From NCBI GenBank assembly GCA_018509705.1, contig GCA_018509705.1_3630.1: a stretch of DNA of 64,000 nt; one strand, written 5' to 3'. The notes under the pieces are model-generated. The model made no database searches and was not told where the DNA came from. It saw only the letters and a program-made list of their open reading frames with translations. This document shows, one piece after another, positions 1-64,000 of the stretch. The stretch comes from a phage. A program made the position numbers and the translations under genes. Within the stretch, counting starts at the first letter, position 1. The number at the start of each line of letters is the position of its first letter.

Positions 1-1194
1 GCGGTAGGTGTTTGCCTTGGAGTAATAAATTCTTTCAGTTTGACCGTCAGATGTAGTGACATCGTAGAAAATATTACCATAAGTCCTGTTCGTACAGGCT
101 ATAGTTTGGTAAAGTGCTTGGCAAATGTCTTCCGTTGCACCACCAAACACAACCACTTGGAACTTGTAAGGAGGTATACCTTTAGCATCAGTTTTATCAG
201 TGTTGTTGGAGAACACTCTCACTTTCTCAACACCTTTCACCTCGCTTACAGCGCTAAGGATTGCAGGACGGGTAGCCTTCGATGTTAACTGTTTTGTGCT
301 GGAAGCTCTTAAGCGATACTCTGAGTCTTTCTCAACATCCCTGCCCTCATTGAATCTTTCTCTGTTGGTAAGCTTGATAAATCCACTGGGAGTAGGTGAC
401 ATTGTTGTCACGGTTTCTGCCTCTCTTGACAGCTCACCAGCCTCGTTAGCGATAACATCTAGGGTGATAGTTCTTTCCCCTACAATCGGAGATACTCTGA
501 AATCTACCCTACTATTAAGTCCAACTTGATCAAGATTCGAATTGTACCCTATCCACAACGTTCCTGTCAACATATCGATCTGAATCAAATCGTCGTTCAA
601 CAGGGTTGTATTATCGACAATGAACTGCTTAATCTCTCCGTAAAAGCTTGGCAGATCAGAGGAGTCCAGAGACTTATCTGTTAAAACCAGACTTTTTGTT
701 TTGATACTTCCATCTGTCTGGTTGGTGATTTGAAAGTTGTATTTACCAATCCTTAGGTCTGGAGCATTTATTCTGTGGGCAATAAGATTCCCTGCCACCT
801 GCACATCATTGCTAAGAACAAAGTTGCCACTATCCAGCGTATAAGTTTTGGAATCATAAATCATATTGTACGGCACAGTTGTGTTGATTGTCAACTGGCA
901 GGTACCTGATGATTTAGAACGGCCTCTTCGGTAAATACCCTGTCTTCCAAGAAGCTCATCTAGGTAAATACCTTCTGCCCCATACAGCGTCTGTGATGCG
1001 TATACAGATGCTGCCATAAGAATAAGTTGATACTCTCGCTCGTTGAAGATAGTGGTCAGCTTATCTGCAACGGAGTTACTCTGTACGTTGAAGTTTTCGC
1101 CAAAAGCACGGATCAGGCTTTGCTTAGTTTCAACGATTAGGTCATTTAGGGTTGGTATAACGAAACCAGCCTCTGTCAATCCATACTTAGCCAC
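1..1194 (-). CDS. baseplate J-like protein, partial (gene continues beyond the left edge)
   Basis: My own translation of the reverse strand from about 1194 is open to position 1 (VAKYGLTEAGFVIPTLNDL...EKDSEYRLRASSTKQ...); GGAGGA precedes a GTG start; resembles P2 gpJ/T4 gp6 family proteins from memory; not in the ORF track because no stop lies in the window. Confidence 0.4.
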   Translation of the reverse strand, partial: MAKYGLTEAGFVIPTLNDLIVETKQSLIRAFGENFNVQSNSVADKLTTIFNEREYQLILMAASVYASQTLYGAEGIYLDELLGRQGIYRRGRSKSSGTCQLTINTTVPYNMIYDSKTYTLDSGNFVLSNDVQVAGNLIAHRINAPDLRIGKYNFQITNQTDGSIKTKSLVLTDKSLDSSDLPSFYGEIKQFIVDNTTLLNDDLIQIDMLTGTLWIGYNSNLDQVGLNSRVDFRVSPIVGERTITLDVIANEAGELSREAETVTTMSPTPSGFIKLTNRERFNEGRDVEKDSEYRLRASSTKQLTSKATRPAILSAVSEVKGVEKVRVFSNNTDKTDAKGIPPYKFQVVVFGGATEDICQALYQTIACTNRTYGNIFYDVTTSDGQTERIYYSKANTYR

Positions 1195-1261
1195 GTCACT
1201 CCTCCGGTATGAAAATCTCTACAAGGTATTTTACCAAATTTTGTAACAATAGTCAATCTGA

Positions 1262-1292
1262 GCATAAAAATAAACCCCGCCGAAGCGGGGCT
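1262..1292 (-). terminator. hairpin plus T-run terminator after the 1199-aa fibre gene
   Basis: ccccgcttcggcgggg hairpin followed by TTTATTTTTAT on the minus strand. Confidence 0.55.
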
Positions 1293-1299
1293 TTAAAGG

Positions 1300-4200
1300 T
1301 TAGTCGTGAGACTCGTTCCAAGGTCCCTGGAAGCTTGAGTTAGAACGACTAACGATCACAGTGGGACAGGAGATTGTGACACCTGTCACGCTAGACGTTG
1401 ACCACGGTGTGTAAATCTCGATAACAATGTCTATAGTTTGTTCACCCAGACCTGTTATCCCTACCGCACACATGCCGTTGTTGTCGTTAAAATACTTCTT
1501 GCCAGCAAGGATCTGATGACCAGCTATCCATGCATTCAATTGGGAGCTGGCAAGAGTACCATTCAGTTTAAAGAAGAATGTTACGTTCTTACCCTGACCT
1601 GAAACGTTATCTACGTATCTCCACCTCCAACGGCAAACCCTTTGCTGGGAGTTATATACTGGAGCACAATCCCCGTAAGTCCTGTGTGCAACAATTGCAC
1701 CTTCGAACTGGTTAGCGCGGATAACAGAAGCTTCTACACGACCACGGAAGGTACCTCCGGTTGCATCTATGGTGCCTCTAAAGCTACCATTATTGGCATA
1801 AACATCACCACGGAAGGTACCACTAGTGGCGTTAACTGCCCCTGTGAAGTTACCAGAACTGGCGTTGATGTTGCCTTTCACCCACACATCCATAAATTGG
1901 GCGTGCCCGTTCTTGTTAATATACCAACCGTATTGATGGTACCCGTTGCCATCGTAGTTGTTTGACGAAATTTCTTGTGCGATCTTGGCAGAGGAGATCG
2001 TGCCATTCTCTATAAAAGCGTCTTTCAAGAACGCTTGGTTATTCTTGATTGCGAAAGCAAGGGTTGCTGTGCCGTTGCCAGGATTGTACACCGCAAAGTT
2101 GTTTGCACTAACCATAAAGTATGATTGAACTTGTCCTCCAGACCCCTCCATGCCCAGCTGGATACCTGCCACATATTTATTACCATGGCTGTCAACCTGA
2201 ATCTTAGCTCCCCACTGAGCATCTATTTTACCCTCAAGTGTTGTTACAGCTTTAGAGGTATTAGATACTGTAGCCCTAAGCTCATCAATATTACCCATTT
2301 CGTCAACAATTTCTTGTTTTGCAGAGGTAAGTTCTTGACGGATCGCTGTGGCTGTATTATTAACAAGATCAACTGTTGTACTATTAGTTTCTTGAATAGA
2401 TGCTTGCAGATTGGCAACCTCTTTCTGCACATCATCTTCCAGCTCGGTGATCTTCCCTGTAGCTGCCACCAGATCCTGCTTAATAGCTTCCGTTGTCTTA
2501 TTTAGCAGGTCGGTTGTTGCCTTGTTGGTTTCTTGAATAGAGGAGTTAAGTTTGCTCTCAGTGTTCTTCAACTCTTCCCGCAGAGTACCTTGAGTTGCAG
2601 TTATTTGCTCACTCAATGCTTGAGTTTTACGATTAACAAGATCAACGGTTGATCTATTTGTTGTCTCGATTAGTGACCCAAGCCTACCAGACTCTGCTGC
2701 AAGTTTATCGTCAAAGGATTGCTGAGCTGCTACCAGCTTACTGTTAAGGGCAGAAATTTCTCCATTAACCCCTGTAAATTTTTCTGTCGTCTCTCTGACA
2801 ACACCCTCTATTGTATCTCCAAGCTCTTCAAAAATGCTAGTAACACGGTCATTGACTGCACCAACATTTTTATCCATTTCCTTGACTGCATTATCGAGAT
2901 TGGCGGTAAGCTCTTTATAAGTCTCTGTCTTTTTGAACTCAGCATCAATCTGAGGCATCAAATCTTCAATAGAGGTATAGCAGCGTGCAGCGCATTCTAC
3001 AAACTGAGAACTACCAAAAGCGTTTGTGGTTCGAATATACCAATAATAAACCTTATCGTTCTGCAGACCTTCAGATGTCCAAGTTGAACCAACACCCATA
3101 CGGGTGGCTTTTGAAGTAACGGTTGCATCACTAGTGTCTGGCAACCTTGTCATACCAGATGTCCAAAAGTCATACTGGGTGCTTACACTTGCTAAATCCC
3201 TACTGTGTGGGATCAAGGTGATAGCGAAGTATCCCTGCTTAACCTCTACAGAAACCGGAGCTTCAGGTGCCTGAATGTTAAACTCGCAGTACGCTTCTGG
3301 AGATACACCACCTTTATAAGATGTTGCAACCACGGTTGCTGTGTATGACCCTTTGGTCAAGCCTTCTACTCGGACAAACTGCTCAACTGTCTGTGCTGTC
3401 CAAACAATCTCTCCGTTCTTTCTTACCTGTACAATATTTTGAGCGTAAGTCCCAACGTTGTCCCAAGCCAAAACACCGTGAGTCACTTCTCCAGCTTGGA
3501 GAACGGAATATCTGAAGTTTTGTGGTTGAGCTACACCAGATGGAGATATCGGAATATCTACATCGCCAGAATCCGGAAGTTGCCCTGTGGCATCATTCCA
3601 CTCTTTAGCATCTTGACGAAGTTTTACCTTGACACCCCCCTTTTTGGTAAACTCCCATTCAAGAACTCTCATTTCTTGGCCCACTATACCAATACTTGGG
3701 AGGTCCATTGTAACGTAACGACCAGGTTTAAATTTGAAACCTCGCATATTGCAGGTGACTTCAATAATCCTGCCAGCTCTGGCACGTCTTAGGAAGATTG
3801 CAGAAACACGCTGAGCTTGATAAGGACTGGTAACAAAGCGATAATCTATATCGATTATCTTTCTTTCTCCATCCTTCTCTATCCACTCTGGGACAAACAC
3901 TGATGGAAAATCTGTTTCAGAATACCCTTTGGTCGGACTAGTGAATCTGCCAGTTATTGTGTTGGATCTTTTGTCAAATGAGGCTTCCGGATAGATCTTG
4001 ACCTCACCACAGACACAATCCTCACTCAGTGTCATTGTTGCCGGGCCATAGTATGCACCAACCAACAAACCATACTTACCAGCTACATAACTAAGATCTG
4101 CACCGCAAGCTTTCAGCATTTCTGCCATAATACTTGCTGGGGCCTCATCCATGTCAAACTCACCGTTAATGGTGTAACGGCGCTCACTGGTTCCGTCTGC

Positions 4201-4899
4201 GTTTTTTACCGCCTCGTCGCATATGTTGGCAGCCTCCTTGAAGGACTCCCAGTTGATGGTTTCGTCAGGACATTTAAGGTACGTTCTTAAATAGTCTAGG
4301 ATCACCAAGGCAGCGTTATTGGTATACACCTCTTTACTGATACGAGGATCATAGCATTTTTTACCAACCTTGACGAGTGTAACGTTTGGCAACCCAAAAG
4401 GAAACTTGTTAGGGTCAAACCTGAAGCTGGCACGTAGCCAACTGATCCCTCTACCTATCATGTCAGGTGACCATGATGGGCAGTGTGTGCCCATGAAAGG
4501 ATCAGATGTTTTTCTGTCGTTATGTAGCTCCCACGATACCAAATCCCCATACGAGGAAATAGGATTACCGTCGATAAGTATATCTTCTACACCTTCCAGA
4601 GGGTGATTGGCAAGAACAATAGCACAGTGGAGAGTTCTGTCTCTATCCTGCTCCAAAAACGCAAGCAATCCGGATGTGCGTGTCTTCCCATACACTACAG
4701 AGCAAGGTGCAGCAGAAGATCTGAGAAGCTTTTGTCTATCTTGCTGACTTCTGTAAGATTTGTTGCCCTCAAAAATCTTATCCAGAGTTCTGGTGGTAAC
4801 AGTGTTCAGGCTGTCAGCCAGAGCTGCCTTGGATGCGTTCCAGTCATAACTTGAAGATCTTGCAGAAGCAACGATGTTATCAATCATTGCAATTGGCAT
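1300..4899 (-). CDS. large tail fibre / host-specificity protein (1199 aa) with central heptad repeats and C-terminal G-T-F-R-G repeats
   Basis: ORF track; three roughly 35-aa repeats (SIQETN..TTDLLNKTTEAIKQDL) and SGNFTG/SGTFRG/GSFRG/GTFRG repeats; terminator hairpin just downstream. Confidence 0.6.
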   Translation of the reverse strand: MPIAMIDNIVASARSSSYDWNASKAALADSLNTVTTRTLDKIFEGNKSYRSQQDRQKLLRSSAAPCSVVYGKTRTSGLLAFLEQDRDRTLHCAIVLANHPLEGVEDILIDGNPISSYGDLVSWELHNDRKTSDPFMGTHCPSWSPDMIGRGISWLRASFRFDPNKFPFGLPNVTLVKVGKKCYDPRISKEVYTNNAALVILDYLRTYLKCPDETINWESFKEAANICDEAVKNADGTSERRYTINGEFDMDEAPASIMAEMLKACGADLSYVAGKYGLLVGAYYGPATMTLSEDCVCGEVKIYPEASFDKRSNTITGRFTSPTKGYSETDFPSVFVPEWIEKDGERKIIDIDYRFVTSPYQAQRVSAIFLRRARAGRIIEVTCNMRGFKFKPGRYVTMDLPSIGIVGQEMRVLEWEFTKKGGVKVKLRQDAKEWNDATGQLPDSGDVDIPISPSGVAQPQNFRYSVLQAGEVTHGVLAWDNVGTYAQNIVQVRKNGEIVWTAQTVEQFVRVEGLTKGSYTATVVATSYKGGVSPEAYCEFNIQAPEAPVSVEVKQGYFAITLIPHSRDLASVSTQYDFWTSGMTRLPDTSDATVTSKATRMGVGSTWTSEGLQNDKVYYWYIRTTNAFGSSQFVECAARCYTSIEDLMPQIDAEFKKTETYKELTANLDNAVKEMDKNVGAVNDRVTSIFEELGDTIEGVVRETTEKFTGVNGEISALNSKLVAAQQSFDDKLAAESGRLGSLIETTNRSTVDLVNRKTQALSEQITATQGTLREELKNTESKLNSSIQETNKATTDLLNKTTEAIKQDLVAATGKITELEDDVQKEVANLQASIQETNSTTVDLVNNTATAIRQELTSAKQEIVDEMGNIDELRATVSNTSKAVTTLEGKIDAQWGAKIQVDSHGNKYVAGIQLGMEGSGGQVQSYFMVSANNFAVYNPGNGTATLAFAIKNNQAFLKDAFIENGTISSAKIAQEISSNNYDGNGYHQYGWYINKNGHAQFMDVWVKGNINASSGNFTGAVNATSGTFRGDVYANNGSFRGTIDATGGTFRGRVEASVIRANQFEGAIVAHRTYGDCAPVYNSQQRVCRWRWRYVDNVSGQGKNVTFFFKLNGTLASSQLNAWIAGHQILAGKKYFNDNNGMCAVGITGLGEQTIDIVIEIYTPWSTSSVTGVTISCPTVIVSRSNSSFQGPWNESHD

Positions 4900-5336
4900 T
4901 AATACCTCCAGACATCAACAACGATAGAATCTTTCATGTCGAACATAAAGACCCCTTTATCACCTTTCGCCCAAATCTGGTTGTTCCAGAACACACCAGC
5001 GGTGAGCCCGTTCAGACCTTCGAAAATGACAATATCTCCACGCTGAACCTGTTTAGGAGTATCCAGCCGAGTCAGAAAGAGATCAAAAATAGTAGGCAGG
5101 TGTGCGGTTTTGAAACGAAGCATGCACCATCTTTTGCTTTCCAACTCTGTTTTATACGTTCCTTCGAAATTAGAAAGAAAATCTGTTCCGTATTGGGCAT
5201 CAACACACTTAGCTGCAAAGGTGCAACAATCGTGGAATCCCCATTCAAAAGGTATGGTGGCCTCTTCGTCAAATACTTTCCACAATCTTTCTTGCCAGTC
5301 CACTAGACGAGGATGTGTGCTCATTAAACCTCCCAA
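4899..5336 (-). CDS. hypothetical tail-tip protein with WGFHDCC motif (possible NlpC/P60-like cysteine peptidase)
   Basis: ORF track; position immediately upstream of the giant fibre gene; motif similarity only. Confidence 0.3.
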   Translation of the reverse strand: MGGLMSTHPRLVDWQERLWKVFDEEATIPFEWGFHDCCTFAAKCVDAQYGTDFLSNFEGTYKTELESKRWCMLRFKTAHLPTIFDLFLTRLDTPKQVQRGDIVIFEGLNGLTAGVFWNNQIWAKGDKGVFMFDMKDSIVVDVWRY

Positions 5337-5890
5337 ATGATCGGGCGGCTCGCCACCTGATCCACATATTTAAAAAATCTGTCATTATCGTTTCTTGAGC
5401 TGTGGCTTTCCTCCGTGTACCGATAAGGAAAACCTCTTAACCAACTGTTGAAGATGGAAGAGATGGATATGGACAAAGCACTATTCTCCCCTGTCTGAAT
5501 AGCCATATCTGTTATAAGGCCGTCAAACAAGCCATTAGTTGTGACAGGCAGACCATTCTCCATAGCGGTAATGTACAACGTGGCACGACAACCGGAATAC
5601 TCCGTCTTCAGAAGATCACCCACATACTTAGGATCAAACCCGTTCAATGTCGCTACCACAGATCCGAAGTTGGTGGCATCTTTCTCAGACACAGCAGTTA
5701 ACGTTGCTGATCCACCTATCCCTATAAAATGTTGCCCCTCAATTACTACAACACCAGTGCCTGAGCACACCCTGACAGTTCCTGTCGGTAGCTCCAGCTT
5801 TGCAGCAATTAAGATCTCAACACCATCAAGCTCCAGCTTTTCAAGAAATAAATTATCTAATGGCGCTCTGATCATCTTAGAAATCCTCAA
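5324..5890 (-). CDS. hypothetical virion (tail) protein
   Basis: ORF track; operon context between fibre genes. Confidence 0.3.
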   Translation of the reverse strand: MRISKMIRAPLDNLFLEKLELDGVEILIAAKLELPTGTVRVCSGTGVVVIEGQHFIGIGGSATLTAVSEKDATNFGSVVATLNGFDPKYVGDLLKTEYSGCRATLYITAMENGLPVTTNGLFDGLITDMAIQTGENSALSISISSIFNSWLRGFPYRYTEESHSSRNDNDRFFKYVDQVASRPIIWEV

Positions 5891-6467
5891 AGAAGTTGAT
5901 AACTATATTATCACCTTTTTGCATAGCATCGACTTTTTGCTTAATTTTATAAATATCTCTGATATGAAACCTACCCTTCGGGGATTGAGTTATTATCTTC
6001 ATAGTGTCCCCTGCGGCAATAGGTTTTCTAAGTCTTGGAGATATGCTTATAACAGCAGACCCAACACCATCGCTACGCACTGGAGCTGTTACCACTTTCA
6101 ATTCATCATTGACAGATATTTTATCCCCAGCTCTGGCTATGTCTCTGTTTGGCTCCCACCCAACCGTCTTCAAAAAATCGTCGTTACCAGTAGGCCCAAG
6201 GGCGATTGGCTCATTAGCTGTAACTGAGTGACCGTAAGTTTTAATAAGAAAGATGTTTCCATCTTTATACACCTGATCAACAAAGCTCTTAAGCTCTAGC
6301 AACTGTGACTCGCTGATATTGGAAACCGTCAAAGTGCCTTTCCAGTTAGGTGTGGCATAGGTTACTTTTTGCGTTTTACCTGTAAACGGACTTTTAAACG
6401 TAACAATATCTGCCAGCAGCTCCAATCTAATATCTGGAAGGTATCTAGGCCTTTCCCATAAAAACAT
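5877..6467 (-). CDS. hypothetical virion (tail) protein
   Basis: ORF track; operon context. Confidence 0.3.
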   Translation of the reverse strand: MFLWERPRYLPDIRLELLADIVTFKSPFTGKTQKVTYATPNWKGTLTVSNISESQLLELKSFVDQVYKDGNIFLIKTYGHSVTANEPIALGPTGNDDFLKTVGWEPNRDIARAGDKISVNDELKVVTAPVRSDGVGSAVISISPRLRKPIAAGDTMKIITQSPKGRFHIRDIYKIKQKVDAMQKGDNIVINFFEDF

Positions 6468-6529
6468 TGTGCCTCCAGGTTAAACAATCATGATAGTTAT
6501 TTTACCAGATTTTGAGTTAATACGCAATA

Positions 6530-6562
6530 CAAACAAAAAGCCCCCGCCGAAGCGAGGGCAAA
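6530..6562 (-). terminator. hairpin plus T-run terminator after the 1268-aa fibre gene
   Basis: Near-identical motif ccctcgcttcggcggggg followed by CTTTTTGTTTG on the minus strand. Confidence 0.45.
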
Positions 6563-6566
6563 ACAG

Positions 6567-9500
6567 TTACTTCAGTTTCTCTTGCAACCCAGTAACAACC
6601 TCTGTCAATTTTTTAACCTGCTCCTCAAGGGCGGTTATTTTATCGTCCTGTTCTCTGCAAACCTGGACAAGCAAGCCTGTTACGGCTGCGTAATCCACGC
6701 TGTAGAATCTTTCCTCTGTTATCAAAGGAGTTCCATCTTGATCAGGGTTTGGGATTTCCTTTCTTTGCACGAAAGAGCTAACTGCTTCCGGCAGTGCTTC
6801 AAGCACTTCTTGTGCTATAACACCTGCATAAGGCATACCGTTCTCTTTAAGAGTGTAAGTATAACCCTTCATCTTCCGGATAGCTTCTAACGCATCAGGA
6901 ATAACAGATATGTTGTCTTTCAGGTCTCTGTCAGAACTCTGATTGACAGATGTGCAATTCACAGCACCGTTTACAGAAAGATATCTTGATTTATCCGGCA
7001 AGGTACCGCAATGCCATACCCAATTTGCTTGAGACTCGTCAAGAACCTTAAACTCTAACACGTTTGGGCGATCCCCTGTGCTGCCGTTGCCCCAATAATG
7101 GAGTACAGCATCATCTTTAGGCAAGTTATCGGCGTTGGAGGAAAGACCATTAGCACCGACATGAATTTCCAGCTGAGTGCTGTTTTCGCCGAAAGTGTAA
7201 TTAGGTCTTAACTGAATGCCCTTACCAGCATCGTGTCTCCATTCTTCCCAAGTAAAGACATCGCCAACGTAGTTACCAGCACGAGTATATCTGTCGCCAA
7301 AATAGGTGATGTATTCCTGCACACAACCTTGCGGTCTGTTAGCTGTGTTTTTGTAAACAAGCAGTGTACCAGCGTACGGAGCAGGGTAGTGGCGATCTAT
7401 TACAAGTGCGTCAGCGTTTGAACCCTGGTGATAGAAACCTTCACGGCTACCATCGTAGTCATTAAGGTCTTCTGTCCCCAGACCTTGACCACGGTGCTGA
7501 ATAACTTTGTTCCACGCTCTGTGGTTTCCTTGCTCTATGGAACGAGTGTACAGCTGGTCTAAACGACCTGCCATCTGGAAAGCGTAGTTTCCAGAAAATG
7601 CCACAGACAACCCACCAACAACCATTGAACCTTCAGGTCCGTTGACGTTGCCAGCCAGTATTTTTGACGGATTATTATTCCCGAACTGATTGTTCCAATC
7701 TGCACCAGTATGACATACAAAACCGCCAGGGGCTGAGAAAGTACCGTCCTTGTTGAAGTTGTAGAATCTATGAGCTGTGCCTACAACATCGCGAACAATA
7801 ACTTGACCCGCTTCCGGAGTAGATCTGAACTCTGCCTGACCTTTGAGACCAGCACCATTACCGCATTTAGAGGTAAACGTACCGTTAGTCAGATCCTCTG
7901 TCCCATCGGATGCACACTGGAATCCTGCATTAGAGAATAACGCCTTTCTAGGACTGCCGTAGCACAAATAGTCAAGACCGTCTGCCCATAGCTCGACTTT
8001 TGGCATATTCATTTTGCTCATCACAGCATAGCGTTCAGCAGTGCCTATATAGTGCCACTGTGTGCCGCCCCCAGTGTAGAACCCTGAAGTACCTTTGAAG
8101 TCAACAATAGGTCTGGTATTGGTGTTGTTATCTCCAAGAATAGCAAGATTCAAATCTGCTGACTGAAGAGGTGCAACGAACTTAACCCCATCCTGATTGT
8201 CTGTTACAGCCCCAACCTGGTAATCTTGCTCTCTGGTAAACACTTCGACAACATTTCTACTTGCGTATATGCTGACAGGGAAAGCACGAGCCTCTACATA
8301 GAAAGCAACATACTCTTGTTTACCCCTTGTTGGAGCAACCATCCCAAGAAGTGCTTTTTCATTCTGGTAGAAATTTACTACCCCGTAGAAAGAGTCTCCC
8401 CTGTCAGTCCAGCCACCAGTTCTATAGTGACACTGCAGGGTGGCACAGTTCATAGGGTCATTTCCAGATGAAGACCTGGTGACTATAGTAATATCAGTGC
8501 CAGTTGCTGGAGCATAATATGGATCTGTTCTAACGATGATTGGGTAGTATTTACCATCCTCCATCCCTGCGGTTCTTGGCAGTGTTAAGAAATCTTTTAC
8601 ACCTGCGGCTATAGGAACTTTGAACAGATTCTGAGCATCTGCTAAAGTTGTAGCTCCAGTGCCACCTGCGGCGTGAGATAAAGGTTCCCACTTGGCCTTC
8701 CGGTTGTTATAAACACCCCATTCCAGAGTGCCGTTACCGGATTCGTCCATCCCGCCATCCCAGATAACCATCTTGGCGGCTTTCTTGGACCCCCAAAAGC
8801 CTCTTTCTGCTCCTGAACTACGGATCCACTCTCCAAGTCCCCAGTTTGTCAGCTGACCAGTAAGATCCCCAACCTGCATGTATTTAGGACAGTCTAATAC
8901 ACCGTCTTCGCGGAAACCTAAATATCTATGAGTTTCAGATCCTTTTGCACCTTTGTGCAGGTGGATTGTCAACCAAGTCTTATTGTCGTTTCTTACCTCA
9001 GAGTAGATCCTATACCCATGCTCAAGGACACCGTCAGCGCCGTATTTATCCCCATGGAGAATACCTGATGGCGACTTAACCTCAGAAGTGCTTTGAGACA
9101 GGTAAAGGTGCCCGAAGGTAGGGGTATTTCTAGACCCGAGACCGATGTGCGATCTAAAGGTATCATCGTTACGAGGTCTGACCATCGGCTGCCATGCAGT
9201 CCACTGGTTTGTGTTGGCCTGATAGGTTCTCAAATACCAAACATCTACGTTAGAGAATGGGTAGTATTCCTGACGACAACCTGTACCGCCGTTAGCATTG
9301 TTCTGCCAAACAATCAAGTGACCAGCACCAGAACCTGCAGGGTAACCATTTGCCTCAGTTGCATAAGCAGTCATCGGCTGGTAGTATACACCATCCTGAT
9401 TACCAGTCAAGTTATTGATATTGAAATTTGGCTCAAGGGCTGCACGTTGCTTATAGAAAGCCCCGATATTGATACGGACTCCAGCGGCATCTCTGGCCCC

Positions 9501-10373
9501 CGTACCGCCTTGCTCTATAGCAAGAGGTTGCCACGAGACTGTTTGTTGGTTCCACATGCCCCAACGGCCTGTTGCGTCAAGCTGCAAGTACCCTGCCGTG
9601 TTTAAATCATCTCCAGCACGGATAACTGTTCTTGTTGGGTTGTTTGCCTCCAGGCGTTTAAATTCATCACGAAGTGCTATTCTTTTTGTTGTTGCTACAC
9701 CGTTGGTTACTGCGATGGTATACATGGCTCCGGATGTAGCGCCACGGAAAATACCATCAACAGTTGTAGTATCACGACGAGATACCACACCGTTCAGAAA
9801 TTTTTCACCAGCTGCTACAGAAGGGTAGTTGGTGGTTCTTCCCTCTTCAATAACTGCAGGACCCACAAAGTTATCAAGGTGAATAACATCACCTACAGTG
9901 TGCACCGTACCAAAATCTACACGCTGTGCAAGTGCTTTAGCATCGTTAGCTGTCTGAACAGTAACATCCATTACATCCTGGACAGACTGCCCTTCGGCTG
10001 TCATGATCATAGATGCGCCAATGGTAGATTCCAGCTCCTCCCTTAGGGACGGGTCAGTATATACCATCCATGCAGCGTCAGTAATCCCACCATCTGAGTA
10101 CGGTGAAGATAGTGCAGGAACAGTGTGTGGAAATTCGCCTTTCCAACGCAGGTAGAGATCTTCCTCTTCAAAATAGGCAAAATCCATTGGGCCGTTTAAC
10201 TTACCACCTTCCTTAAAGGAGATTACATGAGAAACAGTCCCATCCACATGGACAACATCGCCAATTTTTACACGACGGGTCAGGTCTGGTTGTTGAACAA
10301 CCAGGTAATCATCCTCTGTCACTGCGGTAGTGGCAGGAAGAGATTCAATTCTGACAACTTTAATATCAGCCAT
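6567..10373 (-). CDS. tail fibre/tailspike protein (1268 aa) with C-terminal intramolecular chaperone (peptidase S74-like) domain
   Basis: C-terminus SDRDLKDNISVIPDALEAIRKMKGYTYTLKENG...ITALEEQVKKL is typical of autoproteolytic fibre chaperone domains; N-terminus shares a domain with the 13008-13676 protein. Confidence 0.65.
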   Translation of the reverse strand: MADIKVVRIESLPATTAVTEDDYLVVQQPDLTRRVKIGDVVHVDGTVSHVISFKEGGKLNGPMDFAYFEEEDLYLRWKGEFPHTVPALSSPYSDGGITDAAWMVYTDPSLREELESTIGASMIMTAEGQSVQDVMDVTVQTANDAKALAQRVDFGTVHTVGDVIHLDNFVGPAVIEEGRTTNYPSVAAGEKFLNGVVSRRDTTTVDGIFRGATSGAMYTIAVTNGVATTKRIALRDEFKRLEANNPTRTVIRAGDDLNTAGYLQLDATGRWGMWNQQTVSWQPLAIEQGGTGARDAAGVRINIGAFYKQRAALEPNFNINNLTGNQDGVYYQPMTAYATEANGYPAGSGAGHLIVWQNNANGGTGCRQEYYPFSNVDVWYLRTYQANTNQWTAWQPMVRPRNDDTFRSHIGLGSRNTPTFGHLYLSQSTSEVKSPSGILHGDKYGADGVLEHGYRIYSEVRNDNKTWLTIHLHKGAKGSETHRYLGFREDGVLDCPKYMQVGDLTGQLTNWGLGEWIRSSGAERGFWGSKKAAKMVIWDGGMDESGNGTLEWGVYNNRKAKWEPLSHAAGGTGATTLADAQNLFKVPIAAGVKDFLTLPRTAGMEDGKYYPIIVRTDPYYAPATGTDITIVTRSSSGNDPMNCATLQCHYRTGGWTDRGDSFYGVVNFYQNEKALLGMVAPTRGKQEYVAFYVEARAFPVSIYASRNVVEVFTREQDYQVGAVTDNQDGVKFVAPLQSADLNLAILGDNNTNTRPIVDFKGTSGFYTGGGTQWHYIGTAERYAVMSKMNMPKVELWADGLDYLCYGSPRKALFSNAGFQCASDGTEDLTNGTFTSKCGNGAGLKGQAEFRSTPEAGQVIVRDVVGTAHRFYNFNKDGTFSAPGGFVCHTGADWNNQFGNNNPSKILAGNVNGPEGSMVVGGLSVAFSGNYAFQMAGRLDQLYTRSIEQGNHRAWNKVIQHRGQGLGTEDLNDYDGSREGFYHQGSNADALVIDRHYPAPYAGTLLVYKNTANRPQGCVQEYITYFGDRYTRAGNYVGDVFTWEEWRHDAGKGIQLRPNYTFGENSTQLEIHVGANGLSSNADNLPKDDAVLHYWGNGSTGDRPNVLEFKVLDESQANWVWHCGTLPDKSRYLSVNGAVNCTSVNQSSDRDLKDNISVIPDALEAIRKMKGYTYTLKENGMPYAGVIAQEVLEALPEAVSSFVQRKEIPNPDQDGTPLITEERFYSVDYAAVTGLLVQVCREQDDKITALEEQVKKLTEVVTGLQEKLK

Positions 10374-10408
10374 TCTTTCTCCTGAAAGGGGGCAAACAGC
10401 CCCCTATG

Positions 10409-13006
10409 TTAAAGGTACAATCCACGGTATTGAGCATAAAGGCCCAGGCCGCGAAGGATTTCGCCAGAGTGATAGCCCACCGGATCAGAAACTGCCCAGC
10501 AGCCGTTTAAAACATTATCCCCATTGATGAAGTGGTGCTTTTGCAGTAGCTTCATACAGGCTTCTACAACAATGTCTATTTGAGGTATTGTCTCTGAATA
10601 CCCGCACAGACCTAGCCAGCAGCAACCTGCAAGCCATTCACCTACCACCCACATCCTGTCCCCTCTGTCTTGATAAGAATATCCCCCAGAGGTGTTAAAG
10701 TCTGTAGGCAGATTTCCTGAATGAGATGACTGGAATCTGTTGAGGAACCATGCCCATTTCTGGCAGAACAGGAATAATCTTTCATCAACAGGTTCTTTAT
10801 GTTTCTTGAGCTCATAGATTGTGCGGCACGCAGCAACAAAAGATCTTGACTGGAGCTTAGAGTTATCTACCATCTCCCACCAACCAGTCAGCCCTTCATT
10901 ACCTCTCTGCCATACATAACGCGAGGCAACTGGACCCTCTGTCTTAAATGTATTATTATACCAGACTTGAGCGTCATACAGAAAGCCTATTGTATTTGAC
11001 AATCTATGGCGATCTATGTTTTCTGCACCCATGCAGTATACTGCTGGGTATTGCATGCCAGGGTAGGGCCAATTTGGCTTTTCCTCTAAGAGATAGTTTT
11101 CCTTATCTATCACCTTTCCGGCAGGGAACACACCTGGTGTGTGCCTGTATGCACCTTGCTTGTAGTTTCTGACATAGCAATCACCAACCTTAGCGGTTGA
11201 TTCTGTCTTGCTTGCCATCCATACGCTAAACCATATTAGATAAGCATCCCTATCTGCAATATAGAACTGCGGCAGCGTGTTTACGCAGTACAGATCAAAC
11301 AAGCCATTACCTATCTGCCTGTCGCTTAGGCTGAAATCTACAGAGGTGAGCCCCTTAGGATTAGCAAAGAAAGGTTTAATCTCTTCTTCGGTGTGATGAG
11401 GTTGTGTCGGATCTAGTTTGAAATCTCCTAGAGTAAGAGTTTCTGTTATCCATTGTCCATTAGTGGCATATAGATCAGCATACCATAACCACCTATCTTT
11501 GTCAAGAAATTTGACCCTTACCATCTCATCATCTGATCTATAAGTTACTGAGTTTAAAGAAATCTCTCTCCCAAAATTGAAAGTTACTTTACCTCTTGCT
11601 ATATTACAACGGGTGAAGTTGTCAGAGTGGTTGTAAATGTCGGTATCATACTGCATACTAACACTAGCGCCACCGCTTACGACAATGTTTTCCTCTTTAG
11701 GTAAGAGATACGGATTACCGTCTTTACCAACTACCTCTACGAAATCAGTAACCTTGGCAACTATTTCTGTTACCTCTGCCCCTCCAAAAGGAACCCCTAT
11801 CCTGTACTGTTTTTTGTTATTGTTGCCATCATTAAGGATGAAATGTGGCTGGAACAGAACCCCTTCTCCTCCGAAATTCATAACAATTTCAGCATCTCTG
11901 CCTATTTTGTATGTAGTCCCTTTTTGAATTATTTCGCAAGGCTGGCGTGCGTTCATTCTAAAATTGATATACCCGTCACTGTCCCTGCTCATGGCAGGAA
12001 CTGTTCCTGCAACAAGGCAAGTACCATCTGTAAACGGTGCCTTAATCAACGTGGTCTTCCTAAACAGTTTGTCGTAGGCGTTTATATCACTGAAATTAAG
12101 CAATTTGTTGTAAGACTGTTTAAACGCGGTGTAATACTTTTCCTCACCTGTCAAGGTGTAGAGTTGATAACAAGCGTCACACCACATTTCTTCCCCGTCC
12201 AACTCTGGGGCCTGATTATCTGCAACCACGTTTATGGGATTTACAATTACAGGGGATCCTGCAGGTATCACCGATCCACCCTGCTCTTGAGGTAATCTTA
12301 CACAATAGGTCACCTTGTGGCTGCCTGTAACACCCTTATCTTGTAATTGGATTGTGCCGAACTCTACAGACGTATGACCACTGTCGGCTATGCTACCGTT
12401 AGCCCAATAGCGGTTACCATCCCATGCTATGTACCACTCAACCCACCAACTTAATCCGGATGTTGTCCAATCTGGGTTAGCATCTGTGCCACCGTAAACA
12501 TCAGAGTCTACAGTGTTTCTTCCTAACACACCGTTATACGCTTGGAATGCCTTGTCAAGGTATTCCCCCCATGTCGGAGATCCAGCTGGGATTTTTCCTC
12601 TACCGTTGGTAAAAGACACCACCACATCTTTAAACCCACCATGTGATGGAACCCCATCTGTGGATAGAGGGTAGTGGGACAATCTTTGCATTTTACTTTC
12701 TACTGCATATGCACCCAGAAGATGACTATTGTAAGCTTCCCAAGCATCTTTTGCCCTATCCAGATAGAAATCGCTTTTCGATGCCCTGTATGCTTCAATG
12801 TATCCCAGAATCAACACAGCTTGGGACTCATGCATTGCCCAATCATTATTTATCTTATTACCTGCCCACCCTGCAGCTATAAGACCATCAGGGTTTACTA
12901 ACTTATTTTGTGTAGGGGTGTTGGTAATACCTGTGTTGTTATCGAGGCACTTCCTGTGCCCCTCAATCATCTGAAATACGTTATCAATGTTATGTTGAAT
13001 ACGCAT
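10409..13006 (-). CDS. large tail-associated protein (865 aa), possible receptor-binding or depolymerase-type protein
   Basis: ORF track; size and position between fibre genes; no motif recognised with certainty. Confidence 0.35.
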   Translation of the reverse strand: MRIQHNIDNVFQMIEGHRKCLDNNTGITNTPTQNKLVNPDGLIAAGWAGNKINNDWAMHESQAVLILGYIEAYRASKSDFYLDRAKDAWEAYNSHLLGAYAVESKMQRLSHYPLSTDGVPSHGGFKDVVVSFTNGRGKIPAGSPTWGEYLDKAFQAYNGVLGRNTVDSDVYGGTDANPDWTTSGLSWWVEWYIAWDGNRYWANGSIADSGHTSVEFGTIQLQDKGVTGSHKVTYCVRLPQEQGGSVIPAGSPVIVNPINVVADNQAPELDGEEMWCDACYQLYTLTGEEKYYTAFKQSYNKLLNFSDINAYDKLFRKTTLIKAPFTDGTCLVAGTVPAMSRDSDGYINFRMNARQPCEIIQKGTTYKIGRDAEIVMNFGGEGVLFQPHFILNDGNNNKKQYRIGVPFGGAEVTEIVAKVTDFVEVVGKDGNPYLLPKEENIVVSGGASVSMQYDTDIYNHSDNFTRCNIARGKVTFNFGREISLNSVTYRSDDEMVRVKFLDKDRWLWYADLYATNGQWITETLTLGDFKLDPTQPHHTEEEIKPFFANPKGLTSVDFSLSDRQIGNGLFDLYCVNTLPQFYIADRDAYLIWFSVWMASKTESTAKVGDCYVRNYKQGAYRHTPGVFPAGKVIDKENYLLEEKPNWPYPGMQYPAVYCMGAENIDRHRLSNTIGFLYDAQVWYNNTFKTEGPVASRYVWQRGNEGLTGWWEMVDNSKLQSRSFVAACRTIYELKKHKEPVDERLFLFCQKWAWFLNRFQSSHSGNLPTDFNTSGGYSYQDRGDRMWVVGEWLAGCCWLGLCGYSETIPQIDIVVEACMKLLQKHHFINGDNVLNGCWAVSDPVGYHSGEILRGLGLYAQYRGLYL

Positions 13007-13007
13007 C

Positions 13008-13676
13008 TTAGATAGCTCCTGCGATAATCAGTGCCCCGTACCAAGTTAACCCGTTGTCGTAGGTTTCCAACTTGAAAATATCTGTTGCACCAGCTGTAAA
13101 TGTTAGGATAGGATCTCTTCCGTAGGACCATTTAACATTACCAGGCCAATAGACTTTGTTGCCGCCAGAGGTCTGAGTAATGCATACGGTTATAGTTCTC
13201 GCCACCCCTTCAAGACCTTCTGTTTGATTTTCAAAAGAGATTGTGGTATTTGAAGTTAGTCGAACCTTAAAGGTATCCGCCACTTCAAGATCCATATCAA
13301 GCTGACCACCGATAGATCCGTAATCAACTATTCTGCCAGAAGAAGTTGCAGCAAGCTCACCAAAAACAGACCAGGCGTTTGCAGACACACCCCCAGCACC
13401 CTCTACAGTGGAGTCTGGGAGGATTATTTTAGGATAATCCCCGTTCCACGTGTAGTAGCGCTTAGTTTCTGGATCATAAGCAAAGTCCTTCTTGCTCTTA
13501 AGATAACCACCCTCTGTGAAATAGACTATTTTAGTAATGCTGAGATCGTTGACAACATCATCAATCTTAGCCTTTCTTGTCCCATCAGTCTGGTTGACAA
13601 CCAAGAAGTCATCACTCAGGACTGTTTCTGCATCTTCAAGATCTGGAATTGGTATTGTAGGATAAGCTACAGCCAT
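13008..13676 (-). CDS. tail fibre N-terminal anchor-domain protein (222 aa)
   Basis: N-terminal region (DDFLVVNQTDGTRKAKIDDVV...FTEGGYLKSKKDFAYDPE) parallels the N-terminus of the 1268-aa fibre (DDYLVVQQPDLTRRVKIGDVV...FKEGGKLNGPMDFAYFEE). Confidence 0.4.
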   Translation of the reverse strand: MAVAYPTIPIPDLEDAETVLSDDFLVVNQTDGTRKAKIDDVVNDLSITKIVYFTEGGYLKSKKDFAYDPETKRYYTWNGDYPKIILPDSTVEGAGGVSANAWSVFGELAATSSGRIVDYGSIGGQLDMDLEVADTFKVRLTSNTTISFENQTEGLEGVARTITVCITQTSGGNKVYWPGNVKWSYGRDPILTFTAGATDIFKLETYDNGLTWYGALIIAGAI

Positions 13677-13685
13677 GATTTCTCC

Positions 13686-14402
13686 TTAGTTAACATCAAT
13701 AGCACGACCAGACTGGTTGGCAATAGCCTCATCATTGGAGGTAGCAATAACACCAGAGTATTCGCGCTCATCTGGAGCAAGCGTCCAGGTATTGCGGTTA
13801 ATGGTTTGTTCTGCCTCAGTCATCAGCAGATCTTTATCCTGAGTCAACAGAGAGCCTACAGGGATCGGGTTTTCCATCTCAGGACCAGCATACTGGTTCC
13901 ACCATGTGGCATCTCCGGTTCTAGGCAATCTGAAGTTGATCAGGTAGTACAGTTTATTAGCCCACTTAATCCAACCTTCATCATCACAGAGAGAGGTTGT
14001 CCCAGAATCAGGCTGTGGGTAGGTAAACTGATCAAGACCTACAAAAGCCAGCCTTACAATCTCGTTCTCTTTGGTAACAACCTCAAAGAACGCTTGGTAT
14101 GTTCTCGATCTTCGATCCATGGTAGACTGGAAGTTTACGATGTTTAGCACATCCGGCTCTTGTCTTGCCACTTCCATAATCTTGTTATCAAGAACAGTCT
14201 TCATGACCTTCTTACTGAGAAAGTCCATATAAGGGAAGCCAAACAACTCGTCAAAGTACCAGCTCCCCTTCCACGTATTAAACCTCATCCACAAGCGCTG
14301 GCGTAGACTTACCTGGTTTGAATCTATCAACTCAAGACCTTTGTCTATCGCCAAATCGCCTGTCTGTGGGTCCATCAATATATCACTATAAAGCGTAGCC
14401 AT
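13686..14402 (-). CDS. hypothetical baseplate protein
   Basis: ORF track; context. Confidence 0.3.
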   Translation of the reverse strand: MATLYSDILMDPQTGDLAIDKGLELIDSNQVSLRQRLWMRFNTWKGSWYFDELFGFPYMDFLSKKVMKTVLDNKIMEVARQEPDVLNIVNFQSTMDRRSRTYQAFFEVVTKENEIVRLAFVGLDQFTYPQPDSGTTSLCDDEGWIKWANKLYYLINFRLPRTGDATWWNQYAGPEMENPIPVGSLLTQDKDLLMTEAEQTINRNTWTLAPDEREYSGVIATSNDEAIANQSGRAIDVN

Positions 14403-14414
14403 GAAAGCCCTCTA

Positions 14415-15092
14415 TTAGTGCGGTCCACTTGTCTCGCCATCAGGGCAAGAGTGGGTATGACCTTTATATTCTGCATAGAATGAATCCAAATCCACACCAG
14501 CAGCAGTTATAATTCTACCAGATGGGTCTATTGTGGCACCATTCATTCTGATATTTCCATCCACAGCAGCTCGCAAATTGGCAGCACCGTTAGTGAAAGA
14601 AAACTCCCCGCTGCTGTCGCACCGTAATGTCCCACCCGGTGTTTGAAGCTCAAAATCTCCAGAAGGTGTCAGTTTAAAATAGACCTTATCATTCCATAAC
14701 TCTACGTTATCAGGATCGATCTGTAAAGCGTTTGAGTCTGAATGAACAGAGGTTATTGCCCACCCAGGAAACAGGCCGTGAGTTTGTTGATCGTCGTTAT
14801 TGTTTTCATTTCTCTCTGAAAACTGCAATCCTACAACATCACCAGCTTTAATAGGAAGTGTTAACCTTGCCTTTCCACTGTTTGCAGACATCACCTGAAT
14901 TGGAACGTCATAGATAAGAGGGTATCTCTCCACATCTCCGTCATCAAACGTGGTTTCAGCTATTGGCTGCACGGCTGCAGAAGGGATACTGTAGTCTACA
15001 CTGACAACTCTGGCCCTGATACTGGTGTGGTAGTCCCTCATTATTTTTTCTATAAAGGATCTTACAGCAGCATCTTTCCTATTTATTGCCAT
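14415..15092 (-). CDS. baseplate central spike protein (gpV-like) with C-terminal H-T-H-S tip motif
   Basis: 225-aa ORF ending ...YAEYKGHTHSCPDGETSGPH; HxH-type motifs occur at spike tips of P2 gpV-like proteins. Confidence 0.4.
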   Translation of the reverse strand: MAINRKDAAVRSFIEKIMRDYHTSIRARVVSVDYSIPSAAVQPIAETTFDDGDVERYPLIYDVPIQVMSANSGKARLTLPIKAGDVVGLQFSERNENNNDDQQTHGLFPGWAITSVHSDSNALQIDPDNVELWNDKVYFKLTPSGDFELQTPGGTLRCDSSGEFSFTNGAANLRAAVDGNIRMNGATIDPSGRIITAAGVDLDSFYAEYKGHTHSCPDGETSGPH

Positions 15093-16096
15093 TATACCTC
15101 CTCAGTTTTGTCAACAACCCCACCGACTGTTTCCCCAAGGCCAAGCTCTGTAGTGTAATCACCACCTTCTATGGTGCCCTTATGATGCACCGTGATCACC
15201 TTATAGAAGCCTGTATATTGCTTGCTTTTAAGATAAATAGTGGACTCTGGGAGGATAGCTCCGTTAAGGCATGTGGTTACAGTAAGGCCAACATCCTCTC
15301 TCGGGTTTTTCTTTTTCTTTTTAGATGTCGAACCACCTTTGGCAGCAGCTTTAGCTTTTCGTTTTTTAGCAGGTTCTGGGTTTTTAGGGGTAGGAGATCC
15401 GTGCATCCCAGACTCTGCACTTATTTCAAACACAGAGTCTTTGAACCTTTTTCCAACCTTGGTCCAATACAAAGCCCCATCCTGAACGCTAAATGTTGAG
15501 TTGGTCAGCCTTGCAAACCTGCGGAGGTTCTCTGCAGTGTTTCCAGAGAAAGCCATAGAGTATTGCAAAGTCTGGTTTCCAAAACCAACAACCCTACCTT
15601 TTGGCAAGTTCATATCCTTCAGTAGGTCATTAAGCACAGAGTTCAGAGGTGTACCTTTCTGATAAGATCTTGTGCTTTGGCACTTAATGATGTTCTCAGT
15701 GCCATCCCCAAAGATGAACTTAGTTTTTCTGGTCGGACCTTCCCACCTGTCTTCAACAAACTCCACAGTTCCGGAGAATATCAACTGGTTCTCATTATCA
15801 TAGCCAGCTTCAAACATAACTGCAAGGGCATCAGCCTGATGCATATCCAGATAGTTAACTGTATCGTCAGACAGGTTGTAAACTGTCACATAACCTTTGT
15901 TTGGCTCTTTGGTATTGTCCTTTTGTATGTCAAACTCTATATTGGCAGCACCAGTGTCTGAGCTAACTTCATAAACTCCGGAATCACTCTCCCCTTTCTT
16001 TTCAACAGATTTTGGGATATTGGTTTTTGATTTACCGCCATGGTCTACAGGACGACCAAACAATAATCGCCATGTTCTACGTCTGTACTCTGCCAT
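15092..16096 (-). CDS. hypothetical baseplate/tail protein with Lys-rich linker
   Basis: ORF track; context. Confidence 0.3.
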   Translation of the reverse strand: MAEYRRRTWRLLFGRPVDHGGKSKTNIPKSVEKKGESDSGVYEVSSDTGAANIEFDIQKDNTKEPNKGYVTVYNLSDDTVNYLDMHQADALAVMFEAGYDNENQLIFSGTVEFVEDRWEGPTRKTKFIFGDGTENIIKCQSTRSYQKGTPLNSVLNDLLKDMNLPKGRVVGFGNQTLQYSMAFSGNTAENLRRFARLTNSTFSVQDGALYWTKVGKRFKDSVFEISAESGMHGSPTPKNPEPAKKRKAKAAAKGGSTSKKKKKNPREDVGLTVTTCLNGAILPESTIYLKSKQYTGFYKVITVHHKGTIEGGDYTTELGLGETVGGVVDKTEEV

Positions 16097-16476
16097 TATT
16101 CTAACCCTTGCTGTTCCTTGTAAAGATCAACCGGGGTGCCGTATACAAGTTGTAGCTCAGATCTCGCCCCAAGGTTATATCTTCCAACCCTGCCCCAATA
16201 TTGATCGTCTTTAAACGACAGCGCCATCAATCTACCTTTCGGTAAATCGTCTCTGTAATGCAGTCCGTCTAAAATATCTTGACAAGCTGTTACTTTTCTG
16301 GTTACTAAAGGGCTGTCACCTACCGGACCAAGAGATAACCACCAGGACTCATCCCTCTCATTCCATTGCATACGCATTTCATACGTCTCATTGTCTAAAA
16401 CAACACGCATGGTTTGATCAGGAAAGCCGTCAATGTCCCACACAAAGGTGATTATGCACCAATCTTTAAGTTCCAT
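16096..16476 (-). CDS. hypothetical virion protein
   Basis: ORF track; translationally coupled to neighbours. Confidence 0.3.
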   Translation of the reverse strand: MELKDWCIITFVWDIDGFPDQTMRVVLDNETYEMRMQWNERDESWWLSLGPVGDSPLVTRKVTACQDILDGLHYRDDLPKGRLMALSFKDDQYWGRVGRYNLGARSELQLVYGTPVDLYKEQQGLE

Positions 16477-16488
16477 TACACGCTCCCC

Positions 16489-17400
16489 TTATTTTCCGTT
16501 AACTTTGTTGTAGTTTCCCTGCTCAGATGGGACTATGGTAGAAGGTCTTCCATATTCCTGATAATACCAATCCGCAGCAGATTGAGTAACACCGTTTTCA
16601 TCCGTCCACATCATAGATTTGTAGGGCTGCCACTCTTCTGCGGCATTTGTTGATGCAGTGTCTGCAAATGCCCCTGTGTCCCTCTTGTTACCTACGTTAC
16701 TGCCATTCTTACAGTCGTTGACAGCACCTTTTTGCTGGGTCTTGCCTACTTTCTTAGGGTTGCTGTATACAGTTGCATTAACAACCTTGTTCAAGTAGAA
16801 TGTGCGGAACTCTGTAAGTTCTACATCAAACACCATCGCAGCACCTTCACCAACAGACTTGTTGGCAGAAAGGCTGGTTATGATGTAGTTCTCAAGGAGT
16901 CTCTCCTCGGTAACCAAAGAAACCAACTGGCGCTTATTAATGATCTCAGTCAAAGCCTCCAGTGCAGCGCCTGGTCGCATAGACGCTGCAGGGTTTTTAG
17001 AGTCAGTATTCCTGTCAATGTAGTTTTGCTCATAGATTATATGTGGTGATGTATTTACCCTACCAGTAAAAGAAAATACACCATCTTTAATTACAGCGTG
17101 GTCTGACAGGGTAGATTTATCTTCCACCGCAAACCCAGTCTTATCAACAGAATGTTTGAAAGAGTAATTCTCAACCTGATCGAAGATGATGGCAAGATCG
17201 TTAGTAAAGTTTTTACCCTTCATCTCCGTATTGCGACCACCATAGTTAAGACCGCTGACAAACATAGTGTACTTTACATCGCTTTCAGTTTGCTGTTCTG
17301 CCTTTTCAGCCTTTGGAGATTTAACCTCTTGAGGCTTGTACAGGTCTTTTTCATCAACTATATTGCTTGGCATAACCTCTCCAGGACACTCCGATACCAT
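16489..17400 (-). CDS. hypothetical tail protein immediately downstream of the tape measure gene
   Basis: ORF track; context. Confidence 0.3.
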   Translation of the reverse strand: MVSECPGEVMPSNIVDEKDLYKPQEVKSPKAEKAEQQTESDVKYTMFVSGLNYGGRNTEMKGKNFTNDLAIIFDQVENYSFKHSVDKTGFAVEDKSTLSDHAVIKDGVFSFTGRVNTSPHIIYEQNYIDRNTDSKNPAASMRPGAALEALTEIINKRQLVSLVTEERLLENYIITSLSANKSVGEGAAMVFDVELTEFRTFYLNKVVNATVYSNPKKVGKTQQKGAVNDCKNGSNVGNKRDTGAFADTASTNAAEEWQPYKSMMWTDENGVTQSAADWYYQEYGRPSTIVPSEQGNYNKVNGK

Positions 17401-17439
17401 CTAAATATTGTATCATAAAATAGCCGTTTTTACAACACC

Positions 17440-17467
17440 GATAAAATAAAGGGGGCCGGAGCCCCCT
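17440..17467 (-). terminator. hairpin plus T-run terminator after the tape measure gene
   Basis: gggggccggagccccc hairpin followed on the minus strand by TTTATTTTAT. Confidence 0.5.
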
Positions 17468-17479
17468 ATGTGCTGTTTA

Positions 17480-19816
17480 TTACCAAAGATCTGTTGACAT
17501 AAAGTTAATATCTTTGTTATTCTCCCACTCAAGTTTTGCATCAAGTATTTTGCTAAACTCACCCTCATCTATTGAAATCGTGATTTTCCCATCACTAATC
17601 TCTAAAGGTAGCATTTCCATAGTTCTTAATTGAGAAGCAAAACCAGGGCCACCTGGCAACGGAAGAGTACCGCCCGGTAAGGTGTCCAAAGGATTAACAA
17701 ATCCGTTACCTCCCGATATGATATCTTTGCGAATCATATCGCTGATAGTATCCAGCTGCTGATTTCTTTCACTTAGTGGGTTGTAACGGTCATTAAATAA
17801 TTCCCCGGCGCTTAGTATTGTACCGATAATACCCAGCTTACCGAGCAGACCAACTTTGCCACCAGGTGTCTTGAGGCCACCTCCCCCTTTTCCTGCCGGA
17901 GCGCCACCACCAGATCCTTCTGTAGTAGCGGCACCTGCTACTCCAGCTGCACCCCTTAGAGAGCTAAGGAATTTAAAGGTTTTTACAAGCATAGATGCCA
18001 TGACAAAACCTTTTGTTAGGGCGTTGACGACCAGCATGATGGCAGCAGCAAACCCTGCCCATTTAGCATAGCTAAAGGTGTCATGAAGCTCTTCAGAATA
18101 TTCCTTCGTCTTAGCTGTTATGAACCCCCATTTAATCCCCCATTCAAGGAAAAACATGCGGATCTTGACTATAGTGTTGTTCAGTTCACCAACTACCCAG
18201 TTAAGGCCTCTCACAAACCCGCTAACAAAATCACCAGAGGCATCCCACACAAATTGCAGAGTCTCACCAGTGCGGATTAGTGTATAATAGAACTCTGTTA
18301 GTTCGTCAGACCAACGGGTGAACAGTTTCTGACGAGTCAGTTCGATAAAGGTTTTCAGTCTGTTTTCTGCCAGCACGTTAGACTTCTGCATTCTTTCATA
18401 ACCAGCTGCAGATGCCTCGTTCATGTACTTAGCCACATACTTCATGATCTTGGCTGTTTTAACCTCACCTTTCTTCATCATGTCCATGAACTGATCCATG
18501 GAGAGTTCAGAAAGACCAAAAGCCTCTTTGGTGGCCTTGATAAAAGGTTCGTATGCACCAGGCAATGCTTCAGCAAGTTGTTGCTTCAGTTCTTCGGACA
18601 TTACCTGTCCTTTCCCGAGCATCTGTTGGATTGCCATAATACCGCGCTGGTATTTTACCTCATCGGCACCATAAGCAGCAGCATACTGAGAGTATGCAGA
18701 AAACAGCTCATGCACTTCCTGATTTGTCATCTGGTTTTTGGCGTTTACCGACATCTGGGCGTAACCTTGAAGACCAGATTTGAGATCAAAACCAAGACGC
18801 ATAGCCTCTTGCTGGACAAACGCAACCTCACTGTTGGCTTTGTTTGGATCTCCAGTGACAGCAGTAAGAGCAGCACTTGCCCCCTCCATCATGTGACCGG
18901 ATCTGTTAACCGCAGCAAATCCAGAAAAAGCTGTATACGCAGCTGTTGCATTAATAACAGATCTACGTAAGTCTCTCATGGCATCGCCTAGTGTAAGCGT
19001 TTGGCTGGTGGCGCTTTTAAACCCAGACTGCAGCGCTGACAGGTGGGCGTTAAAGGTTGACTTCTTCATCTCCCCGCGAGCAAACCTGGACTCTAACTCT
19101 GAGTATCCTGGCAAGCTTCCACGGAATCCGGCCCCATACTTGGCAGAAAGTCTTATCGCGGAGTTGTAGAGGTGGGTTCTCCTTGCCTCACGATCCGACA
19201 TAAGCCTATTATCCATACCAGCTTTACTGTCTCTTCTTAGCTGTCTATGATAACGATTCATAGCGGCTGTCTGAGCTTTCACAAGGTTAGGGTCGGAAGC
19301 CACACCACCCATATTAGGGTTACCTGGGATATATTTGAAAGATTTGGCATTAGCCAAAACTCTTGCCTTAGGTGCCTTATAACCACCGTAAGACACTGGT
19401 GCAGATTTGGCAGCCTTTTTGGCCTCTTTAGCTTGCTGCTGGTAGAACTTACGCATCCTAGCCATTTCTGGATTTTTAGCGGTAAGATTACCTACAGCTT
19501 GTTTACGTCTCGCATTCTCCCTACGTTCTATTGCAGCCCTTACTGCAGCCTCTTTCTTGGCCTGTGCTACGCTCTCTCTGTGCAGTTTAGCATTTGCCTG
19601 AGATTGCTGTCTGGCAACCCTCTGCATTGTCTGCTGGGTTTTAACAGCTACCGCCTGCCATCTACTCATGGGGTTGGCTGAGTTAAAATCCTCGCCCAGT
19701 TTCCTGAACTCCCTCCCAATACTGCGAATTTTCTCTACAGCTTTTTTGTAGGAGGAGTTCTCTATCTCAAAGCCAATCTTGTTGACTGTTGTGGCAACTA
19801 TTTTGTTTGTAGCCAT
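17480..19816 (-). CDS. tail tape measure protein (778 aa)
   Basis: Long alpha-helical protein with Gly-rich C-terminal segment (GGGAPAGKGGGGLKTPGGKVGLLGKLG); position after chaperone-like ORFs. Confidence 0.7.
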   Translation of the reverse strand: MATNKIVATTVNKIGFEIENSSYKKAVEKIRSIGREFRKLGEDFNSANPMSRWQAVAVKTQQTMQRVARQQSQANAKLHRESVAQAKKEAAVRAAIERRENARRKQAVGNLTAKNPEMARMRKFYQQQAKEAKKAAKSAPVSYGGYKAPKARVLANAKSFKYIPGNPNMGGVASDPNLVKAQTAAMNRYHRQLRRDSKAGMDNRLMSDREARRTHLYNSAIRLSAKYGAGFRGSLPGYSELESRFARGEMKKSTFNAHLSALQSGFKSATSQTLTLGDAMRDLRRSVINATAAYTAFSGFAAVNRSGHMMEGASAALTAVTGDPNKANSEVAFVQQEAMRLGFDLKSGLQGYAQMSVNAKNQMTNQEVHELFSAYSQYAAAYGADEVKYQRGIMAIQQMLGKGQVMSEELKQQLAEALPGAYEPFIKATKEAFGLSELSMDQFMDMMKKGEVKTAKIMKYVAKYMNEASAAGYERMQKSNVLAENRLKTFIELTRQKLFTRWSDELTEFYYTLIRTGETLQFVWDASGDFVSGFVRGLNWVVGELNNTIVKIRMFFLEWGIKWGFITAKTKEYSEELHDTFSYAKWAGFAAAIMLVVNALTKGFVMASMLVKTFKFLSSLRGAAGVAGAATTEGSGGGAPAGKGGGGLKTPGGKVGLLGKLGIIGTILSAGELFNDRYNPLSERNQQLDTISDMIRKDIISGGNGFVNPLDTLPGGTLPLPGGPGFASQLRTMEMLPLEISDGKITISIDEGEFSKILDAKLEWENNKDINFMSTDLW

Positions 19817-19826
19817 GGTTTCCTCA

Positions 19827-19865
19827 TAATAAAAAGGGCCAGATCCCAGAAAAGGAATCCGGCCC
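19827..19865 (-). terminator. hairpin plus T-run (possible attenuator) between chaperone ORF and tape measure gene
   Basis: Imperfect hairpin gggccggattcc...gggatctggccc followed by TTTTT on the minus strand. Confidence 0.35.
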
Positions 19866-19870
19866 TTAGA

Positions 19871-20119
19871 TTATCCTCTCCTGCGCTTAGCTTTCGCAGC
19901 AGCTGCGGCAGCCTTCTGCTCCCGCTCCATTTCCCTGTTTTGGACGGTATCTAGGAATTCTTCGATATCAAGATACTCACAGAGCTTCAGGAAATACGCC
20001 ATATCTGCAAGATTTAGCGATTCAAAATTTTCCCCTTTGAAATTCTTGAGCACCCTGCACCAAAGAAAGTCGAACCAATTGAGTGAACTGTTCTTGGCTG
20101 CCCACTCACTGGCCCTCAC
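19871..20119 (-). CDS. tail assembly chaperone-like ORF (possible frameshift extension of the upstream ORF)
   Basis: 82-aa ORF in the -1 frame relative to 20131-20604, open upstream across that ORF's stop; classical chaperone position. Confidence 0.3.
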   Translation of the reverse strand: MRASEWAAKNSSLNWFDFLWCRVLKNFKGENFESLNLADMAYFLKLCEYLDIEEFLDTVQNREMEREQKAAAAAAKAKRRRG

Positions 20120-20130
20120 AACAACCTTGC

Positions 20131-20604
20131 TTATTCCTGCTCTTCCGGAGTCTGATCCAGATTGTTCACCTGCTGAATCATACCCATCTGCTGTAACATC
20201 TCCAGAAGGCTTCCTAAACCGTCTTGTGTGAAAAAACAGCCGTAGTTAACCTCCAGAACCTTACCTGCCAGCTTAATCATCTCCAGCAGATGCCCTGCAA
20301 ACACAACATCCGGGTTAAGCCTATCCACACCATCTACGGTAATATCTTCGAACAAGATTTTAAATAGCTCTTCAATGGAGTTATCATCAAGTTCTTGGAA
20401 CAGGTAAGCCAGGGCTGTAGGAAGGACCTCTGCCATATTCTGACCACCTGAGAGAATAGATCCACCGATAGCACCTAGCGGGACAGCCACAATCTTACCG
20501 ATTTTAGGCATGTTTTTCATTGCTTTCATCGGCCCCCAGTGGGTGATCACAAAGTTGTGCCCTGCTAAATCAATATCTGTTGTAGGTCTAAAGTTTATAG
20601 CCAT
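20131..20604 (-). CDS. tail assembly chaperone-like protein
   Basis: 157-aa acidic protein between putative tube and tape measure genes. Confidence 0.4.
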   Translation of the reverse strand: MAINFRPTTDIDLAGHNFVITHWGPMKAMKNMPKIGKIVAVPLGAIGGSILSGGQNMAEVLPTALAYLFQELDDNSIEELFKILFEDITVDGVDRLNPDVVFAGHLLEMIKLAGKVLEVNYGCFFTQDGLGSLLEMLQQMGMIQQVNNLDQTPEEQE

Positions 20605-20647
20605 TTTATAGCATCCTTATTAGTCATGTTATGCACCATATTTGTGT

Positions 20648-20676
20648 ATTTTACCATGATTATGGTGCATTGTCAA
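20648..20676 (-). promoter_or_regulatory. sigma70-like promoter (TTGACA-17-TAAAAT) flanked by a 9-bp inverted repeat
   Basis: Reverse strand reads TTGACA, 17-nt spacer, TAAAAT; inverted repeat atgcaccat / atggtgcat at about 20631-20639 and 20662-20670. Confidence 0.4.
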
Positions 20677-20717
20677 TTTAACCTTTCAAGCAATTCAAGA
20701 ACGTGTGTCAAAACCAT

Positions 20718-20750
20718 AAAAGCAAAAAGCCACACCCGAAGGTGAGGCTT
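20718..20750 (-). terminator. hairpin plus T-run terminator after the putative tube gene
   Basis: gcctcacc ttcg ggtgtggc hairpin followed by TTTTTGCTTTT on the minus strand. Confidence 0.45.
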
Positions 20751-20766
20751 ATGCTAAAGTGTGCCC

Positions 20767-21240
20767 TTAAATAATACCTGCAAGACCTGCGAGGCCAGTA
20801 AGAGCACCAGTGATGTTATCACGGTTGAGCCATGCATCCAGAATACCGATATCCCAGTCCAGTTGACCTACTTCGGTTCCGTAAGTCAGGTCAGGCTGTT
20901 TCTGGATCCAACCGATTGTGGAAATACCAGGGCCCTGGCTACCTTCCAGCAGAACCGGGAAGAATACCAGGCCAGTAATAGATGCCTGTTTCTGCCAGTC
21001 AGAAAGGTAAGCGTTCCATACAGAAGTGTTCTGCAAAGATACAGTCATAACACCGGATTGGTTACGGGACAGAGCCGCAGACATTTCACCATCCACACCG
21101 ACGTGAGGATAAATGTTGTCTTCGTTTCTTGAAACAACAATCTTGGTGTCAGCAGCGAAGCCAGTGACACGCTGCTGCATCAGATACAGTTTGACCTTTT
21201 TAGGGTCATACGCATAAGGAGTTAAAATTTGAGTTTCCAT
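20767..21240 (-). CDS. putative tail tube protein
   Basis: 157-aa ORF directly downstream of the 458-aa putative sheath gene; assignment by size and order only. Confidence 0.4.
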   Translation of the reverse strand: METQILTPYAYDPKKVKLYLMQQRVTGFAADTKIVVSRNEDNIYPHVGVDGEMSAALSRNQSGVMTVSLQNTSVWNAYLSDWQKQASITGLVFFPVLLEGSQGPGISTIGWIQKQPDLTYGTEVGQLDWDIGILDAWLNRDNITGALTGLAGLAGII

Positions 21241-21250
21241 CTAGGCTTCC

Positions 21251-22627
21251 TTATTCAGTCATTGCAACAGCATTGGTGGATTTAGAACCAACTTTGTCCA
21301 GAAGGACGTTGATCCGGATACGGACGAAGTGCAGGGCGTTGTTATACACCAGTTCTACTTTCACGCCTTCCAGAACACGAGCAGCCAACTGATTGGTTGG
21401 GATTTCTGCACGTTTAGGAACTGTGATGATCGGGTCGTAGAATACATTATTGTCTTCGTCGAAACCTGTCAGGATCGCACCATTCTTAATGCCAGTGTTG
21501 ATTGGGTTGTTCATCAGGACAGACTTGATAACCGGAAGATCATCATCAGACATCTTCATGCTTAAACCCATGTTGGAGCGACGATGCATGTACCCAAACA
21601 TAGATTCTTCAGATCTGAACTTGATCCAGTGTGCAAAACGAATAGCGTCTGCATACTGACCTGAAGCACACTTACCTTCCCAGAAAGCGCCAACACCGTT
21701 AATCATTCTGTAGAAGTTAACGTGGTTTTCCCAAATAGCCATACGCTGAGTTAAAGTCAGAGACGGTGCAATCACACCTGGCATCTGTTTTAAGTGCAAG
21801 CTGTCGCCGTAAGACGGATCGTTGGATGCCATAGCACCTATGATACCACCCTCCGGGAAGTCCTTATCTGCACGAGGATCGTACATGCCAACACTGTCAT
21901 ATTGTGCAGCCATCAGTTTGGTGGCGATGTTATTATCTTTGCCAGTCACATCTTCTGCAGTAGAGTAGACATGCAGCTTGTAGTTAGCCTGAGCCCACTT
22001 CGCACATGCTTCAATGTCGGTGTGGTCTTCATGGCACAGGAAGTACCAATTGTCACGCTCAGCATTGATCTTATCAACTACTGTAGAAGGTTTTTCAGCA
22101 TTGGCGATATTTTTGATTGTATAGTTACCAGTATGATAACCAACAGTACAGTCACCCGTGATGGTGAGAACACCGTCTTCAGCCGCTACAGTGATATCGT
22201 CCAAGTTATCATCTGCTTCGATTTTAGTCTTCATGGACTCTGCAATCTGAGTTGCACCTGTTCCACCAGAGATAGGCACTATCAGAGAAGTATTGTAGCC
22301 ACCTTTTGCAATAGTCATTACGACATCGGTATCAGCTGCGGCAGCAATACCTTTAAAATCTACAGTGGTTTTTTCTTTTGCCTGTCTGCCGATCATAACA
22401 TACTGCGGAGGGAATACACCGCCGAAAGCTTTTGCTGCAAACTCATAAGCTGCAGAGCCTTGTGCGAAACCGTCTTCCACCATCTGATCCAGCTCAGCAT
22501 ATACACGAGCTCGCTCAGTAAAGTTGTTGTGGATAGCGATGAACAGCGGAGTTTCGAAACCTACAGTGTCAATAGGCTGGGTTCCGAGGTTAACTGTAAC
22601 ATCTACCACTTTATCTAAATATGGCAT
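21251..22627 (-). CDS. putative tail sheath protein (458 aa)
   Basis: Size and position upstream of tube, chaperone and tape measure genes; could instead be a long major tail protein. Confidence 0.4.
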   Translation of the reverse strand: MPYLDKVVDVTVNLGTQPIDTVGFETPLFIAIHNNFTERARVYAELDQMVEDGFAQGSAAYEFAAKAFGGVFPPQYVMIGRQAKEKTTVDFKGIAAAADTDVVMTIAKGGYNTSLIVPISGGTGATQIAESMKTKIEADDNLDDITVAAEDGVLTITGDCTVGYHTGNYTIKNIANAEKPSTVVDKINAERDNWYFLCHEDHTDIEACAKWAQANYKLHVYSTAEDVTGKDNNIATKLMAAQYDSVGMYDPRADKDFPEGGIIGAMASNDPSYGDSLHLKQMPGVIAPSLTLTQRMAIWENHVNFYRMINGVGAFWEGKCASGQYADAIRFAHWIKFRSEESMFGYMHRRSNMGLSMKMSDDDLPVIKSVLMNNPINTGIKNGAILTGFDEDNNVFYDPIITVPKRAEIPTNQLAARVLEGVKVELVYNNALHFVRIRINVLLDKVGSKSTNAVAMTE

Positions 22628-22699
22628 TTGTTTCCTCTTAATATCTGTGCACGGATATCAAACACGCAGTGTAATCATTACACTACACAATTATAACGA

Positions 22700-23251
22700 T
22701 TACTGACCACTGTCTGTAACCGCTTTACCAGAATTGGGTGAAGGGAAGTGTGTGGTTATTTCAGCCTTAATTCCCTGAAGATCCTCAAAAGCCCCAATGT
22801 CTGTTTCAACAAACCTTACGTTAAATGTCAGCATCACAGTGGCTCTATTTTCATACGTCTGCTTATTCAACGGCACTCTTTGAGGTGAGATTGTTGAATT
22901 GTTAGAGTAGGCAAAGCACGATCCCAGAGGGAAATACTTGTCATAAAACATTGGAAGGTTTATTGCTTGCAATACTCTGCTAAGTGCAGCATATGCTCTG
23001 CCACGATAAGCTGTTAACAGATAAGTAACAGTGTAACTGTGGGTGACGTAAGCATTACCCTCTGCATCTTGAAACTCATTATCTTCCCAAGTTGTGGGAT
23101 TGATCGCCAAGGTTTGTAAAAGTACAAACTCACCTTCCGGCTTCGGTATGGTAGAGCTTTCTGCCAGAACTACAGTTCTTCCTGTGGCAACCTTGACGAG
23201 CTTAGCAATGGTTGTTTCAAGATCAGAAAAAACTTTTTCGAAAGCTTCCAT
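22700..23251 (-). CDS. hypothetical head-tail joining / tail completion protein
   Basis: ORF track; context between capsid and tail genes. Confidence 0.3.
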   Translation of the reverse strand: MEAFEKVFSDLETTIAKLVKVATGRTVVLAESSTIPKPEGEFVLLQTLAINPTTWEDNEFQDAEGNAYVTHSYTVTYLLTAYRGRAYAALSRVLQAINLPMFYDKYFPLGSCFAYSNNSTISPQRVPLNKQTYENRATVMLTFNVRFVETDIGAFEDLQGIKAEITTHFPSPNSGKAVTDSGQ

Positions 23252-23676
23252 CAGTTTTCTCCTTCAGGCTCTTCTACTACAAAAAATCTATATCTCCCAC
23301 CACCAGAGGTAACATATGCATCGCATTTTAAAACGGTAAACCATTTCAAGTCACCACGAATGTCAGGAAGTTGAATTTGATCAGCCATTGCATATGTCCC
23401 TTCATCCGGACTATACAACTTGGTTGAAGAGTAAACTGTAAAAGCCTCGTACTGTCTGTCACCTTCAGGGTTTATTTGAGAGGAGTAATCTTTAGCTGCC
23501 CTTCCTGTCAACGGCTGCACAACACACTCTAAGACATCAAACTCTTCATACTCAAGTTCTAACCCCTCGTTGGCAAAAGGGCCACCAACTGTTTTGTTAT
23601 ACACTCTGTGGCGACCTTTGAATGTTTTACGAGGTATTAGTCTGTTCTTTCCTATCAGCTTATAACCTGCTGCCAC
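23251..23676 (-). CDS. hypothetical head-tail connector protein
   Basis: ORF track; stop/start overlap with neighbour. Confidence 0.3.
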   Translation of the reverse strand: MAAGYKLIGKNRLIPRKTFKGRHRVYNKTVGGPFANEGLELEYEEFDVLECVVQPLTGRAAKDYSSQINPEGDRQYEAFTVYSSTKLYSPDEGTYAMADQIQLPDIRGDLKWFTVLKCDAYVTSGGGRYRFFVVEEPEGEN

Positions 23677-23691
23677 TCAACCCCCTTATTT

Positions 23692-24162
23692 TTACTGTCC
23701 GATTTTAAAGGTTGCAGATTCAAGCAGCACATCGTAATGCCGCATAGCCTCGTTGAAGCCCTTTTCTTGTGCCCACTGCTCACTAACAGTAGGATTACTA
23801 AACTGCCCAGCCTCAATAACAAACTGGATAGCTTTGGCCCCTGTGTCCCCCATCTGCTTAAGAATAGCCTCTGCACTTGATCCTCTAGCCATAGCTCTCA
23901 ACAATTTTTCTGTCAAGGTCTGTAGTTGAGTACTATGAAATGCAAAGGCTGTCTCCATGAAATTGCGAACAGGCAGCCCGTTCCAACCGAAGTTGTGAAT
24001 GGCTGCCAATGTTGCCATATTTAAGCCTGACGGGTGAGGTTCGTCATAAAAGCCGTAGGTTATTGTTTTACTTTCAAGTCTCACAAGTTCTTTGTAGAAG
24101 CGATCTAAACGCTTTAGGTTGAACCTTGTTTGACATTTAACCTTTAGCATTATATCCCTCAC
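23692..24162 (-). CDS. hypothetical head-tail connector protein
   Basis: ORF track; context. Confidence 0.3.
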   Translation of the reverse strand: MRDIMLKVKCQTRFNLKRLDRFYKELVRLESKTITYGFYDEPHPSGLNMATLAAIHNFGWNGLPVRNFMETAFAFHSTQLQTLTEKLLRAMARGSSAEAILKQMGDTGAKAIQFVIEAGQFSNPTVSEQWAQEKGFNEAMRHYDVLLESATFKIGQ

Positions 24163-24203
24163 TAATGTATTTTACCACAAAGATACATCAAAAGCAACAA
24201 TTT

Positions 24204-24881
24204 TTAAAAACTGCGTTTGCGTCTTGGGTGGCGAGGAGGTTGGTTATTTAGACCACTGATAGGTGTAATCCCCTGGACATCGAACGGTCCGTTGCTGTTT
24301 TCATTAAATTTAACCCGAATTCCTTCGTCTACACGAACACCACCAATGATAATCATTCTGCTGTAAGCATCTAGCTCAGAATCTACATAGTCTGGGTGTG
24401 CCAGCAGCCAATCAAGGAAATCCTTCCATTGGGCGTAGGAAGATCCACCACGAATCTCTATGGTCTCATCACCTATTTTTTCCAGACGGGAAGTTATACT
24501 TGCATTACCACTGGACACTTCCTGCATCATCAGCCACCGCACAAGCTGCACAAGCACATTGTACTTAAGCAGGGGCAGCTTATCAGGATCTGCCGGATAA
24601 TTTAGTTTCAACTTCTCCATGTCAAGGAATGTTTTAATTACCTCATCAGGGAGGGTTTCCTCATCAACATTGCCAAGTAACAACCTCATAATATTAATAA
24701 GAGGTTGGTCTGGATCAGGTTCCGGAGGTACAGGATCTTCTTTTGGTGGTTCTTCTGGGGTATCGACTACACCATCATGGTTAGGCGGTGACGGGATAAT
24801 CTCTTCATCTTCATACCATGCCATTTGAAAATACCTCGTAAAAATAAAGCCCCATTCCTGATTTGGAAGGGGCCTTAACAA
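24204..24881 (-). CDS. hypothetical head completion protein (acidic N-terminus)
   Basis: ORF track; context. Confidence 0.3.
   Translation of the reverse strand: MLRPLPNQEWGFIFTRYFQMAWYEDEEIIPSPPNHDGVVDTPEEPPKEDPVPPEPDPDQPLINIMRLLLGNVDEETLPDEVIKTFLDMEKLKLNYPADPDKLPLLKYNVLVQLVRWLMMQEVSSGNASITSRLEKIGDETIEIRGGSSYAQWKDFLDWLLAHPDYVDSELDAYSRMIIIGGVRVDEGIRVKFNENSNGPFDVQGITPISGLNNQPPRHPRRKRSF
24841..24873 (-). terminator. hairpin plus T-run terminator
   Basis: gccccttcc aaatcagg aatggggc hairpin followed by TTTATTTT on the minus strand. Confidence 0.45.
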
Positions 24882-24883
24882 AA

Positions 24884-25711
24884 TTATGCCAGTGCAGCCT
24901 CAAAATCTTTCATCATATTTTGGAAAGTTTTTGCCTTACTTAAGGTAACACCGTACTCTTTAGCGAAGGCTTGAAGTGCATCTTTTGAACCACTTTTGTC
25001 ATCTTCGTTGTTAAGAGCTGCGGCCTGTTTAAGGATTTCATCCTTATTCTCAATGGCTACAAATGAGGAAGAGGATACAGTCACATCTTGCGGATCTGCT
25101 ACAGTAACTTCACCGTCACCACCAGGTTCAGTAGGACCTACAGGCGGCTCCGGCTCTGGTTCAGGCGGTGGGGCTATCGTAGAGACCAGTCCAAGATTTA
25201 CAACCTGAGAACGTTTCTTAGGCCACTCAATGGTGAAAGTTTGGGTATCTTCTTCATAAACAATGTTGCATTGCTCATCGTTTATGGTCACTTTTTTAGG
25301 CATCCCTACAGGGTCCCATAGATGGCCCTCTGCCACGGAAACTTGGAAAGCAGCATCTACCTCTTTAAACACTGAAGGAGTTAGTGTGATATTGACATCC
25401 CCGCTTTGCAGTGTTAAAGTGCTTTCATCAAGGTTCTCTGTGAAGAACAGAAGAATAACACCCATACGGATAGTTGAAATACCAGTATCAATTGGCAGGC
25501 CTGTGTGTTTTGCAATCTTCTCGAAGAAGTCTACAATCGTTCTGCATGGATAGTGAACACTGCCAATAACGAACTCTGTTGGTGGCAGCAGGGCTGATAA
25601 ACCAACATTGATTTCTGGATTATATTGTGCTAAAAATTGATAAAAACTTAACTGATTGTTGAAAACTCTTAATAGAGGATCATACTCAACTGGATATACG
25701 GCTCTCTTCAC
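24884..25711 (-). CDS. hypothetical virion protein with Pro/Glu-rich linker (PPPEPEPEPP)
   Basis: ORF track; directly downstream of the major capsid gene. Confidence 0.3.
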   Translation of the reverse strand: MKRAVYPVEYDPLLRVFNNQLSFYQFLAQYNPEINVGLSALLPPTEFVIGSVHYPCRTIVDFFEKIAKHTGLPIDTGISTIRMGVILLFFTENLDESTLTLQSGDVNITLTPSVFKEVDAAFQVSVAEGHLWDPVGMPKKVTINDEQCNIVYEEDTQTFTIEWPKKRSQVVNLGLVSTIAPPPEPEPEPPVGPTEPGGDGEVTVADPQDVTVSSSSFVAIENKDEILKQAAALNNEDDKSGSKDALQAFAKEYGVTLSKAKTFQNMMKDFEAALA

Positions 25712-25726
25712 GGGACACTCCTGTTA

Positions 25727-25766
25727 AACCCTAATAAATAAAAAGGGGAGGGGAGAACCCCCTCCC
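25727..25766 (-). terminator. strong hairpin plus T-run terminator after the major capsid gene
   Basis: ggggagggggttctcccctcccc hairpin followed by TTTTTATTTATT on the minus strand. Confidence 0.6.
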
Positions 25767-25791
25767 CATATGGGATGAATCACCTTAGTGA

Positions 25792-26799
25792 TTATTCACC
25801 TTTCAGAGTTGCTTTAACAACCAGCTCTGGACGGGTGTTAACTGCCAGCATGGAAGTTTCAGATTCAATCTTCTCTTCACGCAGGTATGCAGAGTGTTTA
25901 TACCACATGTACAGTTCCTGTGCTGGAGTGTTTGCTTCGTTAACATCGTCTGCCGGAGCAAAGTGCAGCTGGAACATCTGATCAATACCCATCGGCAGAA
26001 TGCGAGCTTCTTTCTTAGGAATATTGCCAGAGATATCTTCGATAAAGGTGATACCTTTATGCTCAAACACACGGTATACGCTGTCTTGACCGCCAGCACC
26101 CAGACGGCGACGCAGAGGTTCCTGAGCAGAGCCGTAATAGGTGTATGCCAGTTCTACCAGCGGGTGATGAGTAACAGCACTGAAGAACTCCGGTGAGCAC
26201 AGAGCTACAATGCGATAGCCAGCTGCGTTATCACCAGCTTGCAGTGCGATGTGCAGACGAGCTTCTTCCAGAACCTCCATAGGATCCTGATCTGCTTTTG
26301 CAGGGTCGATCTCAACAGACTTCTGAGACACACCCCACAGAGTGTAGTAATCATACTGACAGGTGGTGTCACCAGGTGCATAGGATTTACCCAGAATAGC
26401 CTGGAACAGCGCTTTCTCACGCAGTGCTTCATGAGAAACACGGATACGGCGAACAACGCGGGTTACTACGTCCTGAACAGTTTTCGGAGCATCAGGAGTG
26501 AAGTAACGACGGAAGTTCTGAACATCTGCGGCAGTGATGCCTTTGTCCAGAGGGAAGAACGGGATGTTCAGGTTTTTAACCTGAGCACGTTCACTACCAA
26601 CGTAGTTACGCTCACCACCACGACGGCGTGCCGGAATGTCGGTTACAACTTCATCAACACGCTCAATCTGAGCAATTGTTGAGGTGCCGAGACGGGTTTC
26701 GAACAGATCCATACCAGTAATCAGGCGGAATTGACGTGGAACAAGGTCCAGAGTAGCACCTAAATCAACAATGCCAAATTCATCTTTACGAGTAATCAT
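25792..26799 (-). CDS. major capsid protein (335 aa)
   Basis: Size, position after scaffold/decoration-like genes, strong terminator downstream; no sequence search done. Confidence 0.55.
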   Translation of the reverse strand: MITRKDEFGIVDLGATLDLVPRQFRLITGMDLFETRLGTSTIAQIERVDEVVTDIPARRRGGERNYVGSERAQVKNLNIPFFPLDKGITAADVQNFRRYFTPDAPKTVQDVVTRVVRRIRVSHEALREKALFQAILGKSYAPGDTTCQYDYYTLWGVSQKSVEIDPAKADQDPMEVLEEARLHIALQAGDNAAGYRIVALCSPEFFSAVTHHPLVELAYTYYGSAQEPLRRRLGAGGQDSVYRVFEHKGITFIEDISGNIPKKEARILPMGIDQMFQLHFAPADDVNEANTPAQELYMWYKHSAYLREEKIESETSMLAVNTRPELVVKATLKGE

Positions 26800-26847
26800 T
26801 TATTTCTCCAAAGTAAAACTTAAATATTTTCCCGAACAATTTAGGAC

Positions 26848-27237
26848 TTACTCTTCACCAAGAGTCTGGACGTGAACTTTGTTACCCAGAGCTTCCAGCT
26901 TTTCAAGAACAGCCTGCTTAGCTGCTTCACCGTTAGACCCCAGCAGCTTATCTTTTGCAAAGGTAACACCGTGAACTGCAACAACCAGTTTATATTTCTG
27001 ACCTGTTTGCAGAGGCTCAGCAAGATGAACTTTTCCTGCATCTTTTACCAAAGCTCGGTCTACAAGAACACCATAAACGTCTGAGCCATCATCGTTAGCG
27101 ATAGTGCCAGTTTTTGTTACAACAGTACCCGCATGGTGGTGCTCTGTCAGTGTAATTTCCATCTCTTTAAAATTGTAGCCAGCATCGCTAGAATCAACTT
27201 TGCCGAGCACGATATCAGAATATTGAGCGGTAATCAT
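26848..27237 (-). CDS. putative capsid decoration protein
   Basis: 129-aa ORF immediately upstream of the major capsid gene. Confidence 0.3.
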   Translation of the reverse strand: MITAQYSDIVLGKVDSSDAGYNFKEMEITLTEHHHAGTVVTKTGTIANDDGSDVYGVLVDRALVKDAGKVHLAEPLQTGQKYKLVVAVHGVTFAKDKLLGSNGEAAKQAVLEKLEALGNKVHVQTLGEE

Positions 27238-27257
27238 TTATTTCCCCCGTTAATGTC

Positions 27258-28235
27258 TTATTTGTTAGATTCTGCACGTGCACGAGCAAGTGCTTTTGCA
27301 ACGTTTTCAGCAAGAATTTCTTCTGCGGATTTCGCAATATCATCCACAACAGGTTCGCCATCATTACCATGTTCAGTGGTGGCAAACTCTTCTTTAGTTT
27401 TATGCACCTCTGCTTCCAGCTCTTCAATTTTTGCTTGAGCTTTCTCCAGCATAGCTACGATAGGTTCGTTAGCTTTTTCCAGCATGAAGTTAACCAGGGT
27501 TGCGTGATCTTCTTCACCAACAAAGCTTAAAGCTTGAGCCTTAGTCAGCATTTTAGCTTTTTCAACTTCAACCTGGGCCTTGATGATTTCTTCAGCTTTA
27601 CTCTGGGTTGCTTTCAGCTCTTCTACTTGCTTCAGCAGATCCAGATACTCTTTAGTTTTGGTTACGTCCACCGGATTCTCCTCGGTATTTGCGGATTTTG
27701 CAACATCATCCACCTCGGTAGTTTTATCCACCTCAGCAGGTTCCTGTACCGCCTTGATCAGGTTCCCTTCTTTATCGAAGAGATCAGCGGTTACTTGTTC
27801 AAAAATCTGTTGTGTTTTTAACAGGCTGTATTGATCTACCACACTAAGCTGCTTGCCTTCTTTTGCAGCTTTATGAATGGTCACGTTATCACAACGCTCT
27901 TCCAGCCATGCAATACAAGACTCTGCGTCAGCTTGCGCCCATTCCCAATCAGGATGCTCTTTAGCCCAAGCCTCCTCTTCAATCTCAAAACCAAGCATGT
28001 GTGCAAGTGCTTTAGCATCATCATACCACATATCGAAGAAACGACGCAGGTATTCTTCAAAACTAAGCTCCACAGTAACTTGGCGAAGTGCCTTAACAAT
28101 GTCGTCTGTTAACTGCTCAGGCTTAAGATCACTCTTCATTAAAAGAGATACAGGTCTGTTGTTAGCGCTATAGCCTTGCGCCTTATGGCACAGGGCAATC
28201 CCCTTCTCTTTAATAGTAATCGTTTTTTCAGACAT
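27258..28235 (-). CDS. putative scaffolding protein
   Basis: 325-aa acidic, coiled-coil-rich protein between portal and capsid genes. Confidence 0.45.
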   Translation of the reverse strand: MSEKTITIKEKGIALCHKAQGYSANNRPVSLLMKSDLKPEQLTDDIVKALRQVTVELSFEEYLRRFFDMWYDDAKALAHMLGFEIEEEAWAKEHPDWEWAQADAESCIAWLEERCDNVTIHKAAKEGKQLSVVDQYSLLKTQQIFEQVTADLFDKEGNLIKAVQEPAEVDKTTEVDDVAKSANTEENPVDVTKTKEYLDLLKQVEELKATQSKAEEIIKAQVEVEKAKMLTKAQALSFVGEEDHATLVNFMLEKANEPIVAMLEKAQAKIEELEAEVHKTKEEFATTEHGNDGEPVVDDIAKSAEEILAENVAKALARARAESNK

Positions 28236-28666
28236 TATTCATTGCCCTCTTCTACAACACTGATTCCGAAGTTTACGTTGGTAATTTCACCAGTTTCTTC
28301 ATCAACATTACCTGTTGCCTGAATGCTTAGGCCACCAACAATGCCAGCCTTCTTAGCTTCCCATAGTTCAGGATTATTGTATTTAACTTTAGCAACCCAA
28401 GAGCCAGCCTTGATGACCTGCTCAGTGCCAATTACTACAACATCAAACTCTTCTTGAATCCACGTCTTTTCAATAGTGAAAGCATCTGTAGAGGTCAAGT
28501 GAAAAAGGTTTTCAGAAACTAGGCCTGCGGCGTATGCTGCGTCCCAGTTATCTTTAGCCTTTTTGATGGTGTCTTTACTCATCCACTCACCGTGAGCATC
28601 TTTAGTGTCAGGCTCGTAGATGATTTCGTAGGAAATCATTTCTTCCTGTGGCATCTTATTCCCCAT
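28235..28666 (-). CDS. hypothetical head morphogenesis protein
   Basis: Track ORF 28235-28810 overlaps the portal gene; start placed at the first ATG (MGNKMPQEEM...) downstream of the portal stop. Confidence 0.3.
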   Translation of the reverse strand: MGNKMPQEEMISYEIIYEPDTKDAHGEWMSKDTIKKAKDNWDAAYAAGLVSENLFHLTSTDAFTIEKTWIQEEFDVVVIGTEQVIKAGSWVAKVKYNNPELWEAKKAGIVGGLSIQATGNVDEETGEITNVNFGISVVEEGNE

Positions 28667-28721
28667 GTGGATTATTTTATCACGCCAAAGGAGGTTTTGC
28701 AACCCCCTGTGTTGATAATTT

Positions 28722-30278
28722 TTAATTTTCCATGTTGGATATGGAATTATCTCTGGTTGATGACATCTTAGAAGTGCCGTTACCAGTGGATCCTGCAGCC
28801 ATTCCATCACCAGCCCTACTGATGTCCTGGCCCAAGAGCTTCATCAGCTCTTCCTGATCCATGTCCTCGTCAAATCTTTCATCAAACCCGCCTACTTCAA
28901 GAATCTTATTAATTACTGCAGGAGTTTTTGGCAAGTAACCTACAGCACCGATCCTCTGGACAAATTTGGAGAAGCTCTCCATGTCCACCTCTTCAATCAG
29001 ACCAGGTTTCAGTTTAGGCATATCATCATCTTCAAGGATGATACCATTCAATGCCAGAAGCTGTGGAATAAGATCCTTATTGAAGGCTTCAGTGATAATA
29101 TCTATATCACGCTGAACAAAATGACCATGGATAGACTGTTTTGACTCAGACAGAGAGAAGGATCCAACGTTATCGTTACCGAGGTTAATAAAGCCAGCAC
29201 CGAAACGGTCAAGAATCGCCTTCTTACGGGCATCAATCAAATCTTTAGTCGAATACTGCTTACCCATACCATCAACCCCCTTCAGGGTCATGGAGTAAAG
29301 CTCTTTACCAGACTTATCTCTATCAGACGGAAGTATAAAGAAACTTTGCTCACCACTATGGGCGTTTGCTGCGTCAAGCATAAGGTCTGCAACCATTCTC
29401 CCTTCCATTGAATTCGGGTCAATGCTGGCCTTGTTCAAAATATTGGAAGGAATTTTCAGCTCAAGCACGCCACCAAGGTCTTTGGAACAGCCAACAACCT
29501 CAAGGTTTTCAATCAGAACTTTCTCACGGAAAGATCTGTAGCAACCTATCATCGGTGACACACCTGCAGGGTTAGATTCTGTTCCTGACAGGGTCATGAG
29601 CATAAGCTTTTTAGCAGGGATGAAAATTTCAGGCTCATTAAAGCCTTTTGAAGGCATTGCAGCAAGAGGTCCAGCCCAGCGTGCATTCTGAGTGTTTAGA
29701 AATGCATTAGGTGACTGATAAATACCTGTCAGTGTTCTACTATTCTTGTCAAAAACAAACGGCTCTGATCTGGACAGGCTGGCCTGAGGTCGGAATGCAA
29801 TTTTATCAATAAGAAGCATCCCGGCATATTTACCTTCTTTCTCTCTGCGGTATACTTTCTCAAACAGTGAAAAACCATACTCGTTAAAGGTAGCTGCGCT
29901 TCTTGCAATATCTCGAAGAGTTTGTTGGTTTGCCAAATTACGCAAAGAATACTCTATAAGCTCGGCAGCTTTCTTAGAGTCTTCACTTTTAACATTATAA
30001 AGGATCTTAAAATCATTGAATGCTTTCGTGATGAAAACATATTTTGTATCTAAGGCAGTAGCAACTGTGGAATCACATTTCATAGTCTCCACTGTGGCAA
30101 TCAGCTGAGGCCAACGCAATTCCTCAACCATCATAGATTGCGATTCTGCCATAATTTGGGAAAGTGCGCCAGAACCGATCTCACTCATACGAACATTATG
30201 AGTTGGTGCGCCTGCGTTCCCAGATTTATTCACAGTTTTGGCTGTGGCGTTGTGTTTCCTGCGGTTCTTTTTGGACAC
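28722..30278 (-). CDS. portal protein (518 aa)
   Basis: Size and position directly downstream of the terminase large subunit. Confidence 0.5.
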   Translation of the reverse strand: MSKKNRRKHNATAKTVNKSGNAGAPTHNVRMSEIGSGALSQIMAESQSMMVEELRWPQLIATVETMKCDSTVATALDTKYVFITKAFNDFKILYNVKSEDSKKAAELIEYSLRNLANQQTLRDIARSAATFNEYGFSLFEKVYRREKEGKYAGMLLIDKIAFRPQASLSRSEPFVFDKNSRTLTGIYQSPNAFLNTQNARWAGPLAAMPSKGFNEPEIFIPAKKLMLMTLSGTESNPAGVSPMIGCYRSFREKVLIENLEVVGCSKDLGGVLELKIPSNILNKASIDPNSMEGRMVADLMLDAANAHSGEQSFFILPSDRDKSGKELYSMTLKGVDGMGKQYSTKDLIDARKKAILDRFGAGFINLGNDNVGSFSLSESKQSIHGHFVQRDIDIITEAFNKDLIPQLLALNGIILEDDDMPKLKPGLIEEVDMESFSKFVQRIGAVGYLPKTPAVINKILEVGGFDERFDEDMDQEELMKLLGQDISRAGDGMAAGSTGNGTSKMSSTRDNSISNMEN

Positions 30279-30378
30279 AAGCTTTACCCCTCAAAACAGT
30301 ATAACAAAATAGCCCTCGTCAGAGGGCTAGTATCTCCAATTACTTTATTGTACCACATCTAATTAAGATTGGCAACAC

Positions 30379-31467
30379 TTAGATAAAACGCTTGAACATA
30401 GAAGGTGATGAGATTGATGGAATCACACAAGGAAGTGCTACCTCCTCTTTCTCCAGGAAATTAATCGCAGAAGCTACGCAGTCGGCCCAGTCGTCTTTTC
30501 TGTTAAATGTTGATCTTTCCCCGTTGAATTTTTCAAGTTCAGTCAGAAATGCTTCCAGAGTATCAGGATGGAAACTGGATTTTACAATCCTCACCATTCC
30601 TTGTTGGGCAAGATTGGCAAAAGGTGAGAACCTTGTCAGTTTAGACTTGTTGGAAGGCATTGGGTCTTCTTCAACCCTGAACCCTTCGGCAAGCAAGGAT
30701 CTGGAGGAGGTTAAGAACTCACTCTTACCTGCCTGCCCTGGGTCCACAGAGAAGACGATTATGCAATCATCACCATCGAACTGCGCCTGTTTCCTGATGA
30801 TCACATCTCGTTCACCAGCCTTTTTACAGAACTTGCCTTCCAGACCTGTGGAATACCTCCCGTCATCCACGTTCTCAGGACAATAATCACCGGACAGGTA
30901 ATAAAAGCCGTCGCTATCTTTACTTACCTTAATACTGGCAGTAAAGTCAGGAAATTTATTACCGGAAGTTCTCTCGGTTCCTGCCTTATCCCATGCCCTG
31001 CAAGATACTGACCCAAGAGGTACTCTATCGGCATCACGAAGGAAAGATCTTTGAAAATAGTTTGCACCCTCAGGCTTTGCAAACCAGTTACCATGGAGAA
31101 GCTGAGCTTTTTCCAGCTCTGGTAGACCTTCGAGGAAAGCAAGGTATTCTGGGTTGTCTCTCAAACAGACAGGATTATCGAATATTGTTGCGCCTATGAA
31201 CGAGAATGACAACGGTCTTGGCTTGATCTCTACGCCAAGTCCGTTAACCGTGGTGTATTTCTCTATCAACTCTTCTTTAGAGTCTCCCCAGATAAATTCA
31301 CCGTCGCGTCGGATAAAATATCTTTTCTTACCGCATTTCTCCGGATCTGGATACCCTTCATCGTCCAACCACCATCTAACCAGTTTGGCAAGCATGTGTT
31401 CTGAATCGGGGTTACAGCTGATAACCATTCTTGATGGATACTTTGACGGAGATCGCAGACGAGACAT
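30379..31467 (-). CDS. terminase large subunit, C-terminal segment (putative exon 2; true 5' boundary unknown)
   Basis: 362-aa ORF that continues the ATPase/nuclease protein begun in 32381-32809; the track start is probably not the real exon boundary. Confidence 0.55.
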   Translation of the reverse strand: MSRLRSPSKYPSRMVISCNPDSEHMLAKLVRWWLDDEGYPDPEKCGKKRYFIRRDGEFIWGDSKEELIEKYTTVNGLGVEIKPRPLSFSFIGATIFDNPVCLRDNPEYLAFLEGLPELEKAQLLHGNWFAKPEGANYFQRSFLRDADRVPLGSVSCRAWDKAGTERTSGNKFPDFTASIKVSKDSDGFYYLSGDYCPENVDDGRYSTGLEGKFCKKAGERDVIIRKQAQFDGDDCIIVFSVDPGQAGKSEFLTSSRSLLAEGFRVEEDPMPSNKSKLTRFSPFANLAQQGMVRIVKSSFHPDTLEAFLTELEKFNGERSTFNRKDDWADCVASAINFLEKEEVALPCVIPSISSPSMFKRFI

Positions 31468-32380
31468 CAGATAGTCTATCTGCTCCCATTCGAACTGTGT
31501 CGTTTATGTTCGGGCAAGGTCGCTAGTCTTGCCCCGCCATTTTCAGGCAGCTGCATGTCTCCATGCAGACCAGACTATATCTTATGAATGTGCAAATACT
31601 CTGCCGCTCTAAGAATAGTTTCCTCATCCTCTTGGAAGAAACCTAAAGCTCTGTTGCATTTATCACAAAGCAACCCTCTTACAGCACCAGTTTTATGGTC
31701 ATGATCAACACAAAAGAAATCTCTGTACCCTTGCGTCCTATACTCATCAAGAGATATTCTACAAATGGCACACTTATGATCTTGATCTGAGAGTAGACGA
31801 TAGTATTCATCTTTTGTTATGTGAAATTTCTTCTCAATCTGATAAAACTTTTCACACATCTTACACCTGTTCGTAACCAGATATACTTTACCATAGTCAC
31901 GTTTTGTGTAAAAACTATCAGCGAGCATACTTTCATGACAAGATTTGCATTCAAAAAGTTCACCTTTCTTCAGCAAGTCTTGAATAAATAATGCTGCGTC
32001 ATCTCTCTTAACCATATTTTTGTTTCTACGAGATCCACCCTTCCTGTAGTACATATAGCATTCCTTGCATGTACCTGAGTATCCATCCTTGCTCTTAGAT
32101 GATAAAAAGAAATCATCAATAGGTAGAACTCTTTGGCAATCCATACATTTTTTAGTATTACACATTCACCCTCCCGTTTCGAATCGCTTGATTCTACGTC
32201 TTTCGACTAGTCGTTGAACGTTCATCCTCTCGGATGCTTCGCTGCGGATTATCTAAATTAACACACTGTTACCATACCTTCGATCTCTCTTCGAAGCCTC
32301 TATCATGTTACCATGACAGGTTGGTGGTGTCAATAATAAAGATTTCCCCGCAATTAGGGAGGTTTTACGAGAGCTACAAA
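31468..32380 (-). mobile_element. intervening sequence in the terminase large subunit gene (putative self-splicing intron) carrying an HNH endonuclease ORF
   Basis: Lies between the in-frame stop of the ATPase segment and the C-terminal segment; contains the 31575-32165 ORF; flanks are GC-richer and stem-forming; intron class not determined. Confidence 0.45.
31575..32165 (-). CDS. HNH / endonuclease VII-like homing endonuclease
   Basis: Cys-rich N-terminus and FFCVDHDHKTGAVRGLLCDKCN motif, as in T4 gp49-type HNH nucleases. Confidence 0.65.
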   Translation of the reverse strand: MCNTKKCMDCQRVLPIDDFFLSSKSKDGYSGTCKECYMYYRKGGSRRNKNMVKRDDAALFIQDLLKKGELFECKSCHESMLADSFYTKRDYGKVYLVTNRCKMCEKFYQIEKKFHITKDEYYRLLSDQDHKCAICRISLDEYRTQGYRDFFCVDHDHKTGAVRGLLCDKCNRALGFFQEDEETILRAAEYLHIHKI

Positions 32381-32809
32381 TTAACCCTCATCGAAGCAAA
32401 CCATGGTGTACTCAAGCCCTTGATGGTTAAGCTTATCTTGTACATACTCCATGTGACAGTATTTTACAACAGCTCCCTTTTTGCTTCTATCCCACTTGCC
32501 AGTGTTCGGATCAAACCGTGGAAAAATGAACTTATGATCCTTCTCTCTGAACTTTGGCTTAATGTTTTCAGGCAGATCACTGTAAATAGCTACTGCTTTA
32601 GGCCATAGTCCACCCTCACCTTCCAACTGTGGGGTTGTTCTTCGGAACATAACCACAGAGCTGTGGGGGTCATCAATAATTTTAAGTGGCATCAACTGCA
32701 AGAGGAACGACTTGCCAGACCCTGCGGCACCGCCGATTACCAAAATATCTGCATCGTTTTCTAGGATCATCTTCTGCTTTTCAGAACACGGTCCGTAAAT
32801 CTTAGACAT
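32381..32809 (-). CDS. terminase large subunit, N-terminal ATPase segment (putative exon 1)
   Basis: Walker A ILVIGGAAGSGKSFLL and Walker B-like MVCFDEG immediately before the stop. Confidence 0.7.
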   Translation of the reverse strand: MSKIYGPCSEKQKMILENDADILVIGGAAGSGKSFLLQLMPLKIIDDPHSSVVMFRRTTPQLEGEGGLWPKAVAIYSDLPENIKPKFREKDHKFIFPRFDPNTGKWDRSKKGAVVKYCHMEYVQDKLNHQGLEYTMVCFDEG

Positions 32810-33096
32810 TAACCTCTCTCCTTTGGAAACAGTGTTCTAATATAGTCTTGCAAAATGATCAATTTAGCTCTATCATTGCTACAAGACAGATTATTATCCC
32901 TCATAATGCCAGAATTCACTGCATCTGGCGCACCTTTCTTCAAAGGCATAGCTTTAGCAGGTGGTTTCATGGCACCTTCCGGGGGTTTAACAATCAACCT
33001 TCCTACATCCGGAGGGTCAATCTTGTATTCTCTCTCAACGCTGGTTGCACACCCACATAATAACAAGCACACAATAAACAGTGTAGCAACTCTCAT
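32809..33096 (-). CDS. o-spanin-like outer-membrane lipoprotein (Rz1-like)
   Basis: Signal peptide with Cys-containing lipobox-like LLLCGCATS, Pro-rich body (KPPEGAMKPPAKAMP); 4-nt overlap with the upstream i-spanin-like gene. Confidence 0.5.
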   Translation of the reverse strand: MRVATLFIVCLLLCGCATSVEREYKIDPPDVGRLIVKPPEGAMKPPAKAMPLKKGAPDAVNSGIMRDNNLSCSNDRAKLIILQDYIRTLFPKERG

Positions 33097-33491
33097 CTAC
33101 CCTCCTGATTAATACTCTCATTATAAATATCTATAAGCTGATCAGGGAGTGTTGACTTCTTACCCTCAGGTGACTGGAGGTAAATAATCTGCTTTTCTTT
33201 ACCTGCCTTCTCAGCCATATTTAATTTATCCTGTAGATCAGAAAGGGATTTTTCAAGGTTTTTAACCTCCTCTGCGTGGCCCATTTTAATTTTGTCGGCC
33301 TGCTTTTGTTGCTGATCAAGGATCCGTTCCCACTTTAACTCTGTTGCTGACACACCTTCTTGGTAGGCATCATTAAGCTTAGAGTTAAACCAATACACGG
33401 CCCCAAGATAAGCTGTACCTATCGCAGCTGCAAAAACTAAACCTTTTATGATCCCTCTATACCTGCTCAGCCATGTTAAAACTGAAATCAT
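33093..33491 (-). CDS. i-spanin-like inner-membrane protein (Rz-like)
   Basis: N-terminal transmembrane helix (GLVFAAAIGTAYLGAVYWF) followed by coiled-coil periplasmic region. Confidence 0.5.
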   Translation of the reverse strand: MISVLTWLSRYRGIIKGLVFAAAIGTAYLGAVYWFNSKLNDAYQEGVSATELKWERILDQQQKQADKIKMGHAEEVKNLEKSLSDLQDKLNMAEKAGKEKQIIYLQSPEGKKSTLPDQLIDIYNESINQEGR

Positions 33492-33504
33492 TTTAAGGCT
33501 CCAG

Positions 33505-33545
33505 AAACGAAAAAACCCCGCAGCTATACAGCTAACGGGGCGGGT
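33505..33545 (-). terminator. hairpin plus T-run terminator
   Basis: ccccg...cgggg hairpin followed by TTTTTTCG on the minus strand. Confidence 0.4.
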
Positions 33546-33596
33546 TAAAATTGAGTAACCTAAATAGATCGAAACTAACTAAAAGGAGACTAATAC

Positions 33597-33866
33597 TTAT
33601 CGAGGCACTCGGTGGATGATTCTAACAGTAACTGCATTTTCATTCATCAAGTATGCATCTACATCTCTGTAAATATAAAACTTCTGCTCACTATCAACAA
33701 CACAAGCTACCGCCCCTTCAGAGTTGTCTTCAAAAAAGACCACCACTGCATCGCAGCTGAGTTCATGATATGACTCTCGAAGATTTACAGCCAGAGGATT
33801 GAAATCGTCACGAAAATCTACGGTATGGGTTGGATTTACACGCTCTACAATTTTAAGTGTATACAT
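33597..33866 (-). CDS. hypothetical protein
   Basis: Track ORF trimmed to the first ATG (MYTLKIVERV...) so that it no longer overlaps tRNA-Pro. Confidence 0.3.
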   Translation of the reverse strand: MYTLKIVERVNPTHTVDFRDDFNPLAVNLRESYHELSCDAVVVFFEDNSEGAVACVVDSEQKFYIYRDVDAYLMNENAVTVRIIHRVPR

Positions 33867-33912
33867 TTTAAAGGTTCCTTTTGTTTGTATATGTTTAAAG
33901 TATAACTGAAAG

Positions 33913-33989
33913 TGGTCTCCACGGAGTGATTCGAACACTCGACCTCCTGATCCCAAATCAGGCGCTCTACCAAGCTGAGCTACGCGGAG
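33913..33989 (-). tRNA. tRNA-Pro (anticodon UGG)
   Basis: Hand-folded cloverleaf: acceptor CTCCGCG, D-loop TAGCTCAG, anticodon loop TTTGGGA, T-loop GGTTCGAATC, encoded CCA. Confidence 0.8.
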
Positions 33990-34000
33990 TATTTATTATT

Positions 34001-34075
34001 TGGTGGCCCTGGGTGGAATTGAACCACCGTCTGGCGATTATGAGTCGCTTGCTTGAACCTTCCAGCTACAGGGCC
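34001..34075 (-). tRNA. tRNA with CAU anticodon (Met, or Ile2 lysidine-type)
   Basis: Acceptor GGCCCTG/CAGGGCC, anticodon arm GCGA-CTCATAA-TCGC, T-loop TTCAATT, encoded CCA. Confidence 0.75.
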
Positions 34076-34076
34076 A

Positions 34077-34152
34077 TGGTGCTGATGGCAGGACTTGAAC
34101 CTGCAACCTATTGATTACAAATCAATTGCACTACCAATTGTGCTACATCAGC
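34077..34152 (-). tRNA. tRNA-Thr (anticodon UGU)
   Basis: Acceptor GCTGATG/CATCAGC, D-stem GCAC/GTGC, anticodon arm ATTGA-TTTGTAA-TCAAT, T-arm GCAGG-TTCAAGT-CCTGC, CCA. Confidence 0.8.
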
Positions 34153-34157
34153 AAAAA

Positions 34158-34256
34158 GGTGCTAGGTGATGGAATCGAACCACCTATGTATTCAACGACT
34201 ACCTCGTCTATTTTCAGGATTAAAAATCCTCGCCCTTGCCAAAGGGCTTACCTAGC
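34158..34256 (-). tRNA. atypical tRNA-like gene (about 99 nt; isotype unresolved)
   Basis: Good acceptor (GCTAGGT/ACCTAGC) and T-arm (GGTGG-TTCGATT-CCATC), but about 24 extra nt between D and T arms; anticodon arm ambiguous (AGGAT-TTTTA-ATCCT or 4-bp stem with UUU). Confidence 0.3.
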
Positions 34257-34354
34257 TCAGTATGTTGACCATGTTGCTAGTCGGCGATGACGACTGTAAC
34301 ATTTGATAATCCGGTTCTGCTTCCGGCTTTCGCTTAATTACAAGGTCAACAATA

Positions 34355-34445
34355 TGGCTGAGGGTAATGGAATCGAACCATCATCAAGTCATCCTCAACG
34401 GGACGGTTTTCAAGACCGCTTGAGCACCATTGCTCCCTACCCTCA
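34355..34445 (-). tRNA. tRNA-Ser (anticodon UGA), long variable arm
   Basis: Acceptor TGAGGGT/ACCCTCA, anticodon arm GCGGT-CTTGAAA-ACCGT, long variable arm, T-loop TTCGATT, CCA. Confidence 0.7.
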
Positions 34446-34559
34446 TTTATAAACAATACTGATAATGACACTGATTTTCGAGCAGTTAGTGACTAGTATA
34501 AACGACGATAAATATCAATGCCATTATCTGTATGATTTATGCATTTAAAACTATAAATT

Positions 34560-34646
34560 TGGTGGGGAGTGGTGGAGTCGAACCACCCGAGTCGCAATGA
34601 CAATAGATTTACAGTCTACACCGCTACCCCTACGGGATAACTCCCC
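34560..34646 (-). tRNA. tRNA-Tyr (anticodon GUA), long variable arm
   Basis: Acceptor GGGGAGT/ACTCCCC, anticodon arm GTAGA-CTGTAAA-TCTAT, T-arm GGTGG-TTCGACT-CCACC, CCA. Confidence 0.7.
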
Positions 34647-34650
34647 AATT

Positions 34651-34725
34651 TGGCACCCCGTACTGGACTCGAACCAGTGTCAACGGCTTAGAAGGCCGCT
34701 GCTTTATCCACTAAGCTAACAGGGC
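34651..34725 (-). tRNA. tRNA-Arg (anticodon UCU)
   Basis: Acceptor GCCCTGT (two G-U pairs), D-stem GCTT/AAGC, anticodon arm GCGGC-CTTCTAA-GCCGT, T-arm ACTGG-TTCGAGT-CCAGT, CCA. Confidence 0.75.
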
Positions 34726-34821
34726 ACTGGGTGGCTTTCTTTTACACCTTAGCCGCCAGAAAAGGTGGGAGACCATGTTTACAATATTACACTGTTAAGC
34801 AAAGTTTGTCAAGAAAATATT

Positions 34822-35160
34822 TTAGCTATTGCTAACAGGTTGTATTTCTGTGGTAAATGGCATAAAAGGTGCTGGTTTTTCAGCCTCTTCTACTACCACC
34901 TCTTCCTCTTCACCAAACATCTCATCATATTCTTCCTGCATTCGGTCTGCCTTATCAAGAACATACTCTGCAATGCTTTGACGAATATTTTGTTTGGTTT
35001 TCGGGTCCAACATCAGCTCTCTTAAAACTTTGTGAGCTTCTGGAACCATCGCTATAAAAGATTCCTTCATATCAAGGATGTTCTTCTCTAGCTGAATGGC
35101 GTTGGACTCCTCTTTCAGAGGTCTGCCTCTACGGCGACGCTTTTTAGTTGTATCCGCCAT
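34822..35160 (-). CDS. hypothetical protein with basic N-terminus (KKRRRRGRP) and acidic C-terminus
   Basis: Track ORF trimmed to the ATG preceded by GGAGGA. Confidence 0.35.
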   Translation of the reverse strand: MADTTKKRRRRGRPLKEESNAIQLEKNILDMKESFIAMVPEAHKVLRELMLDPKTKQNIRQSIAEYVLDKADRMQEEYDEMFGEEEEVVVEEAEKPAPFMPFTTEIQPVSNS

Positions 35161-35504
35161 GTTTCCTCCATTATCACGTGATAGGTGGATTTTATCATAG
35201 CAAATACTGATTGTCAAGTTCGCCGCAGGGTGGTATTCCCTGCGACTTGTCCAGCGTCCTGGACCAGCAAGACCCAACAAGTGGGTTACCAGAGCCCATT
35301 ACCGCACTTTGGCTCGACCTTATTACAGGTTGGCTGGGGTCACATCGTCATGTGCTGGCTGCCCCTACCATTTTAAGTGTGGTGCACTATCAAGCCCTCT
35401 AAGGGGAACTCAGCCTTCTCCGAACCCTGTTTCAAAGCATCCGGAGATAAAGCCATCAAATTCATCTTTAAATTGGATATTCATCATGATACACGAAAAC
35501 AACC

Positions 35505-35747
35505 TCATTGTAAAGCACAAATAAATAAAACATACTTAATTTGTTTGTTATCAGGCTCAGGGTAGAAGTAGAAGATCTTGCTATCACCGATCTGAACACC
35601 ACCATCCCAACAGCATAGCCCATAACCCGTATTCATACAAGCTAAGTCGTTGGCAAAATCTATTGCATCATCCAGTGCACGAAATTCACCTTCATCTTCT
35701 AAATAATCCTCATTCATGGAACGAAAAACGAGCTTAACCTTAAACAT
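35505..35747 (-). CDS. hypothetical protein
   Basis: ORF track. Confidence 0.3.
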   Translation of the reverse strand: MFKVKLVFRSMNEDYLEDEGEFRALDDAIDFANDLACMNTGYGLCCWDGGVQIGDSKIFYFYPEPDNKQIKYVLFICALQ

Positions 35748-35823
35748 AGCATTACCTGTAGACCTCGTAAGTTAAAATTGCATCACATCATATTGCAGAT
35801 CTTATCAGGTAACACTATTTTTG

Positions 35824-36033
35824 TCAACAGATTCCGGCCTTATCCTTCCTGTCTGCGTATTCTTTAATCGCAACCTCATCTGCATTAGTGACCAGGTCTT
35901 CAAAGTAACTCTCAAGCTCCTCGTCAATGTCAGGAGACCAGCTCTTTTTCCTGTCAGTGTGAATTGCAGACTTGTTGAACTTATTACAGTTCTTTGCTAC
36001 CGGGTTGTTCATTAAGCGCTCCTCAGCGTTCAT
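35824..36033 (-). CDS. hypothetical protein
   Basis: ORF track; overlaps the upstream gene end. Confidence 0.25.
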   Translation of the reverse strand: MNAEERLMNNPVAKNCNKFNKSAIHTDRKKSWSPDIDEELESYFEDLVTNADEVAIKEYADRKDKAGIC

Positions 36034-36601
36034 AGTAAATCTTATTTAACATTACCTCATCCTTTGCAGAAAGGATATCAAGATATGCATCACCAAATCT
36101 TCCTGCAACAACCTCTGCATGATACATCACTTCGTTAACATCGTCAAGAGTGATAACCGGATGACCATATCTTTCTGAATATTGTCTCAGGGTGCGATGT
36201 AACGAGTCGTCATCATATGCAGACTTTTTAATATCACAAACACGACGAATAGCCTTGATGTCGAAAAAACCTGTGCGATACCACCCAAGAAAAAGGTTTC
36301 GTGCAGTGTCAACATCTACATTGATACCATCAAGAACCTTATCTACAAGATAGCTGTCATCCTTTGGACCAGCGTCCTTAGTGCGAATGTAGTTGCCATC
36401 TTTTCCAGGCGACATCTCCTTCTCATCCCCAACCTGAATGCCATCATTTGGCGGTGTTAGCCACTTATCCGGATGCTTACGATCACGAGCGTTAGAATGA
36501 TTACGCTGGAAACCGGGCTTCCACTTGAAAGTTTTCTCCATCTGTTCTTCATTCTGATAACGTTTTGCAATCTTTTCACGGTCATCTTTGCGTGAACCCA
36601 T
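36023..36601 (-). CDS. hypothetical protein
   Basis: ORF track; GGAGG-like site upstream. Confidence 0.35.
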   Translation of the reverse strand: MGSRKDDREKIAKRYQNEEQMEKTFKWKPGFQRNHSNARDRKHPDKWLTPPNDGIQVGDEKEMSPGKDGNYIRTKDAGPKDDSYLVDKVLDGINVDVDTARNLFLGWYRTGFFDIKAIRRVCDIKKSAYDDDSLHRTLRQYSERYGHPVITLDDVNEVMYHAEVVAGRFGDAYLDILSAKDEVMLNKIYYER

Positions 36602-37104
36602 AGCTGCCTCCTCTTCAAGTTATAGAAAAACTAACTGTATCGCTTTGTAACGAGCTTTTCTATCAAACTGGTGCGATTGCATTACCTGGTATAGTTTATA
36701 TAGCTGTGGAGCGATTTAGGTGCCTTCTTGTCCGTTTCCACACATAAACTTCATCCAAGCTCGCGCGGGAGACTCTCAACCGACTCCTTCCGGCGCTGGC
36801 AAGCTTTCGTCGGTGGTCCACATCAGTGCTCGGCCTTTGGCCTGCGCTATCGCTTCGCTCTCACACATGTTAACAGACCTGCATGTATGCACTTCTGTTA
36901 TTGTGTGCACCAGGGAGGCCCGGCATCTCGCCCCTCGTAGGCGAGTGCCAATGAAGGGCCGACACTACCCATAGTAAGTAATAAATTTAAAACATGGTAC
37001 TTAGGATCTAATATATTCTACATAAGTTAAGTATATGTACTTAGTACCATAAGTACTAGATCTTTTGTTTTTTATTATTTAGTTATTTTAGTTATATTCT
37101 TTAT

Positions 37105-37148
37105 GTGTCCGTATCACGGACAGTTAGTGTCCGTATTACGGACAGTTA
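37105..37148. repeat. two tandem 22-bp palindromic units (candidate operator or iteron sites)
   Basis: gtgtccgtatcacggacagtta then gtgtccgtattacggacagtta; each contains the 7-bp inverted repeat TGTCCGT/ACGGACA; AT-rich agttatttt repeats just upstream. Confidence 0.5.
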
Positions 37149-37219
37149 CTAACCTCTGTTCCAGAGCGAACATAAAACATACGAATCCTTATAGTACAGA
37201 TATTTAAGTTTTTACTGGT

Positions 37220-37570
37220 CTAACCAGTTGTTGACATTCGAATAACTTCTTCTGGTGGCAAAACTTTGGAAAATGTGCATCTTTTACCTCTCCCTTGTGT
37301 GGATATTTCAACCACTCCCGCACATTCTAAAGTTTTAACGCACGCTGCTGCTTTTGTTTTCTTTATTCCAACATCTGCTGCAATTTTCCTTGTGCTGGGT
37401 GTGAAGCGTGAACTTCCTCCAAGCTTATACCAGTTGTGCAGGTAGCAGTATACGATCTTGTCATACAAGTCAAGAACAACAACCTCCCCAGTTGTGTCAT
37501 TCAAAACTTTTGACATAGATAGTATTTCAAGGGGGACTTTAAGATATAGCAGCTTATCCCCATCTTTCAT
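37220..37570 (-). CDS. hypothetical protein with helix-turn-helix-like segment
   Basis: STRKIAADVGIKKTKAAACVKTLECAGVVEIS resembles a winged-helix/HTH DNA-binding segment; weak. Confidence 0.3.
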   Translation of the reverse strand: MKDGDKLLYLKVPLEILSMSKVLNDTTGEVVVLDLYDKIVYCYLHNWYKLGGSSRFTPSTRKIAADVGIKKTKAAACVKTLECAGVVEISTQGRGKRCTFSKVLPPEEVIRMSTTG

Positions 37571-37617
37571 ATCTCCTGATTCTCCTTGTGTGGCAATTTT
37601 CTTTAAAATAGCAGGGA

Positions 37618-38172
37618 TTACTCCCCGCTGTCAATAGCAAAACTCATTGCAATACGGTATGCCTCTTCTAATGGTAAGAGTCTCCCCCACACATCCCAAC
37701 CGACATCAAACTGTCTGCCAAACAACTGTTGTGTGGTTCCGTGAGCATGACCGAACAGTTGGACTGATCCGTGAGGCTTTCTGTTCCACTTTGCAAACTG
37801 GTAATGGCTCATACAGATCAAATTCTTGTTGTGGCGAAGCTCGTAATAATCTACAACCTCATGACCGAACTCTTTCATAATTCTGACAGTCGTCCTTGTG
37901 TCATGGTTACCACGAACAAGAATAATATGTCCGTTCAACATATTTAGAACATCTGGGAGCAATTTGTTGATATTCTTATCATTAGTGCACGCAATATCTC
38001 CCAAGTGAAACACAGTGTCTGCAGGTGACACAACAGAGTTCCACTTGGTGATGATTCCCGCATTCATACTGTCAAGATTGTGATCATACTGAGATCTGTG
38101 TTTTTGACATGAGTCGAACTCCATGACCCGCTGGTGGAGAAAGTGTGTGTCGCTTGTTACAAAGTATTTCAT
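37618..38172 (-). CDS. calcineurin-like metallophosphoesterase (possible polynucleotide 3'-phosphatase)
   Basis: Motifs VTSDTHF, GDIACTNDKN and LVRGNHD; track ORF trimmed to the ATG just downstream of the kinase stop. Confidence 0.55.
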   Translation of the reverse strand: MKYFVTSDTHFLHQRVMEFDSCQKHRSQYDHNLDSMNAGIITKWNSVVSPADTVFHLGDIACTNDKNINKLLPDVLNMLNGHIILVRGNHDTRTTVRIMKEFGHEVVDYYELRHNKNLICMSHYQFAKWNRKPHGSVQLFGHAHGTTQQLFGRQFDVGWDVWGRLLPLEEAYRIAMSFAIDSGE

Positions 38173-38179
38173 ACATTCC

Positions 38180-38590
38180 TCATTTAAGTTTAATGCAGTT
38201 TTTAAGCTGGCGTTCCATACGATCCACAACCCTGTCTGGAACATCATGAATGCTTTTATTACCATGGCGGTTTTCAACCACGATCACGGTATAACTATAC
38301 CCATGACTGATCGCCATGTCAATATATTCTTGCACATATTTTTCTTTTGTAAACGTATTACTTACCACGATACGGTCGTATCCCATACGCATCATATCTT
38401 CTACGTTATCTTTGCACCATTTTGCTGCAAGTGTTACTTTACTTGCATCCCAGTTGTAATTTCCATCATCGTCGTACCAGAACATGTCGTTCTCAAAATG
38501 TGGATACAGACCTTCTAAAGATAGCGCATTTGCCAGTGTTGATTTGCCAGACCCTGGTAGACCACGCACGATATATAGCATTTTAGACAT
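38180..38590 (-). CDS. P-loop kinase (polynucleotide kinase-like)
   Basis: Walker A MLYIVRGLPGSGKSTLA close to the N-terminus; start placed at the ATG preceded by GGAGGA. Confidence 0.5.
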   Translation of the reverse strand: MSKMLYIVRGLPGSGKSTLANALSLEGLYPHFENDMFWYDDDGNYNWDASKVTLAAKWCKDNVEDMMRMGYDRIVVSNTFTKEKYVQEYIDMAISHGYSYTVIVVENRHGNKSIHDVPDRVVDRMERQLKNCIKLK

Positions 38591-38650
38591 AGTAATCCTC
38601 CGTTTTAATTTCAACGATAGTATACCCAACTGTTTTGTTAATTTCAAGTG

Positions 38651-38680
38651 TTGACACTAGGTTATTTGTGTGGCAGGATA
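38651..38680 (+). promoter_or_regulatory. candidate sigma70-like promoter for the plus-strand early gene block
   Basis: TTGACA at 38651-38656; downstream -10 is weak (caggat/gataga), so the call is tentative. Confidence 0.3.
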
Positions 38681-38690
38681 GACTGACAAA

Positions 38691-39626
38691 ATGACAAATG
38701 AGGAATGTATAATGAAGTATTTTAATGCAGACGACCTAGTTGACAAAGGTCTTGTAACCAGCAGATATTACCCAGATCTTGGGTTAAAGATCTATAAATA
38801 TGCCAGAAAAGTATTCTACAACAACTTATGGCATTTGTCTCCTCGATTACTGGAGTGCCGAGGCATTGTTGTCGGTAATGAAGGAAATGTTGTGGCATGG
38901 CCCTTCACAAAAGTGTTTAACTTGGGAGAAAACTCCACCAACCTGCCTGACAATAAGCTTGTGACGGCGGTAGAGAAAAAGAACGGATTCCTTGGTGTGG
39001 TGTCATCTCATAAAGGTGAACTATTGTTCTCAACAACCGGGTCTCTTGATTCTCCATATTGTAACCTTGCAAAGGAAACCATCCAGGAGCAATGCAGTAA
39101 TTTAGATCTTATCAAGAAGGTTATGGGCAATGAAAACATGACATTCATGTTTGAAATTTGTCACCCTTCAGATCCGCATATTGTTCAGGAAGATCATGGT
39201 GCATATTTGATAGGTTGCAGATATAATGATTCTGGAATAATGCTACCAGAAGCAGCTTTAGATGGGATTGCCAAATACCTTGGTGCAAAACGTCCTCACA
39301 CTGTGCGTGAAATTCCGTTCAGTTATGCAAAAGAATTGGCTGCAGAAACAAGAGGTGAAGGGTATATGATTCGTAAGCCTTACTACCCTTATGATCTGCA
39401 GCTGAAGATTAAGTCTCCATACTATCTGGCACGGAAGGCCGTAATGAGGGGTAAAGCTTGGAAGATTTGGGATGATGATATCTTTAAACGTGTTGACGAA
39501 GAGTTTTACGGCATGGTAAACTTCATTCGTAACAACTACACAGAGGATGTATGGAACTGCCTCCTGGAGCAGGAACGCCGTGAGATACTTGATTACTATT
39601 TCCACAACGAGAACTATATGCAATGA
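38691..39626 (+). CDS. RNA ligase (nucleotidyltransferase superfamily)
   Basis: Motif I-like VEKKNGF, motif IV-like GEGYMIRKP, motif V-like LQLKIKSP; adjacent to kinase/phosphatase and the tRNA cluster. Confidence 0.55.
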   Translation: MTNEECIMKYFNADDLVDKGLVTSRYYPDLGLKIYKYARKVFYNNLWHLSPRLLECRGIVVGNEGNVVAWPFTKVFNLGENSTNLPDNKLVTAVEKKNGFLGVVSSHKGELLFSTTGSLDSPYCNLAKETIQEQCSNLDLIKKVMGNENMTFMFEICHPSDPHIVQEDHGAYLIGCRYNDSGIMLPEAALDGIAKYLGAKRPHTVREIPFSYAKELAAETRGEGYMIRKPYYPYDLQLKIKSPYYLARKAVMRGKAWKIWDDDIFKRVDEEFYGMVNFIRNNYTEDVWNCLLEQERREILDYYFHNENYMQ

Positions 39627-39973
39627 AGAAGTTGATTGTGTGGCTAGATGACTTGAGAGATCCGTCAAATTATGGGCTCCCAGACGCTATTTGGCTAAAG
39701 AATTCCTCCGAGTTTATGGATTTTATTAACGATAATAAAAAGCTCTACAGACGCGTTTCTGAGTGGCATATGGACAACGACCTTGGAGAGGTATTCGAAG
39801 GGTACGATTGCCTATCCATGTTGGAGGAAAAGTTTGTATTTGGTAAGCCTCCTGTAGTTGACAACGTGAAGATTTTCGTGCATACTTCTAACCCATCAGC
39901 GGCTCGTAAATTCATGCTTGCGACTGACTCGTTTAAAAAGTTTGGAATAGAGATTAAACAAAACATCTACTGA
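39623..39973 (+). CDS. hypothetical protein (116 aa)
   Basis: ORF track; overlaps the RNA ligase stop and precedes the Sir2-like gene. Confidence 0.4.
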   Translation: MKKLIVWLDDLRDPSNYGLPDAIWLKNSSEFMDFINDNKKLYRRVSEWHMDNDLGEVFEGYDCLSMLEEKFVFGKPPVVDNVKIFVHTSNPSAARKFMLATDSFKKFGIEIKQNIY

Positions 39974-39981
39974 GGACACTT

Positions 39982-40743
39982 ATGCGACGACTGATTGTTA
40001 TCTCCGGTGCTGGTTTGAGTGCTGAATCTGGTATTCCCACTTTCCGATCTGGTAGCACTGCAATGTGGGAGAATTTCAGCATCGATGAGGTGTGCAACAT
40101 CCACACCTTTGCCAAGAACTACTATAAGGTGCATGACTTTTACAATGCACGTCGTGTAGCTTTAGGCAGTGTTGAGCCTAACCTTGCACATCTTCGGATC
40201 GCTGAGTGGTATTCCCGCTGGTCTGGTCGTGTGATCAACCTTACCACCAATGTAGATGATTTGCTGGAGCGTGCTGGTGTAAAACATGAAGATATTTTAC
40301 ATGTCCACGGGTATTTGCCAGAAATAGTCTATGAGGACGATGAAGGAAGTGACGTCATTAAGGACATTGGATACTCTGAGGTAGACGCAGGAAAGTATAC
40401 CTGGGTTAAGCCTAATGTGGTGTTCTTCGGAGAAGTAGCTCCGAAGTATACAGACATGTATGACCTGTTGACTTCTCTTACGAGCAATGATATGGTTATC
40501 CTTGTAGGGTGCTCCAACACAGTTATCAATTTTAACTGGGAGCTATTCCCTGCCTGCAATAAGGGAACCAAACTACTGATCGTTAATAAATACGACTCAC
40601 AGCATCTAGAGGAGAATGGCATTTCACGTAGTGATATTTACCAGTATGAGGATCGCGGCATCCCAGTTTGGTTTAACGGTGCGGTTGATGCCTTCTCTGA
40701 TAAAACATTCATTGAGACTGTAGAAAACTTTATGGAACTTTAA
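39982..40743 (+). CDS. Sir2-family NAD-dependent deacylase / ADP-ribosyltransferase-like protein
   Basis: N-terminal GAGLSAESGIPTFRSG motif and HVHG catalytic-His motif; Zn-ribbon cysteines not evident. Confidence 0.65.
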   Translation: MRRLIVISGAGLSAESGIPTFRSGSTAMWENFSIDEVCNIHTFAKNYYKVHDFYNARRVALGSVEPNLAHLRIAEWYSRWSGRVINLTTNVDDLLERAGVKHEDILHVHGYLPEIVYEDDEGSDVIKDIGYSEVDAGKYTWVKPNVVFFGEVAPKYTDMYDLLTSLTSNDMVILVGCSNTVINFNWELFPACNKGTKLLIVNKYDSQHLEENGISRSDIYQYEDRGIPVWFNGAVDAFSDKTFIETVENFMEL

Positions 40744-40756
40744 AAGGAGACCTTTA

Positions 40757-41470
40757 ATGCTGAATACTAAATTAATTGACAACCTGGAAAAACTATCCCA
40801 ACCTGAAAACTACCTTTGGTCTGCCAACTGGGTGGAAAACTGGAACCGTGTGGCAGCTAAAGTGAAAAAATCATACACACCATTCGAATTACAGCTTAGC
40901 TTCATTGAGGAAGAGTTCAATGAAGTTTTGGAAGAGCTGGAGAAAGGTGATGGTGGAGATCACCTGCTAAAAGAGGCCTGCGATCTTCACGTTGTCACAA
41001 GTTATGCAGCTTATCTTGTTAATGACAATCACGAAAAGTGGTCAAACCTGTTTGATAATCCACGAGGTCTTAAGTTCAAGATCGGTGAGTTCTATGACAC
41101 ACTGATCGCTGCGAAAAACACATCCAAGCAAAGAGCGTCAGCTTACCGTTTAGCGGAGTTGTCAACAGCTTTGCTGTTCCAGCTTCGCGGCGATGTGTGC
41201 GGGATGATGCGTAAGGTTCTCAAATCGAATGACAGCAAGTTTGCACGGGTCAACCATCTACGGTATTCACACGGTGCCAGTGCAGATATGCCTGCTGAAC
41301 AACTCATCGAGTTGGAGATTAAAGATCTTGAGCGACGCTTTGATGGTCGATATGAAGGTTTTGTTGCTAAGGAAGAATTCTACAACGGTAATAAAGTTAT
41401 CATATTCCTCGACAGTAAAGGTAAGATTATGAAGCCTTCAAGCTTCAAGGATGTAACAGAATATATTTAA
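40757..41470 (+). CDS. hypothetical protein, possible MazG-like nucleotide pyrophosphohydrolase domain
   Basis: Glu-rich segment SFIEEEFNEVLEELEKGD...LKEACDL resembles all-alpha NTP pyrophosphatase metal-binding motifs; weak. Confidence 0.3.
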   Translation: MLNTKLIDNLEKLSQPENYLWSANWVENWNRVAAKVKKSYTPFELQLSFIEEEFNEVLEELEKGDGGDHLLKEACDLHVVTSYAAYLVNDNHEKWSNLFDNPRGLKFKIGEFYDTLIAAKNTSKQRASAYRLAELSTALLFQLRGDVCGMMRKVLKSNDSKFARVNHLRYSHGASADMPAEQLIELEIKDLERRFDGRYEGFVAKEEFYNGNKVIIFLDSKGKIMKPSSFKDVTEYI

Positions 41471-41477
41471 TAATATA

Positions 41478-41505
41478 GCCGGGGCGATCCCGGCTTTACT
41501 TGTTT
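41478..41505 (+). terminator. hairpin plus T-rich tail
   Basis: gccggggcgatcccggc followed by tttacttgttt. Confidence 0.4.
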
Positions 41506-41534
41506 CGGAAAGTATGCAAGTGAGGTAGAAAGTT

Positions 41535-41843
41535 ATGTACAAGCACTCCAGAGATCTTGAAAACGATGCTGTGTTTGGGGATCAGATGAAAGAATTGGTT
41601 AAACTTATAGGTAGGATAGAGGATAAGTTTGACACTAAGATCTACATCGACAGCAAAGTATTCAACCACAAAATATGGACAAATCTGTGTGTTGGACTAC
41701 ATGGAGATAAAGATGTGGTAAATTTAGTTGTAATTAAGTTCATAGTGTGGCAGAATAAAACTATAAATTATTACGATCCACACCTGCTTGTTTACCCGAT
41801 AAAAGACCTATTAGAGAAGGAGGACTGCAATGCCGTTATTTAA
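41535..41843 (+). CDS. hypothetical protein
   Basis: ORF track; AGGTAGAAAG-type RBS. Confidence 0.35.
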   Translation: MYKHSRDLENDAVFGDQMKELVKLIGRIEDKFDTKIYIDSKVFNHKIWTNLCVGLHGDKDVVNLVVIKFIVWQNKTINYYDPHLLVYPIKDLLEKEDCNAVI

Positions 41844-42099
41844 TCTTGCTAAACCTGTAGAAGCACACCAGTTTGACGGAAGCTCTTCATCAGTATCTGA
41901 TCTGCAACGGTGGATTGATACAGGTGTGTTTACATCGTCACCTGTTCGGACCAGAGATCTTCGTCGTATGTGTGAGCTTGTAGAGCCGTTTGGTAACCTA
42001 GTCTTGTACCAGGGTGATTGGCTTGTTGATTTTATGGGTGACTGGTTGGTAATGAGTAAAGAAGAGATGTTTAAAATTTTTAAGGAAGAGGTAGAGTAA
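41830..42099 (+). CDS. hypothetical protein
   Basis: ORF track; coupled to neighbours. Confidence 0.35.
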   Translation: MPLFNLAKPVEAHQFDGSSSSVSDLQRWIDTGVFTSSPVRTRDLRRMCELVEPFGNLVLYQGDWLVDFMGDWLVMSKEEMFKIFKEEVE

Positions 42100-43364
42100 T
42101 GCATCAATTCAAAACAACACTTTATGCTCGCAATAAAGACGGGTCCATCCAGATGTGGAAAGTAGATACAAGCGGCAACGAGGTTATTGTTGTGTTCGGC
42201 AGGGTTGGTGGCGCTGTACAATCAAAAACCACAAAATGTGAAGCCAAAAACATCGGGCGATCCAACGAAACTACAGCAGAAGAACAAGCTGTTTTAGAGG
42301 CGCAGTCTAAATGGGAAAAGCAAGTCCGGCTGGGTTACAAAGAAAATGTCGAAGACCTTGAGGCCATTGACATTTCACCTATGCTGGCGCAAGATGCTTC
42401 GAAAAAACCACACGCTATTGTGTATCCATGCCACCTGCAACACAAACTTGACGGGAACCGTTGCTTTGTCAAATTCGTAGACGGTGTACCTAAATTCATC
42501 TCTCGCGGTAACAAAGTGTATGAGCCGAAAGGTAACATCCTCCGTGAGCTACAAGACCTGCATGAAGAAACAGGCTTTGATGAATTTGATGGGGAGTTCT
42601 ACATTCACGGTTTACCGTTGCAGAAAATAACCTCCCTCGTTAAGAAATGGCGTAGTCTGGAAGACATTGAGAAAGAAATTGATAAGGATTTCATGGCAGA
42701 CATAAAACGCCGTGAGAAAGCGATCAAGGCCGGAGAGGAGACATGGAAAGACTTCAACAAGGTTGATCATCCGGTTTATGAAGAACCTGTCCGTGATTCT
42801 GATCGGTATGGAGGTTACTGCTCTTATGACCTGAAACTGATGGTGTTCGATGTTCCTGATTGCATCCATCGCTGGGAAGATCGGGCCACAAATCTTCAGG
42901 AAGTTATTGATTATTGTGAAGTTAACCATCTCACAAACGTCGAGGGTGTTCCTTTCAAGATCGCCTACAACGAGGAAGAGGTTCGCAACTCCATCGGACA
43001 GTACATGCAGGAAGGTTATGAAGGATCTATTATTCGTAACTTCTGTGGCACCTACGAATACGGTCAACGCTCTACTGATCTGCTCAAGTGGAAACTGTTC
43101 ACCGATGTTGAAGCAAAAGTGATCGGTGTTGAAAAAGATAAAAACGGGGAAGGTGTTCTTATCTGCGAAGAGAAAGATGGGACACAATGCAAATGCAAAA
43201 TGAAAGGCACTTTTGCCGTAAGGAACTACGAAAAATGCTGCTCATATGTTGGCAAATTTATCACGATAAAATTCCAACAGCGTACGGTGGACGGTGTGCC
43301 TCAATTCCCTGTGGGTATCGCATTCCGCAATCTTAATCCAGAAACTTGGGAGGTGCTGGAATAA
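42099..43364 (+). CDS. ATP-dependent DNA ligase
   Basis: Adenylation motif I PCHLQHKLDGNRCF (KxDGxR) and further nucleotidyltransferase motifs; 421 aa. Confidence 0.7.
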   Translation: MHQFKTTLYARNKDGSIQMWKVDTSGNEVIVVFGRVGGAVQSKTTKCEAKNIGRSNETTAEEQAVLEAQSKWEKQVRLGYKENVEDLEAIDISPMLAQDASKKPHAIVYPCHLQHKLDGNRCFVKFVDGVPKFISRGNKVYEPKGNILRELQDLHEETGFDEFDGEFYIHGLPLQKITSLVKKWRSLEDIEKEIDKDFMADIKRREKAIKAGEETWKDFNKVDHPVYEEPVRDSDRYGGYCSYDLKLMVFDVPDCIHRWEDRATNLQEVIDYCEVNHLTNVEGVPFKIAYNEEEVRNSIGQYMQEGYEGSIIRNFCGTYEYGQRSTDLLKWKLFTDVEAKVIGVEKDKNGEGVLICEEKDGTQCKCKMKGTFAVRNYEKCCSYVGKFITIKFQQRTVDGVPQFPVGIAFRNLNPETWEVLE

Positions 43365-43487
43365 TGTAGGAAGGTCTAGTAGGTAACGGTAACCAATTGA
43401 ATGATGGTTTTCAATTGGCACCTACATAACCACACTATGCAGTGTTGTTGATCGGGTTAGTTATGAGTAAACTGGAGAGTATGAAAA

Positions 43488-43976
43488 ATGAAACTTGATA
43501 AAAATGTTCAACGAAAAGCTTTCTTGGATATGATCGCATATTCGGAAGGAACAGATAATGGTAGACAACCTACCAAGGATCGGGGGTACGATGTCATAGT
43601 CGGCGGCAAGCTGTTCAGCGATTACAGCAAGCATCCCGGTGTTTACGTTAAGCTAAATGCTAAACTTACCTCCTCCGCTGCTGGGCGTTACCAGGTTTTG
43701 GAGAAGTTTGCTAAACACTACATGAAACAGTTAGGATTACCAGATTTTGGCCCTGCCAGTCAGGACAAGATTGCGTTGCAACTGATCCGTGAGTGCAAGG
43801 CTCTCGCCGACATTGATGAAGGGCGTATTCATCAGGCCATTTATAAATGCCGCAGCCGCTGGGCAAGCTTCCCACCACCGCCAGGGGCTGGAAAGCTGTA
43901 CAATCAGCGAGCAGAAAGTATAGACAAGATGCTGGAGATCTTTAAGAGGGCAGGTGGAGTTGTTACAGATGAGTAA
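43488..43976 (+). CDS. endolysin, lambda R-type lytic transglycosylase
   Basis: N-terminus QRKAFLDMIAYSEGTDNGRQPTKDRGYDVIVGG closely parallels the lambda R N-terminus recalled from memory. Confidence 0.8.
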   Translation: MKLDKNVQRKAFLDMIAYSEGTDNGRQPTKDRGYDVIVGGKLFSDYSKHPGVYVKLNAKLTSSAAGRYQVLEKFAKHYMKQLGLPDFGPASQDKIALQLIRECKALADIDEGRIHQAIYKCRSRWASFPPPPGAGKLYNQRAESIDKMLEIFKRAGGVVTDE

Positions 43977-44649
43977 CGGGATTGACTGGTGGAGTGTCTT
44001 TAGATACGATACAGGCACTGGAAGGTTGTTTTGGAAGTCCCCACCAAAAAACAAACCTCAACTAATGGGAAAGGAGGCTGGATGTACTAACAACGGGTAC
44101 AGGGATATAGTCTATCGTGGCGTGCATTACTACAGGCATAGATTGGTGTGGGAGATGCATTATGGACCAATCCCAGAAGGGTACGAAGTTGATCACATAA
44201 AGCCACTTTTCTATTCCGACGGTGTTGCGGATGATAGGGTAGAAAACCTACAACTGTTAACACCAGAAGAAAATGCAAAAAAGGCGGCAGATGACGGATG
44301 CCTGGCACGCAAGATACCTAAATCCAATACTGGACATTTGGGTGTATATTTTCATGCTAGATCTGGAAGGTATGCTGCTTTTGGTAAGGTAGGTCATTAC
44401 TATAAGAAAGACCTAGGAGAATACGATACCTTAGAAGAGGCCATTGCTGCTCAAAAGTCTTTTGAAAGTGGCACGTTTGTCAGGGAATATCGTGGACAGC
44501 CTTTAGGGAGGGATAAATCTAGAGGTGTCAGATTTGAAGCAGATAGGGGCAAATGGAAAGTAACTTTCAGAGGAAAAACGCTAGGCAGGTTTGACACCAA
44601 AGAGTCTGCTGAAGCGTGTTACGCAAAGGCTCTTACTGAAAGCTTGTAA
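43969..44649 (+). CDS. HNH homing endonuclease with AP2-like DNA-binding domain
   Basis: HNH_3-type core (YRHRLVWEMHYGPIPEGYEVDHIKP...ENLQLLTPEEN) then AP2-like segment; start placed at the ATG overlapping the endolysin stop. Confidence 0.6.
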   Translation: MSNGIDWWSVFRYDTGTGRLFWKSPPKNKPQLMGKEAGCTNNGYRDIVYRGVHYYRHRLVWEMHYGPIPEGYEVDHIKPLFYSDGVADDRVENLQLLTPEENAKKAADDGCLARKIPKSNTGHLGVYFHARSGRYAAFGKVGHYYKKDLGEYDTLEEAIAAQKSFESGTFVREYRGQPLGRDKSRGVRFEADRGKWKVTFRGKTLGRFDTKESAEACYAKALTESL

Positions 44650-44717
44650 CAGTATCATTGACATAACCACACGGACGTGGTATTGTCACCTCATAAAATG
44701 TTTGAGAGGGTTTAACC

Positions 44718-44924
44718 ATGAAAGATTTTCTGTTGGCAATTTTGTTCATGGCGGCATGTCTGGCCTGTGGTGTAGTGTTTGCAGGTGAAACAGCGTATCT
44801 TGTCGATGTATATCGGGACAATGGTAAACGTATTTGCCTTTATGAGACAAGCCAAGGTGAGCTCTACGAACTTGTGAAACAAGGAGAGGCAGGTTCCTGC
44901 CCTCGTACCCATTTCTTTGAATGA
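44718..44924 (+). CDS. small secreted or lipoprotein-like protein (68 aa)
   Basis: N-terminal hydrophobic signal-like segment with Cys (LLAILFMAACLACGVVFAG). Confidence 0.3.
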   Translation: MKDFLLAILFMAACLACGVVFAGETAYLVDVYRDNGKRICLYETSQGELYELVKQGEAGSCPRTHFFE

Positions 44925-44933
44925 GGAGGATAC

Positions 44934-45398
44934 GTGGAAGACGGACGTTTAATGAAGTCTGAACGCAGGCTTATTGTGCAACTGATCCCAGAAACAGCTT
45001 GGTATAATAACCTCCGAAACGCTGTAAAGAAGAGTGAGTGGGATAAGATCCGCAAGAAGTGCTATAGAGAAGCCAACTACACCTGTGAGGTGTGCGGCGG
45101 TAAAGGCAGCAAACACCCAGTGGAGTGTCATGAACTTTACACTTTCGAAGAGGGAGTGATCCGGCTTGTCGGACTGATAGCGTTGTGCCCAGATTGTCAC
45201 ACATCGGTGCATCCTGGGTTAGCAAATATTCGTGGAAAGTATGCTCAGGCAGTTAATCAGTTGGCTAAGGTGAATAAGATCACCAGAGGTATGGCAGAGG
45301 CGTATTACCGAGACTGCTTTGCAGAGTGGCGCGAGCTTAGTAAAGTTCCAGAATGGAAGACTGACTTTTCGTGGATAGAGGATTACCTTGATGGCTAA
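44934..45398 (+). CDS. hypothetical Cys/His-rich protein (possible zinc-binding nuclease)
   Basis: CEVCGG...HPVECHELY...ALCPDCHTSVH cluster. Confidence 0.3.
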   Translation: MEDGRLMKSERRLIVQLIPETAWYNNLRNAVKKSEWDKIRKKCYREANYTCEVCGGKGSKHPVECHELYTFEEGVIRLVGLIALCPDCHTSVHPGLANIRGKYAQAVNQLAKVNKITRGMAEAYYRDCFAEWRELSKVPEWKTDFSWIEDYLDG

Positions 45399-45681
45399 GA
45401 GATCTGTAAAAGAGAAATTCGATAAGACAGCTTTTGTATTCGATACACCTCTGGACGATATCATCAGAGGTATGCAAGCCTTGTATCGGAAGGCTGAATC
45501 TGAGCAGTTGTCTGAATCAGAACTTTACTGGCTTGGTTGGTGGGAGTTAAACCTGCCTAGAGCTGAAAGTTCTTGTCTGAGAACTGTTAAAACGTGCGCC
45601 CAAGAAAACGCTGCACTTGGAATCTACCACAAAAGGAAAAGATCAACAAAAAGCTCTCCAAGAAAGACTAAAAAGTCTTGA
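45388..45681 (+). CDS. hypothetical protein with basic C-terminal tail
   Basis: ORF track. Confidence 0.3.
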   Translation: MMAKRSVKEKFDKTAFVFDTPLDDIIRGMQALYRKAESEQLSESELYWLGWWELNLPRAESSCLRTVKTCAQENAALGIYHKRKRSTKSSPRKTKKS

Positions 45682-45707
45682 CAAAAGTGTTATTAATCTG
45701 ATATTAT
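45678..45707 (+). promoter_or_regulatory. sigma70-like promoter (TTGACA-18-TATTAT)
   Basis: cTTGACAaaagtgttattaatctgaTATTATcgg upstream of the 45741 gene. Confidence 0.45.
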
Positions 45708-45740
45708 CGGTCAGATATCTATAAACTAGGAGAACTAGAT

Positions 45741-46049
45741 ATGCTTAAAATTTTTATTGTTGAAGATAAAGATATTGTCCAGTTGTATGCAAACGAGAAT
45801 CATAAAGGTATGATTCTGAAGAAGGCAAGCAACCTTCATGAAAACACAATTCAACCTGGCGATGTAATTAAGATCTGTGGTTATATGATACCAGACTCCT
45901 TGATGAAAATAACCCACCACTGGGGGTCTAATCCGTTCCTTTTTGAAAAGTATTGGGATGTTGAGTCACTTATTGCAGAGAGTGATGATGCATTCCATTA
46001 CAGCATCCAACCATCTTGCAGAATAACTAACAGGAGGGTCTTTGAGTAG
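45741..46049 (+). CDS. hypothetical protein
   Basis: ORF track; AGGAG RBS. Confidence 0.35.
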   Translation: MLKIFIVEDKDIVQLYANENHKGMILKKASNLHENTIQPGDVIKICGYMIPDSLMKITHHWGSNPFLFEKYWDVESLIAESDDAFHYSIQPSCRITNRRVFE

Positions 46050-47181
46050 AGAATATCCACTTATTGAGTCCATAGATTGTCTGGCTGATCTTCTTGAACC
46101 TGACGCTATAGTTTATTATGACTTCGATCAGGTTGCATATCAAGCTGCAGCAAGTTGTGAAAAAAGGACAATTGAGGTAACACACAAAGCCTCCGGACGT
46201 AAGAAGATGTTTAAAACACGAACAGAGTTCTGGGGGCGGCAGAAGAACACCGTTGGTGGTTGGTTAAAAGCTGAGAATACCAACCGTGAAGCTGCATGTA
46301 AAAAGGCTGGCAAGGAGTTTATTCCGTGGACACGAGAAGATTTCGATGTCTTGGATATCCAAACCCCTGATCCTGTAGAGAACTGCTTGCACACAATTAA
46401 GTGTAAAGCTAATGCAGTCCTTAATTATCTCGGTATTCCGGAAGATCGGTGCGTGGGGGTACTTGGAGGCACAGGTAATTTCAGACTAGATCTTCCCATG
46501 CCGGAAAGATATAAAGCCAACCGTAACAATACTCTTCGACCACTGCTGCTTGGAGATGCAAGACAGTATCTCCAAAAGCAGTATAATGCTCAAGTGATCA
46601 ACGGTATCGAGGCTGACGACTGGTTAGCTATCCAGCAATTTGAAGGTTGGAATCACTACCAAAAAACAGGTAAGTTCAACAAGTTTATTATCTCTATTGA
46701 TAAGGACCAAAGAACACTACCGGGGCTTGTGTTCGATCCCATGCGAAACGATAAGGGAGATTTTGTAAGAGAAACCCCTATGCTGATCGATAACGGTATG
46801 GGGAACATCTTCATGAAGCCTAATGGAGAGGTTGGTGGTTACGGAATGCTGTTCTTCGGATACCAAATGCTGTGTGGTGACTCTGCTGACAACATCAAGC
46901 CGTATCAGGGACTTATCGGTAAGGGTAAGTTCGGAGATGCCTCAGCATTCTACCTACTGTCTCAGTGCAGCACTCCAAAGGAGATGTGGATGGCTATTAT
47001 TGATCAGTACAAGAAGTGGTTCCCGAAAGGTGTTGTTAAGTATACTGACTTCAATGGTATTGATCGTAGAATTTCCGTAGGTCAATGGATGAGTATAATT
47101 TTTGACTGTTTGTATATGAAGCGAACATTCAATGATCAAACAAAACTTGTTAACGTTCTTAGAAATGTTGGAGCAATTTGA
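46042..47181 (+). CDS. 5'-3' exonuclease / flap endonuclease (RNase H-like)
   Basis: YKANRN and GIEADDWLA motifs plus H3TH-like GDSADNIKPYQGLIGKG; alternative (TTG) start. Confidence 0.6.
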   Translation: MSREYPLIESIDCLADLLEPDAIVYYDFDQVAYQAAASCEKRTIEVTHKASGRKKMFKTRTEFWGRQKNTVGGWLKAENTNREAACKKAGKEFIPWTREDFDVLDIQTPDPVENCLHTIKCKANAVLNYLGIPEDRCVGVLGGTGNFRLDLPMPERYKANRNNTLRPLLLGDARQYLQKQYNAQVINGIEADDWLAIQQFEGWNHYQKTGKFNKFIISIDKDQRTLPGLVFDPMRNDKGDFVRETPMLIDNGMGNIFMKPNGEVGGYGMLFFGYQMLCGDSADNIKPYQGLIGKGKFGDASAFYLLSQCSTPKEMWMAIIDQYKKWFPKGVVKYTDFNGIDRRISVGQWMSIIFDCLYMKRTFNDQTKLVNVLRNVGAI

Positions 47182-47513
47182 TGACTAAAAATTCTGTAGA
47201 TAACGCAATTATGGAAGCTGTTTTTGAGGATGATCACACAACAGGGACACTTAAAACAAAAAATACATTCGTTGTTGCCACAGGTATGTGGCGGTTGTAT
47301 GAAGATGACACCATTTCATACATCCTGTACACGGATGATTACGCAGATGACCGTGTATGGTCTGCTGTTTTAAAAGAGGATTGTGAGCTGATTGAGGGCG
47401 AGCGGTTATGCATGTTCACCAGTGTGGAAACAGATGTTAAGCTTTGCTCTCTCGTATTGTTCAAAGATAAGGCTTATGCTCCTGATGAAGGAGAGGAGGA
47501 TGAGGAAGCATGA
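47178..47513 (+). CDS. hypothetical protein with acidic C-terminus
   Basis: ORF track. Confidence 0.3.
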   Translation: MMTKNSVDNAIMEAVFEDDHTTGTLKTKNTFVVATGMWRLYEDDTISYILYTDDYADDRVWSAVLKEDCELIEGERLCMFTSVETDVKLCSLVLFKDKAYAPDEGEEDEEA

Positions 47514-48139
47514 GAGAGCGTCTATTATCCATAGACCAGTCGTTGACACACACAGCTTGCGTTGTATGGGACGATGGAAAGCCTGTTCATAAGGTTGTGT
47601 TACGAACTCAAAGCTCATCTGCAAAAGAGAAGAAACCAGGGACGGTTTCTTTTGCAACAGCTGCTGAGCGTATTGACTGGATCTGCAAACAGGTCAGATA
47701 TTATATCCACACGCACGGCGTTGACACCGTAGTTATGGAAGGGCTTTCCTTTGGATCACGCGGGGATGCCACACGTGAACTGGCTGGGTTGTTTTACGGT
47801 CTTGAAGTTATGCTTTGGGATGCCTTAGCTGATTGTGAAAATGACGGCCTGTTTAAGGTCCACACAGTGACACCAACAACTGCCAAAAAGTTTGCTCGTA
47901 GTCATCTTCCTGAGGAACTTGCTTTCGAGGAGAAGAAAAAGCTTGACAAAAAGACAGGTAAAGAGCATACTGTGAAGAAACCTGTTACGATGGATAAAAA
48001 GTTGATGGTTAAGGCCTGCGAAGTATCTGAACCTGGGTTCCTAGATGGGGTCAATTTGGTACAAGGTAAGGCCGATCTCGCAGATGCTTATTGGATAGGC
48101 AGGGCGCATCTGGAGGGATTATCGCAAAGCGTAAAATAA
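47510..48139 (+). CDS. RuvC-like Holliday-junction resolvase candidate
   Basis: LSIDQSL, VVMEGLSF and ADLADAYWIG segments in RuvC-like order; moderate. Confidence 0.4.
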   Translation: MRERLLSIDQSLTHTACVVWDDGKPVHKVVLRTQSSSAKEKKPGTVSFATAAERIDWICKQVRYYIHTHGVDTVVMEGLSFGSRGDATRELAGLFYGLEVMLWDALADCENDGLFKVHTVTPTTAKKFARSHLPEELAFEEKKKLDKKTGKEHTVKKPVTMDKKLMVKACEVSEPGFLDGVNLVQGKADLADAYWIGRAHLEGLSQSVK

Positions 48140-48696
48140 GAAAGAAAGCTGTCAAAGCCCCCGTTCATAACGGGTGGTTAAAAGATTCTAAGGACATAGC
48201 CAACTTTCGAAAAGAATTGTCAGAGGAGCAGGATGGTCTTGATCCGATCTTGTGCGAGCCACTTCGTAAGCCTTGTTTGGATCATGACCATCTGACTGGT
48301 CGTTGCAGGGGTGTTTTGTCACAATGCACTAATACCTTTGAGGGGTATGTGCTTAAATACTGGATGAAATACTGTAACGAGTATACAGATTGCAGTTTAT
48401 CAGAGGCGTTGCGCCGGATGGCTGACTATTTGGAGAAAGACTACAGCGACTTCCCGCTCCACAAAAACTACAGAGATGATATGACAAAGTTCTTGAGGAG
48501 ATGCTCTAAAGCTACGATCATTGCACGAGCAGAATCAGATCTCAATATTGTCATTAATCCAGAGTGCACCAAGCATGAGGCTATTGAGTTCTACATGCAA
48601 GAGTTTATAAAGAAAACTGAGGAGAGAGATTTCTATGGGGATGAAAAAGGTATTCAATCCTTGCGACTCAGTCCTGATCAGGATGAAATACCGTAA
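48091..48696 (+). CDS. endonuclease VII-like (T4 gp49-type) HNH nuclease
   Basis: CEPLRKPCLDHDHLTGRCRGVLSQCTN motif; track ORF overlaps the upstream gene, true start probably further 3'. Confidence 0.5.
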   Translation: MDRQGASGGIIAKRKIRKKAVKAPVHNGWLKDSKDIANFRKELSEEQDGLDPILCEPLRKPCLDHDHLTGRCRGVLSQCTNTFEGYVLKYWMKYCNEYTDCSLSEALRRMADYLEKDYSDFPLHKNYRDDMTKFLRRCSKATIIARAESDLNIVINPECTKHEAIEFYMQEFIKKTEERDFYGDEKGIQSLRLSPDQDEIP

Positions 48697-48856
48697 CTGG
48701 AAAGGTGTTGTTGCAGATCGCTGCGTTACTGAGCCTAATTTATGGTTTGGCTCTACAGAGTATCATAAAGAAGAGCAGTGGTTGATGCGTGCCTTCGATG
48801 TAGACAAGGGCGAATATCGTGACTTCGCTTTAAAAGACATTCTTCAGTTTTACTAA
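48635..48856 (+). CDS. hypothetical protein
   Basis: ORF track; overlaps the 3' end of the previous ORF in another frame. Confidence 0.25.
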   Translation: MGMKKVFNPCDSVLIRMKYRNWKGVVADRCVTEPNLWFGSTEYHKEEQWLMRAFDVDKGEYRDFALKDILQFY

Positions 48857-48868
48857 GGAATCTTAACG

Positions 48869-49852
48869 ATGATGACAAAGTTAACTCTTGAGCAAATTTT
48901 AACACTAAAGCAACAGGGATACACTAATAGACAAATTGCTCGTGAATTTTTAGGCCGTGAGTCACGTGAGAGCTGGATCCGACTACAGCTTAAACGTGCA
49001 CAAGAGAATATGTCAGAGATTGTAGGAGAAGCAACGGAGCGCTTCCTTGAAGAGCACAAAGGTGCTAAAGTTTGGGTGTATGATACAGAAACATCCCCAA
49101 CAAACGGCTGGTTCTTTGGGCACTATAAGACCAACATTCAAACCTGTGGTATTGAAGTTATGCCCTATATGCTAACTTTCGCAGGTAAGTGGTTAGACAG
49201 CCCTAGTGTGGTTGACTGCGCTCTTCCCGATTACAAAATGTGGGATGAGGATATTCACAATGATCTCGAATTGATTCAGGATTTGTGGTATTATCTGGAT
49301 AAATGTGATGTCGCAGTAGCCCACAATTCAGGTTTTGACTGTGGGTGGGCCAACCAACGATTTGCATTTCACGGGTTGCCTCCAACAAGCCCCTACAAAG
49401 AGGTTGACACCCTTAAAATGATCAAGAAGGCATTCCGTTTGAATGCAAACACTTTGGAGTATGCATGCAAATACTTCCAACTTGCCCGACAGAAACTAAT
49501 TGACCACACATTTGAAATGTGGATCAAGTGTGTTCACGGTGATCTTGAGGCGTTTAAACAGATGCGGGAGTACAATGTTGGTGATATCCTATCTCTGGAA
49601 GGCCTGTATTTGCTGGCTCGACCGTTTGCTAAGCAGCACCCCAACATGTCATTGTACTACCAGGACGAGGAGCCAAAAGTTCGTTGCCCACGCTGTGGTG
49701 GAGAACACCTTCACGAGGAAGAAGCTTTGGCGTATACTCAATTGAGTGCATTTAAAACATACCGCTGCGAAGGTTGTGGATCTGTTGTTCGTGATCGTAA
49801 CAACATCCGTACCAGAGAAGAAATGAAAAACACCCTGATTCAGATAATCTAA
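48869..49852 (+). CDS. DEDD-family 3'-5' exonuclease with N-terminal HTH and C-terminal Cys clusters
   Basis: HTH-like LKQQGYTNRQIAREF; Exo I VWVYDTETSP, Exo II AHNSGFDCGW, Exo III-like HGDLEAF...YNVGD; CPRCGG...CEGCG. Confidence 0.5.
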   Translation: MMTKLTLEQILTLKQQGYTNRQIAREFLGRESRESWIRLQLKRAQENMSEIVGEATERFLEEHKGAKVWVYDTETSPTNGWFFGHYKTNIQTCGIEVMPYMLTFAGKWLDSPSVVDCALPDYKMWDEDIHNDLELIQDLWYYLDKCDVAVAHNSGFDCGWANQRFAFHGLPPTSPYKEVDTLKMIKKAFRLNANTLEYACKYFQLARQKLIDHTFEMWIKCVHGDLEAFKQMREYNVGDILSLEGLYLLARPFAKQHPNMSLYYQDEEPKVRCPRCGGEHLHEEEALAYTQLSAFKTYRCEGCGSVVRDRNNIRTREEMKNTLIQII

Positions 49853-49860
49853 CAATTATA

Positions 49861-49890
49861 GGGAGGCTTGCGCCTCCCTTTTCCTTTTGG
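49861..49890 (+). terminator. hairpin plus T-run terminator
   Basis: gggaggcttgcgcctccc followed by ttttcctttt. Confidence 0.5.
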
Positions 49891-49897
49891 AGGCACT

Positions 49898-50704
49898 TTG
49901 AGCAAGAAAGAGTCCAACGACAAATATTACACAAACCCTGAGTATGCAGAATATCTTGTTGGTAAAGTAAAAGATAAGTATGGGAATTGTGCATACGTTG
50001 AGCCTTCTGCTGGAAGGGGTTCTTTTTCAAAACTATTTTCAGAGATACTGTCGTACGATTTAGTACCAGATCCTGAATTTGAAGGACCAACACCGTGCAT
50101 TCAGGCAAACTTCTTGGAGGTGCATCCCAAGGCAGATGTCTTCATAGGTAACCCACCATTTGGCAAGAATTCATCCTTAGCTTGCAAATTCTTTAACCAT
50201 TGTGCATCATTGCTAGAGATTGGAGGAGCTATAGCCTTCATCTTGCCACGGACATTTGAAAAAATATTTTTTGCAAACAAACTGGACATGTCGATGCATC
50301 TTGTCTACAGCGAAAGGTGCCCTAAGAACTCGTTTTTACTTAATGGCAAACCTTATGACGTGCCATGTGTTTTCCAAATTTGGGAGAAAAAGGCGTGCAA
50401 TAGGGATCCTGTAGAGGTTGGAGAGAATAAGTTATTTTCTTTTAGCACACCAGATGACTACGACTTCTGTGTAAGACGTGTTGGGTATAATGCTGGAAAA
50501 GTACTGGGGGATGATGATCCAAAATCTGAAGAATCTACATATTTCATAAAATCTTTAGTTGACGGTGTTGACAGAGTGTTTGCTGAATGCTATTCTTCTT
50601 TTCAAGAAGAAGCAGGTAAGACTGCTGGAATGAAGAGTATAGGCAAGAAAGAACTACAATACATTTTGGAGACCAGGTATGATCAAAAGCATAGATTTGA
50701 CTAA
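49898..50704 (+). CDS. DNA N6-adenine methyltransferase
   Basis: Motif I-like VEPSAGRGSF and motif IV IGNPPFG; start moved to an in-frame TTG after GGAGG because the track start lies inside the terminator hairpin. Confidence 0.55.
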   Translation: MSKKESNDKYYTNPEYAEYLVGKVKDKYGNCAYVEPSAGRGSFSKLFSEILSYDLVPDPEFEGPTPCIQANFLEVHPKADVFIGNPPFGKNSSLACKFFNHCASLLEIGGAIAFILPRTFEKIFFANKLDMSMHLVYSERCPKNSFLLNGKPYDVPCVFQIWEKKACNRDPVEVGENKLFSFSTPDDYDFCVRRVGYNAGKVLGDDDPKSEESTYFIKSLVDGVDRVFAECYSSFQEEAGKTAGMKSIGKKELQYILETRYDQKHRFD

Positions 50705-51137
50705 AGAACTTACTGATGCAAAAGCTTTTGGTGAGACAGCGGTACAAAGGGGGCAGGCGATGGGACTGGCACTACCTTTCGTCTTAAAAGAGCACTTTAC
50801 CGATTTTCAACTTATCAAGGGTGATAAGGGAATGCTTATCCTGGAGCATAAGTTGAGTAAGAAACGCTATAAAGTTGTTTTTAATTCTAAAGCTCCAACA
50901 AAACTGGGATTCAGAACTTACAATCTTAACCCATCCTACACTAAGGGTGTTGGAAGGGTAGAACAACAGCATTTCAGTGCCAGAGCTTCTTTAGCCCCTT
51001 TGATGCTAAATTTCTCAGGGGTGGCTTTAGGATACCTTGATAAGAAAAGAGTTCTTCATGTCCGTTTCACAGACTTTGTAACGCTTTTAGCTAACAACGA
51101 GGTTGATGAAAAGGGACGTGTAAAAACAAACTTCTAA
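50679..51137 (+). CDS. hypothetical protein
   Basis: ORF track. Confidence 0.3.
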   Translation: MIKSIDLTKELTDAKAFGETAVQRGQAMGLALPFVLKEHFTDFQLIKGDKGMLILEHKLSKKRYKVVFNSKAPTKLGFRTYNLNPSYTKGVGRVEQQHFSARASLAPLMLNFSGVALGYLDKKRVLHVRFTDFVTLLANNEVDEKGRVKTNF

Positions 51138-51152
51138 TAACGCATAGTATGA

Positions 51153-51356
51153 TTGGAGGCCACAATGACACTAAAGTTAACAATTCCAGACAGCTTTTCA
51201 GAAAACTTTATCCCAGAAATGATGGGTAAGATGCGATCATTGCTTGATCAGATTGAGGAAGCTGTTTGGGAAGACGATGCTGTAGTGGCTAACGAGCTGG
51301 TAGATAAGTGTAAAAGTATTATTGATGCAGTTGAAGAATACCACGGAGGTTTTTGA
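51153..51356 (+). CDS. hypothetical small protein
   Basis: ORF track. Confidence 0.25.
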   Translation: MEATMTLKLTIPDSFSENFIPEMMGKMRSLLDQIEEAVWEDDAVVANELVDKCKSIIDAVEEYHGGF

Positions 51357-51970
51357 TGGATATTATTGTTCTTAACGCCCCACCTAGCAGTGGCAAGGAT
51401 CACATTGCAGATCTCTTGTTGGAAGCTATTCCTAACTCACACCACCGTGAGGTTAAGGAAATGCTCTTCAGTGTGGCAATTAAGGCAGCTGGTGTAACCC
51501 CTCAACTCTGGAGTGCACTTTATGACCGCCACTACAAGGAAGAGCCTTGCCCTTTCTTAATGATGGACGGCAAGCATGTTTCTCCGCGAGAATGGATGAT
51601 CCATTGTAGTGAAAATCTGATTAAACCTATCTTTGGTGAAGATGCTTTCGGTAAAGCCGCAGTCGCATCTTTGAAGAAAGATTTCCCTGAAGGTAAAGGG
51701 GTTGTTGTTTACTCCGATGGTGGATTCAAAGAGGAGCTGGCATGCCTTAGTGAGTACGCATACAGCACAGGTGGAGATCTGTTGTTGTTCCGTATTCACC
51801 GTGTCGGATATGACTGGGGAAATGATTCCAGAACCTATCTAAGTCTGGAAAAGAACGGAATAAAAGGGATTGAGTTTGATGTTGTAAACCCTGAAGGTGC
51901 ACCTTGGGAATGTGCATCGGAGATTGTGTGCAAGTATATTGATGCTAAAGAGGCCCAAGAAGAATGTTAA
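51353..51970 (+). CDS. deoxynucleoside monophosphate kinase-like protein
   Basis: N-terminal IIVLNAPPSSGKDHIADLL resembles T4 gp1 dNMP kinase (LIFLSGVKRSGKDTTADFI) from memory. Confidence 0.45.
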   Translation: MMDIIVLNAPPSSGKDHIADLLLEAIPNSHHREVKEMLFSVAIKAAGVTPQLWSALYDRHYKEEPCPFLMMDGKHVSPREWMIHCSENLIKPIFGEDAFGKAAVASLKKDFPEGKGVVVYSDGGFKEELACLSEYAYSTGGDLLLFRIHRVGYDWGNDSRTYLSLEKNGIKGIEFDVVNPEGAPWECASEIVCKYIDAKEAQEEC

Positions 51971-52557
51971 TCGGAATTGATGTAGATTTGACACTGGTAG
52001 ATTCAGGAACAGCATGGTGGGAGTGGTTGGAGCGTTTGTATGGTCCAGCCAGTAAGACAGTCGCTAAACCTTCTAACGGGCTGATGTATTACGATCTGTC
52101 AAAGTATTGGCCTGATCGCCCCAAAGAAAACATCATAGGGCCTTTTGATTTCTGGAGTGACCCGTTCCTTTACGACTTTCTTAAGCCTGAAGAGGGGGCT
52201 ATTGAGGTTATGAAAGATTTGGTGGCTCGTGGTCACAAGCTTGCGTTTATCTCGGTATGCAAGAAAGGTCACCTTGCATCTAAATCAAGGTTCTTAAAGC
52301 GTTGGACCAGTGATTTTATGGATCTGGACGATCACACCCAGGGCCACGGATTCTACGCCACACATTTCAAAGGGAATGTGGCTGTAGATGTTATAATTGA
52401 CGACAGGCATGAATACCTGAACCAATTCGCTTCACGACCTGAAGTTATTAAAATCCTAAAAGATACGCCTTATGAGCAATTCGAGGAGTTAAAGGTCAGT
52501 ATTGACTATACCGCTAATAGCTGGTATAAAATAGGAAAGTTTTTAGAAGGTATTTGA
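51964..52557 (+). CDS. HAD-superfamily phosphatase (5'-deoxynucleotidase-like)
   Basis: N-terminal HAD motif I LIGIDVDLTLVD. Confidence 0.45.
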   Translation: MLIGIDVDLTLVDSGTAWWEWLERLYGPASKTVAKPSNGLMYYDLSKYWPDRPKENIIGPFDFWSDPFLYDFLKPEEGAIEVMKDLVARGHKLAFISVCKKGHLASKSRFLKRWTSDFMDLDDHTQGHGFYATHFKGNVAVDVIIDDRHEYLNQFASRPEVIKILKDTPYEQFEELKVSIDYTANSWYKIGKFLEGI

Positions 52558-52558
52558 A

Positions 52559-52759
52559 ATGGGCAGATGTTCTAAAGGTGGCGATCCTGTAGTCAGATAC
52601 GGAGACTGGCTAGAGGTATATAATCTGGAGGGAAAGCTAGTGTATGCTTCCAGGATCACCCAGGATATGTGCTCTGATATGTTTAACAGGTACCTTGCAT
52701 TTAAGGCCAACATAAACCCAGACGAAATTTCCAAAATTAAAACAAGGAGAGCTAAATAA
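52559..52759 (+). CDS. hypothetical small protein
   Basis: ORF track. Confidence 0.25.
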   Translation: MGRCSKGGDPVVRYGDWLEVYNLEGKLVYASRITQDMCSDMFNRYLAFKANINPDEISKIKTRRAK

Positions 52760-53742
52760 TGCTAAAACTGTGCACTGCAAAGATTATTGCTGACAGCATT
52801 TCCGAGAAAGGTAAGTGTATAACCACTTTTGAGCTAGAGTATCCTAGAATCATTCACTCTGAACTCATGACACACCGAGTTTTCAGCAGAAACGCCATGT
52901 CCTCTCGTGCAGTACCTGTTAACAAAATGCTGCAGCAGGTTATGGAAAATCCTGCAATGCCAGTTCGTTTTGGTGTAAACCAGCGAGGTATGGAGGATGG
53001 TGGCGATCACGATCAGAAGATCCGTGTAGAGTATACTGATCTTGAGTTCTCTCCTGAAGAGTTCTGGAAAGAAGCTGCCAAAAATGCAGCCTGGCACGCT
53101 GAGAAGTTTGCTCTTGCTGGATACCATAAGCAGGTGTGTAACCGCTTAGTAGAGCCGTTTCAGCGCATGAAAACAGTTGTAACAAGCACCGAGTGGAATA
53201 ATTTTTTCCACCTCCGTTGCTGGCACGATGCAGATCCTACGATTCAGATGTTGGCTAATTGTATGTGGGAGGCTATGACTAATAGCACTCCTGAAATCCT
53301 TAAACCTGGTCAATGGCACACCCCATATGTAGAGCACATTTATTTGGACGGTGAGTTTAACTATGCTGTACGGGATGCAGAAGGAAAGCTCTGCGTTCTC
53401 AATACTGAAGAAGCTCTATCTATTAGTGCGAGCTGTTGTGCACAAGTATCTTATCGCAATATTGACAGCACGTTTGAAAAGGCAGACAATGTGGCTAAAA
53501 AATTGATTGGTGGGGATCGTATTCATGCAAGCCCTTACGAGCACCAGGCAACACCTATGGATCACGATAACGCAATGGAACGTTTAAACTACTACCTGTC
53601 TTCATGTGAGATCACACAAGACATCAGTACTTGGCAGGAAGGTGTAACCCATCAAGACCGTGATGGTAAATTCTGGTCTGCTAACTTTTGTGGGTGGGTT
53701 CAGCACAGACAACTGCTTAATAACCACTTCGTGAAAGGTTAA
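52759..53742 (+). CDS. thyX: flavin-dependent thymidylate synthase ThyX-like
   Basis: ThyX signature region HSELMTHRVFSRNAMSSRA (HR-x7-S; first Arg of canonical RHR replaced by Thr). Confidence 0.65.
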   Translation: MLKLCTAKIIADSISEKGKCITTFELEYPRIIHSELMTHRVFSRNAMSSRAVPVNKMLQQVMENPAMPVRFGVNQRGMEDGGDHDQKIRVEYTDLEFSPEEFWKEAAKNAAWHAEKFALAGYHKQVCNRLVEPFQRMKTVVTSTEWNNFFHLRCWHDADPTIQMLANCMWEAMTNSTPEILKPGQWHTPYVEHIYLDGEFNYAVRDAEGKLCVLNTEEALSISASCCAQVSYRNIDSTFEKADNVAKKLIGGDRIHASPYEHQATPMDHDNAMERLNYYLSSCEITQDISTWQEGVTHQDRDGKFWSANFCGWVQHRQLLNNHFVKG

Positions 53743-53771
53743 TCCTATCACAGCGATAGGTAACTTTTGTG

Positions 53772-53800
53772 TTGACTAATAGTATTAGATAATCTATAAT
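53772..53800 (+). promoter_or_regulatory. strong sigma70-like promoter (TTGACT-17-TATAAT)
   Basis: gTTGACTaatagtattagataatcTATAAT about 25 nt upstream of the 53802 start. Confidence 0.6.
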
Positions 53801-53801
53801 A

Positions 53802-54302
53802 ATGGCTCACTTTGTTAGTGAGCCAGAAATGGAGACAGATATGAGTAATGTTATGATTCCTAAAAAGACATTTATTTCAGTTACTTTGGATTTCCTATCT
53901 ACCGTTCCCGGGTTTAACGTTCGCACACGAAACGGTCTCCGAGCTGCACTCTTTGCCGTAGGGTTTGATTTAAAAAGTATTGATGTTCTTCGTGGAAAAA
54001 ACGTTCGATGCAAAAATAAGCCAACACATTATCGAAAGGCAGATGTATTTGCTGGTGTTATGCGTGCAGACTTTAGATACCCGCAAATGTATAACGGTGT
54101 AGATATTTTAGATGTAGATAAAGCACCTGGTGAGGCAATGCTTGTTCAAGATCTTCCGTATGATATTCCTGTAGAGGATCGTGTTAATGTAAGAAAGTAT
54201 ACAAAACAATCTGAAAAGGCTGAAGATATTCATATTGTTGATGAACCTTTCAATTTTGAAGATCTGCATCGCCTGGAAAAATTATTCGGTATTGAAAGCT
54301 AA
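53802..54302 (+). CDS. hypothetical protein
   Basis: ORF track; strong promoter upstream. Confidence 0.35.
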   Translation: MAHFVSEPEMETDMSNVMIPKKTFISVTLDFLSTVPGFNVRTRNGLRAALFAVGFDLKSIDVLRGKNVRCKNKPTHYRKADVFAGVMRADFRYPQMYNGVDILDVDKAPGEAMLVQDLPYDIPVEDRVNVRKYTKQSEKAEDIHIVDEPFNFEDLHRLEKLFGIES

Positions 54303-54312
54303 GGTGGTGAAG

Positions 54313-54543
54313 ATGAGTCATAACTCCAAGTGGAAGGATCTTGGTTTTGCAAGTCGGGCAGAATATGTTGGTTGGCTTTGGTTCAACGGTCTGACAAACG
54401 ATATTAAAATGTATGATGATGTTTATTATGACGAGTATACAGGTAAAATTATAAATATCTCTGTAGAAGAGGATACCTTTATCCAGCAAGATACTGATAC
54501 CTGCCTTGATAAATACGTTAATGAAGTGGAGGAAGCAAATTGA
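54313..54543 (+). CDS. hypothetical protein
   Basis: Track ORF trimmed to the ATG (MSHNSKWKDL...) preceded by AAGGTGGTGAAG. Confidence 0.3.
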   Translation: MSHNSKWKDLGFASRAEYVGWLWFNGLTNDIKMYDDVYYDEYTGKIINISVEEDTFIQQDTDTCLDKYVNEVEEAN

Positions 54544-56855
54544 TCACCAAGGTAATTAAAAGTAACGGATGTGAAGTGGCATTCGATCCAGAACGTTTAA
54601 ATAAGGCAGCTATTTTCGGTGACGACGGTAACGGCAATTGGTCACATATTGCACTAGATGCATACAAACGACTGTATGATGGATGTACAACCAAAGAAGT
54701 TAACCAAGCTATCATAGACTCCTGTGTTAGCCGTAAAGACGAAGCACATTCTCGTATGGCTGGTCGTGTTCTTATTGGTCAGATTTATAAAGAGGCTTTT
54801 GGAGGGTTTACAAAGATCCCTTCCTTACCATCATTTTACAATACCATGGTTGAGAAAGGGTATTGGGAGGATATGGGTTATAGCTTTACCGAGCTAAACA
54901 CTTTAGACGCTGTTATTGACCACAGTAAAGATCTCGGTTATGGCTATGCAGTCCTTAAACAGTTTCGCGACAAATACGGGATCAAGGATACTCTTAAAGA
55001 CACCCTGTTTGAATCCCCCCAGATGATGTTTATGGGGATAGCAATGGCTGTCATGAAGAATATGCCGAAAGAACGTCGTATCAACGATGTTGTAAAATTA
55101 TACACTTATCTGTCCGACTTAAAGATCAATGCCCCGACACCGTACTTAAACGGGCTGCGCACAGGTAAGACAGGGTATGCATCTTGTTGTGTAATAAAAG
55201 CTGACGATACAGCAAAATCTATTGGTGTGGCACGTGAAGTTGCGTACACAATGACGGTTAACCAAGCAGGTATCGGCTACTACTTATCCTCAAGATCTGC
55301 AGGCGATGGTGTTCGTGGTAACACTATTAAACATATGGGTAAGATTCCATATTATCGAGGTATTGATGCTGGTGTTAAGGAGAACAGACAACAATCACGT
55401 GGCGGTTCTGCAACAGTATCATTCCTTGCACTGGACCCGCAGATTGATGAGCTAATCCGTTTGAGAAACCCTATGACTGTTGCTTCAAAAAGAATCAACA
55501 CCATGGACTACTCCATCGGTATTAATAGGTCGTTTATCAACCGTGTGGCTAAGAATTTAGATTGGATGCTTGTTTCTTATAAGCACGCTCCTCAACTGCA
55601 TGAGGGTATCTTCACCATGTCTATGGAGGAGTTTGATGCAGAGGTTGATCGTATTGCTAAAGATGACAGTATTCCTAAAACATGGATCCGAGCCAGAGAT
55701 CTTGCTGTTGAACTGATCACGCAGCGTACTGAGGTGGGAAGGCTGTATGTATACTGGACAGATGAGATGAATAGACATACACCTTTTAAAGATGTGATCT
55801 ATTCAAGTAACCTGTGTGCAGAAATAGCCCTCCCTACAAAAGGCTATTCAGATATGCGTAATATCTTCAAGTACGATGCTGATGATGGAGAGGTTGCATT
55901 GTGCTTCCTGTCATCTCTTGTAGCTGGAAGGGTTACTCCAGAGGAGTATGAGGATGTTGCATACTACACGGTGCTTATGATTGACAATGTTATGGAAATC
56001 ATGACATATCCGTATGAAAATATGGAAAGCACAGTTAAAAAACGCAGATCCATCGGGGTTGGCCTTACCAATGTTGCACATTTTATTGCCAGCCACAAGG
56101 TTACTTACGGGTCTCCTGAAAGTAAACAGCTCGTTCACGATCTTGCAGAACTTCACAGCTACAGCTTGCATAAGGCAAGTTTACGGTTGGCAAAAGAGCG
56201 TGGTGTCTGCGAGTGGATGCATAAAACAAAATATCCAGAAGGTTGGTTACCAATCGACACCTATAACAAAGAGGTCGATAGCGTGGTGAAAGATCCTTCT
56301 CTTAAGCAGGATTGGGAAGGGTTACGTAAAGAAATCATTGAAAATGGTGGGCTACGTAATAGCGTTCTTGAAGCATATATGCCTAATGAAAGCTCTTCGC
56401 TGGCAACAAACACCACTAACGGGGTCTATCCTGTCCGTGAGCACATTATCTTTAAAAAGTCGCCACAAGGGCAGGTGCTGTTTATCGTTCCTGACTATGA
56501 TGAGTTGAAAGAGTATTACACTTCGGCTTGGGACGTTGATACTAACGACATGATCGATATGTATGCTGTGATTCAAAAATTCACAGGTCAGGCAATCAGC
56601 GCGGATTTATACATAGACTACACCAAGTTGAAAGATGGTAAAATTTCAATGAAGGAGCAGCTAGGTTACCTTATCCGTGCCACTAAATTCGGGATGAAGA
56701 CATGGTATTATTTAAACTCCCGGGTTGGTGCTGGTGACTCCTTGGCAGAGGAACTTCATGCCAAGAAACAGGCTGAAGATGAAACCAGAAAGAACTATCC
56801 TTTGATTGCAGATAGTTCAGTTGAAGATCAGTATTGCGAAAGTTGTGCACTATAA
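54540..56855 (+). CDS. nrdA: ribonucleoside-diphosphate reductase large subunit (class Ia)
   Basis: 771 aa; N-terminal ATP-cone-like VIKSNGCEVAFDPERL; followed directly by the small subunit gene; TTG start overlapping the upstream stop. Confidence 0.8.
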   Translation: MITKVIKSNGCEVAFDPERLNKAAIFGDDGNGNWSHIALDAYKRLYDGCTTKEVNQAIIDSCVSRKDEAHSRMAGRVLIGQIYKEAFGGFTKIPSLPSFYNTMVEKGYWEDMGYSFTELNTLDAVIDHSKDLGYGYAVLKQFRDKYGIKDTLKDTLFESPQMMFMGIAMAVMKNMPKERRINDVVKLYTYLSDLKINAPTPYLNGLRTGKTGYASCCVIKADDTAKSIGVAREVAYTMTVNQAGIGYYLSSRSAGDGVRGNTIKHMGKIPYYRGIDAGVKENRQQSRGGSATVSFLALDPQIDELIRLRNPMTVASKRINTMDYSIGINRSFINRVAKNLDWMLVSYKHAPQLHEGIFTMSMEEFDAEVDRIAKDDSIPKTWIRARDLAVELITQRTEVGRLYVYWTDEMNRHTPFKDVIYSSNLCAEIALPTKGYSDMRNIFKYDADDGEVALCFLSSLVAGRVTPEEYEDVAYYTVLMIDNVMEIMTYPYENMESTVKKRRSIGVGLTNVAHFIASHKVTYGSPESKQLVHDLAELHSYSLHKASLRLAKERGVCEWMHKTKYPEGWLPIDTYNKEVDSVVKDPSLKQDWEGLRKEIIENGGLRNSVLEAYMPNESSSLATNTTNGVYPVREHIIFKKSPQGQVLFIVPDYDELKEYYTSAWDVDTNDMIDMYAVIQKFTGQAISADLYIDYTKLKDGKISMKEQLGYLIRATKFGMKTWYYLNSRVGAGDSLAEELHAKKQAEDETRKNYPLIADSSVEDQYCESCAL

Positions 56856-56859
56856 TTTT

Positions 56860-56885
56860 AAAGGGGCTTCGGCCCCATTTTAGAG
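56860..56885 (+). terminator. hairpin plus T-run between nrdA and nrdB (possible attenuator)
   Basis: ggggcttcggcccc followed by attttag. Confidence 0.4.
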
Positions 56886-56894
56886 GTTAGAATA

Positions 56895-57983
56895 ATGGCT
56901 GTATTTAATGCTGAGAACACCGCTCATAAAACTGGTGACTATCCGCTGTTTCTAGGACAGCAAATGGGTATGTACGACTCTATCAACAAAAAATATCCAC
57001 AACTGTTTGAACTGTACAAAAAACAAAAAGAACAAGATTGGGCAGAGGATGAAGTGGATTTGTCGCAATCTATTTCAGATTTTGTAACATGCTCAAAGTC
57101 AACTTATGACGTGATGGTGCAGACCTTGATGTGGCAATGGGAGGCTGATAGCGTTGCGGCAAGATCGATCATCTGCCTCTTTTCACCATTCATCACTAAT
57201 AGTGAGCTTTTCACCCTATTGATGAAACAGTCGGAGATTGAAGTTCTTCACGCACTAACTTACTCAGAGATTGTTAGACAATGCCTCCCCAATGCCCGTG
57301 AGATTATAGAAGAGATCCAGGAAAACCAAAACGTTCTGAGCAGATCCGGCGTTATTGTCAAATACATGCAGGAACTCGAGGTTATTGGTGCAAAATACCG
57401 ACTGGATCCTTCTAGTGTTGAAGAAGATGTTGTGCGGAAATGCATTCTTAGAGCGCTTTTTGCACTTTTGGCTCTGGAAAGTATTGAGTTTATTGCAAGT
57501 TTTGCATGCACTTTCGCAGTGGCTGAACAGGGTATCTTTGTTCAGGTGGCGCAGCTTGTTCAAAAAATCATGCTTGACGAAATGCTACATTCGAAAGGTG
57601 ATTTTGCCATCATTGATATCCTGCTTAACGATCCCGCATGGGAGAAAAGCTTCCTTGAGATAAAGGGAGAGTTAAAAGAGATTCTTGATGAAGTACGAAC
57701 CAAGGAGTACGGTTGGAGCGACTATATTTTCAGCGAAGGAAGAGCGATTATAGGTCTTAACTCACCGTTGCTTAAAGAATGGGTTGACTATAACTGTTCA
57801 CCGATTTATGATTACTACGACATCGACAAAGACTTTGTGCCGCCAACAAAGGACCCGCTACCGTTTATGCAGGTGTGGATGAAACCTTCATTGCAACAGA
57901 CGGCGAACCAAGAAATGTCGAACACTGACTACCGCGTCAACACAACTGTTAACGACGCTGAAGAAGAAATTTGGGAGTTTTAA
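56895..57983 (+). CDS. nrdB: ribonucleoside-diphosphate reductase small subunit
   Basis: 362-aa ORF immediately after nrdA with acidic C-terminal tail (EEEIWEF) typical of R2; family assigned by size and context. Confidence 0.75.
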   Translation: MAVFNAENTAHKTGDYPLFLGQQMGMYDSINKKYPQLFELYKKQKEQDWAEDEVDLSQSISDFVTCSKSTYDVMVQTLMWQWEADSVAARSIICLFSPFITNSELFTLLMKQSEIEVLHALTYSEIVRQCLPNAREIIEEIQENQNVLSRSGVIVKYMQELEVIGAKYRLDPSSVEEDVVRKCILRALFALLALESIEFIASFACTFAVAEQGIFVQVAQLVQKIMLDEMLHSKGDFAIIDILLNDPAWEKSFLEIKGELKEILDEVRTKEYGWSDYIFSEGRAIIGLNSPLLKEWVDYNCSPIYDYYDIDKDFVPPTKDPLPFMQVWMKPSLQQTANQEMSNTDYRVNTTVNDAEEEIWEF

Positions 57984-57986
57984 TAT

Positions 57987-58265
57987 ATGAGCTGTGAAAA
58001 ATCTTTTTTCTTTATTATTTACGGTAAAGATAACTGCCCACATTGTGTCAGAGCAAAAGAATTTGCAATCAGCAAAGGTCTGCCTTTTGTATATAAGACA
58101 CTTGGCGAGGGATACACAAAAGAAGAGCTTATTGAGAAGTGTAGCCCAATCGTGCCCAGAACGTTGCCGCAGATCTTCTTAGAAAGCAATCTTGAAAGTG
58201 TCCATATAGGCGGTGCCGACGATTTCATCTCTTTTGTTAAGAATGGTTTTGGAGAGAAAAAGTGA
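57987..58265 (+). CDS. glutaredoxin/thioredoxin-like redoxin (NrdC/NrdH-like)
   Basis: CPHC active site in FIIYGKDNCPHCVRAKEF; located between nrdB and nrdD. Confidence 0.65.
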   Translation: MSCEKSFFFIIYGKDNCPHCVRAKEFAISKGLPFVYKTLGEGYTKEELIEKCSPIVPRTLPQIFLESNLESVHIGGADDFISFVKNGFGEKK

Positions 58266-59125
58266 AAGTTGTAAAACGGGACGGTAGAGAAGAGTTCTAT
58301 AACGGAATTAAGGTGATCAAGGCGGCAGAGTCCGCCTTACTTGAGTCTGGACATACTGAAGAAGAAGCTTACCGGATCGCCTGCGCGGTTAATGAAGTTG
58401 TTGCTAACAATCTACCAACCGACCAGTGCACGATCTCTGTAAAAAATATCCATATCCTTGTTGAAGACGCTCTTATGGATATGGGTTTAAAATGTGCAGC
58501 CAGAGAATACATCCAGTATAGGCAGACAAGAGATAATAACAGAGAGGCAGGTGGAAAACTGCTTGCAGATATTAGTGGCTTCTTGGATCGCACTTGTGAT
58601 GAATTTACAAAAGAAAACGCAAATAAGCCTACCAATCATGTACACACTCATCGTGACCTGCTTGCAGGCATTCTTAGCAAACACCTTGCATCAACACAGA
58701 TCCTGCCAGACCGTGTCTCTGAAGAGCACAATAAAGGCTTCATCCATGTGCATGATCTTGACTACTTGATCAGTCCGTTAACAAACTGTTGTTTGGTAAA
58801 TTATCCAGATATGCTGGAAAACGGATTCAACATTGGTAACGCTCATGTCAGTAAGCCGAAGTCAATAGGGGTTGCAACAACAATCCTTAGCCAAATCTCT
58901 AGTGCGGTAGCTAGTGCTCAATATGGTGGTCAGACTATGAGCCATATTGATCATTATCTGGCACAGTATGCTGAAGCAACCTATGAGAAGAACCTTAAAT
59001 TTTGCCAGGAACATTGGTTGCCAGATGCTGAGACTGTTGCAATGCAAATGACAGATAAAGACGTATTTGACAGCATGCAGACTTTGCTCTATCAAATCAA
59101 TACGTTAACTTCTGTCAACGGTTAA
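58262..59125 (+). CDS. nrdD: anaerobic ribonucleotide reductase, N-terminal segment (putative exon 1)
   Basis: ATP-cone-like KVVKRDGREEFYNGIKV; ORF ends at a stop entering a structured non-coding stretch; true 3' boundary unknown. Confidence 0.7.
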   Translation: MKVVKRDGREEFYNGIKVIKAAESALLESGHTEEEAYRIACAVNEVVANNLPTDQCTISVKNIHILVEDALMDMGLKCAAREYIQYRQTRDNNREAGGKLLADISGFLDRTCDEFTKENANKPTNHVHTHRDLLAGILSKHLASTQILPDRVSEEHNKGFIHVHDLDYLISPLTNCCLVNYPDMLENGFNIGNAHVSKPKSIGVATTILSQISSAVASAQYGGQTMSHIDHYLAQYAEATYEKNLKFCQEHWLPDAETVAMQMTDKDVFDSMQTLLYQINTLTSVNG

Positions 59126-59433
59126 CAAACTGGCCGTTTTAAAACTCTGCTAACCTCAGTATGAGGGGTCAGCTGATCGCTGGCTAACGGGGAACGCTAA
59201 GGCGAAAGCTATGCCAATCCCGTGACTAGCTTCACAAGGAGTGAGGCGGTTGTAACGACTAACCTTTTGGTGTAGGGATTATGGAAGATTCCGAAACGCA
59301 GAGGTCTGATTAAGAATCACACGGTGTGATTTCAGGCAAGAGATAGTCTGGCCTTGTGGAAACATAAGGGTGGGGACCGCAAACCCCTTTTATCACATTA
59401 AGTTTAGGTCTGGACACCTCAGTATTTGGTAGA
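59126..59433 (+). mobile_element. intervening sequence 1 in nrdD (putative self-splicing intron, no ORF)
   Basis: About 300 nt without an ORF, locally GC-richer with many complementary segments, between two nrdD-like segments. Confidence 0.45.
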
Positions 59434-59688
59434 ATGATTACCAAAAACTACTTGAAAGTCCACAAAATGGGTCTTGGTGAAGAACGTATCACACCTGTGT
59501 TCCCTAAAGTGCTGTTCTTCCTAGAAGAGGGTGTCAACATGAACCCTGGAGATCCTAACTATGATTTGAAACGATTAGCTTTGGAATGCTCTGCAGAGCG
59601 GATTTATCCTGACTTTGTTTCTGTTCCACTAAATCGTAAAGTGACAGGATCGACAGATGGCAAAGTAACGAGCATGGGTAAACTATAA
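59434..59688 (+). CDS. nrdD: anaerobic ribonucleotide reductase, middle segment (putative exon 2; boundaries approximate)
   Basis: 84-aa ORF between the two intervening sequences; assignment by context. Confidence 0.45.
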   Translation: MITKNYLKVHKMGLGEERITPVFPKVLFFLEEGVNMNPGDPNYDLKRLALECSAERIYPDFVSVPLNRKVTGSTDGKVTSMGKL

Positions 59689-60411
59689 CTGCTCATGTAA
59701 AATCTATCTAAACGGGGAAACTCCAGAACGGACAATCCCGTGCTAAACGTAACAGAACTCCTGACCAAGAGGAGTCCTGAAATGAGAAAACAAATTCGTG
59801 ATTTTGAAGGTTATGAAATTGACGAGATGGGCAATGTTTATTGCACCCGCTACGAAAATGAAAGAATTATTCATTCGTGGGAAGAGATAAACACAGGTTA
59901 CCGTCTTGTTAGGATACGCAAGAACAAAAAGACTGTTTGCCTAAGGGTTCACAGACTTGTTGCTGAATCGTTCTTACCAAATCCAGACAATTTACCCTAT
60001 GTTAAGCACAAAGGGGACAACAGGAAAGATAACAGTGTATACAACCTTGAGTGGGGAGCTTGCCCAGACAATACGCAAGAAGGATACAACAACAACTGTT
60101 ATGCTTTTTACACAAAATGCCACGGTGTGAAAGCCACCAACAAATTAACTGGTGAGGTTTTCCACTTTAAAAGTCTGAGATGTTGTGCTGATGTTTTAGG
60201 AGTGGATAGAAAAAGAATATCTGCTATCCTGAAACGTGGTGCGCCTAATAACTATGATTACGAGTTCTGTTACGAAATGCCTAACGACTAACCGTGATGA
60301 ATGTAGCGGTGTAGGGTGTAAGCCGATGACACTCGAAATGGTAGACACACTAAGTGTGAAGATATAGTCTGATCTGCATGGGAACATGCAGCAGCACGTA
60401 AAGGTGCGGGG
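59689..60411 (+). mobile_element. intervening sequence 2 in nrdD (putative intron) carrying an HNH endonuclease ORF
   Basis: Contains ORF 59740-60291 plus a structured 3' tail; the nrdD frame resumes downstream. Confidence 0.45.
59740..60291 (+). CDS. intron-encoded HNH homing endonuclease
   Basis: HNH_3-like core CLRVHRLVAESFLPNP...NLEWGAC. Confidence 0.55.
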   Translation: MLNVTELLTKRSPEMRKQIRDFEGYEIDEMGNVYCTRYENERIIHSWEEINTGYRLVRIRKNKKTVCLRVHRLVAESFLPNPDNLPYVKHKGDNRKDNSVYNLEWGACPDNTQEGYNNNCYAFYTKCHGVKATNKLTGEVFHFKSLRCCADVLGVDRKRISAILKRGAPNNYDYEFCYEMPND

Positions 60412-61404
60412 GTGGACTTGCGAACCACCCTGAACATAATGTGTAGAAGTTTCTTATCGAAATATAGCGACCCTGTAACAGGCGAGGAGAAATACCTTGG
60501 CAGATTTAACTTAGGCGTTGTTAGCCTTAACCTGCCAATGATTGCGGCAAAAGCTAAAACGGAAGGTGTTGATTTCTTTGCAGTTCTTGACGAATACCTG
60601 GATCTTGCATACGAGGCTCACCTTGTAAGGGTTAACCGTCTAAAAGGAACAAAGGCAGGGCAGAACCCTATCATGTGGTGTGAAGGCGCTCTTGCTCGCC
60701 TGGATCCTGAAGAGAGTATTGATAAACTCTTCTATGACGGGTACGCTTCCATCAGTATTGGGTATATTGGTGTGTATGAAACCTGTCAGATTTTGGGCAG
60801 GGAGGGTGACAAGGCTTTAGCTCTTGGAATACTACAGCACATGAGAGATGCTTGTGAGCGATACAAGAAGGAAAGTAGACTAGCGTTTAGCTTGTACGGC
60901 ACTCCTTCTGAGAGTCTATGCTATAAAGCTGCAACCTGTCTGGATCGTGAATATCCTGAAGTGTTGAAGCACGAGCATGAATATCTCACCAACAGTTTCC
61001 ATCAGCCAGTATGGATCAATAGCTCTCCTTTTGATAAGTGGGAGTATGAAGAAGGTTTTGCTATGATATCCTCTGGTGGCAACATCGGATACGTAGAGAC
61101 ACCAAATCTGAAAAACAACTTAGATGCTTTGGAAGCTCTTGTTGATTTCGGATATAAACACATTATGTATTTTGGTATCAACCAGCCTGTGGATAAATGT
61201 CTTAAGTGTGGTTTCTCTGGTGAGTTCAGTGCAACAGCTAAAGGGTTCTGCTGCCCTGCGTGCGGATGCCACGATGAACAATATATCTCAGTGATCCGAA
61301 GAGTGTCTGGATACCTTTCCAGTCCTAACTCCCGTCCTTACAATAAAGGTAAGCAAGCGGAAGTTATAGAACGGGTTAAGCACTACGGAAGTTGTGGTTG
61401 CTGA
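60412..61404 (+). CDS. nrdD: anaerobic ribonucleotide reductase, C-terminal segment (putative exon 3; track start is not the true boundary)
   Basis: CRSFL and GRFNLGVVSLNLPMIA, C-terminal Cys cluster CLKCG...CPACGC and glycyl-radical-like RRVSGYLS. Confidence 0.7.
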   Translation: MDLRTTLNIMCRSFLSKYSDPVTGEEKYLGRFNLGVVSLNLPMIAAKAKTEGVDFFAVLDEYLDLAYEAHLVRVNRLKGTKAGQNPIMWCEGALARLDPEESIDKLFYDGYASISIGYIGVYETCQILGREGDKALALGILQHMRDACERYKKESRLAFSLYGTPSESLCYKAATCLDREYPEVLKHEHEYLTNSFHQPVWINSSPFDKWEYEEGFAMISSGGNIGYVETPNLKNNLDALEALVDFGYKHIMYFGINQPVDKCLKCGFSGEFSATAKGFCCPACGCHDEQYISVIRRVSGYLSSPNSRPYNKGKQAEVIERVKHYGSCGC

Positions 61405-61470
61405 TACTTGACAAAAGCCACAAGGATGTGGCACCCTTAGTTCAAAGACGAGAACTAAGAGGATTCAGCA

Positions 61471-62631
61471 GTGAGAAAACTTACAACCGAAGATTTTATA
61501 GAGGGGGCGAAAGCAGTTCATGGTGATAAATATGATTATTCCAAAGTCAAATATGTGGGTGCACACACCAAGATTGTAATTATATGCCCTGAGCATGGAG
61601 AATTTAAGAAAACTCTTGGAGATCACCTCCGTAAAAAACAGGGTTGCCCAAAATGTCAGATTGAAGCAGAAAGAGCGGCTTCTGCTGAAAAATTTAAAGC
61701 GGAGGCCGAGGCTAAGTATAATTATAAATATGATTACTCTAAGGTAGAGTATGTAAATGCTAAAACTAAAGTTGTGATTGTTTGTCCTGTTCACGGCGAG
61801 TTTGAGCAAAAGCCTGATAACCATCTCCGCGAGGGGGGTTGCCGTAAGTGTGGAGGAACTGAGAGAAAGACTACTGAAGAGTGGATCGCTGAGGCAAAAG
61901 CGCTTCATGGCGATAAGTATGATTACTCTCTTGTAAATTATAAAACCGGTAATGATAAAGTGGAGATAATCTGTAATACATGTGGTGCTCACTTCCCACA
62001 AAGACCTCATGACCATGCACCAAGTGGAAAAGGTTGCCCCGAGTGCGGGAAGAAGAAGGTGGCCGAGGTTAGTAGGAAGACGCAGAGAAAGAAAGCATCT
62101 GAGGTAGCTAAAAGGTTTGAGGCAAGAGCCAGAGCTATCCATAAAGATAAATACGATTATTCCAGGGTGGAATATGTTAATAGGGAGACAGAGGTCACTA
62201 TCATCTGTCCGATTCACGGGGAGTTCACACAAAAACCGTTTGTCCACATCAACCAAAAAGCTGGCTGTCAAAAATGTGCTAAAGTCGGCTTCTTATCTCA
62301 TGAACATGGTAGCCTTTATATCATGGTTGACGATCTGGAAGTACCAACTATGATGAAAATTGGTGTGAGTGTCCGGGTAGATGAACGAAGAAAAGATGTG
62401 TTAAAAAGAGCTAAAAAAGCTGGTGCTAGATTCTCTGATCTACATGTTATAAAAACTTGGGAAGGAACAACAGACGACATGCAAACTTTAGAAAAAGCTA
62501 TGCACCAAGCCTTGAGCCAATACAAAATCAACTTCACAGAGAAGTTTGATGGCTGTCGAGAGTTCTTCTACTACAGACCGGAGGTGTTCAGCATAGTGGA
62601 AGCAGCGTATAAAGAGATCTGCGGTAAATGA
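61471..62631 (+). CDS. repeat protein: four tandem Cys/His zinc-ribbon-like repeats plus C-terminal GIY-YIG-like (T5orf172-type) domain; putative free-standing homing endonuclease
   Basis: Four repeats of about 45 aa (GDKYDYS.V.Y...V.I.CP.HGEF...P..H...GC.KC), visible at DNA level; C-terminal SLYIMVDD...MMKIGVS...RRKDVLKR. Confidence 0.4.
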   Translation: MRKLTTEDFIEGAKAVHGDKYDYSKVKYVGAHTKIVIICPEHGEFKKTLGDHLRKKQGCPKCQIEAERAASAEKFKAEAEAKYNYKYDYSKVEYVNAKTKVVIVCPVHGEFEQKPDNHLREGGCRKCGGTERKTTEEWIAEAKALHGDKYDYSLVNYKTGNDKVEIICNTCGAHFPQRPHDHAPSGKGCPECGKKKVAEVSRKTQRKKASEVAKRFEARARAIHKDKYDYSRVEYVNRETEVTIICPIHGEFTQKPFVHINQKAGCQKCAKVGFLSHEHGSLYIMVDDLEVPTMMKIGVSVRVDERRKDVLKRAKKAGARFSDLHVIKTWEGTTDDMQTLEKAMHQALSQYKINFTEKFDGCREFFYYRPEVFSIVEAAYKEICGK

Positions 62632-62683
62632 TCGTAGAAAGATACACACATCTTAAACATGCTATAAACTAAGGAGGTACAGT

Positions 62684-62800
62684 ATGTCTAAAGGTATTTC
62701 TAAAATTTGCAAGTGTGGTTGTCGTTGCAATCTTCGTTGGTGCAAGGCACTAGATGATTTTATTTGGCATTGCCCTAAATGTGATACGGAGTATCTATGA
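62684..62800 (+). CDS. small Cys-rich zinc-ribbon protein (38 aa)
   Basis: MSKGISKICKCGCRCNLRWCKALDDFIWHCPKCDTEYL; AAGGAGG RBS; ATGA overlap with nrdG. Confidence 0.3.
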   Translation: MSKGISKICKCGCRCNLRWCKALDDFIWHCPKCDTEYL

Positions 62801-63270
62801 ACATTGTCGGATACACAGAAATATCTTACACAGAAGGGCCAGGTATTAGAACTGCCTTGTGGGTATCTGGGTGCCCACACGCTTGCCCTGGTTGCTTTAA
62901 TCAGGCATTTTGGTCAAAAGATAAGGGGAGGGAGTTCACTGAAGAAGATTTGCAAAAAATCTTGTCAGATTTAGATAACCCGTCTGTGTGCGGTATCTCT
63001 CTGCTGGGTGGAGAACCCTTAGCATACTATAATGAGCCAGATATTATTAGCCTGATGGAGAAAATTAAGGAAAAATTTGGTGACAAGAAAACTATTCTTG
63101 TATATACTGGGTTCACATTTAACCATATCTCTAGTGATGTTCTTAAACTGGCTGATATCATCATTGACGGTAAGTATGTAAAAGATTTACCAACCAAGAA
63201 ACCGTTCCGAGGCAGTGATAATCAAAGAATGTTTAAAAAAGTATCAGGCGGTTGGGTTCAGGTAGACTAG
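62797..63270 (+). CDS. nrdG: anaerobic ribonucleotide reductase activating protein (radical SAM)
   Basis: GCPHACPGCFN radical-SAM Cys motif near the N-terminus; 157 aa. Confidence 0.8.
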   Translation: MNIVGYTEISYTEGPGIRTALWVSGCPHACPGCFNQAFWSKDKGREFTEEDLQKILSDLDNPSVCGISLLGGEPLAYYNEPDIISLMEKIKEKFGDKKTILVYTGFTFNHISSDVLKLADIIIDGKYVKDLPTKKPFRGSDNQRMFKKVSGGWVQVD

Positions 63271-63273
63271 TTG

Positions 63274-63303
63274 TTGACAAAGCTTTGTTTAGATAGGTAT
63301 AAT
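63274..63303 (+). promoter_or_regulatory. sigma70-like promoter (TTGACA-18-TATAAT)
   Basis: gTTGACAaagctttgtttagataggTATAATtatcg immediately after nrdG. Confidence 0.55.
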
Positions 63304-63335
63304 TATCGTAAAATGAAAGCAGAGGAGGTGCCAAA

Positions 63336-63449
63336 TGGCTAAAAAAGCCTTGAAGAAGGCGTACAAGAAAGAGATTGCGCTTGAGCTTAAGAAAAAACAC
63401 AAGCGTGAAAAGAAACATCATGAGGATGAAGAGGGGGTGCAACAGTGAC
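63336..63449 (+). CDS. hypothetical small basic protein (37 aa)
   Basis: ATG preceded by AGAGGAGG; MAKKALKKAYKKEIALELKKKHKREKKHHEDEEGVQQ; below the track length cut-off. Confidence 0.2.
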
Positions 63450-63795
63450 ACAAGAACGTATCGATTTGGCTAATAAGTTTGTAGATCTCATTTTGCCACG
63501 GTTAGTTACTCAACATGCAGACGCTATTTCTACTAATCTTGATGGCTTACGCCTAATGCTGAATCGCACAGATGATCCTCGTATTCGAGCTGATTTAGAA
63601 GCCTCTGCCAACAAACTGGAAAAGTTCTTGCAAGTAGATACGCAAGAAGCCTTACACAAGATTATGGTGGAAGGTTTCTCTAAAGAATTTACCATTAAAG
63701 AGCTTAAGGAGCTGATCCACCAAGAAGAGATGAATATCCGAGTTCAGGCTGTTGCAAGCAGCATGGAAGCGGCTATTGAAAAACTGTTGCAGTAA
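63445..63795 (+). CDS. hypothetical protein
   Basis: ORF track (GTG start). Confidence 0.3.
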   Translation: MTQERIDLANKFVDLILPRLVTQHADAISTNLDGLRLMLNRTDDPRIRADLEASANKLEKFLQVDTQEALHKIMVEGFSKEFTIKELKELIHQEEMNIRVQAVASSMEAAIEKLLQ

Positions 63796-63833
63796 AAGTA
63801 CTTGGCACATCTCAATCTGAAAGGAGTACCAAC

Positions 63834-64000
63834 ATGGGTCGAGCTAAAGAAACAAAACGCATGCGTGATGAAGCTAGAGAGGCTCGCAAATCTGATCGCC
63901 TGCGTAAGGCTGCTGAGAAATTTGCTGACGAACGAGAGCACACCGCTCCAGCTCTCCGACCGATGAATAAAAAGCAGCAAAAGTATCTTGATTATCTAGG
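63834..64000 (+). CDS. hypothetical protein, partial (continues beyond the right edge)
   Basis: ATG after AAGGAG; open to the end of the window. Confidence 0.25.
   Translation, partial: MGRAKETKRMRDEAREARKSDRLRKAAEKFADEREHTAPALRPMNKKQQKYLDYL

What the first reader, a model, noticed from the sequence alone, without database searches (positions are those of the whole stretch)
36700..36975. GC-rich structured non-coding island (about 270 bp) in an otherwise AT-rich intergenic region
A locally GC-rich stretch with many short perfect hairpins (for example ctcgcc-cctcgta-ggcgag and ggcc-ttt-ggcc). It is covered only by overlapping two-frame ORFs with Arg/Pro/Cys/Ala-rich translations atypical of this genome, and sits in a 600-bp gene-free gap. 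It looks like a stable structured RNA or a captured structured element rather than coding sequence.
Basis: seen in the sequence. Interest (0 to 1): 0.6.

Follow-up and report, generated by a model that had tools for sequence, protein, structure and literature searches.

The report
Conserved hairpin module shared with satellites
The GC-rich island is a real, selectively conserved, non-coding array of hairpins next to a probable replication origin of an rV5-like E. coli phage. Its core is also carried by a family of about 13.5-kb E. coli plasmids that look like undescribed satellites of these phages, so it is probably a signal that both phage and parasite need.

Summary
The window comes from a Vequintavirus, an rV5-like E. 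coli myophage. Positions 36700-36966 are 57% G+C against 43.5% for the window.

The island matches no Rfam family, and no reading frame is kept among relatives. It is conserved in 119 vequintaviruses. Diversity in its core modules is 3-6 times lower than at neighbouring third codon positions.

Its core is also found in about 13.5-kb circular E. coli plasmids. These encode a capsid protein, a tape-measure protein and a Dit-like tail protein related to the phage's. I read them as probable satellites. Between phage and plasmid copies, six base pairs change on both sides and stay paired, around an invariant 24-nt loop. In the plasmids the module heads a shuffled array of covarying hairpin cassettes separated by CCACACA.

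In every context the array has the same orientation and flanks an iteron set, whichever initiator and iterons are present.

Best reading (confidence about 0.35): a cis-acting element beside the origin. A trans-acting RNA is nearly as likely. I could not determine the strand, or whether RNA or single-stranded DNA is the active form. The element is new and unclassified.

The parts
36622..36663 (.). Inverted repeat (11-nt arms ATAGAAAAACT / AGCTTTTCTAT) just upstream of the ribosome-binding site of the 192-aa gene. It is almost invariant among vequintaviruses and in the divergent phage L019.
   Evidence: (I5)
36670..36688 (.). Near-palindromic box GGTGCGATTGCATTACCTG. The plasmids carry the same 18-20 nt in the opposite orientation (CAGGTAATGCAATTGCAC). 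It is probably a duplex-DNA protein-binding site.
   Evidence: (plasmid 12289-12308 against window 36688-36669, 95%)
36700..36762 (.). Module A, the least conserved part (diversity 0.074). It contains ATTTAGG.GCC, which is shared with the plasmid leader, and ends with the first CCACACA (36738-36744).
36763..36823 (.). Module B, the core shared with the plasmids. It comprises GCGCGGGAG, the short helix GAC/GTC (36771-36773 with 36816-36818), a 6-bp helix (36779-36784 with 36809-36814), an invariant 24-nt apical loop TCCTTCCGGCGCTGGCAAGCTTTC (36785-36808), and then CCACAT.
   Evidence: Covariance-model match of 94.7 bits, single copy in the window. Three pairs of the 6-bp helix and one pair of GAC/GTC change on both sides. 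Diversity 0.026.
36824..36867 (.). Module C: hairpin GGCC-TTT-GGCC (36832-36842) inside AGTGC/GCGCT, followed by TCACACA (36861-36867). Most relatives have CCCACACA here.
   Evidence: diversity 0.016
36868..36912 (.). Module D: long imperfect hairpin (AACAGA..TGCAT-GT-ATGCA..TCTGTT). It varies, with an 18-bp deletion in V5, A6-1 and A135 and a compensatory A-T to C-G change in L019.
   Evidence: (I1)
36913..36966 (.). Module E: a 15-bp stem (GGCCC-GGCA-T-CTCGCC / GGCGAG-TGCC-AATGAA-GGGCC) with a conserved 1-nt bulge and 6-nt bulge. It is also present in plasmids L017 and L073. Homology with the divergent phage ends here.
   Evidence: Two pairs change on both sides between phage and plasmid.. 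Diversity 0.019.
36967..37104 (.). AT-rich stretch (31-36% G+C) with inverted repeats, conserved among vequintaviruses. It is a candidate DNA-unwinding region.
   Evidence: diversity 0.019
37105..37148 (.). Two 22-bp tandem repeats, each holding the 17-bp palindrome TGTCCGTATYACGGACA. Relatives have 2-6 copies. The palindrome occurs only here in the window. These are iteron- or operator-like sites.
   Evidence: (D1)
37220..37570 (-). 116-aa winged-helix protein (HTH_36, phrog 'replication initiation protein'). In the divergent phage it is exchanged as one unit with the repeats and the AT-rich stretch.

Best explanation
The island is a cis-acting, modular array of nucleic-acid hairpins that belongs to the phage's replication-origin region.

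On the plus strand the order is: hairpin array, AT-rich stretch, palindromic iterons, gene of a small winged-helix initiator-like protein.

Proposed mechanism (inferred, not shown). When the region is opened or transcribed towards the AT-rich stretch, the hairpins form on single-stranded DNA, on the origin transcript, or on both. They then display fixed loop sequences, above all the invariant 24-nt loop of module B. A conserved phage factor recognises these loops to start DNA synthesis, either by loading a primase or helicase or by forming a primer. The 13.5-kb plasmids carry their own initiator and iterons for maintenance. They copy this module, which would let the helper's replication machinery act on them during infection.

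What is shown: conservation, structure, position and sharing. What is inferred: the role in replication, the ligand and the active strand.
For: 1. Selection. Diversity in modules B, C and E is 0.016-0.026, against 0.095 and 0.053 at third codon positions of the two flanking genes.

2. Structure. Six pairs change on both sides between phage and plasmid copies. 97.9% of cells are paired, against 45% or less when partners are slid. In the plasmid cassettes 7 of 12 pairs change on both sides, 98.6% are paired, and there are no one-sided changes.

3. Position. The array lies on the same side of an iteron set, in the same orientation, in three contexts: this phage; a divergent phage in which the AT-rich stretch, the repeats and the winged-helix gene have been replaced as a unit while the island is kept; and plasmids with at least four different iteron types.

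4. Initiator family. The phage 116-aa protein and the plasmid initiators match the same family, HTH_36, mostly below Pfam's threshold. Palindromic repeats next to an AT-rich stretch resemble the lambda origin (my own knowledge).

5. Hints of action at DNA level. Pairing is purely Watson-Crick and both strands fold equally well. Plus-strand loops are mostly GNA triplets (GAA, GTA, GGA), which form very stable DNA mini-hairpins known from phiX174/G4 origins (my own knowledge). CCACACA is the commonest 7-mer of the plasmids (17 found against 1.4 expected), and its orientation flips near the iterons and on the opposite side of the circle.

6. Copy number. Module B is single-copy in the window and in each plasmid that carries it.
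Against: No origin has been mapped in any vequintavirus, and the 116-aa protein could simply be a repressor with operators.

Plasmids with the alternative module B' lack the phage-like loop, so the loop is not indispensable for the plasmids.

A conserved plus-strand promoter-like site and a terminator-like hairpin bracket the plasmid array. That fits a free RNA just as well.

The orientation bias of CCACACA is confounded with gene direction in these small genomes. In the phage window the motif is only weakly enriched (17 found against 9.8 expected).

There is no sequence similarity to known single-strand initiation sites (not tested directly; nothing in Rfam, and the only DNA-search matches outside vequintaviruses and these plasmids were short chance-level hits).
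Confidence: 0.35

Rival explanations
1. The island is a trans-acting non-coding RNA, most likely the plus strand. It would be a multi-hairpin RNA whose C/A-only linkers keep the hairpins independent. It would act as a regulator or as a decoy or sponge for a phage or host protein. Examples would be an anti-defence decoy or a switch between helper and satellite.
For: The plasmids have a conserved plus-strand promoter-like site (TTGTCA-16-AATTAT) and, after the last cassette, an 11-bp hairpin with a T-rich tail.

The linkers CCACACA cannot pair with each other on the plus strand, and G-T-compatible extensions at helix ends lie mostly on the plus strand (reading).

Bulges and loops are conserved while stems covary.

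A relative, phiTE, does use a phage-encoded RNA decoy (pseudo-ToxI, PMC3475682).
Against: No promoter or terminator consensus brackets the island in the phage. There is no strand asymmetry in folding. No G-U intermediates occur in the cassettes. The loops are three-base loops rather than the GNRA or UNCG loops typical of stable RNAs. There is no Rfam family. In the divergent phage the single changes give A-C on the plus strand, which would be G-U on the minus strand, so the strand evidence conflicts.
Confidence: 0.3
2. The island is the packaging recognition signal (pac) of the headful-packaging phage, copied by satellites that encode no terminase.
For: It is the only nucleotide-level similarity between plasmids and the phage within this window (85-87% identity), while the shared proteins are at most 55% identical. 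The plasmid annotations list capsid and tail genes but no terminase. rV5-like genomes are circularly permuted (PMC3475682). Sharing a helper's packaging site is the classic satellite strategy, as with P4 and P2 cos (my own knowledge).
Against: Plasmids with module B' lack the shared loop. The island is not near terminase genes; it lies among replication and nucleotide-metabolism genes and tRNAs. Covarying stems around an invariant loop are not expected for a site read as duplex DNA. The fixed position beside iterons would be unexplained.
Confidence: 0.1
3. The island is transcript punctuation: a cluster of stable hairpins inside the long minus-strand transcript. It would act as a processing or stabilising site, a terminator or insulator, or an antitermination (nut/put-like) site ahead of the 192-aa gene and the tRNA cluster.
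For: Both flanking genes and the tRNA cluster are on the minus strand with no intervening promoter consensus. Another vequintavirus non-coding region carries a similar double hairpin that also matches a plasmid cassette.
Against: In the plasmids the promoter of the initiator operon lies between the array and the genes, so the array is not in that leader. The hairpins lack U-tracts. This reading explains neither the invariant 24-nt loop nor the link to iterons.
Confidence: 0.1
4. The island encodes a small protein, either the plus-strand 84-aa frame or the minus-strand 56-aa frame annotated as ORF78 in rV5.
For: Frames are open on both strands in several relatives. Some GenBank records annotate small ORFs here.
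Against: Each frame is interrupted in some relatives, including this window. There is no conserved start codon or ribosome-binding site. Indels in the divergent phage shift the frame internally. The changes between phage and plasmids preserve base pairing, not codons. Plasmids insert or delete whole cassettes.
Confidence: 0.03

Closest known systems
Single-strand initiation signals at origins (RSF1010 ssiA/ssiB; the G4-type G-site of plasmid R1; phiX174-type primosome assembly sites)
   Same: These are hairpin structures with sequence-specific loops beside iterons and an AT-rich stretch. In RSF1010 a GC-rich block lies next to the iterons, as in these plasmids. Very stable GNA-loop DNA hairpins occur at phiX174/G4 origins. 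(My own knowledge; the layout here comes.)
   Different: No sequence similarity is known. The array here is modular, with cassettes shuffled between plasmids and separated by CCACACA. The recognising protein is unknown, and function at the origin is not shown.
Transcript-primed origins (ColE1 RNA II, T4 oriF/oriG, the T7 primary origin, transcriptional activation of the lambda origin)
   Same: In these, a structured transcript or transcription towards an AT-rich unwinding region starts replication. The plasmids have a promoter-like site, then the array, then a G-run (GGGGGGGTTAGGGGGG) before the iterons.
   Different: No promoter is recognisable in the phage. No RNase H site or R-loop evidence exists. 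There is no similarity to RNA II.
Helper signals carried by satellites (P4 with P2 cos; SaPI and PICI pac or cos sites)
   Same: A short non-coding helper sequence is kept at far higher identity than any shared protein.
   Different: Here the shared piece is a covarying stem-loop next to the origin. Some plasmids have replaced it with B'. No packaging evidence exists.
Phage-encoded decoy RNAs (pseudo-ToxI of the rV5-like phage phiTE; multi-hairpin protein sponges such as CsrB/RsmZ)
   Same: These are non-coding, repetitive, hairpin-rich arrays in an intergenic region of a related phage (PMC3475682).
   Different: The cassettes here are not tandem copies of one unit. There is no ToxN-type partner, no GGA loop motif and no Rfam match.

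Membership tests
Any Rfam 15 RNA family | Score at or above the family's gathering threshold | tested here: not met
   Only tRNAs pass the threshold in the window. The best permissive hit over the region is rli43 at 23 bits against a threshold of 100. Nothing passes in the plasmids or the divergent phage.
Independent small-RNA gene | Own promoter and intrinsic terminator bracketing the conserved structure | tested here: inconclusive
   The phage shows none by consensus scan. The plasmids have a plus-strand promoter-like site and a terminator-like hairpin around the array. These are consensus matches only.
Structured RNA in general | Strand-specific signal: G-U pairs, and one strand folding better than the other | tested here: not met
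   Z-scores are similar on both strands in 12 homologues. There are no one-sided changes in the cassettes. Pair 36772/36817 shows both G-T and A-C states.
Conserved nucleic-acid secondary structure | Compensatory changes that keep the pairs | tested here: met
   Six pairs change on both sides with 97.9% of cells paired. In the cassettes 7 of 12 pairs do so with 98.6% paired. Slid controls give 57% or less.
Iteron-type replication origin (neighbourhood of the island) | Tandem initiator-binding repeats next to an AT-rich stretch and an initiator gene | tested here: met
   There are 2-6 repeats of 21-22 bp, unique in the window. The adjacent stretch is 31-36% G+C. The neighbouring gene is an HTH_36 / 'replication initiation' phrog protein. 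The repeats and the gene are swapped together in L019.
Iteron-type replication origin (neighbourhood of the island) | Replication actually starts there | not testable with these tools
   No replication data are available, and GC skew in the window follows gene direction.
Single-strand initiation / primosome assembly site | Recognition by a primase or PriA and priming on single-stranded DNA | not testable with these tools
   Only the layout and the loop types are suggestive.
pac site | First terminase cut and start of the packaging series at the site, usually in or near the small-terminase gene | not testable with these tools
   The neighbours are tRNA, RNA ligase, phosphoesterase and kinase genes, not terminase. 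Plasmids with B' lack the shared loop.
Antisense-RNA copy control (CopA/CopT, RNA I/RNA II type) | The structure lies in the leader of the initiator mRNA | tested here: not met
   In the plasmids the strong promoter of the initiator operon (TTGACA-17-TAAGAT) lies between the array and the genes.
Type III antitoxin array (ToxI-like) | Tandem near-identical repeats of about 36 nt next to a ToxN-type gene | tested here: not met
   The cassettes differ in sequence and length. The only tandem repeats in the gap are the 22-bp palindromes. No ToxN-like gene is annotated nearby.
Protein-coding gene | A frame kept open with a conserved start codon in relatives | tested here: not met
   Every frame is broken in some relative. 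Frame-shifting indels occur in L019.
Phage satellite (the 13.5-kb plasmids) | Carries some helper-related virion genes but not a full set, and depends on a helper | tested here: inconclusive
   The plasmids encode a capsid protein, a Dit-like protein (53% identical to window 16687-17244), a 152-aa protein (48% identical to window 23722-24063) and a tape-measure protein. No portal, terminase or sheath gene is annotated. Mobilisation by a helper has not been tested.

The most novel reading that the evidence does not exclude
The island is the helper-side copy of a new kind of recognition module: an array of interchangeable hairpin cassettes separated by CCACACA, read by vequintavirus machinery. 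The 13.5-kb E. coli plasmids that carry it are the first plasmid-borne satellites of a strictly virulent E. coli myophage. They would use the module to be replicated, activated or packaged when the helper infects.
Probability: 0.4. Interest if true: 0.85.

Novelty: new variant of a known kind. Interest (0 to 1): 0.7.

Why it matters
Vequintaviruses are common therapeutic and model coliphages (rV5, the BASEL phages Bas48-52), yet their origins, packaging signals and non-coding elements are uncharted.

A strongly conserved structured element that is also the only DNA shared with a widespread family of small E. coli plasmids gives two things. First, it is a concrete, mutable candidate for a cis-signal essential to these phages. 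Second, it is a handle on what appears to be an undescribed helper-satellite pair in E. coli. One plasmid capsid cluster alone has 441 member sequences. A 2025 review states that only one plasmid satellite is known (PMC12282955).

The cassette architecture, with covarying hairpins punctuated by a 7-mer that is also the most over-represented word of the plasmid genome, has no counterpart that I know of.

Tried and rejected
- **Rfam.** Gathering and permissive scans on the window, the plasmids and the divergent phage found nothing.
- **Host origin.** No E. coli chromosome matches the island.
- **More distant phage relatives.** DNA search finds only the genus Vequintavirus. The 192-aa neighbour is also confined to that genus, so synteny could not extend the set.
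- **Exact-pattern scans.** Apart from the vequintavirus contig L019, the viral and genome collections gave only chance hits in GC-rich genomes. The metagenome scan added three phage contigs besides that same contig (as L060) and two plasmid contigs.
- **Plasmid capsid protein.** It has no relative in IMG/VR.
- **RNAalifold on phages alone.** It chose a different fold for module B, because the phages hardly vary there. I replaced that fold with the helix supported by comparing phage and plasmid copies.
- **Pseudoknot idea.** Pairing of GGAGACT with AGTCTCT in module B' was dropped. L069 and L070 change one side without compensation.
- **DnaA boxes, Chi, Ter, dif inside the island.** By eye these are only partial resemblances, and I did not pursue them.
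- **Co-variation of B or B' with a plasmid gene.** None was found; the plasmids are mosaics.
- **Structure of the 192-aa neighbour.** There is no PDB relative, and the single-sequence AlphaFold model is unusable at pLDDT 38.
- **Literature.** I found no paper on vequintavirus satellites, transcriptomes or the CCACACA motif.

Full report
**What the window is.** The 621 bases around the finding match 119 phage records at 87-97% identity over their full length. All are Vequintavirus, that is, rV5-like E. coli myophages. The closest is phage navn at 97%. Annotated relatives show the same layout. A minus-strand tRNA cluster is followed by small genes and a 192-aa protein of unknown function. Then comes a gap of about 620 bp, then a 116-aa 'transcriptional regulator / replication initiation protein', a phosphoesterase and a kinase.

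**The observation.** It is correct. Positions 36700-36966 are 57% G+C in a 43.5% genome. The quoted hairpins lie at 36927-36945 and 36832-36842. Only overlapping ORFs with odd composition cover the island. Folding of the single sequence is only mildly better than shuffles, with z of -1.8 and -2.4. Structure therefore had to be tested by comparison with relatives.

**Not coding, not a known RNA.** Rfam gives nothing. Each open frame on either strand is interrupted in some relative. This includes the frame rV5 annotates as ORF78, which is broken in this window.

**Selection.** Among 16 vequintaviruses, diversity is 0.095 and 0.053 at third codon positions of the two flanking genes. It is 0.026, 0.016 and 0.019 in modules B, C and E of the island, and 0.019 in the AT-rich stretch next to it. 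Modules A (0.074) and D (0.042) are looser.

A divergent 137-kb phage contig (L019/L060) keeps the island at about 82% identity overall, with long near-identical stretches in B, C and E. Homology stops abruptly at 36963-36966. The next 645 bp hold the AT-rich stretch, the repeats and the 116-aa gene. In that phage they are replaced by another winged-helix gene (143 aa) with a different set of repeats. The island is thus a discrete module that does not depend on the initiator and repeat cassette beside it.

**The unexpected relatives.** The island also matches circular E. coli 'plasmids' of 13.2-13.9 kb at 85-87% identity. It matches no E. coli chromosome. These plasmids encode:
- a major capsid protein;
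- a Dit-like tail protein, 53% identical to the product of window 16687-17244;
- a 152-aa protein, 48% identical to the product of window 23722-24063;
- a tape-measure protein;
- an HTH_36-type initiator with iterons;
- small regulators.

No portal, terminase or sheath gene is annotated. The capsid protein family is confined to E. coli at 82-99% identity. One cluster has 441 member sequences. I found no paper describing them. I read them as probable satellites of vequintaviruses. This is an inference; mobilisation is untested.

**Structure.** Between phage and plasmid copies, the 6-bp helix of module B changes from ACCGAC/GTCGGT to GCTGCC/GGCAGC, which is three double changes. The 24-nt loop between the arms (TCCTTCCGGCGCTGGCAAGCTTTC, 36785-36808) is identical in the plasmids and differs by at most one base within the genus. 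Module E changes at two further pairs, and its 1-nt and 6-nt bulges are kept. One more pair (36772/36817) passes through A-T, G-T, G-C and A-C states. Overall, six pairs change on both sides and 97.9% of cells are paired. With slid partners the figure is 45% or less.

In the plasmids, module B, or an unrelated alternative B', heads an array of cassettes. These are three-hairpin units, long hairpins and sometimes module E. Cassettes are separated by (C)CCACACA(CA) and shuffled from plasmid to plasmid. Homologous cassettes covary strongly: 7 of 12 pairs change on both sides, none on one side only, and 98.6% are paired.

The phage island follows the same grammar: A, CCACACA, B, CCACAT, C, (C/T)CACACA, D, E. 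Module B is single-copy in the window and in each plasmid that carries it.

**Which molecule, which strand?** This is unresolved.

For DNA:
- pairing is strictly Watson-Crick, and both strands fold equally well in 12 homologues;
- plus-strand loops are mostly GAA, GTA and GGA, the class that forms very stable DNA mini-hairpins (my own knowledge);
- CCACACA is the most frequent 7-mer of the plasmid genomes (17 and 15 copies against 1.4 and 1.3 expected), and its orientation switches near the iterons and on the opposite side of the circle.

For RNA:
- the plasmids have a conserved plus-strand promoter-like site and a terminator-like hairpin around the array;
- the C/A-only linkers cannot pair on the plus strand;
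- bulges and loops are conserved.

Single changes in the divergent phage would be G-U on the minus strand, whereas helix-end G-T pairs favour the plus strand. In the phage itself no promoter or terminator consensus is found.

**Context and mechanism.** In all contexts the order on the plus strand is array, then an AT-rich or G/C-run spacer, then iterons. This holds whichever initiator and iteron type is present: two types in phages and at least four in plasmids. The phage repeats are 17-bp palindromes spaced 21-22 bp apart. They occur only here in the window, number 2-6 copies among relatives, and adjoin a 138-bp AT-rich stretch. That layout resembles the lambda origin.

I therefore favour, at about 0.35, an origin-associated cis-element. 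In this reading, hairpins displayed on unwound DNA and/or on a transcript running into the unwinding region would recruit a conserved phage factor to start synthesis. The plasmids would mimic the element to be replicated by the helper.

The rivals are a trans-acting plus-strand RNA (0.3), a packaging signal (0.1), transcript punctuation (0.1) and a small protein (0.03). The rest of the probability is unassigned.

**Comparison with known systems.** The element works most like single-strand initiation sites or transcript-primed origins. In its sharing between helper and parasite it resembles the cos or pac sites carried by satellites. It meets the definition of none of them. The features that would define membership, namely priming, a terminase cut or a discrete RNA, cannot be tested here.

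**Verdict.** The feature is real, conserved and structured. It belongs to no described family, and it is linked to an apparently undescribed family of plasmid-like satellites. Its function is inferred only.

Noticed in passing
L017 (NZ_CP020521.1, whole record); also L067, L041, L068-L075: A family of 13.2-14.3-kb circular E. coli plasmids. They carry a capsid gene, Dit-like and tape-measure genes related to vequintavirus genes, their own HTH_36 initiator with hypervariable iterons, and about 3 kb of non-coding DNA. They are probably undescribed phage satellites. One capsid cluster has 441 member sequences.
   Followed up: partly
L017 and L067 (whole); window 36738-36744 and 16 other sites: CCACACA/TGTGTGG is the most abundant 7-mer of the plasmids (17 and 15 copies against 1.4 and 1.3 expected). 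14 of the 17 copies in L017 fit an orientation that switches at the iteron origin. In the phage window it is only weakly enriched (17 against 9.8). Many sites extend to CCACAC-N5-GCTAA.
   Followed up: partly
window 37105-37148: The copy number of the 21-22-bp palindromic repeat varies from 2 to 6 among vequintaviruses. One assembly (A141) breaks inside it.
   Followed up: partly
window 36967-37608 against L019 1953-2807: The AT-rich stretch, the repeats and the small winged-helix gene are exchanged as a single cassette in a divergent phage. The replacement is a different winged-helix protein (143 aa) with repeats ATCTGATRCAAATATGTATC. This is a swap of a specificity module.
   Followed up: yes
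window 36670-36688: The 18-20-nt near-palindrome CAGGTAATGCAATYGCAC is present in both phage and plasmids, but in opposite orientation relative to the hairpin array.
   Followed up: no
window 34158-34256 (minus strand): Within the cluster of seven tRNAs (33913-34725) there is a 99-nt tRNA-like gene. ARAGORN calls it with a four-base anticodon (atcc), and it scores only 35.5 bits in Rfam. Relatives annotate it as 'tRNA-OTHER'.
   Followed up: no
L076 (phage nomine MN850649 90807-93006; not in this window), position 972-999: Vequintaviruses have a non-coding region of more than 2 kb. It contains a near-perfect dif site (GGTGCGCATAATGGGTATTATGTTAAAT, 2 mismatches to E. coli dif), several TGTGTGG motifs, and a double hairpin that matches a plasmid cassette. 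The plasmids carry a cer-like variant with a perfect XerD arm (AGTGTAGATAAGATCTATTATGTTAAAT).
   Followed up: partly
CP057073.1 (137,565 bp, PLSDB): A record deposited as an E. coli plasmid is 99% identical to the island over its full length and is the size of a vequintavirus genome. It is probably a phage genome assembled from a culture (carrier state or contamination).
   Followed up: no
MG0656xx records (hits H11-H13, H34-H38 and others): 18-20 GenBank records named 'Campylobacter phage' (the one opened, A135, is flagged UNVERIFIED) are vequintaviruses nearly identical to coliphages. The host label is doubtful.
   Followed up: no
window 36885-36902: An 18-bp deletion between the short direct repeats GTATGCAC and GTGTGCAC removes half of the module D hairpin in rV5, A6-1 and A135. 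Module D is therefore dispensable or adjustable.
   Followed up: partly
NZ_CP043822.1 (39,610 bp): This plasmid record holds three copies of the island match. At three times about 13.2 kb, it is probably a trimer or concatemer of the satellite-like element.
   Followed up: no

Follow-up and report, generated by a model that had tools for sequence, protein, structure and literature searches.

What is the function of two palindromic units that stand in tandem in a gene-free gap of a phage genome? The window, meaning the whole 64,000-nucleotide stretch of DNA analysed here, belongs to a Vequintavirus, an rV5-like Escherichia coli myovirus. The original prediction for this gap was an operator or replication-origin-like locus. 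rV5-like phages are among the commonest coliphage isolates and are used in typing, biocontrol, and therapy. To my knowledge, the replication origin of these phages has never yet been located. In the rV5 genome paper of 2013, skew analysis gave the transcription switches, and the origin was not defined (PMC3606486).

The gap and its array

The gap and its surroundings have the following layout.

36023-36601, minus strand: gene for a 192-aa protein of unassigned function, on one flank of the gap
36602-37219: the gap, 618 bp, flanked by two minus-strand genes
36700-36975, minus strand: GC-rich structured element, about 270 nt, highly conserved
36760-36875, minus strand: 116-nt core of the structured element
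36914-36963, minus strand: hairpin H1 of the structured element
36990-37062: AT-rich imperfect palindrome with the arms ATGGTACTTAG (36994-37004) and CTTAGTACCAT (37040-37050)
37060-37104: AT-rich tract, 45 bp, 89% A+T, abutting unit 1; candidate DNA-unwinding element
37105-37126: iteron unit 1, GTGTCCGTATCACGGACAGTTA, with the 7-bp arms TGTCCGT and ACGGACA around a 3-bp centre
37127-37148: iteron unit 2, GTGTCCGTATTACGGACAGTTA, hybrid of the ancestral units 2 (left part) and 4 (right part)
37149-37219: spacer from the iterons to the stop codon of the winged-helix gene, with the lowest conservation in the locus
37220-37570, minus strand: gene for the 116-aa winged-helix protein, ending 71 bp from the array
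37605-37634, minus strand: site resembling a sigma-70 promoter (TTGACA-18-TG-TATTTT), upstream of the winged-helix gene and without a palindrome
38648-38690: point of divergent transcription and minimum of the cumulative GC skew, about 1.5 kb from the iterons

It was found that two adjacent 22-bp units with a 7-bp inverted repeat, as originally described, occupy 37105-37148 in exact phase. They stand head to tail, and each direct repeat contains TGTCCGT-N3-ACGGACA with ATC or ATT, not poly-A, in the centre. The interval first proposed for the locus (37060-37150) took in the AT tract plus the units, but the units proper begin only at 37105. No further copy of the palindrome with up to three mismatches was found in the 64-kb window (0 expected from 100 shuffles). 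The AT-rich repeats expected before the units are also present: the tract at 37060-37104 has the 9-bp sequence TTTAGTTAT in exact copies at 37078 and 37087 and in two degenerate copies. At 45/50, 100, and 150 bp, this tract is the most AT-rich and the least stable duplex of the window. At the sequence level, a candidate AT-rich unwinding region lies beside the iterons, and the iterons are in-phase direct repeats in the range of about 17-22 bp known for initiator sites.

The description of the gap as about 600 bp of gene-free DNA is true for the 618 bp between the genes, but roughly 270 nt of these (36700-36975) are the conserved structured element. The AT-rich palindrome at 36990-37062 shows 93-99% identity in divergent relatives, and the gap's only two GATC sites (37005 and 37059) flank it; GATC is not enriched or clustered in the gap. 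Host-factor sites are common, though not universal, at iteron origins; neither a DnaA box (up to one mismatch) nor an IHF core was found in 36602-37219. Hammerhead-like motifs and T7-primase GTGTC sites, noticed by eye, were dropped as not conserved or not testable. Elsewhere in the window, a tRNA cluster of seven genes lies at 33913-34725. For the 99-nt tRNA-like gene at 34158-34256 (minus strand), ARAGORN called an odd 4-base anticodon ('tRNA-???'), and the Rfam tRNA model gave a weak 35.5 bits; some records call it tRNA-OTHER. It may be a tRNA with an intron, a frameshift suppressor, or a degenerate tRNA.

Is the array conserved in related phages? A 1-kb region around it matches 119 phage records with 88-99% identity, and the array and the winged-helix gene occur together in every one of them. 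Other vequintaviruses have four units of 22, 21, 21, and 22 bp in helical phase at the same spot, and this long form is present in 29 of the 30 best-matching of the 119 records. Unit 1 of the window is identical to the first and the last units of the four-unit array. Four units are the ancestral state, and unit 2 of the window is the product of a 42-bp in-phase deletion that joined unit 2 to unit 4. The phage navn also has two units, but its deletion is a different one, of 43 bp, which joined units 1 and 3. In both phages, two units are gone, and complete palindromic units are left in register. Two units are apparently enough for function in the window's phage; the two-unit state of the window could also be a collapsed assembly. 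Two GenBank records label the array merely as a 'repeat_region'.

Identities of the single segments were computed against the most divergent relatives (Aya and L117). Identity is 98% for the iterons and 93-96% for the AT tract, compared with 86% for the winged-helix gene, 86-93% for the neighbouring genes, and 79% for the 71-bp spacer past the winged-helix stop codon. These values indicate selection on the array and the AT tract but not on the spacer. The protein and the iteron sites are nearly invariant across the genus. A scan of IMG/VR for exact TGTCCGT-N3-ACGGACA gave scattered single chance matches and no related array. Some of the records carry unexpected labels. The 18 'Campylobacter phage' records (MG0656xx) that match 36600-37650 are 97-98% identical to rV5-like coliphages, and PLSDB lists a vequintavirus genome of 137.6 kb (CP057073.1) among E. 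coli plasmids. Mislabelling or carried-over phage DNA is the probable cause.

For genome-wide tests, the full rV5 genome (137,947 bp) was joined from three pieces. The original prediction had asked whether the palindrome occurs elsewhere in the full genome; in rV5, with up to one mismatch, it occurs in the array only. No tandem repeat of rV5 scores higher than the array (TRF scores of 110-126 against 65 for the next best), and by nearest-neighbour stability in 50-, 100-, and 150-bp windows, no duplex of the genome is weaker than the adjoining AT tract. The cumulative GC skew reaches its global minimum 1.45 kb from the array, at 66,689. As the authors of the rV5 genome paper also noted (PMC3606486), the switch of gene orientation coincides with this minimum, and the latter is not independent evidence. 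Its position is consistent with an origin at the array.

The winged-helix protein and its relatives

The gene at 37220-37570 had been noted as HTH-like, and profiles and the predicted fold bear this out in that its product is a winged-helix protein. In Pfam, the 116-aa protein has only sub-threshold matches, namely DUF6945 (24.9 against a cut-off of 28) and HTH_36 (22.8 against 25), and no match to RepA_N (PF06970). Thus, it falls short of the curated profiles of the RepA_N and DUF6945 families. In PHROGs, it belongs to phrog_12838, which is labelled replication initiation protein, while the weaker matches are the N-terminal parts of larger families with the same kind of label. Its RefSeq name is replication initiation protein; most GenBank submitters have chosen putative transcriptional regulator.

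Structure prediction with a shallow alignment was unusable (pLDDT 45) and was redone with remote homologs in the alignment. By sequence (phmmer E 7e-6) and by predicted fold, the closest solved relative is 4RO3, the N-terminal domain of PLE RepA, with 26-29% identity. DUF6945 is the Pfam family of this domain, and the 4RO3 fragment scores 80.7 bits. The 116-aa protein is also related to the RepA_N initiators and also resembles regulators of the MarR, LexA, and CodY types. It has the N-terminal winged-helix domain with a DnaD-NTD-like fold and consists of this domain throughout. The missing C-terminal domain is its main departure from the family. Thus, a gene resembling the N-terminal domain of RepA, as judged from sequence and predicted fold, is linked to the iterons.

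How far do relatives of this protein extend? At E < 1e-3, no more than 14 proteins came out of an exhaustive HMMER search. The credible remote homologs are 113-228 aa in length with 25-35% identity. They match families labelled replication initiation and give weak PHROG 'O-like' matches as well; P0014, P0017, and a 156-aa protein of the metagenome contig L126 pass the DUF6945 cut-off. Those of 182-217 aa carry C-terminal extensions. The genes of the remote homologs are second to fourth in a rightward unit at a switch of divergent transcription, and their neighbours are genes for an AAA_33 kinase, an RNA ligase, PhoH, and a family-A polymerase/primase-helicase, as in rV5. Tandem-repeat and repeat searches near three of them (L123, L124, and L126) gave no comparable arrays, and thus the iteron layout can be claimed for the genus only. 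Relatives of the 116-aa protein were also sought in IMG/VR by a degenerate-peptide scan, which gave nothing, and tblastn of the remote homolog P0023 against phage genomes gave no match.

In four of the longer remote homologs (P0010, P0016, P0017, and P0018), the tail is acidic and its last residue is aromatic (...DEAPF, ...DPDAPF, ...ENPPF, and ...GENF). These tails recall the C-terminal tips of SSB and of T7 gp2.5 and gp4, and by this analogy may be hinting at replisome contacts. The 116-aa protein of the window has no such tail. Positions 4522-5687 of L126 (ERZ27232218 k141_109066) encode the 156-aa DUF6945 protein and, after it, a 228-aa protein in which a GIY-YIG nuclease domain is fused to a homolog of the winged-helix domain of the window. 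The origin-directed nuclease Odn of the phage ICP1 has a RepA_N-like DNA-binding domain and a GIY-YIG-type nuclease (PMC8263062). The L126 fusion is reminiscent of this combination of domains, in reversed order.

The closest comparison is with PLE, the Vibrio cholerae satellite of ICP1, whose RepA (PDB 4RO3) is the nearest solved relative in both sequence and fold. PLE RepA binds semi-palindromic direct-repeat iterons in EMSA, both RepA and the iterons are needed for PLE replication during ICP1 infection, and this replicon depends on the replisome of the lytic phage (Barth et al. 2020, PMC7145576). The array of the window consists of semi-palindromic direct repeats like those of the PLE origin (PMC7145576), the iteron type of the RepA_N and DUF6945 family. 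In PLE, the origin and the DNA-binding domain covary, and recruitment of the replisome is ascribed to a distinct C-terminal domain (PMC8263062). In contrast, the protein of the window has no such C-terminal domain. In addition, PLE is a satellite, while the candidate origin described here lies in the phage itself.

Two further systems are instructive. In RepA_N plasmids, the rep gene itself contains the iterons, which converge on a poly-A centre. Compared with the staphylococcal initiators of this family (pSK41 and pTZ2162; PDB 4PQL, 4PT7, 4PTA, and 5KBJ), the window differs in that the array lies 71 bp downstream of the gene with the centre ATC/ATT, and in that the protein has neither a Pfam RepA_N match nor a C-terminal domain. 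The origin of phage lambda has four iterons of about 20 bp with dyad symmetry, bound by O dimers and abutting an AT-rich unwinding region, and inter-iteron deletions arise there by recombination. The Vequintavirus array is like it in the four direct repeats, the internal dyad, and the AT-rich neighbour. The lambda origin lies inside the O gene, and the C-terminal domain of O recruits P-DnaB. Beyond the weak 'O-like' PHROG matches of the remote homologs, no sequence relationship between the window protein and lambda O was found.

A candidate origin and the competing readings

Taken together, a four-unit in-phase array, its single occurrence, the weakest duplex beside it, a GC-skew minimum at 1.45 kb, and a RepA-related neighbour point to an iteron-type (theta) replication origin of Vequintavirus phages, and I put the probability of this reading at roughly 0.6. 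Of the two functions originally proposed, the origin is thus supported, if circumstantially, by the array, the AT tract, and the RepA-like neighbour, while the operator has lost ground with no overlapping promoter and no further copies.

I infer binding, melting, and origin firing at the array in the following steps. Dimers of the 116-aa protein would bind to the semi-palindromic units, whose spacing of 21-22 bp, or two helical turns, would place the sites on one face of the DNA. The nucleoprotein complex would then strain and open the adjoining 45-bp tract of 89% A+T. At the opened DNA, the phage's own T7-type primase-helicase and DNA polymerase would load. Since the 116-aa protein is a DNA-binding domain only, recruitment of the replisome must come from elsewhere, and it may fall to another factor or to a neighbouring DNA or RNA structure.

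Could the array be an operator instead? A winged-helix repressor on the palindromes might limit read-through from its own early promoter, shielding the genes at 36601 and beyond (tRNAs, lysis, and terminase), or might regulate an unrecognised promoter in the AT tract. The units are classic dimer-type palindromes, the protein resembles MarR, LexA, and CodY-type regulators, and the name putative transcriptional regulator stands in many GenBank records. There is also something to block, since no intrinsic terminator lies between the winged-helix gene and the downstream genes. However, an operator calls for a palindrome at a promoter and for copies at other genes, and neither was found. A scan for the sigma-70 consensus gave no promoter-like site in the gap. 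The nearest one, at 37605-37634, corresponds to the promoter P76 annotated in rV5 and has no palindrome, and there is no second copy of the palindrome in 138 kb. A single-copy palindrome apart from the promoter-like site leaves neither a regulon nor classical autoregulation. In addition, the nearest relatives of the protein are DNA-binding domains of initiators rather than of regulators, and the extreme AT tract and the in-phase four-fold array would be left without a role. I therefore regard a transcriptional role as unlikely.

A site for packaging or DNA handling (pac or centromere), bound by a small terminase-like or partition-like protein, has a very low probability. Small terminases are small HTH proteins acting on repeated sites, a terminase gene lies a few kb downstream, and several public assemblies end at the array: three short-read assemblies (L115, L121, and L122) break exactly inside it, and the record MG065672.1 stops 74 bp past the winged-helix gene. 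Breaks of short-read contigs are, however, expected at a 22-bp tandem repeat, and I attribute these ends to repeat-induced assembly breaks and not to a physical genome end. The homology of the 116-aa protein leads to initiators, and no partition ATPase gene was found nearby. The candidate satellites described below would need the pac site of their helper, yet they do not have the palindrome.

Similarly improbable is a role at the RNA level, in which hairpins would serve as a 3′ stabiliser, a terminator of the winged-helix mRNA, or a processing site. The array does lie on the transcribed strand, 71 nt past the stop codon, and each unit could form a 7-bp hairpin. An intrinsic terminator consists of a GC-rich hairpin and a U-run, but no U-run follows the units on either strand, and a terminator scan of the gap was negative. 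All units examined agree in the right arm (CGGACAC on the minus strand), while the left arm tolerates T/C changes. Variant units have a change in one arm without compensation, and the strand concerned differs from unit to unit. The phasing of 21-22 bp and the conserved but unpaired flanks (GT... and ...GTTA) better suit recognition as DNA. Finally, a functionless, neutral tandem duplication is the least probable reading of all: the number of units does vary from four to two across viable phages, but the array is present in 119/119 related records, is conserved above the flanking coding sequence while the spacer drifts, and lost two units by both deletions (42 bp in the window and 43 bp in navn) with complete units kept in register.

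The structured element and candidate satellite plasmids

The invariant motifs of the structured element at 36700-36975 are AUGUGGA and GAGUCUCCCGCGCG, and UGUGUGGG is repeated in it. Rfam searches of the gap and of a plasmid homolog, with gathering and E-value thresholds, gave no credible family. Small ORFs have been annotated inside the GC-rich element (e.g., ORF78 of rV5); they are not conserved as ORFs in the window, and the element was treated as non-coding.

By a sensitive search of complete E. coli genomes, I found homologous, unannotated segments on small plasmids. The complete plasmids that bear the element are NZ_CP020521.1 (L130), CP148565.1, NZ_CP035869.1, CP134895.1, NZ_CP178698.1, and NZ_CP043822.1, the last an apparent trimer, and three metagenome contigs of about 13.6-13.9 kb (L190, L216, and L236) bear it as well. 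Gapped-pattern scans of metagenome and genome collections gave mostly chance matches in GC-rich genomes, from which nhmmer kept L190, L210, L216, and L236. Besides the window, the element stands at 1000-1310 of L128 and in L129, L131, L132, L133, L134, L190, L216, and L236. One helix is kept at the same position in three lineages, although its sequences differ.

Phage lineage: ACCGAC/GUCGGU
Plasmid type A: GCUGCC/GGCAGC
Plasmid type B: GUCCGGAU/AUCCGGAC

The 5′ hairpin has two more compensated pairs between the phage and one plasmid. The G-U pairs are compatible with the minus strand only, which is the sense of the surrounding genes. These compensatory changes and the fit to a single strand indicate that the element is strand-specific and structured, with either RNA or single-stranded DNA as its possible active form.

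What are these plasmids? They are circular, about 13.2-13.9 kb in length, and annotated or detected with a major capsid protein and a tape measure protein (25% identity to that of rV5). They also encode a homolog of rV5 gp048 (50% identity), called 'phage baseplate protein' in the plasmid record and hypothetical in rV5, and a homolog of gp056, a tail-completion/neck protein (45% identity). The helper counterparts of the plasmid genes lie at roughly 16.1-19.4 kb and 23.3-23.7 kb of the window. A 303-aa HTH protein of the plasmids has PHROG matches solely to replication-initiation families; it has no PDB relative, and its direct comparison with the 116-aa protein was not significant. Terminase, portal, and replisome genes were neither annotated nor detected on the plasmids. 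From this gene content, the capsid-encoding E. coli plasmids of about 13.5 kb look like satellites of rV5-like phages. No published description of them was found in the literature searched.

Farther along the rV5 genome, beyond the window, is a second origin-like region, a 2.6-kb 'non-coding' box at 104013-106618 of NC_011041.1 (L114 4213-6818). It has about 11 direct repeats of the CTGTTYAC type (105,480-105,640), as well as the duplex that ranks second for low stability in the genome. A 49-nt hairpin element at 105,688-105,736 recurs inside the HTH/rep-like gene of the candidate satellite plasmids. This region could be a second origin, the main origin, a pac site, or a regulatory site.

In a 2.9-kb noncoding region, the plasmids have iterons of their own (CCGGTAAATATTTCC-type), followed by AT-rich palindromic repeats and then by the shared element, while the phage palindrome is absent from them. 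This suggests that the structured element, and not the iterons, is the common part of the phage and plasmid replicons. The order on the plasmids (iterons, AT-rich repeats, structured element, and winged-helix gene) supports the phage gap as an origin module. The oriV of RSF1010 has iterons, an AT-rich segment, and structured single-strand initiation sites. The order of iterons, AT-rich tract, and strand-specific structured element is the same in the phage gap, but there is no sequence similarity, and the gap element is a multi-hairpin structure of about 270 nt; the likeness is a lead only. It is conceivable, though doubtful, that the whole gap is a composite origin module in which the structured element, as single-stranded DNA or as a transcript, is where the phage's own primase-helicase or replisome is primed or loaded, a task beyond an initiator fragment that has no recruitment domain, and that the plasmids are satellites that captured the element, beside iterons and an initiator of their own, to hijack the helper's replisome. 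If so, rV5-like phages would have a class of plasmid-borne satellites that has not been described before.

If the plasmids are satellites, the shared element points to what the helper loses to them. For rV5-like phages, the locus provides a precise origin candidate of about 130 bp together with a 116-aa candidate binding protein. If it is the origin, the RepA_N/PLE-RepA initiator domain would be extended to a lytic myovirus of Gram-negative bacteria, in a minimal form that consists of DNA binding only.

Follow-up and report, generated by a model that had tools for sequence, protein, structure and literature searches.

The stretch of phage DNA analysed here, 64 kb in full and referred to as the window, shares 98% identity with rV5-type phages, and its source is an rV5-type (Vequintavirus) phage of E. 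coli. Three raw open reading frames (ORFs) were recorded at 37618..38277 (-), 38180..38647 (-) and 38691..39626 (+). True starts were chosen from ribosome-binding sites and public annotation, and the likely start codons are ATG 38172 for a phosphoesterase, ATG 38590 for a kinase and ATG 38712 for a ligase, the last with an alternative upstream ATG at 38691 that gives 311 aa. The genes and the features around them are as follows.

33913..34725, minus strand: cluster of seven tRNA genes (ARAGORN, Rfam and the annotation of phage RudolfGeigy)
37618..38172, minus strand: metallophosphoesterase, 184 aa, candidate 2',3'-cyclic phosphodiesterase and 2'/3'-phosphomonoesterase for 3' end healing
38180..38590, minus strand: stand-alone minimal P-loop kinase, 136 aa, candidate 5'-OH RNA kinase of the polynucleotide-kinase clade
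38591..38711, no strand: spacer between the divergently oriented starts of kinase and ligase, presumably a promoter region
38712..39626, plus strand: short Rnl1-type ATP-dependent RNA ligase, 304 aa, candidate sealing enzyme
39623..39973, plus strand: cREC (cyclic-phosphate-processing receiver-like) protein, 116 aa, Pfam PF20274 (cREC_REC)
39982..40743, plus strand: sirtuin (SIR2 family) without zinc-binding cysteines, 253 aa (Pfam SIR2, 3e-27; phrog_2162, 1e-109)
40757..41470, plus strand: MazG-like nucleotide pyrophosphohydrolase, 237 aa (phrog_671 'nucleotide pyrophosphohydrolase', 5e-22)
41477..41495, no strand: bidirectional terminator-like GC-rich hairpin, which would end the ligase-cREC-SIR2-MazG operon
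42099..43364, plus strand: ATP-dependent DNA ligase, 421 aa (Pfam DNA_ligase_A_M and OB_2; phrog_114, 4e-79)

The kinase and phosphoesterase genes are separated by 7 nt, and a spacer of 121 bp parts this pair from the divergently transcribed ligase gene. A sigma-70-like site on the minus strand (38647->38619, TTGAAA-17-TATACT, 10/12 match) lies upstream of the kinase, and ribosome-binding sites precede both the kinase ATG (GGAGGA) and the ligase ATG (GAGGA). No plus-strand sigma-70-like site for the ligase scored above the scan threshold in the spacer, and TTGACA at 38652 was rejected as a ligase promoter for want of an acceptable -10 element. The ATG of the cREC gene overlaps the stop codon of the ligase gene (ATGA), an arrangement of translational coupling, and the MazG-like gene is the last of the plus-strand operon, the same neighbourhood being kept in relatives. 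The terminator scan returned AGCCGGGGCGATCCCGGCT followed by a T-rich tail, a match to the consensus only. The DNA ligase gene is a conserved neighbour, adjacent in relatives L085-L090, and probably lies outside the RNA pathway proposed below. Within the window, each module gene occurs only once, and no ligase of the PF09414 type was found. An inverted repeat, formed by a near-identical 17-nt stretch in the phosphoesterase and ligase ORFs, was rejected as meaningful because it encodes family-conserved motifs, VFHLGD in one gene and VFNLGE in the other.

The initial annotation had described a trio of RNA repair-like genes beside the tRNA cluster. The three ORFs were present where it had placed them, the kinase and phosphoesterase on the minus strand and the ligase on the plus strand, and the motifs on which it relied were recovered (RGLPGSGKST in the kinase, HLGDIACTND and RGNHD in the phosphoesterase, and VEKKNG, EGYMIRKP and LQLKIKS in the ligase). 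The three genes are real, but the unit is larger and also includes cREC, the sirtuin and the MazG-like protein. The tRNA cluster, which encodes Pro(UGG), CAU (Met or Ile2), Thr(UGU), an aberrant Lys(UUU)-like tRNA, Ser(UGA), Tyr(GUA) and Arg(UCU), is only loosely beside them, since it lies 2.9 kb from the phosphoesterase gene with an HTH gene and several small ORFs between. Pfam gathering thresholds were used as cut-offs for all three proteins; all three passed them and matched PHROG families (E 5e-51 to 1e-66), and the ORFs are therefore not chance occurrences.

The kinase matched Pfam AAA_33 (2.7e-10, 41.1 bits; cut-off 27), phrog_2071 (2e-58) and phrog_505 'polynucleotide kinase' (3e-10). 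PDB searches with single sequences gave nothing useful for the kinase or the ligase, and family profiles were needed. With the profile, the best full-length matches of the kinase were all RNA, tRNA or polynucleotide kinases (RNA 5'-OH kinase, Pnkp1, PSTK, T4 Pnk and CthPnk), headed by a Mucorales tRNA-splicing 5'-OH kinase, while nicotinamide riboside kinase was matched over the P-loop only (E 0.05-0.09). CthPnk and T4 Pnk were also the best Foldseek matches of the AF2 model (pLDDT 86), with query-normalised TM-scores of 0.75-0.79; values were 0.76-0.78 for CthPnk, 0.71-0.74 for PSTK and 0.72 for Pnkp1, and 0.43-0.61 for UMP-CMP, gluconate, shikimate and adenylate kinases. In the hhalign alignment with T4 Pnk (96% probability, E 3.5e-9), the invariant Asp35 falls on T4 Asp35, the catalytic general base (Asp38 in the Clostridium enzyme), and the invariant Arg108 on T4 Arg122. 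The P-loop (G10-L-P-G13-S-G15-K16-S17-T18) is invariant across the family, as are His109 and His115, which are peculiar to it. The essential residues of T4 Pnk include Arg38, which contacts the polynucleotide, as well as Asp85, Arg122 and Arg126. The position of Arg38 is taken by Trp38 in the kinase and by Phe in its family, that of Asp85 by an invariant Asn78, and that of Arg126 by Lys112 in a variable column, all of which speak against a role in RNA repair. On sequence and modelled fold, the kinase belongs with the polynucleotide kinases of T4 and Clostridium and not with small-molecule kinases, its substrate being predicted.

The ligase scored 57 bits against Pfam RNA_lig_T4_1 (PF09511; 3.3e-15, cut-off 28.3) and matched phrog_562 at 1e-66. 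Profile searches of the PDB returned T4 Rnl1 (3e-29), Trl1 (2.5e-8), archaeal Rnl3 (Pab1020; 1.5e-5) and a Pab1020 homologue from Palaeococcus whose PDB title reads 'ATP dependent DNA ligase' (2e-4). The AF2 model (pLDDT 90.8) was closest to Trl1-LIG and T4 Rnl1 (Foldseek, about 5e-12), and DNA ligases solved with DNA gave E-values of 1.7e-5 or higher. Family alignments showed R50, K67, F69, K89, G92, E148, E216, G217, K232 and K234 to be invariant, covering motifs I (K89-K-N-G92), III (F147-E148), IV (E216-G217) and V (K232-I-K234) in full. Upstream of motif I, T4 Rnl1 depends on the essential residues R54, K75 and F77, and in the profile alignment R50, K67 and F69 align with the ECRG and EKFFN segments of the T4 enzyme. 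Ten of the eleven residues essential in T4 Rnl1 are invariant in the family, the exception being K119 (the K of SKGS), which is replaced by Thr109 (S-T-T109-G-S); Thr is nearly invariant here in the short ligase subfamily and R or K is found in the long one. In T4, an all-helical C-terminal domain of Rnl1 confers tRNA specificity. This domain is not conserved in the ligase, since only about 70 residues follow motif V, compared with about 130 in T4 Rnl1; Foldseek aligned only 229-240 columns with the T4 enzyme, and the NCBIfam equivalog TIGR02308 gave 40 bits (cut-off 242). Both the Thr109 substitution and the missing domain count against RNA repair. The ligase nevertheless groups with T4 Rnl1 and fungal Trl1, and not with DNA ligases, by both sequence and model, and its activity is predicted. 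The initial annotation had itself named a DNA ligase or an unrelated nucleotide kinase as findings that would speak against it; profile and fold comparisons returned neither.

The phosphoesterase matched Pfam Metallophos_2 (28.5 bits; cut-off 27), Metallophos and phrog_547 (5e-51), and it carries five of five metal-binding motifs (D8-T-H10, G58-D59, G88-N89-H90-D, H123 and G141-H142-A-H144). Its closest solved structure is aq_1665 (1xm7; 7e-11 with the single sequence and 4e-17 with the profile), a protein of no known function, which speaks against RNA repair. The PDB profile search returned only aq_1665, GpdQ, MJ0936 and Vps29, with no chain of Pnkp phosphatase or lambda phosphatase at E<=0.1. 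By sequence, the phosphoesterase is aq_1665-like and outside the lambda-phosphatase/CthPnkp clade, again a point against RNA repair. That 2',3'-cyclic ends can be healed by metallophosphoesterases is shown by CthPnkp and lambda phosphatase (PMC2190708).

The cREC domain is characterised as receiver-like, with acidic residues that are conserved and with RNA ligase or NAD+ genes, but never a histidine kinase, as its genomic company. The protein in the window scored 54.7 bits against PF20274 (1.7e-14; cut-off 27) and 2.7e-35 against phrog_1479, is coupled to the ligase with SIR2 next to it, and has invariant D9, D10, R12, P14, D51, D53, H87 and N90; no solved relative was matched significantly in the PDB profile search. 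The sirtuin was closest to E. coli CobB in the PDB (1s5p, 1.7e-21) and keeps GAGxS, TxNxD and the catalytic HG, with the CobB cysteine positions substituted. The MazG-like protein gave no Pfam match.

Linkage was examined in 84 viral loci with a kinase homologue (identity 42-51%, and 81% and 97% in two close relatives). A homologue of the phosphoesterase lay within 8 kb of the kinase in 60 of the 84, always on the same strand, and directly adjoined it in 26. RNA ligases were found within the same distance in 51 loci (27 Rnl1-type, 26 PF09414/OB-fold type and 1 Rnl2-like), and DNA ligase homologues in only 8. The kinase-phosphoesterase pair adjoins different RNA ligase families in other phages. 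The remaining 33 loci had no ligase in the available flank, which counts against RNA repair, although many of them end at contig ends. Relatives L085-L090 have co-oriented clusters of MPE-ligase-cREC-kinase-(SIR2)-DNA ligase-MazG, and the ligase and kinase genes are adjacent in the unrelated phages K8 (Pakpunavirus) and KIT04 (T5-like). Among 50,697 phage records, ligase and kinase numbers nearly coincide from one host genus to the next, with more than 600 genomes involved: Escherichia 199/198, Pseudomonas 177/173, Vibrio 83/89, Klebsiella 37/36, Acinetobacter 24/24, Salmonella 14/14 and Aeromonas 13/13. Streptomyces phages have the ligase without a kinase of this type, which counts against RNA repair. 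In metagenomic phages, two further proteins (about 366 and 414 aa) were met repeatedly next to kinase-phosphoesterase pairs, with no Pfam and no informative PHROG assignment.

T4 Pnkp and Rnl1 form a tRNA-Lys repair pathway that counters PrrC. Common to it and the window are a ligase of the Rnl1 family whose nucleotidyltransferase motifs are those of T4, a kinase from one and the same P-loop clade that has equivalents of the catalytic Asp35 and of Arg122, and the heal-then-seal logic. In T4, however, the kinase is fused to a HAD (DxDxT) phosphatase, whereas here a lone kinase is accompanied by a separate metallophosphoesterase as phosphatase candidate; this difference from T4 Pnk was already pointed out by the initial annotation. 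The ligase, with 304 aa compared with 374 in T4, lacks the T4-like C-terminal domain and has Thr for Lys119, and cREC, the sirtuin and MazG have no counterpart in the T4 pathway. Bacterial Pnkp/Hen1 systems (Clostridium thermocellum Pnkp; Capnocytophaga Pnkp1-Rnl-Hen1) likewise combine kinase, metallophosphoesterase and ligase domains, but on one kinase-phosphatase-ligase polypeptide that acts with the 2'-O-methyltransferase Hen1, whereas the window encodes three separate proteins, and no methyltransferase domain was found by Pfam or PHROG in the nine proteins encoded around the module at 36023-43364. The suggested likeness to bacterial Pnkp extends to domain superfamilies only, the phosphoesterase here being aq_1665-like and the ligase Rnl1-type. 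Fungal and plant Trl1 and Tpt1 offer a further parallel: the Trl1 ligase domain is among the top structural matches of the ligase model, a tRNA-splicing 5'-OH kinase is the top PDB match of the kinase profile, and a possible NAD+-dependent step would correspond to Tpt1. Trl1, in contrast, is a single polypeptide with a 2H cyclic phosphodiesterase, in place of which the window has cREC and the metallophosphoesterase, and the NAD+ enzyme is a sirtuin rather than the ADP-ribosyltransferase-fold protein Tpt1/KptA.

Family placement and comparative genomics support the earlier proposal of an RNA heal-and-seal enzyme set, whose activity we infer. Judged from sequence, the three genes are probably part of a multi-enzyme RNA repair pathway of the rV5-type phage, with tRNA as the most plausible substrate. 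From family membership and gene linkage, the following steps are envisaged. cREC and/or the metallophosphoesterase would open the cyclic phosphate, and the metallophosphoesterase would take the phosphate off; the mini polynucleotide kinase would phosphorylate the 5'-OH; and the Rnl1-type ligase would self-adenylylate at Lys89, move AMP to the 5'-phosphate and close the break. The co-transcribed sirtuin and MazG-like enzyme would be likely accessories. A proposal in print has the sirtuin strip a residual 2'-phosphate with NAD+, like KptA/Tpt1 (PMC9503650). Under this proposal, the zinc-less sirtuin (39982-40743) would be an NAD+-dependent RNA 2'-phosphotransferase and cREC a cyclic phosphodiesterase that leaves a 2'-phosphate, amounting to yeast-like Trl1/Tpt1-style chemistry from unrelated folds; we regard it as doubtful, and it was already put forward by Iyer et al. 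2022 (PMC9503650). Against RNA repair as a whole, no activity data for the module proteins were found in the literature, and NAD+-related genes adjoin the module, with which a nucleotide or NAD+ function would also fit.

Such a function is the core of another explanation, in which small molecules (NAD+/ADP-ribose derivatives, cyclic nucleotide signals or nucleotide pools) are the substrates of the kinase, phosphoesterase and cREC, these three belonging to a counter-defence island centred on NAD+ to which the RNA ligase is a mere neighbour. The sirtuin and MazG-like pyrophosphatase in the operon agree with it, as do the Prs-like and NAMPT/NAPRTase-like genes that adjoin the ligase-kinase pair in K8, KIT04 and L003, the placing of cREC by the Aravind group among predicted processors of ADPr derivatives (with the kinase named only 'nucleotide kinase'), and the lack in the kinase of an equivalent of the polynucleotide-contacting Arg38. 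We nonetheless consider it unlikely: the kinase is nearest to polynucleotide and tRNA kinases in both sequence and fold, nicotinamide riboside kinase being matched at the P-loop only; kinase and RNA ligase occur in nearly equal numbers when tallied by host genus; and the occurrence of the kinase-phosphoesterase pair beside three RNA ligase families is hard to explain unless the ligase is its functional partner.

The healing of DNA ends (5'-OH, 3'-phosphate) by the kinase and phosphoesterase for the nearby ATP-dependent DNA ligase, in nick or break repair, appears improbable. DNA, like RNA, is a substrate of T4 Pnkp, the DNA ligase is a conserved neighbour both here and in L085-L090, and the phosphoesterase weakly matches PdeM, a ligase-associated DNA damage response phosphoesterase; that match, however, reached 20.6 bits, far under the cut-off of 150, DNA ligases were near the kinase in 8 of 84 loci as against 51 for RNA ligases, and in K8 and KIT04 it is the RNA ligase gene and not the DNA ligase gene that adjoins the kinase. 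Least credible of all, and very improbable, is that the ligase homologue serves mainly as a catalyst of tail-fibre attachment (the second activity of T4 gp63/Rnl1), with the kinase and phosphoesterase as unrelated early genes. The best PHROG family is titled 'RNA ligase and tail fiber protein attachment catalyst' and names of this type are copied in many GenBank records, but the family name was taken over from T4; the invariance of ten of the eleven essential T4 Rnl1 residues implies selection for ligase chemistry, and the ligase gene occurs together with that of the kinase, has its translation coupled to that of cREC and lies among early or metabolic genes rather than tail genes.

Among bacterial defences against phages, those that cleave tRNA form a major class; the counters known from phages are replacement tRNAs and, in T4, repair by the pair Pnkp/Rnl1. 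The module described here would be a second, differently built and widespread predicted repair kit: more than 600 phages with sequenced genomes, infecting E. coli, Pseudomonas, Vibrio, Klebsiella and Acinetobacter, encode its kinase and ligase, and some are of types under study as candidates for therapy. An active module would help to set the range of hosts where defences target tRNA. The module is also a clean system in which to assign the activities of cREC and the zinc-less sirtuin; should the 2'-phosphotransferase reading of the sirtuin be true, the sirtuin fold would gain an enzymatic activity that is new for it, and cREC its first. For that reading, E. coli with rV5-type phages, for instance from the BASEL collection, is a tractable system.

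The module is a real, ordinary and already described RNA repair module with predicted repair activity. In a computational study, Iyer, Burroughs, Anantharaman & Aravind 2022 (PMC9503650; Viruses 14:1977) defined type 2 of the sirtuin-centred RNA repair neighbourhoods, with 'Escherichia phage V5' as a prototype and comprising a sirtuin, a T4-like tRNA ligase, cREC, a nucleotide kinase, MazG and, with or without it, a calcineurin-like phosphoesterase. Six of these six genes are present within 37618-41470, and the window is an instance of this neighbourhood with nothing essential different. Literature searches on rV5/Vequintavirinae RNA repair, phage sirtuins in RNA repair and cREC yielded no experimental work, only two surveys by the Aravind group. 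With annotated genes and a neighbourhood already in print (PMC9503650), little is added as discovery. New relative to Iyer et al. 2022 are the assignment of the kinase to the polynucleotide-kinase clade from its fold and catalytic Asp, the matched ligase/kinase genus counts, the swapping of RNA ligase families beside the kinase-phosphoesterase pair, and a gene order that is rearranged and divergent in rV5-type phages. The module genes already carry labels in GenBank records; in the annotation of phage slur16, nearly everything in the first 50 kb is 'hypothetical protein'.

The window was assigned to an rV5-type phage (Vequintavirus), and positions 37000-41500 aligned over their full length, at 97-98% identity, with more than 100 Escherichia phage genomes, the near-identical relatives including rV5_ev147, slur16 and the BASEL phages RudolfGeigy and MaxBurger. 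About 20 records labelled "Campylobacter phage" (MG065655.1, MG065635.1, MG065666.1 and others; host C. jejuni) were also 97-99% identical across the module, and it seems likely from this match that they represent mislabelled or contaminating coliphage. The three open reading frames of the initial annotation and their quoted motifs were confirmed by ORF calling and by Pfam and PHROG searches, in which all three proteins passed the Pfam gathering thresholds and matched PHROG families at E values of 5e-51 to 1e-66. Their starts were taken from the ribosome-binding sites and public annotation, as follows.

37618-38172, minus strand: metallophosphoesterase (184 aa)
38180-38590, minus strand: kinase (136 aa)
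38712-39626, plus strand: ligase (304 aa)

A gap of 7 nt separates the kinase stop codon from the phosphoesterase start, and the kinase and ligase starts are divergent with 121 bp between them. The claim of a three-gene set held as far as these genes go but was incomplete, since the unit also contains a cREC protein, a sirtuin and a MazG-like pyrophosphatase. The start of the 116-aa cREC protein (PF20274, 54.7 bits) overlaps the ligase stop; downstream, the sirtuin (39982-40743, plus strand) retains the NAD+-binding and catalytic His motifs GAGxS, TxNxD and HG. Alignment to 1s5p revealed none of the zinc-binding cysteines of E. coli CobB at the equivalent positions, which places the phage sirtuin in a zinc-less sirtuin clade. 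The MazG-like gene follows and precedes a terminator-like hairpin (41477-41495). In related phages of ~94-153 kb, including 4MG, the set is co-oriented as MPE-ligase-cREC-kinase-SIR2-DNA ligase-MazG, and the rV5 layout is thus a rearranged version in which the genes are still adjacent.

A profile built from 16 ligase homologues matched T4 Rnl1 (2c5u) at 3e-29 over almost its full length, followed by the fungal tRNA ligase Trl1 (2.5e-8) and the archaeal Rnl3 (1.5e-5). The AlphaFold model (pLDDT 90.8) matched T4 Rnl1 and the ligase domains of Trl1 at ~5e-12, and DNA ligases solved with DNA matched it worse by six or more orders of magnitude. Motifs I, III, IV and V (K89xxG92, E148, E216-G217 and K232xK234) are invariant across the family, as are the Rnl1-specific R50, K67 and F69. 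The profile and fold matches bear out the earlier assignment to RNA rather than DNA ligases and place the protein with the Rnl1-type RNA ligases. It differs from T4 Rnl1 in having Thr109 in place of Lys119 and in ending ~70 residues past motif V, leaving no equivalent of the T4 C-terminal domain. On account of these two differences it was placed in a short subfamily of ~290-320 aa, which is apparently phage-specific, the subfamily search (438 clusters) yielding phage-size contigs throughout among the matches listed. The protein does not qualify as a T4 RnlA equivalog.

The kinase falls in a very large family (>7,900 matches) of stand-alone kinases of ~130 aa. The top PDB match overall, a Mucorales tRNA-splicing 5'-OH kinase, was mainly P-loop based; with the family profile, the best matches reaching past the P-loop were Pnkp1, PSTK, T4 Pnk and CthPnk. 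Alignment by hhalign with residues 1-154 of T4 Pnk, a sequence checked to be 100% identical to the T4 gene, gave 96% probability (E 3.5e-9) and paired Asp35 with T4 Asp35, the general base of T4 Pnk, and Arg108 with T4 Arg122, whereas Trp38, Asn78 and a variable Lys112 stand where T4 has Arg38, Asp85 and Arg126. The AlphaFold model (pLDDT 86) reached TM scores of 0.75-0.79 to CthPnk and T4 Pnk, against at most 0.43-0.61 to small-molecule kinases. Profile, alignment and TM scores all speak against an unrelated nucleotide kinase, in agreement with the original proposal, and support placing this minimal kinase in the polynucleotide-kinase clade. The identity of its substrate is inferred.

All five calcineurin-type metal-binding motifs are present in the phosphoesterase. 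Among solved structures, only the uncharacterized Aquifex protein aq_1665 is closely related to it (4e-17 by profile), and its PDB searches retrieved neither a Pnkp phosphatase domain nor a lambda phosphatase chain. It represents a complete calcineurin-type enzyme in a clade distinct from CthPnkp, so the resemblance to bacterial Pnkp suggested initially stands for domain content and does not extend to the phosphoesterase clade. Its family, with 1,355 records in the isolate phage database, is broader than those of the kinase and ligase.

Linkage was analyzed in 84 viral loci, each with a homologue of the kinase; identity was 42-51%, except in two close relatives, where it reached 81% and 97%. 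A phosphoesterase homologue lay within 8 kb of the kinase in 60 of them, always on the same strand and adjacent in 26. An RNA ligase of any kind was found in 51 of the 84 (Rnl1-type in 27, PF09414 RNA ligase with the PHA02142 OB-fold domain in 26, Rnl2-like in one) and a DNA ligase in eight. Where phages lack the Rnl1-type ligase, the kinase-phosphoesterase pair instead adjoins a PF09414/PHA02142 or Rnl2-like ligase, as in the following loci and 24 others.

L014, 9054-10181: ligase of another family beside the pair
L022, 5929-7071: ligase of another family beside the pair
L059, 3197-4237: ligase of another family beside the pair

These gene orders point to a swap of ligase family inside a conserved neighbourhood, and the varied RNA ligase families beside one kinase-phosphoesterase pair are the strongest indirect argument for RNA end healing by the pair. 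In the isolate phage database, ligase/kinase counts, which are genus-level and not record-level overlaps, were nearly equal for Escherichia (199/198), Pseudomonas (177/173), Vibrio (83/89), Klebsiella (37/36), Acinetobacter (24/24), Salmonella (14/14) and Aeromonas (13/13) hosts; Streptomyces phages have the ligase without the kinase. The two genes are adjacent in Pakpunavirus K8 and the T5-like Vibrio phage KIT04, and Prs-like and NAMPT/NAPRTase-like genes follow the pair in three loci.

L114 (Pseudomonas phage K8), 3968-8148: ligase-kinase pair, then NAD+ genes
L115 (KIT04), 3995-8912: ligase-kinase pair, then NAD+ genes
L003, 5799-9435: ligase-kinase pair, then NAD+ genes

The following genes are annotated as ribose-phosphate pyrophosphokinase and nicotinamide/nicotinate phosphoribosyltransferase. 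As putative NAD+ salvage or reconstitution genes, they form a recurring NAD+ theme beside the repair module. In metagenomic phages, two further proteins recur between, or just after, the genes for kinase and phosphoesterase.

L013, 2052-3149: recurrent protein of ~366 aa (13 loci)
L002, 7082-8323: recurrent protein of ~414 aa (18 loci)

Neither matched Pfam or a PHROG of known function, and the L013 protein matched two "unknown function" PHROGs.

The reading best supported for the unit is one in which RNA cleaved by metal-independent RNases is healed and sealed. The 2',3'-cyclic phosphate would be opened and the phosphate removed by cREC and/or the phosphoesterase, the 5'-OH would be phosphorylated by the kinase, and the break would be sealed by the ligase through a Lys89-AMP intermediate; the sirtuin may strip a 2'-phosphate with NAD+, as proposed in print (PMC9503650). 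Both 3'-end steps are within reach of metallophosphoesterases, as CthPnkp and lambda phosphatase demonstrate (PMC2190708). The same genes might instead serve a small-molecule or NAD+ function, heal DNA ends for the neighbouring DNA ligase or play a gp63-like role at the tail fibre, but the fold, residue and linkage data fit all three less well than RNA healing and sealing. The initial annotation was judged real and correctly interpreted, although incomplete. The module itself has already been described: GenBank labels these genes RNA ligase, phosphoesterase, polynucleotide kinase and Sir2, and Iyer et al. 2021 (PMC7824862) first presented cREC together with its association with RNA ligase genes. 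Iyer et al. 2022 (PMC9503650) then set out this neighbourhood by computation, naming Escherichia phage V5 as a prototype. Our literature search found no experimental study of RNA repair in rV5 or Vequintavirinae, of a phage sirtuin in RNA repair, or of cREC.

Two genes of the tRNA cluster deserve mention.

34158-34256, minus strand: aberrant tRNA (97-99 nt), anticodon loop UUUUUAA, reading as Lys(UUU)
34001-34075, minus strand: tRNA with CAU anticodon

In the former, the D stem has 6 bp and its loop 4 nt, the anticodon stem is weak and the extra arm is long; it was left unnamed by ARAGORN, scored only 35.5 bits as Rfam tRNA with a fold z-score of -3.7, and is tRNA-Lys in the BASEL annotation. 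Since anticodon nucleases classically target tRNA-Lys(UUU), this gene could encode a decoy or a tRNA that resists such nucleases. The latter, Met by ARAGORN and tRNA-Ile (ATA) for its BASEL orthologue, may be a lysidine-type tRNA-Ile2. A match of the same bases, read on the other strand, to Rfam "Plastid-ycf2" fell below the gathering score and looks spurious.

The perfect 15-nt inverted repeat AAATGAGGAATGTAT occurs twice in the window (0.04 expected).

38171-38185, minus strand: arm of the repeat
38696-38710, plus strand: arm of the repeat

The arms lie at the translation-initiation regions of the phosphoesterase and ligase, both of which begin MKYF, and bracket the kinase gene and the spacer. 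One holds the kinase stop codon and a ribosome-binding site, the other the same ribosome-binding site. The repeat, kept in RudolfGeigy with one mismatch, may be a scar left by the rearrangement, or else a translational control site or operator common to both genes. A 17-nt stretch is also shared on opposite strands, at 16/17 identity, by the phosphoesterase (37997-38013) and the ligase (38913-38929); it encodes VFHLGD in one gene and VFNLGE in the other, and is probably coincidental because both are family-conserved motifs.
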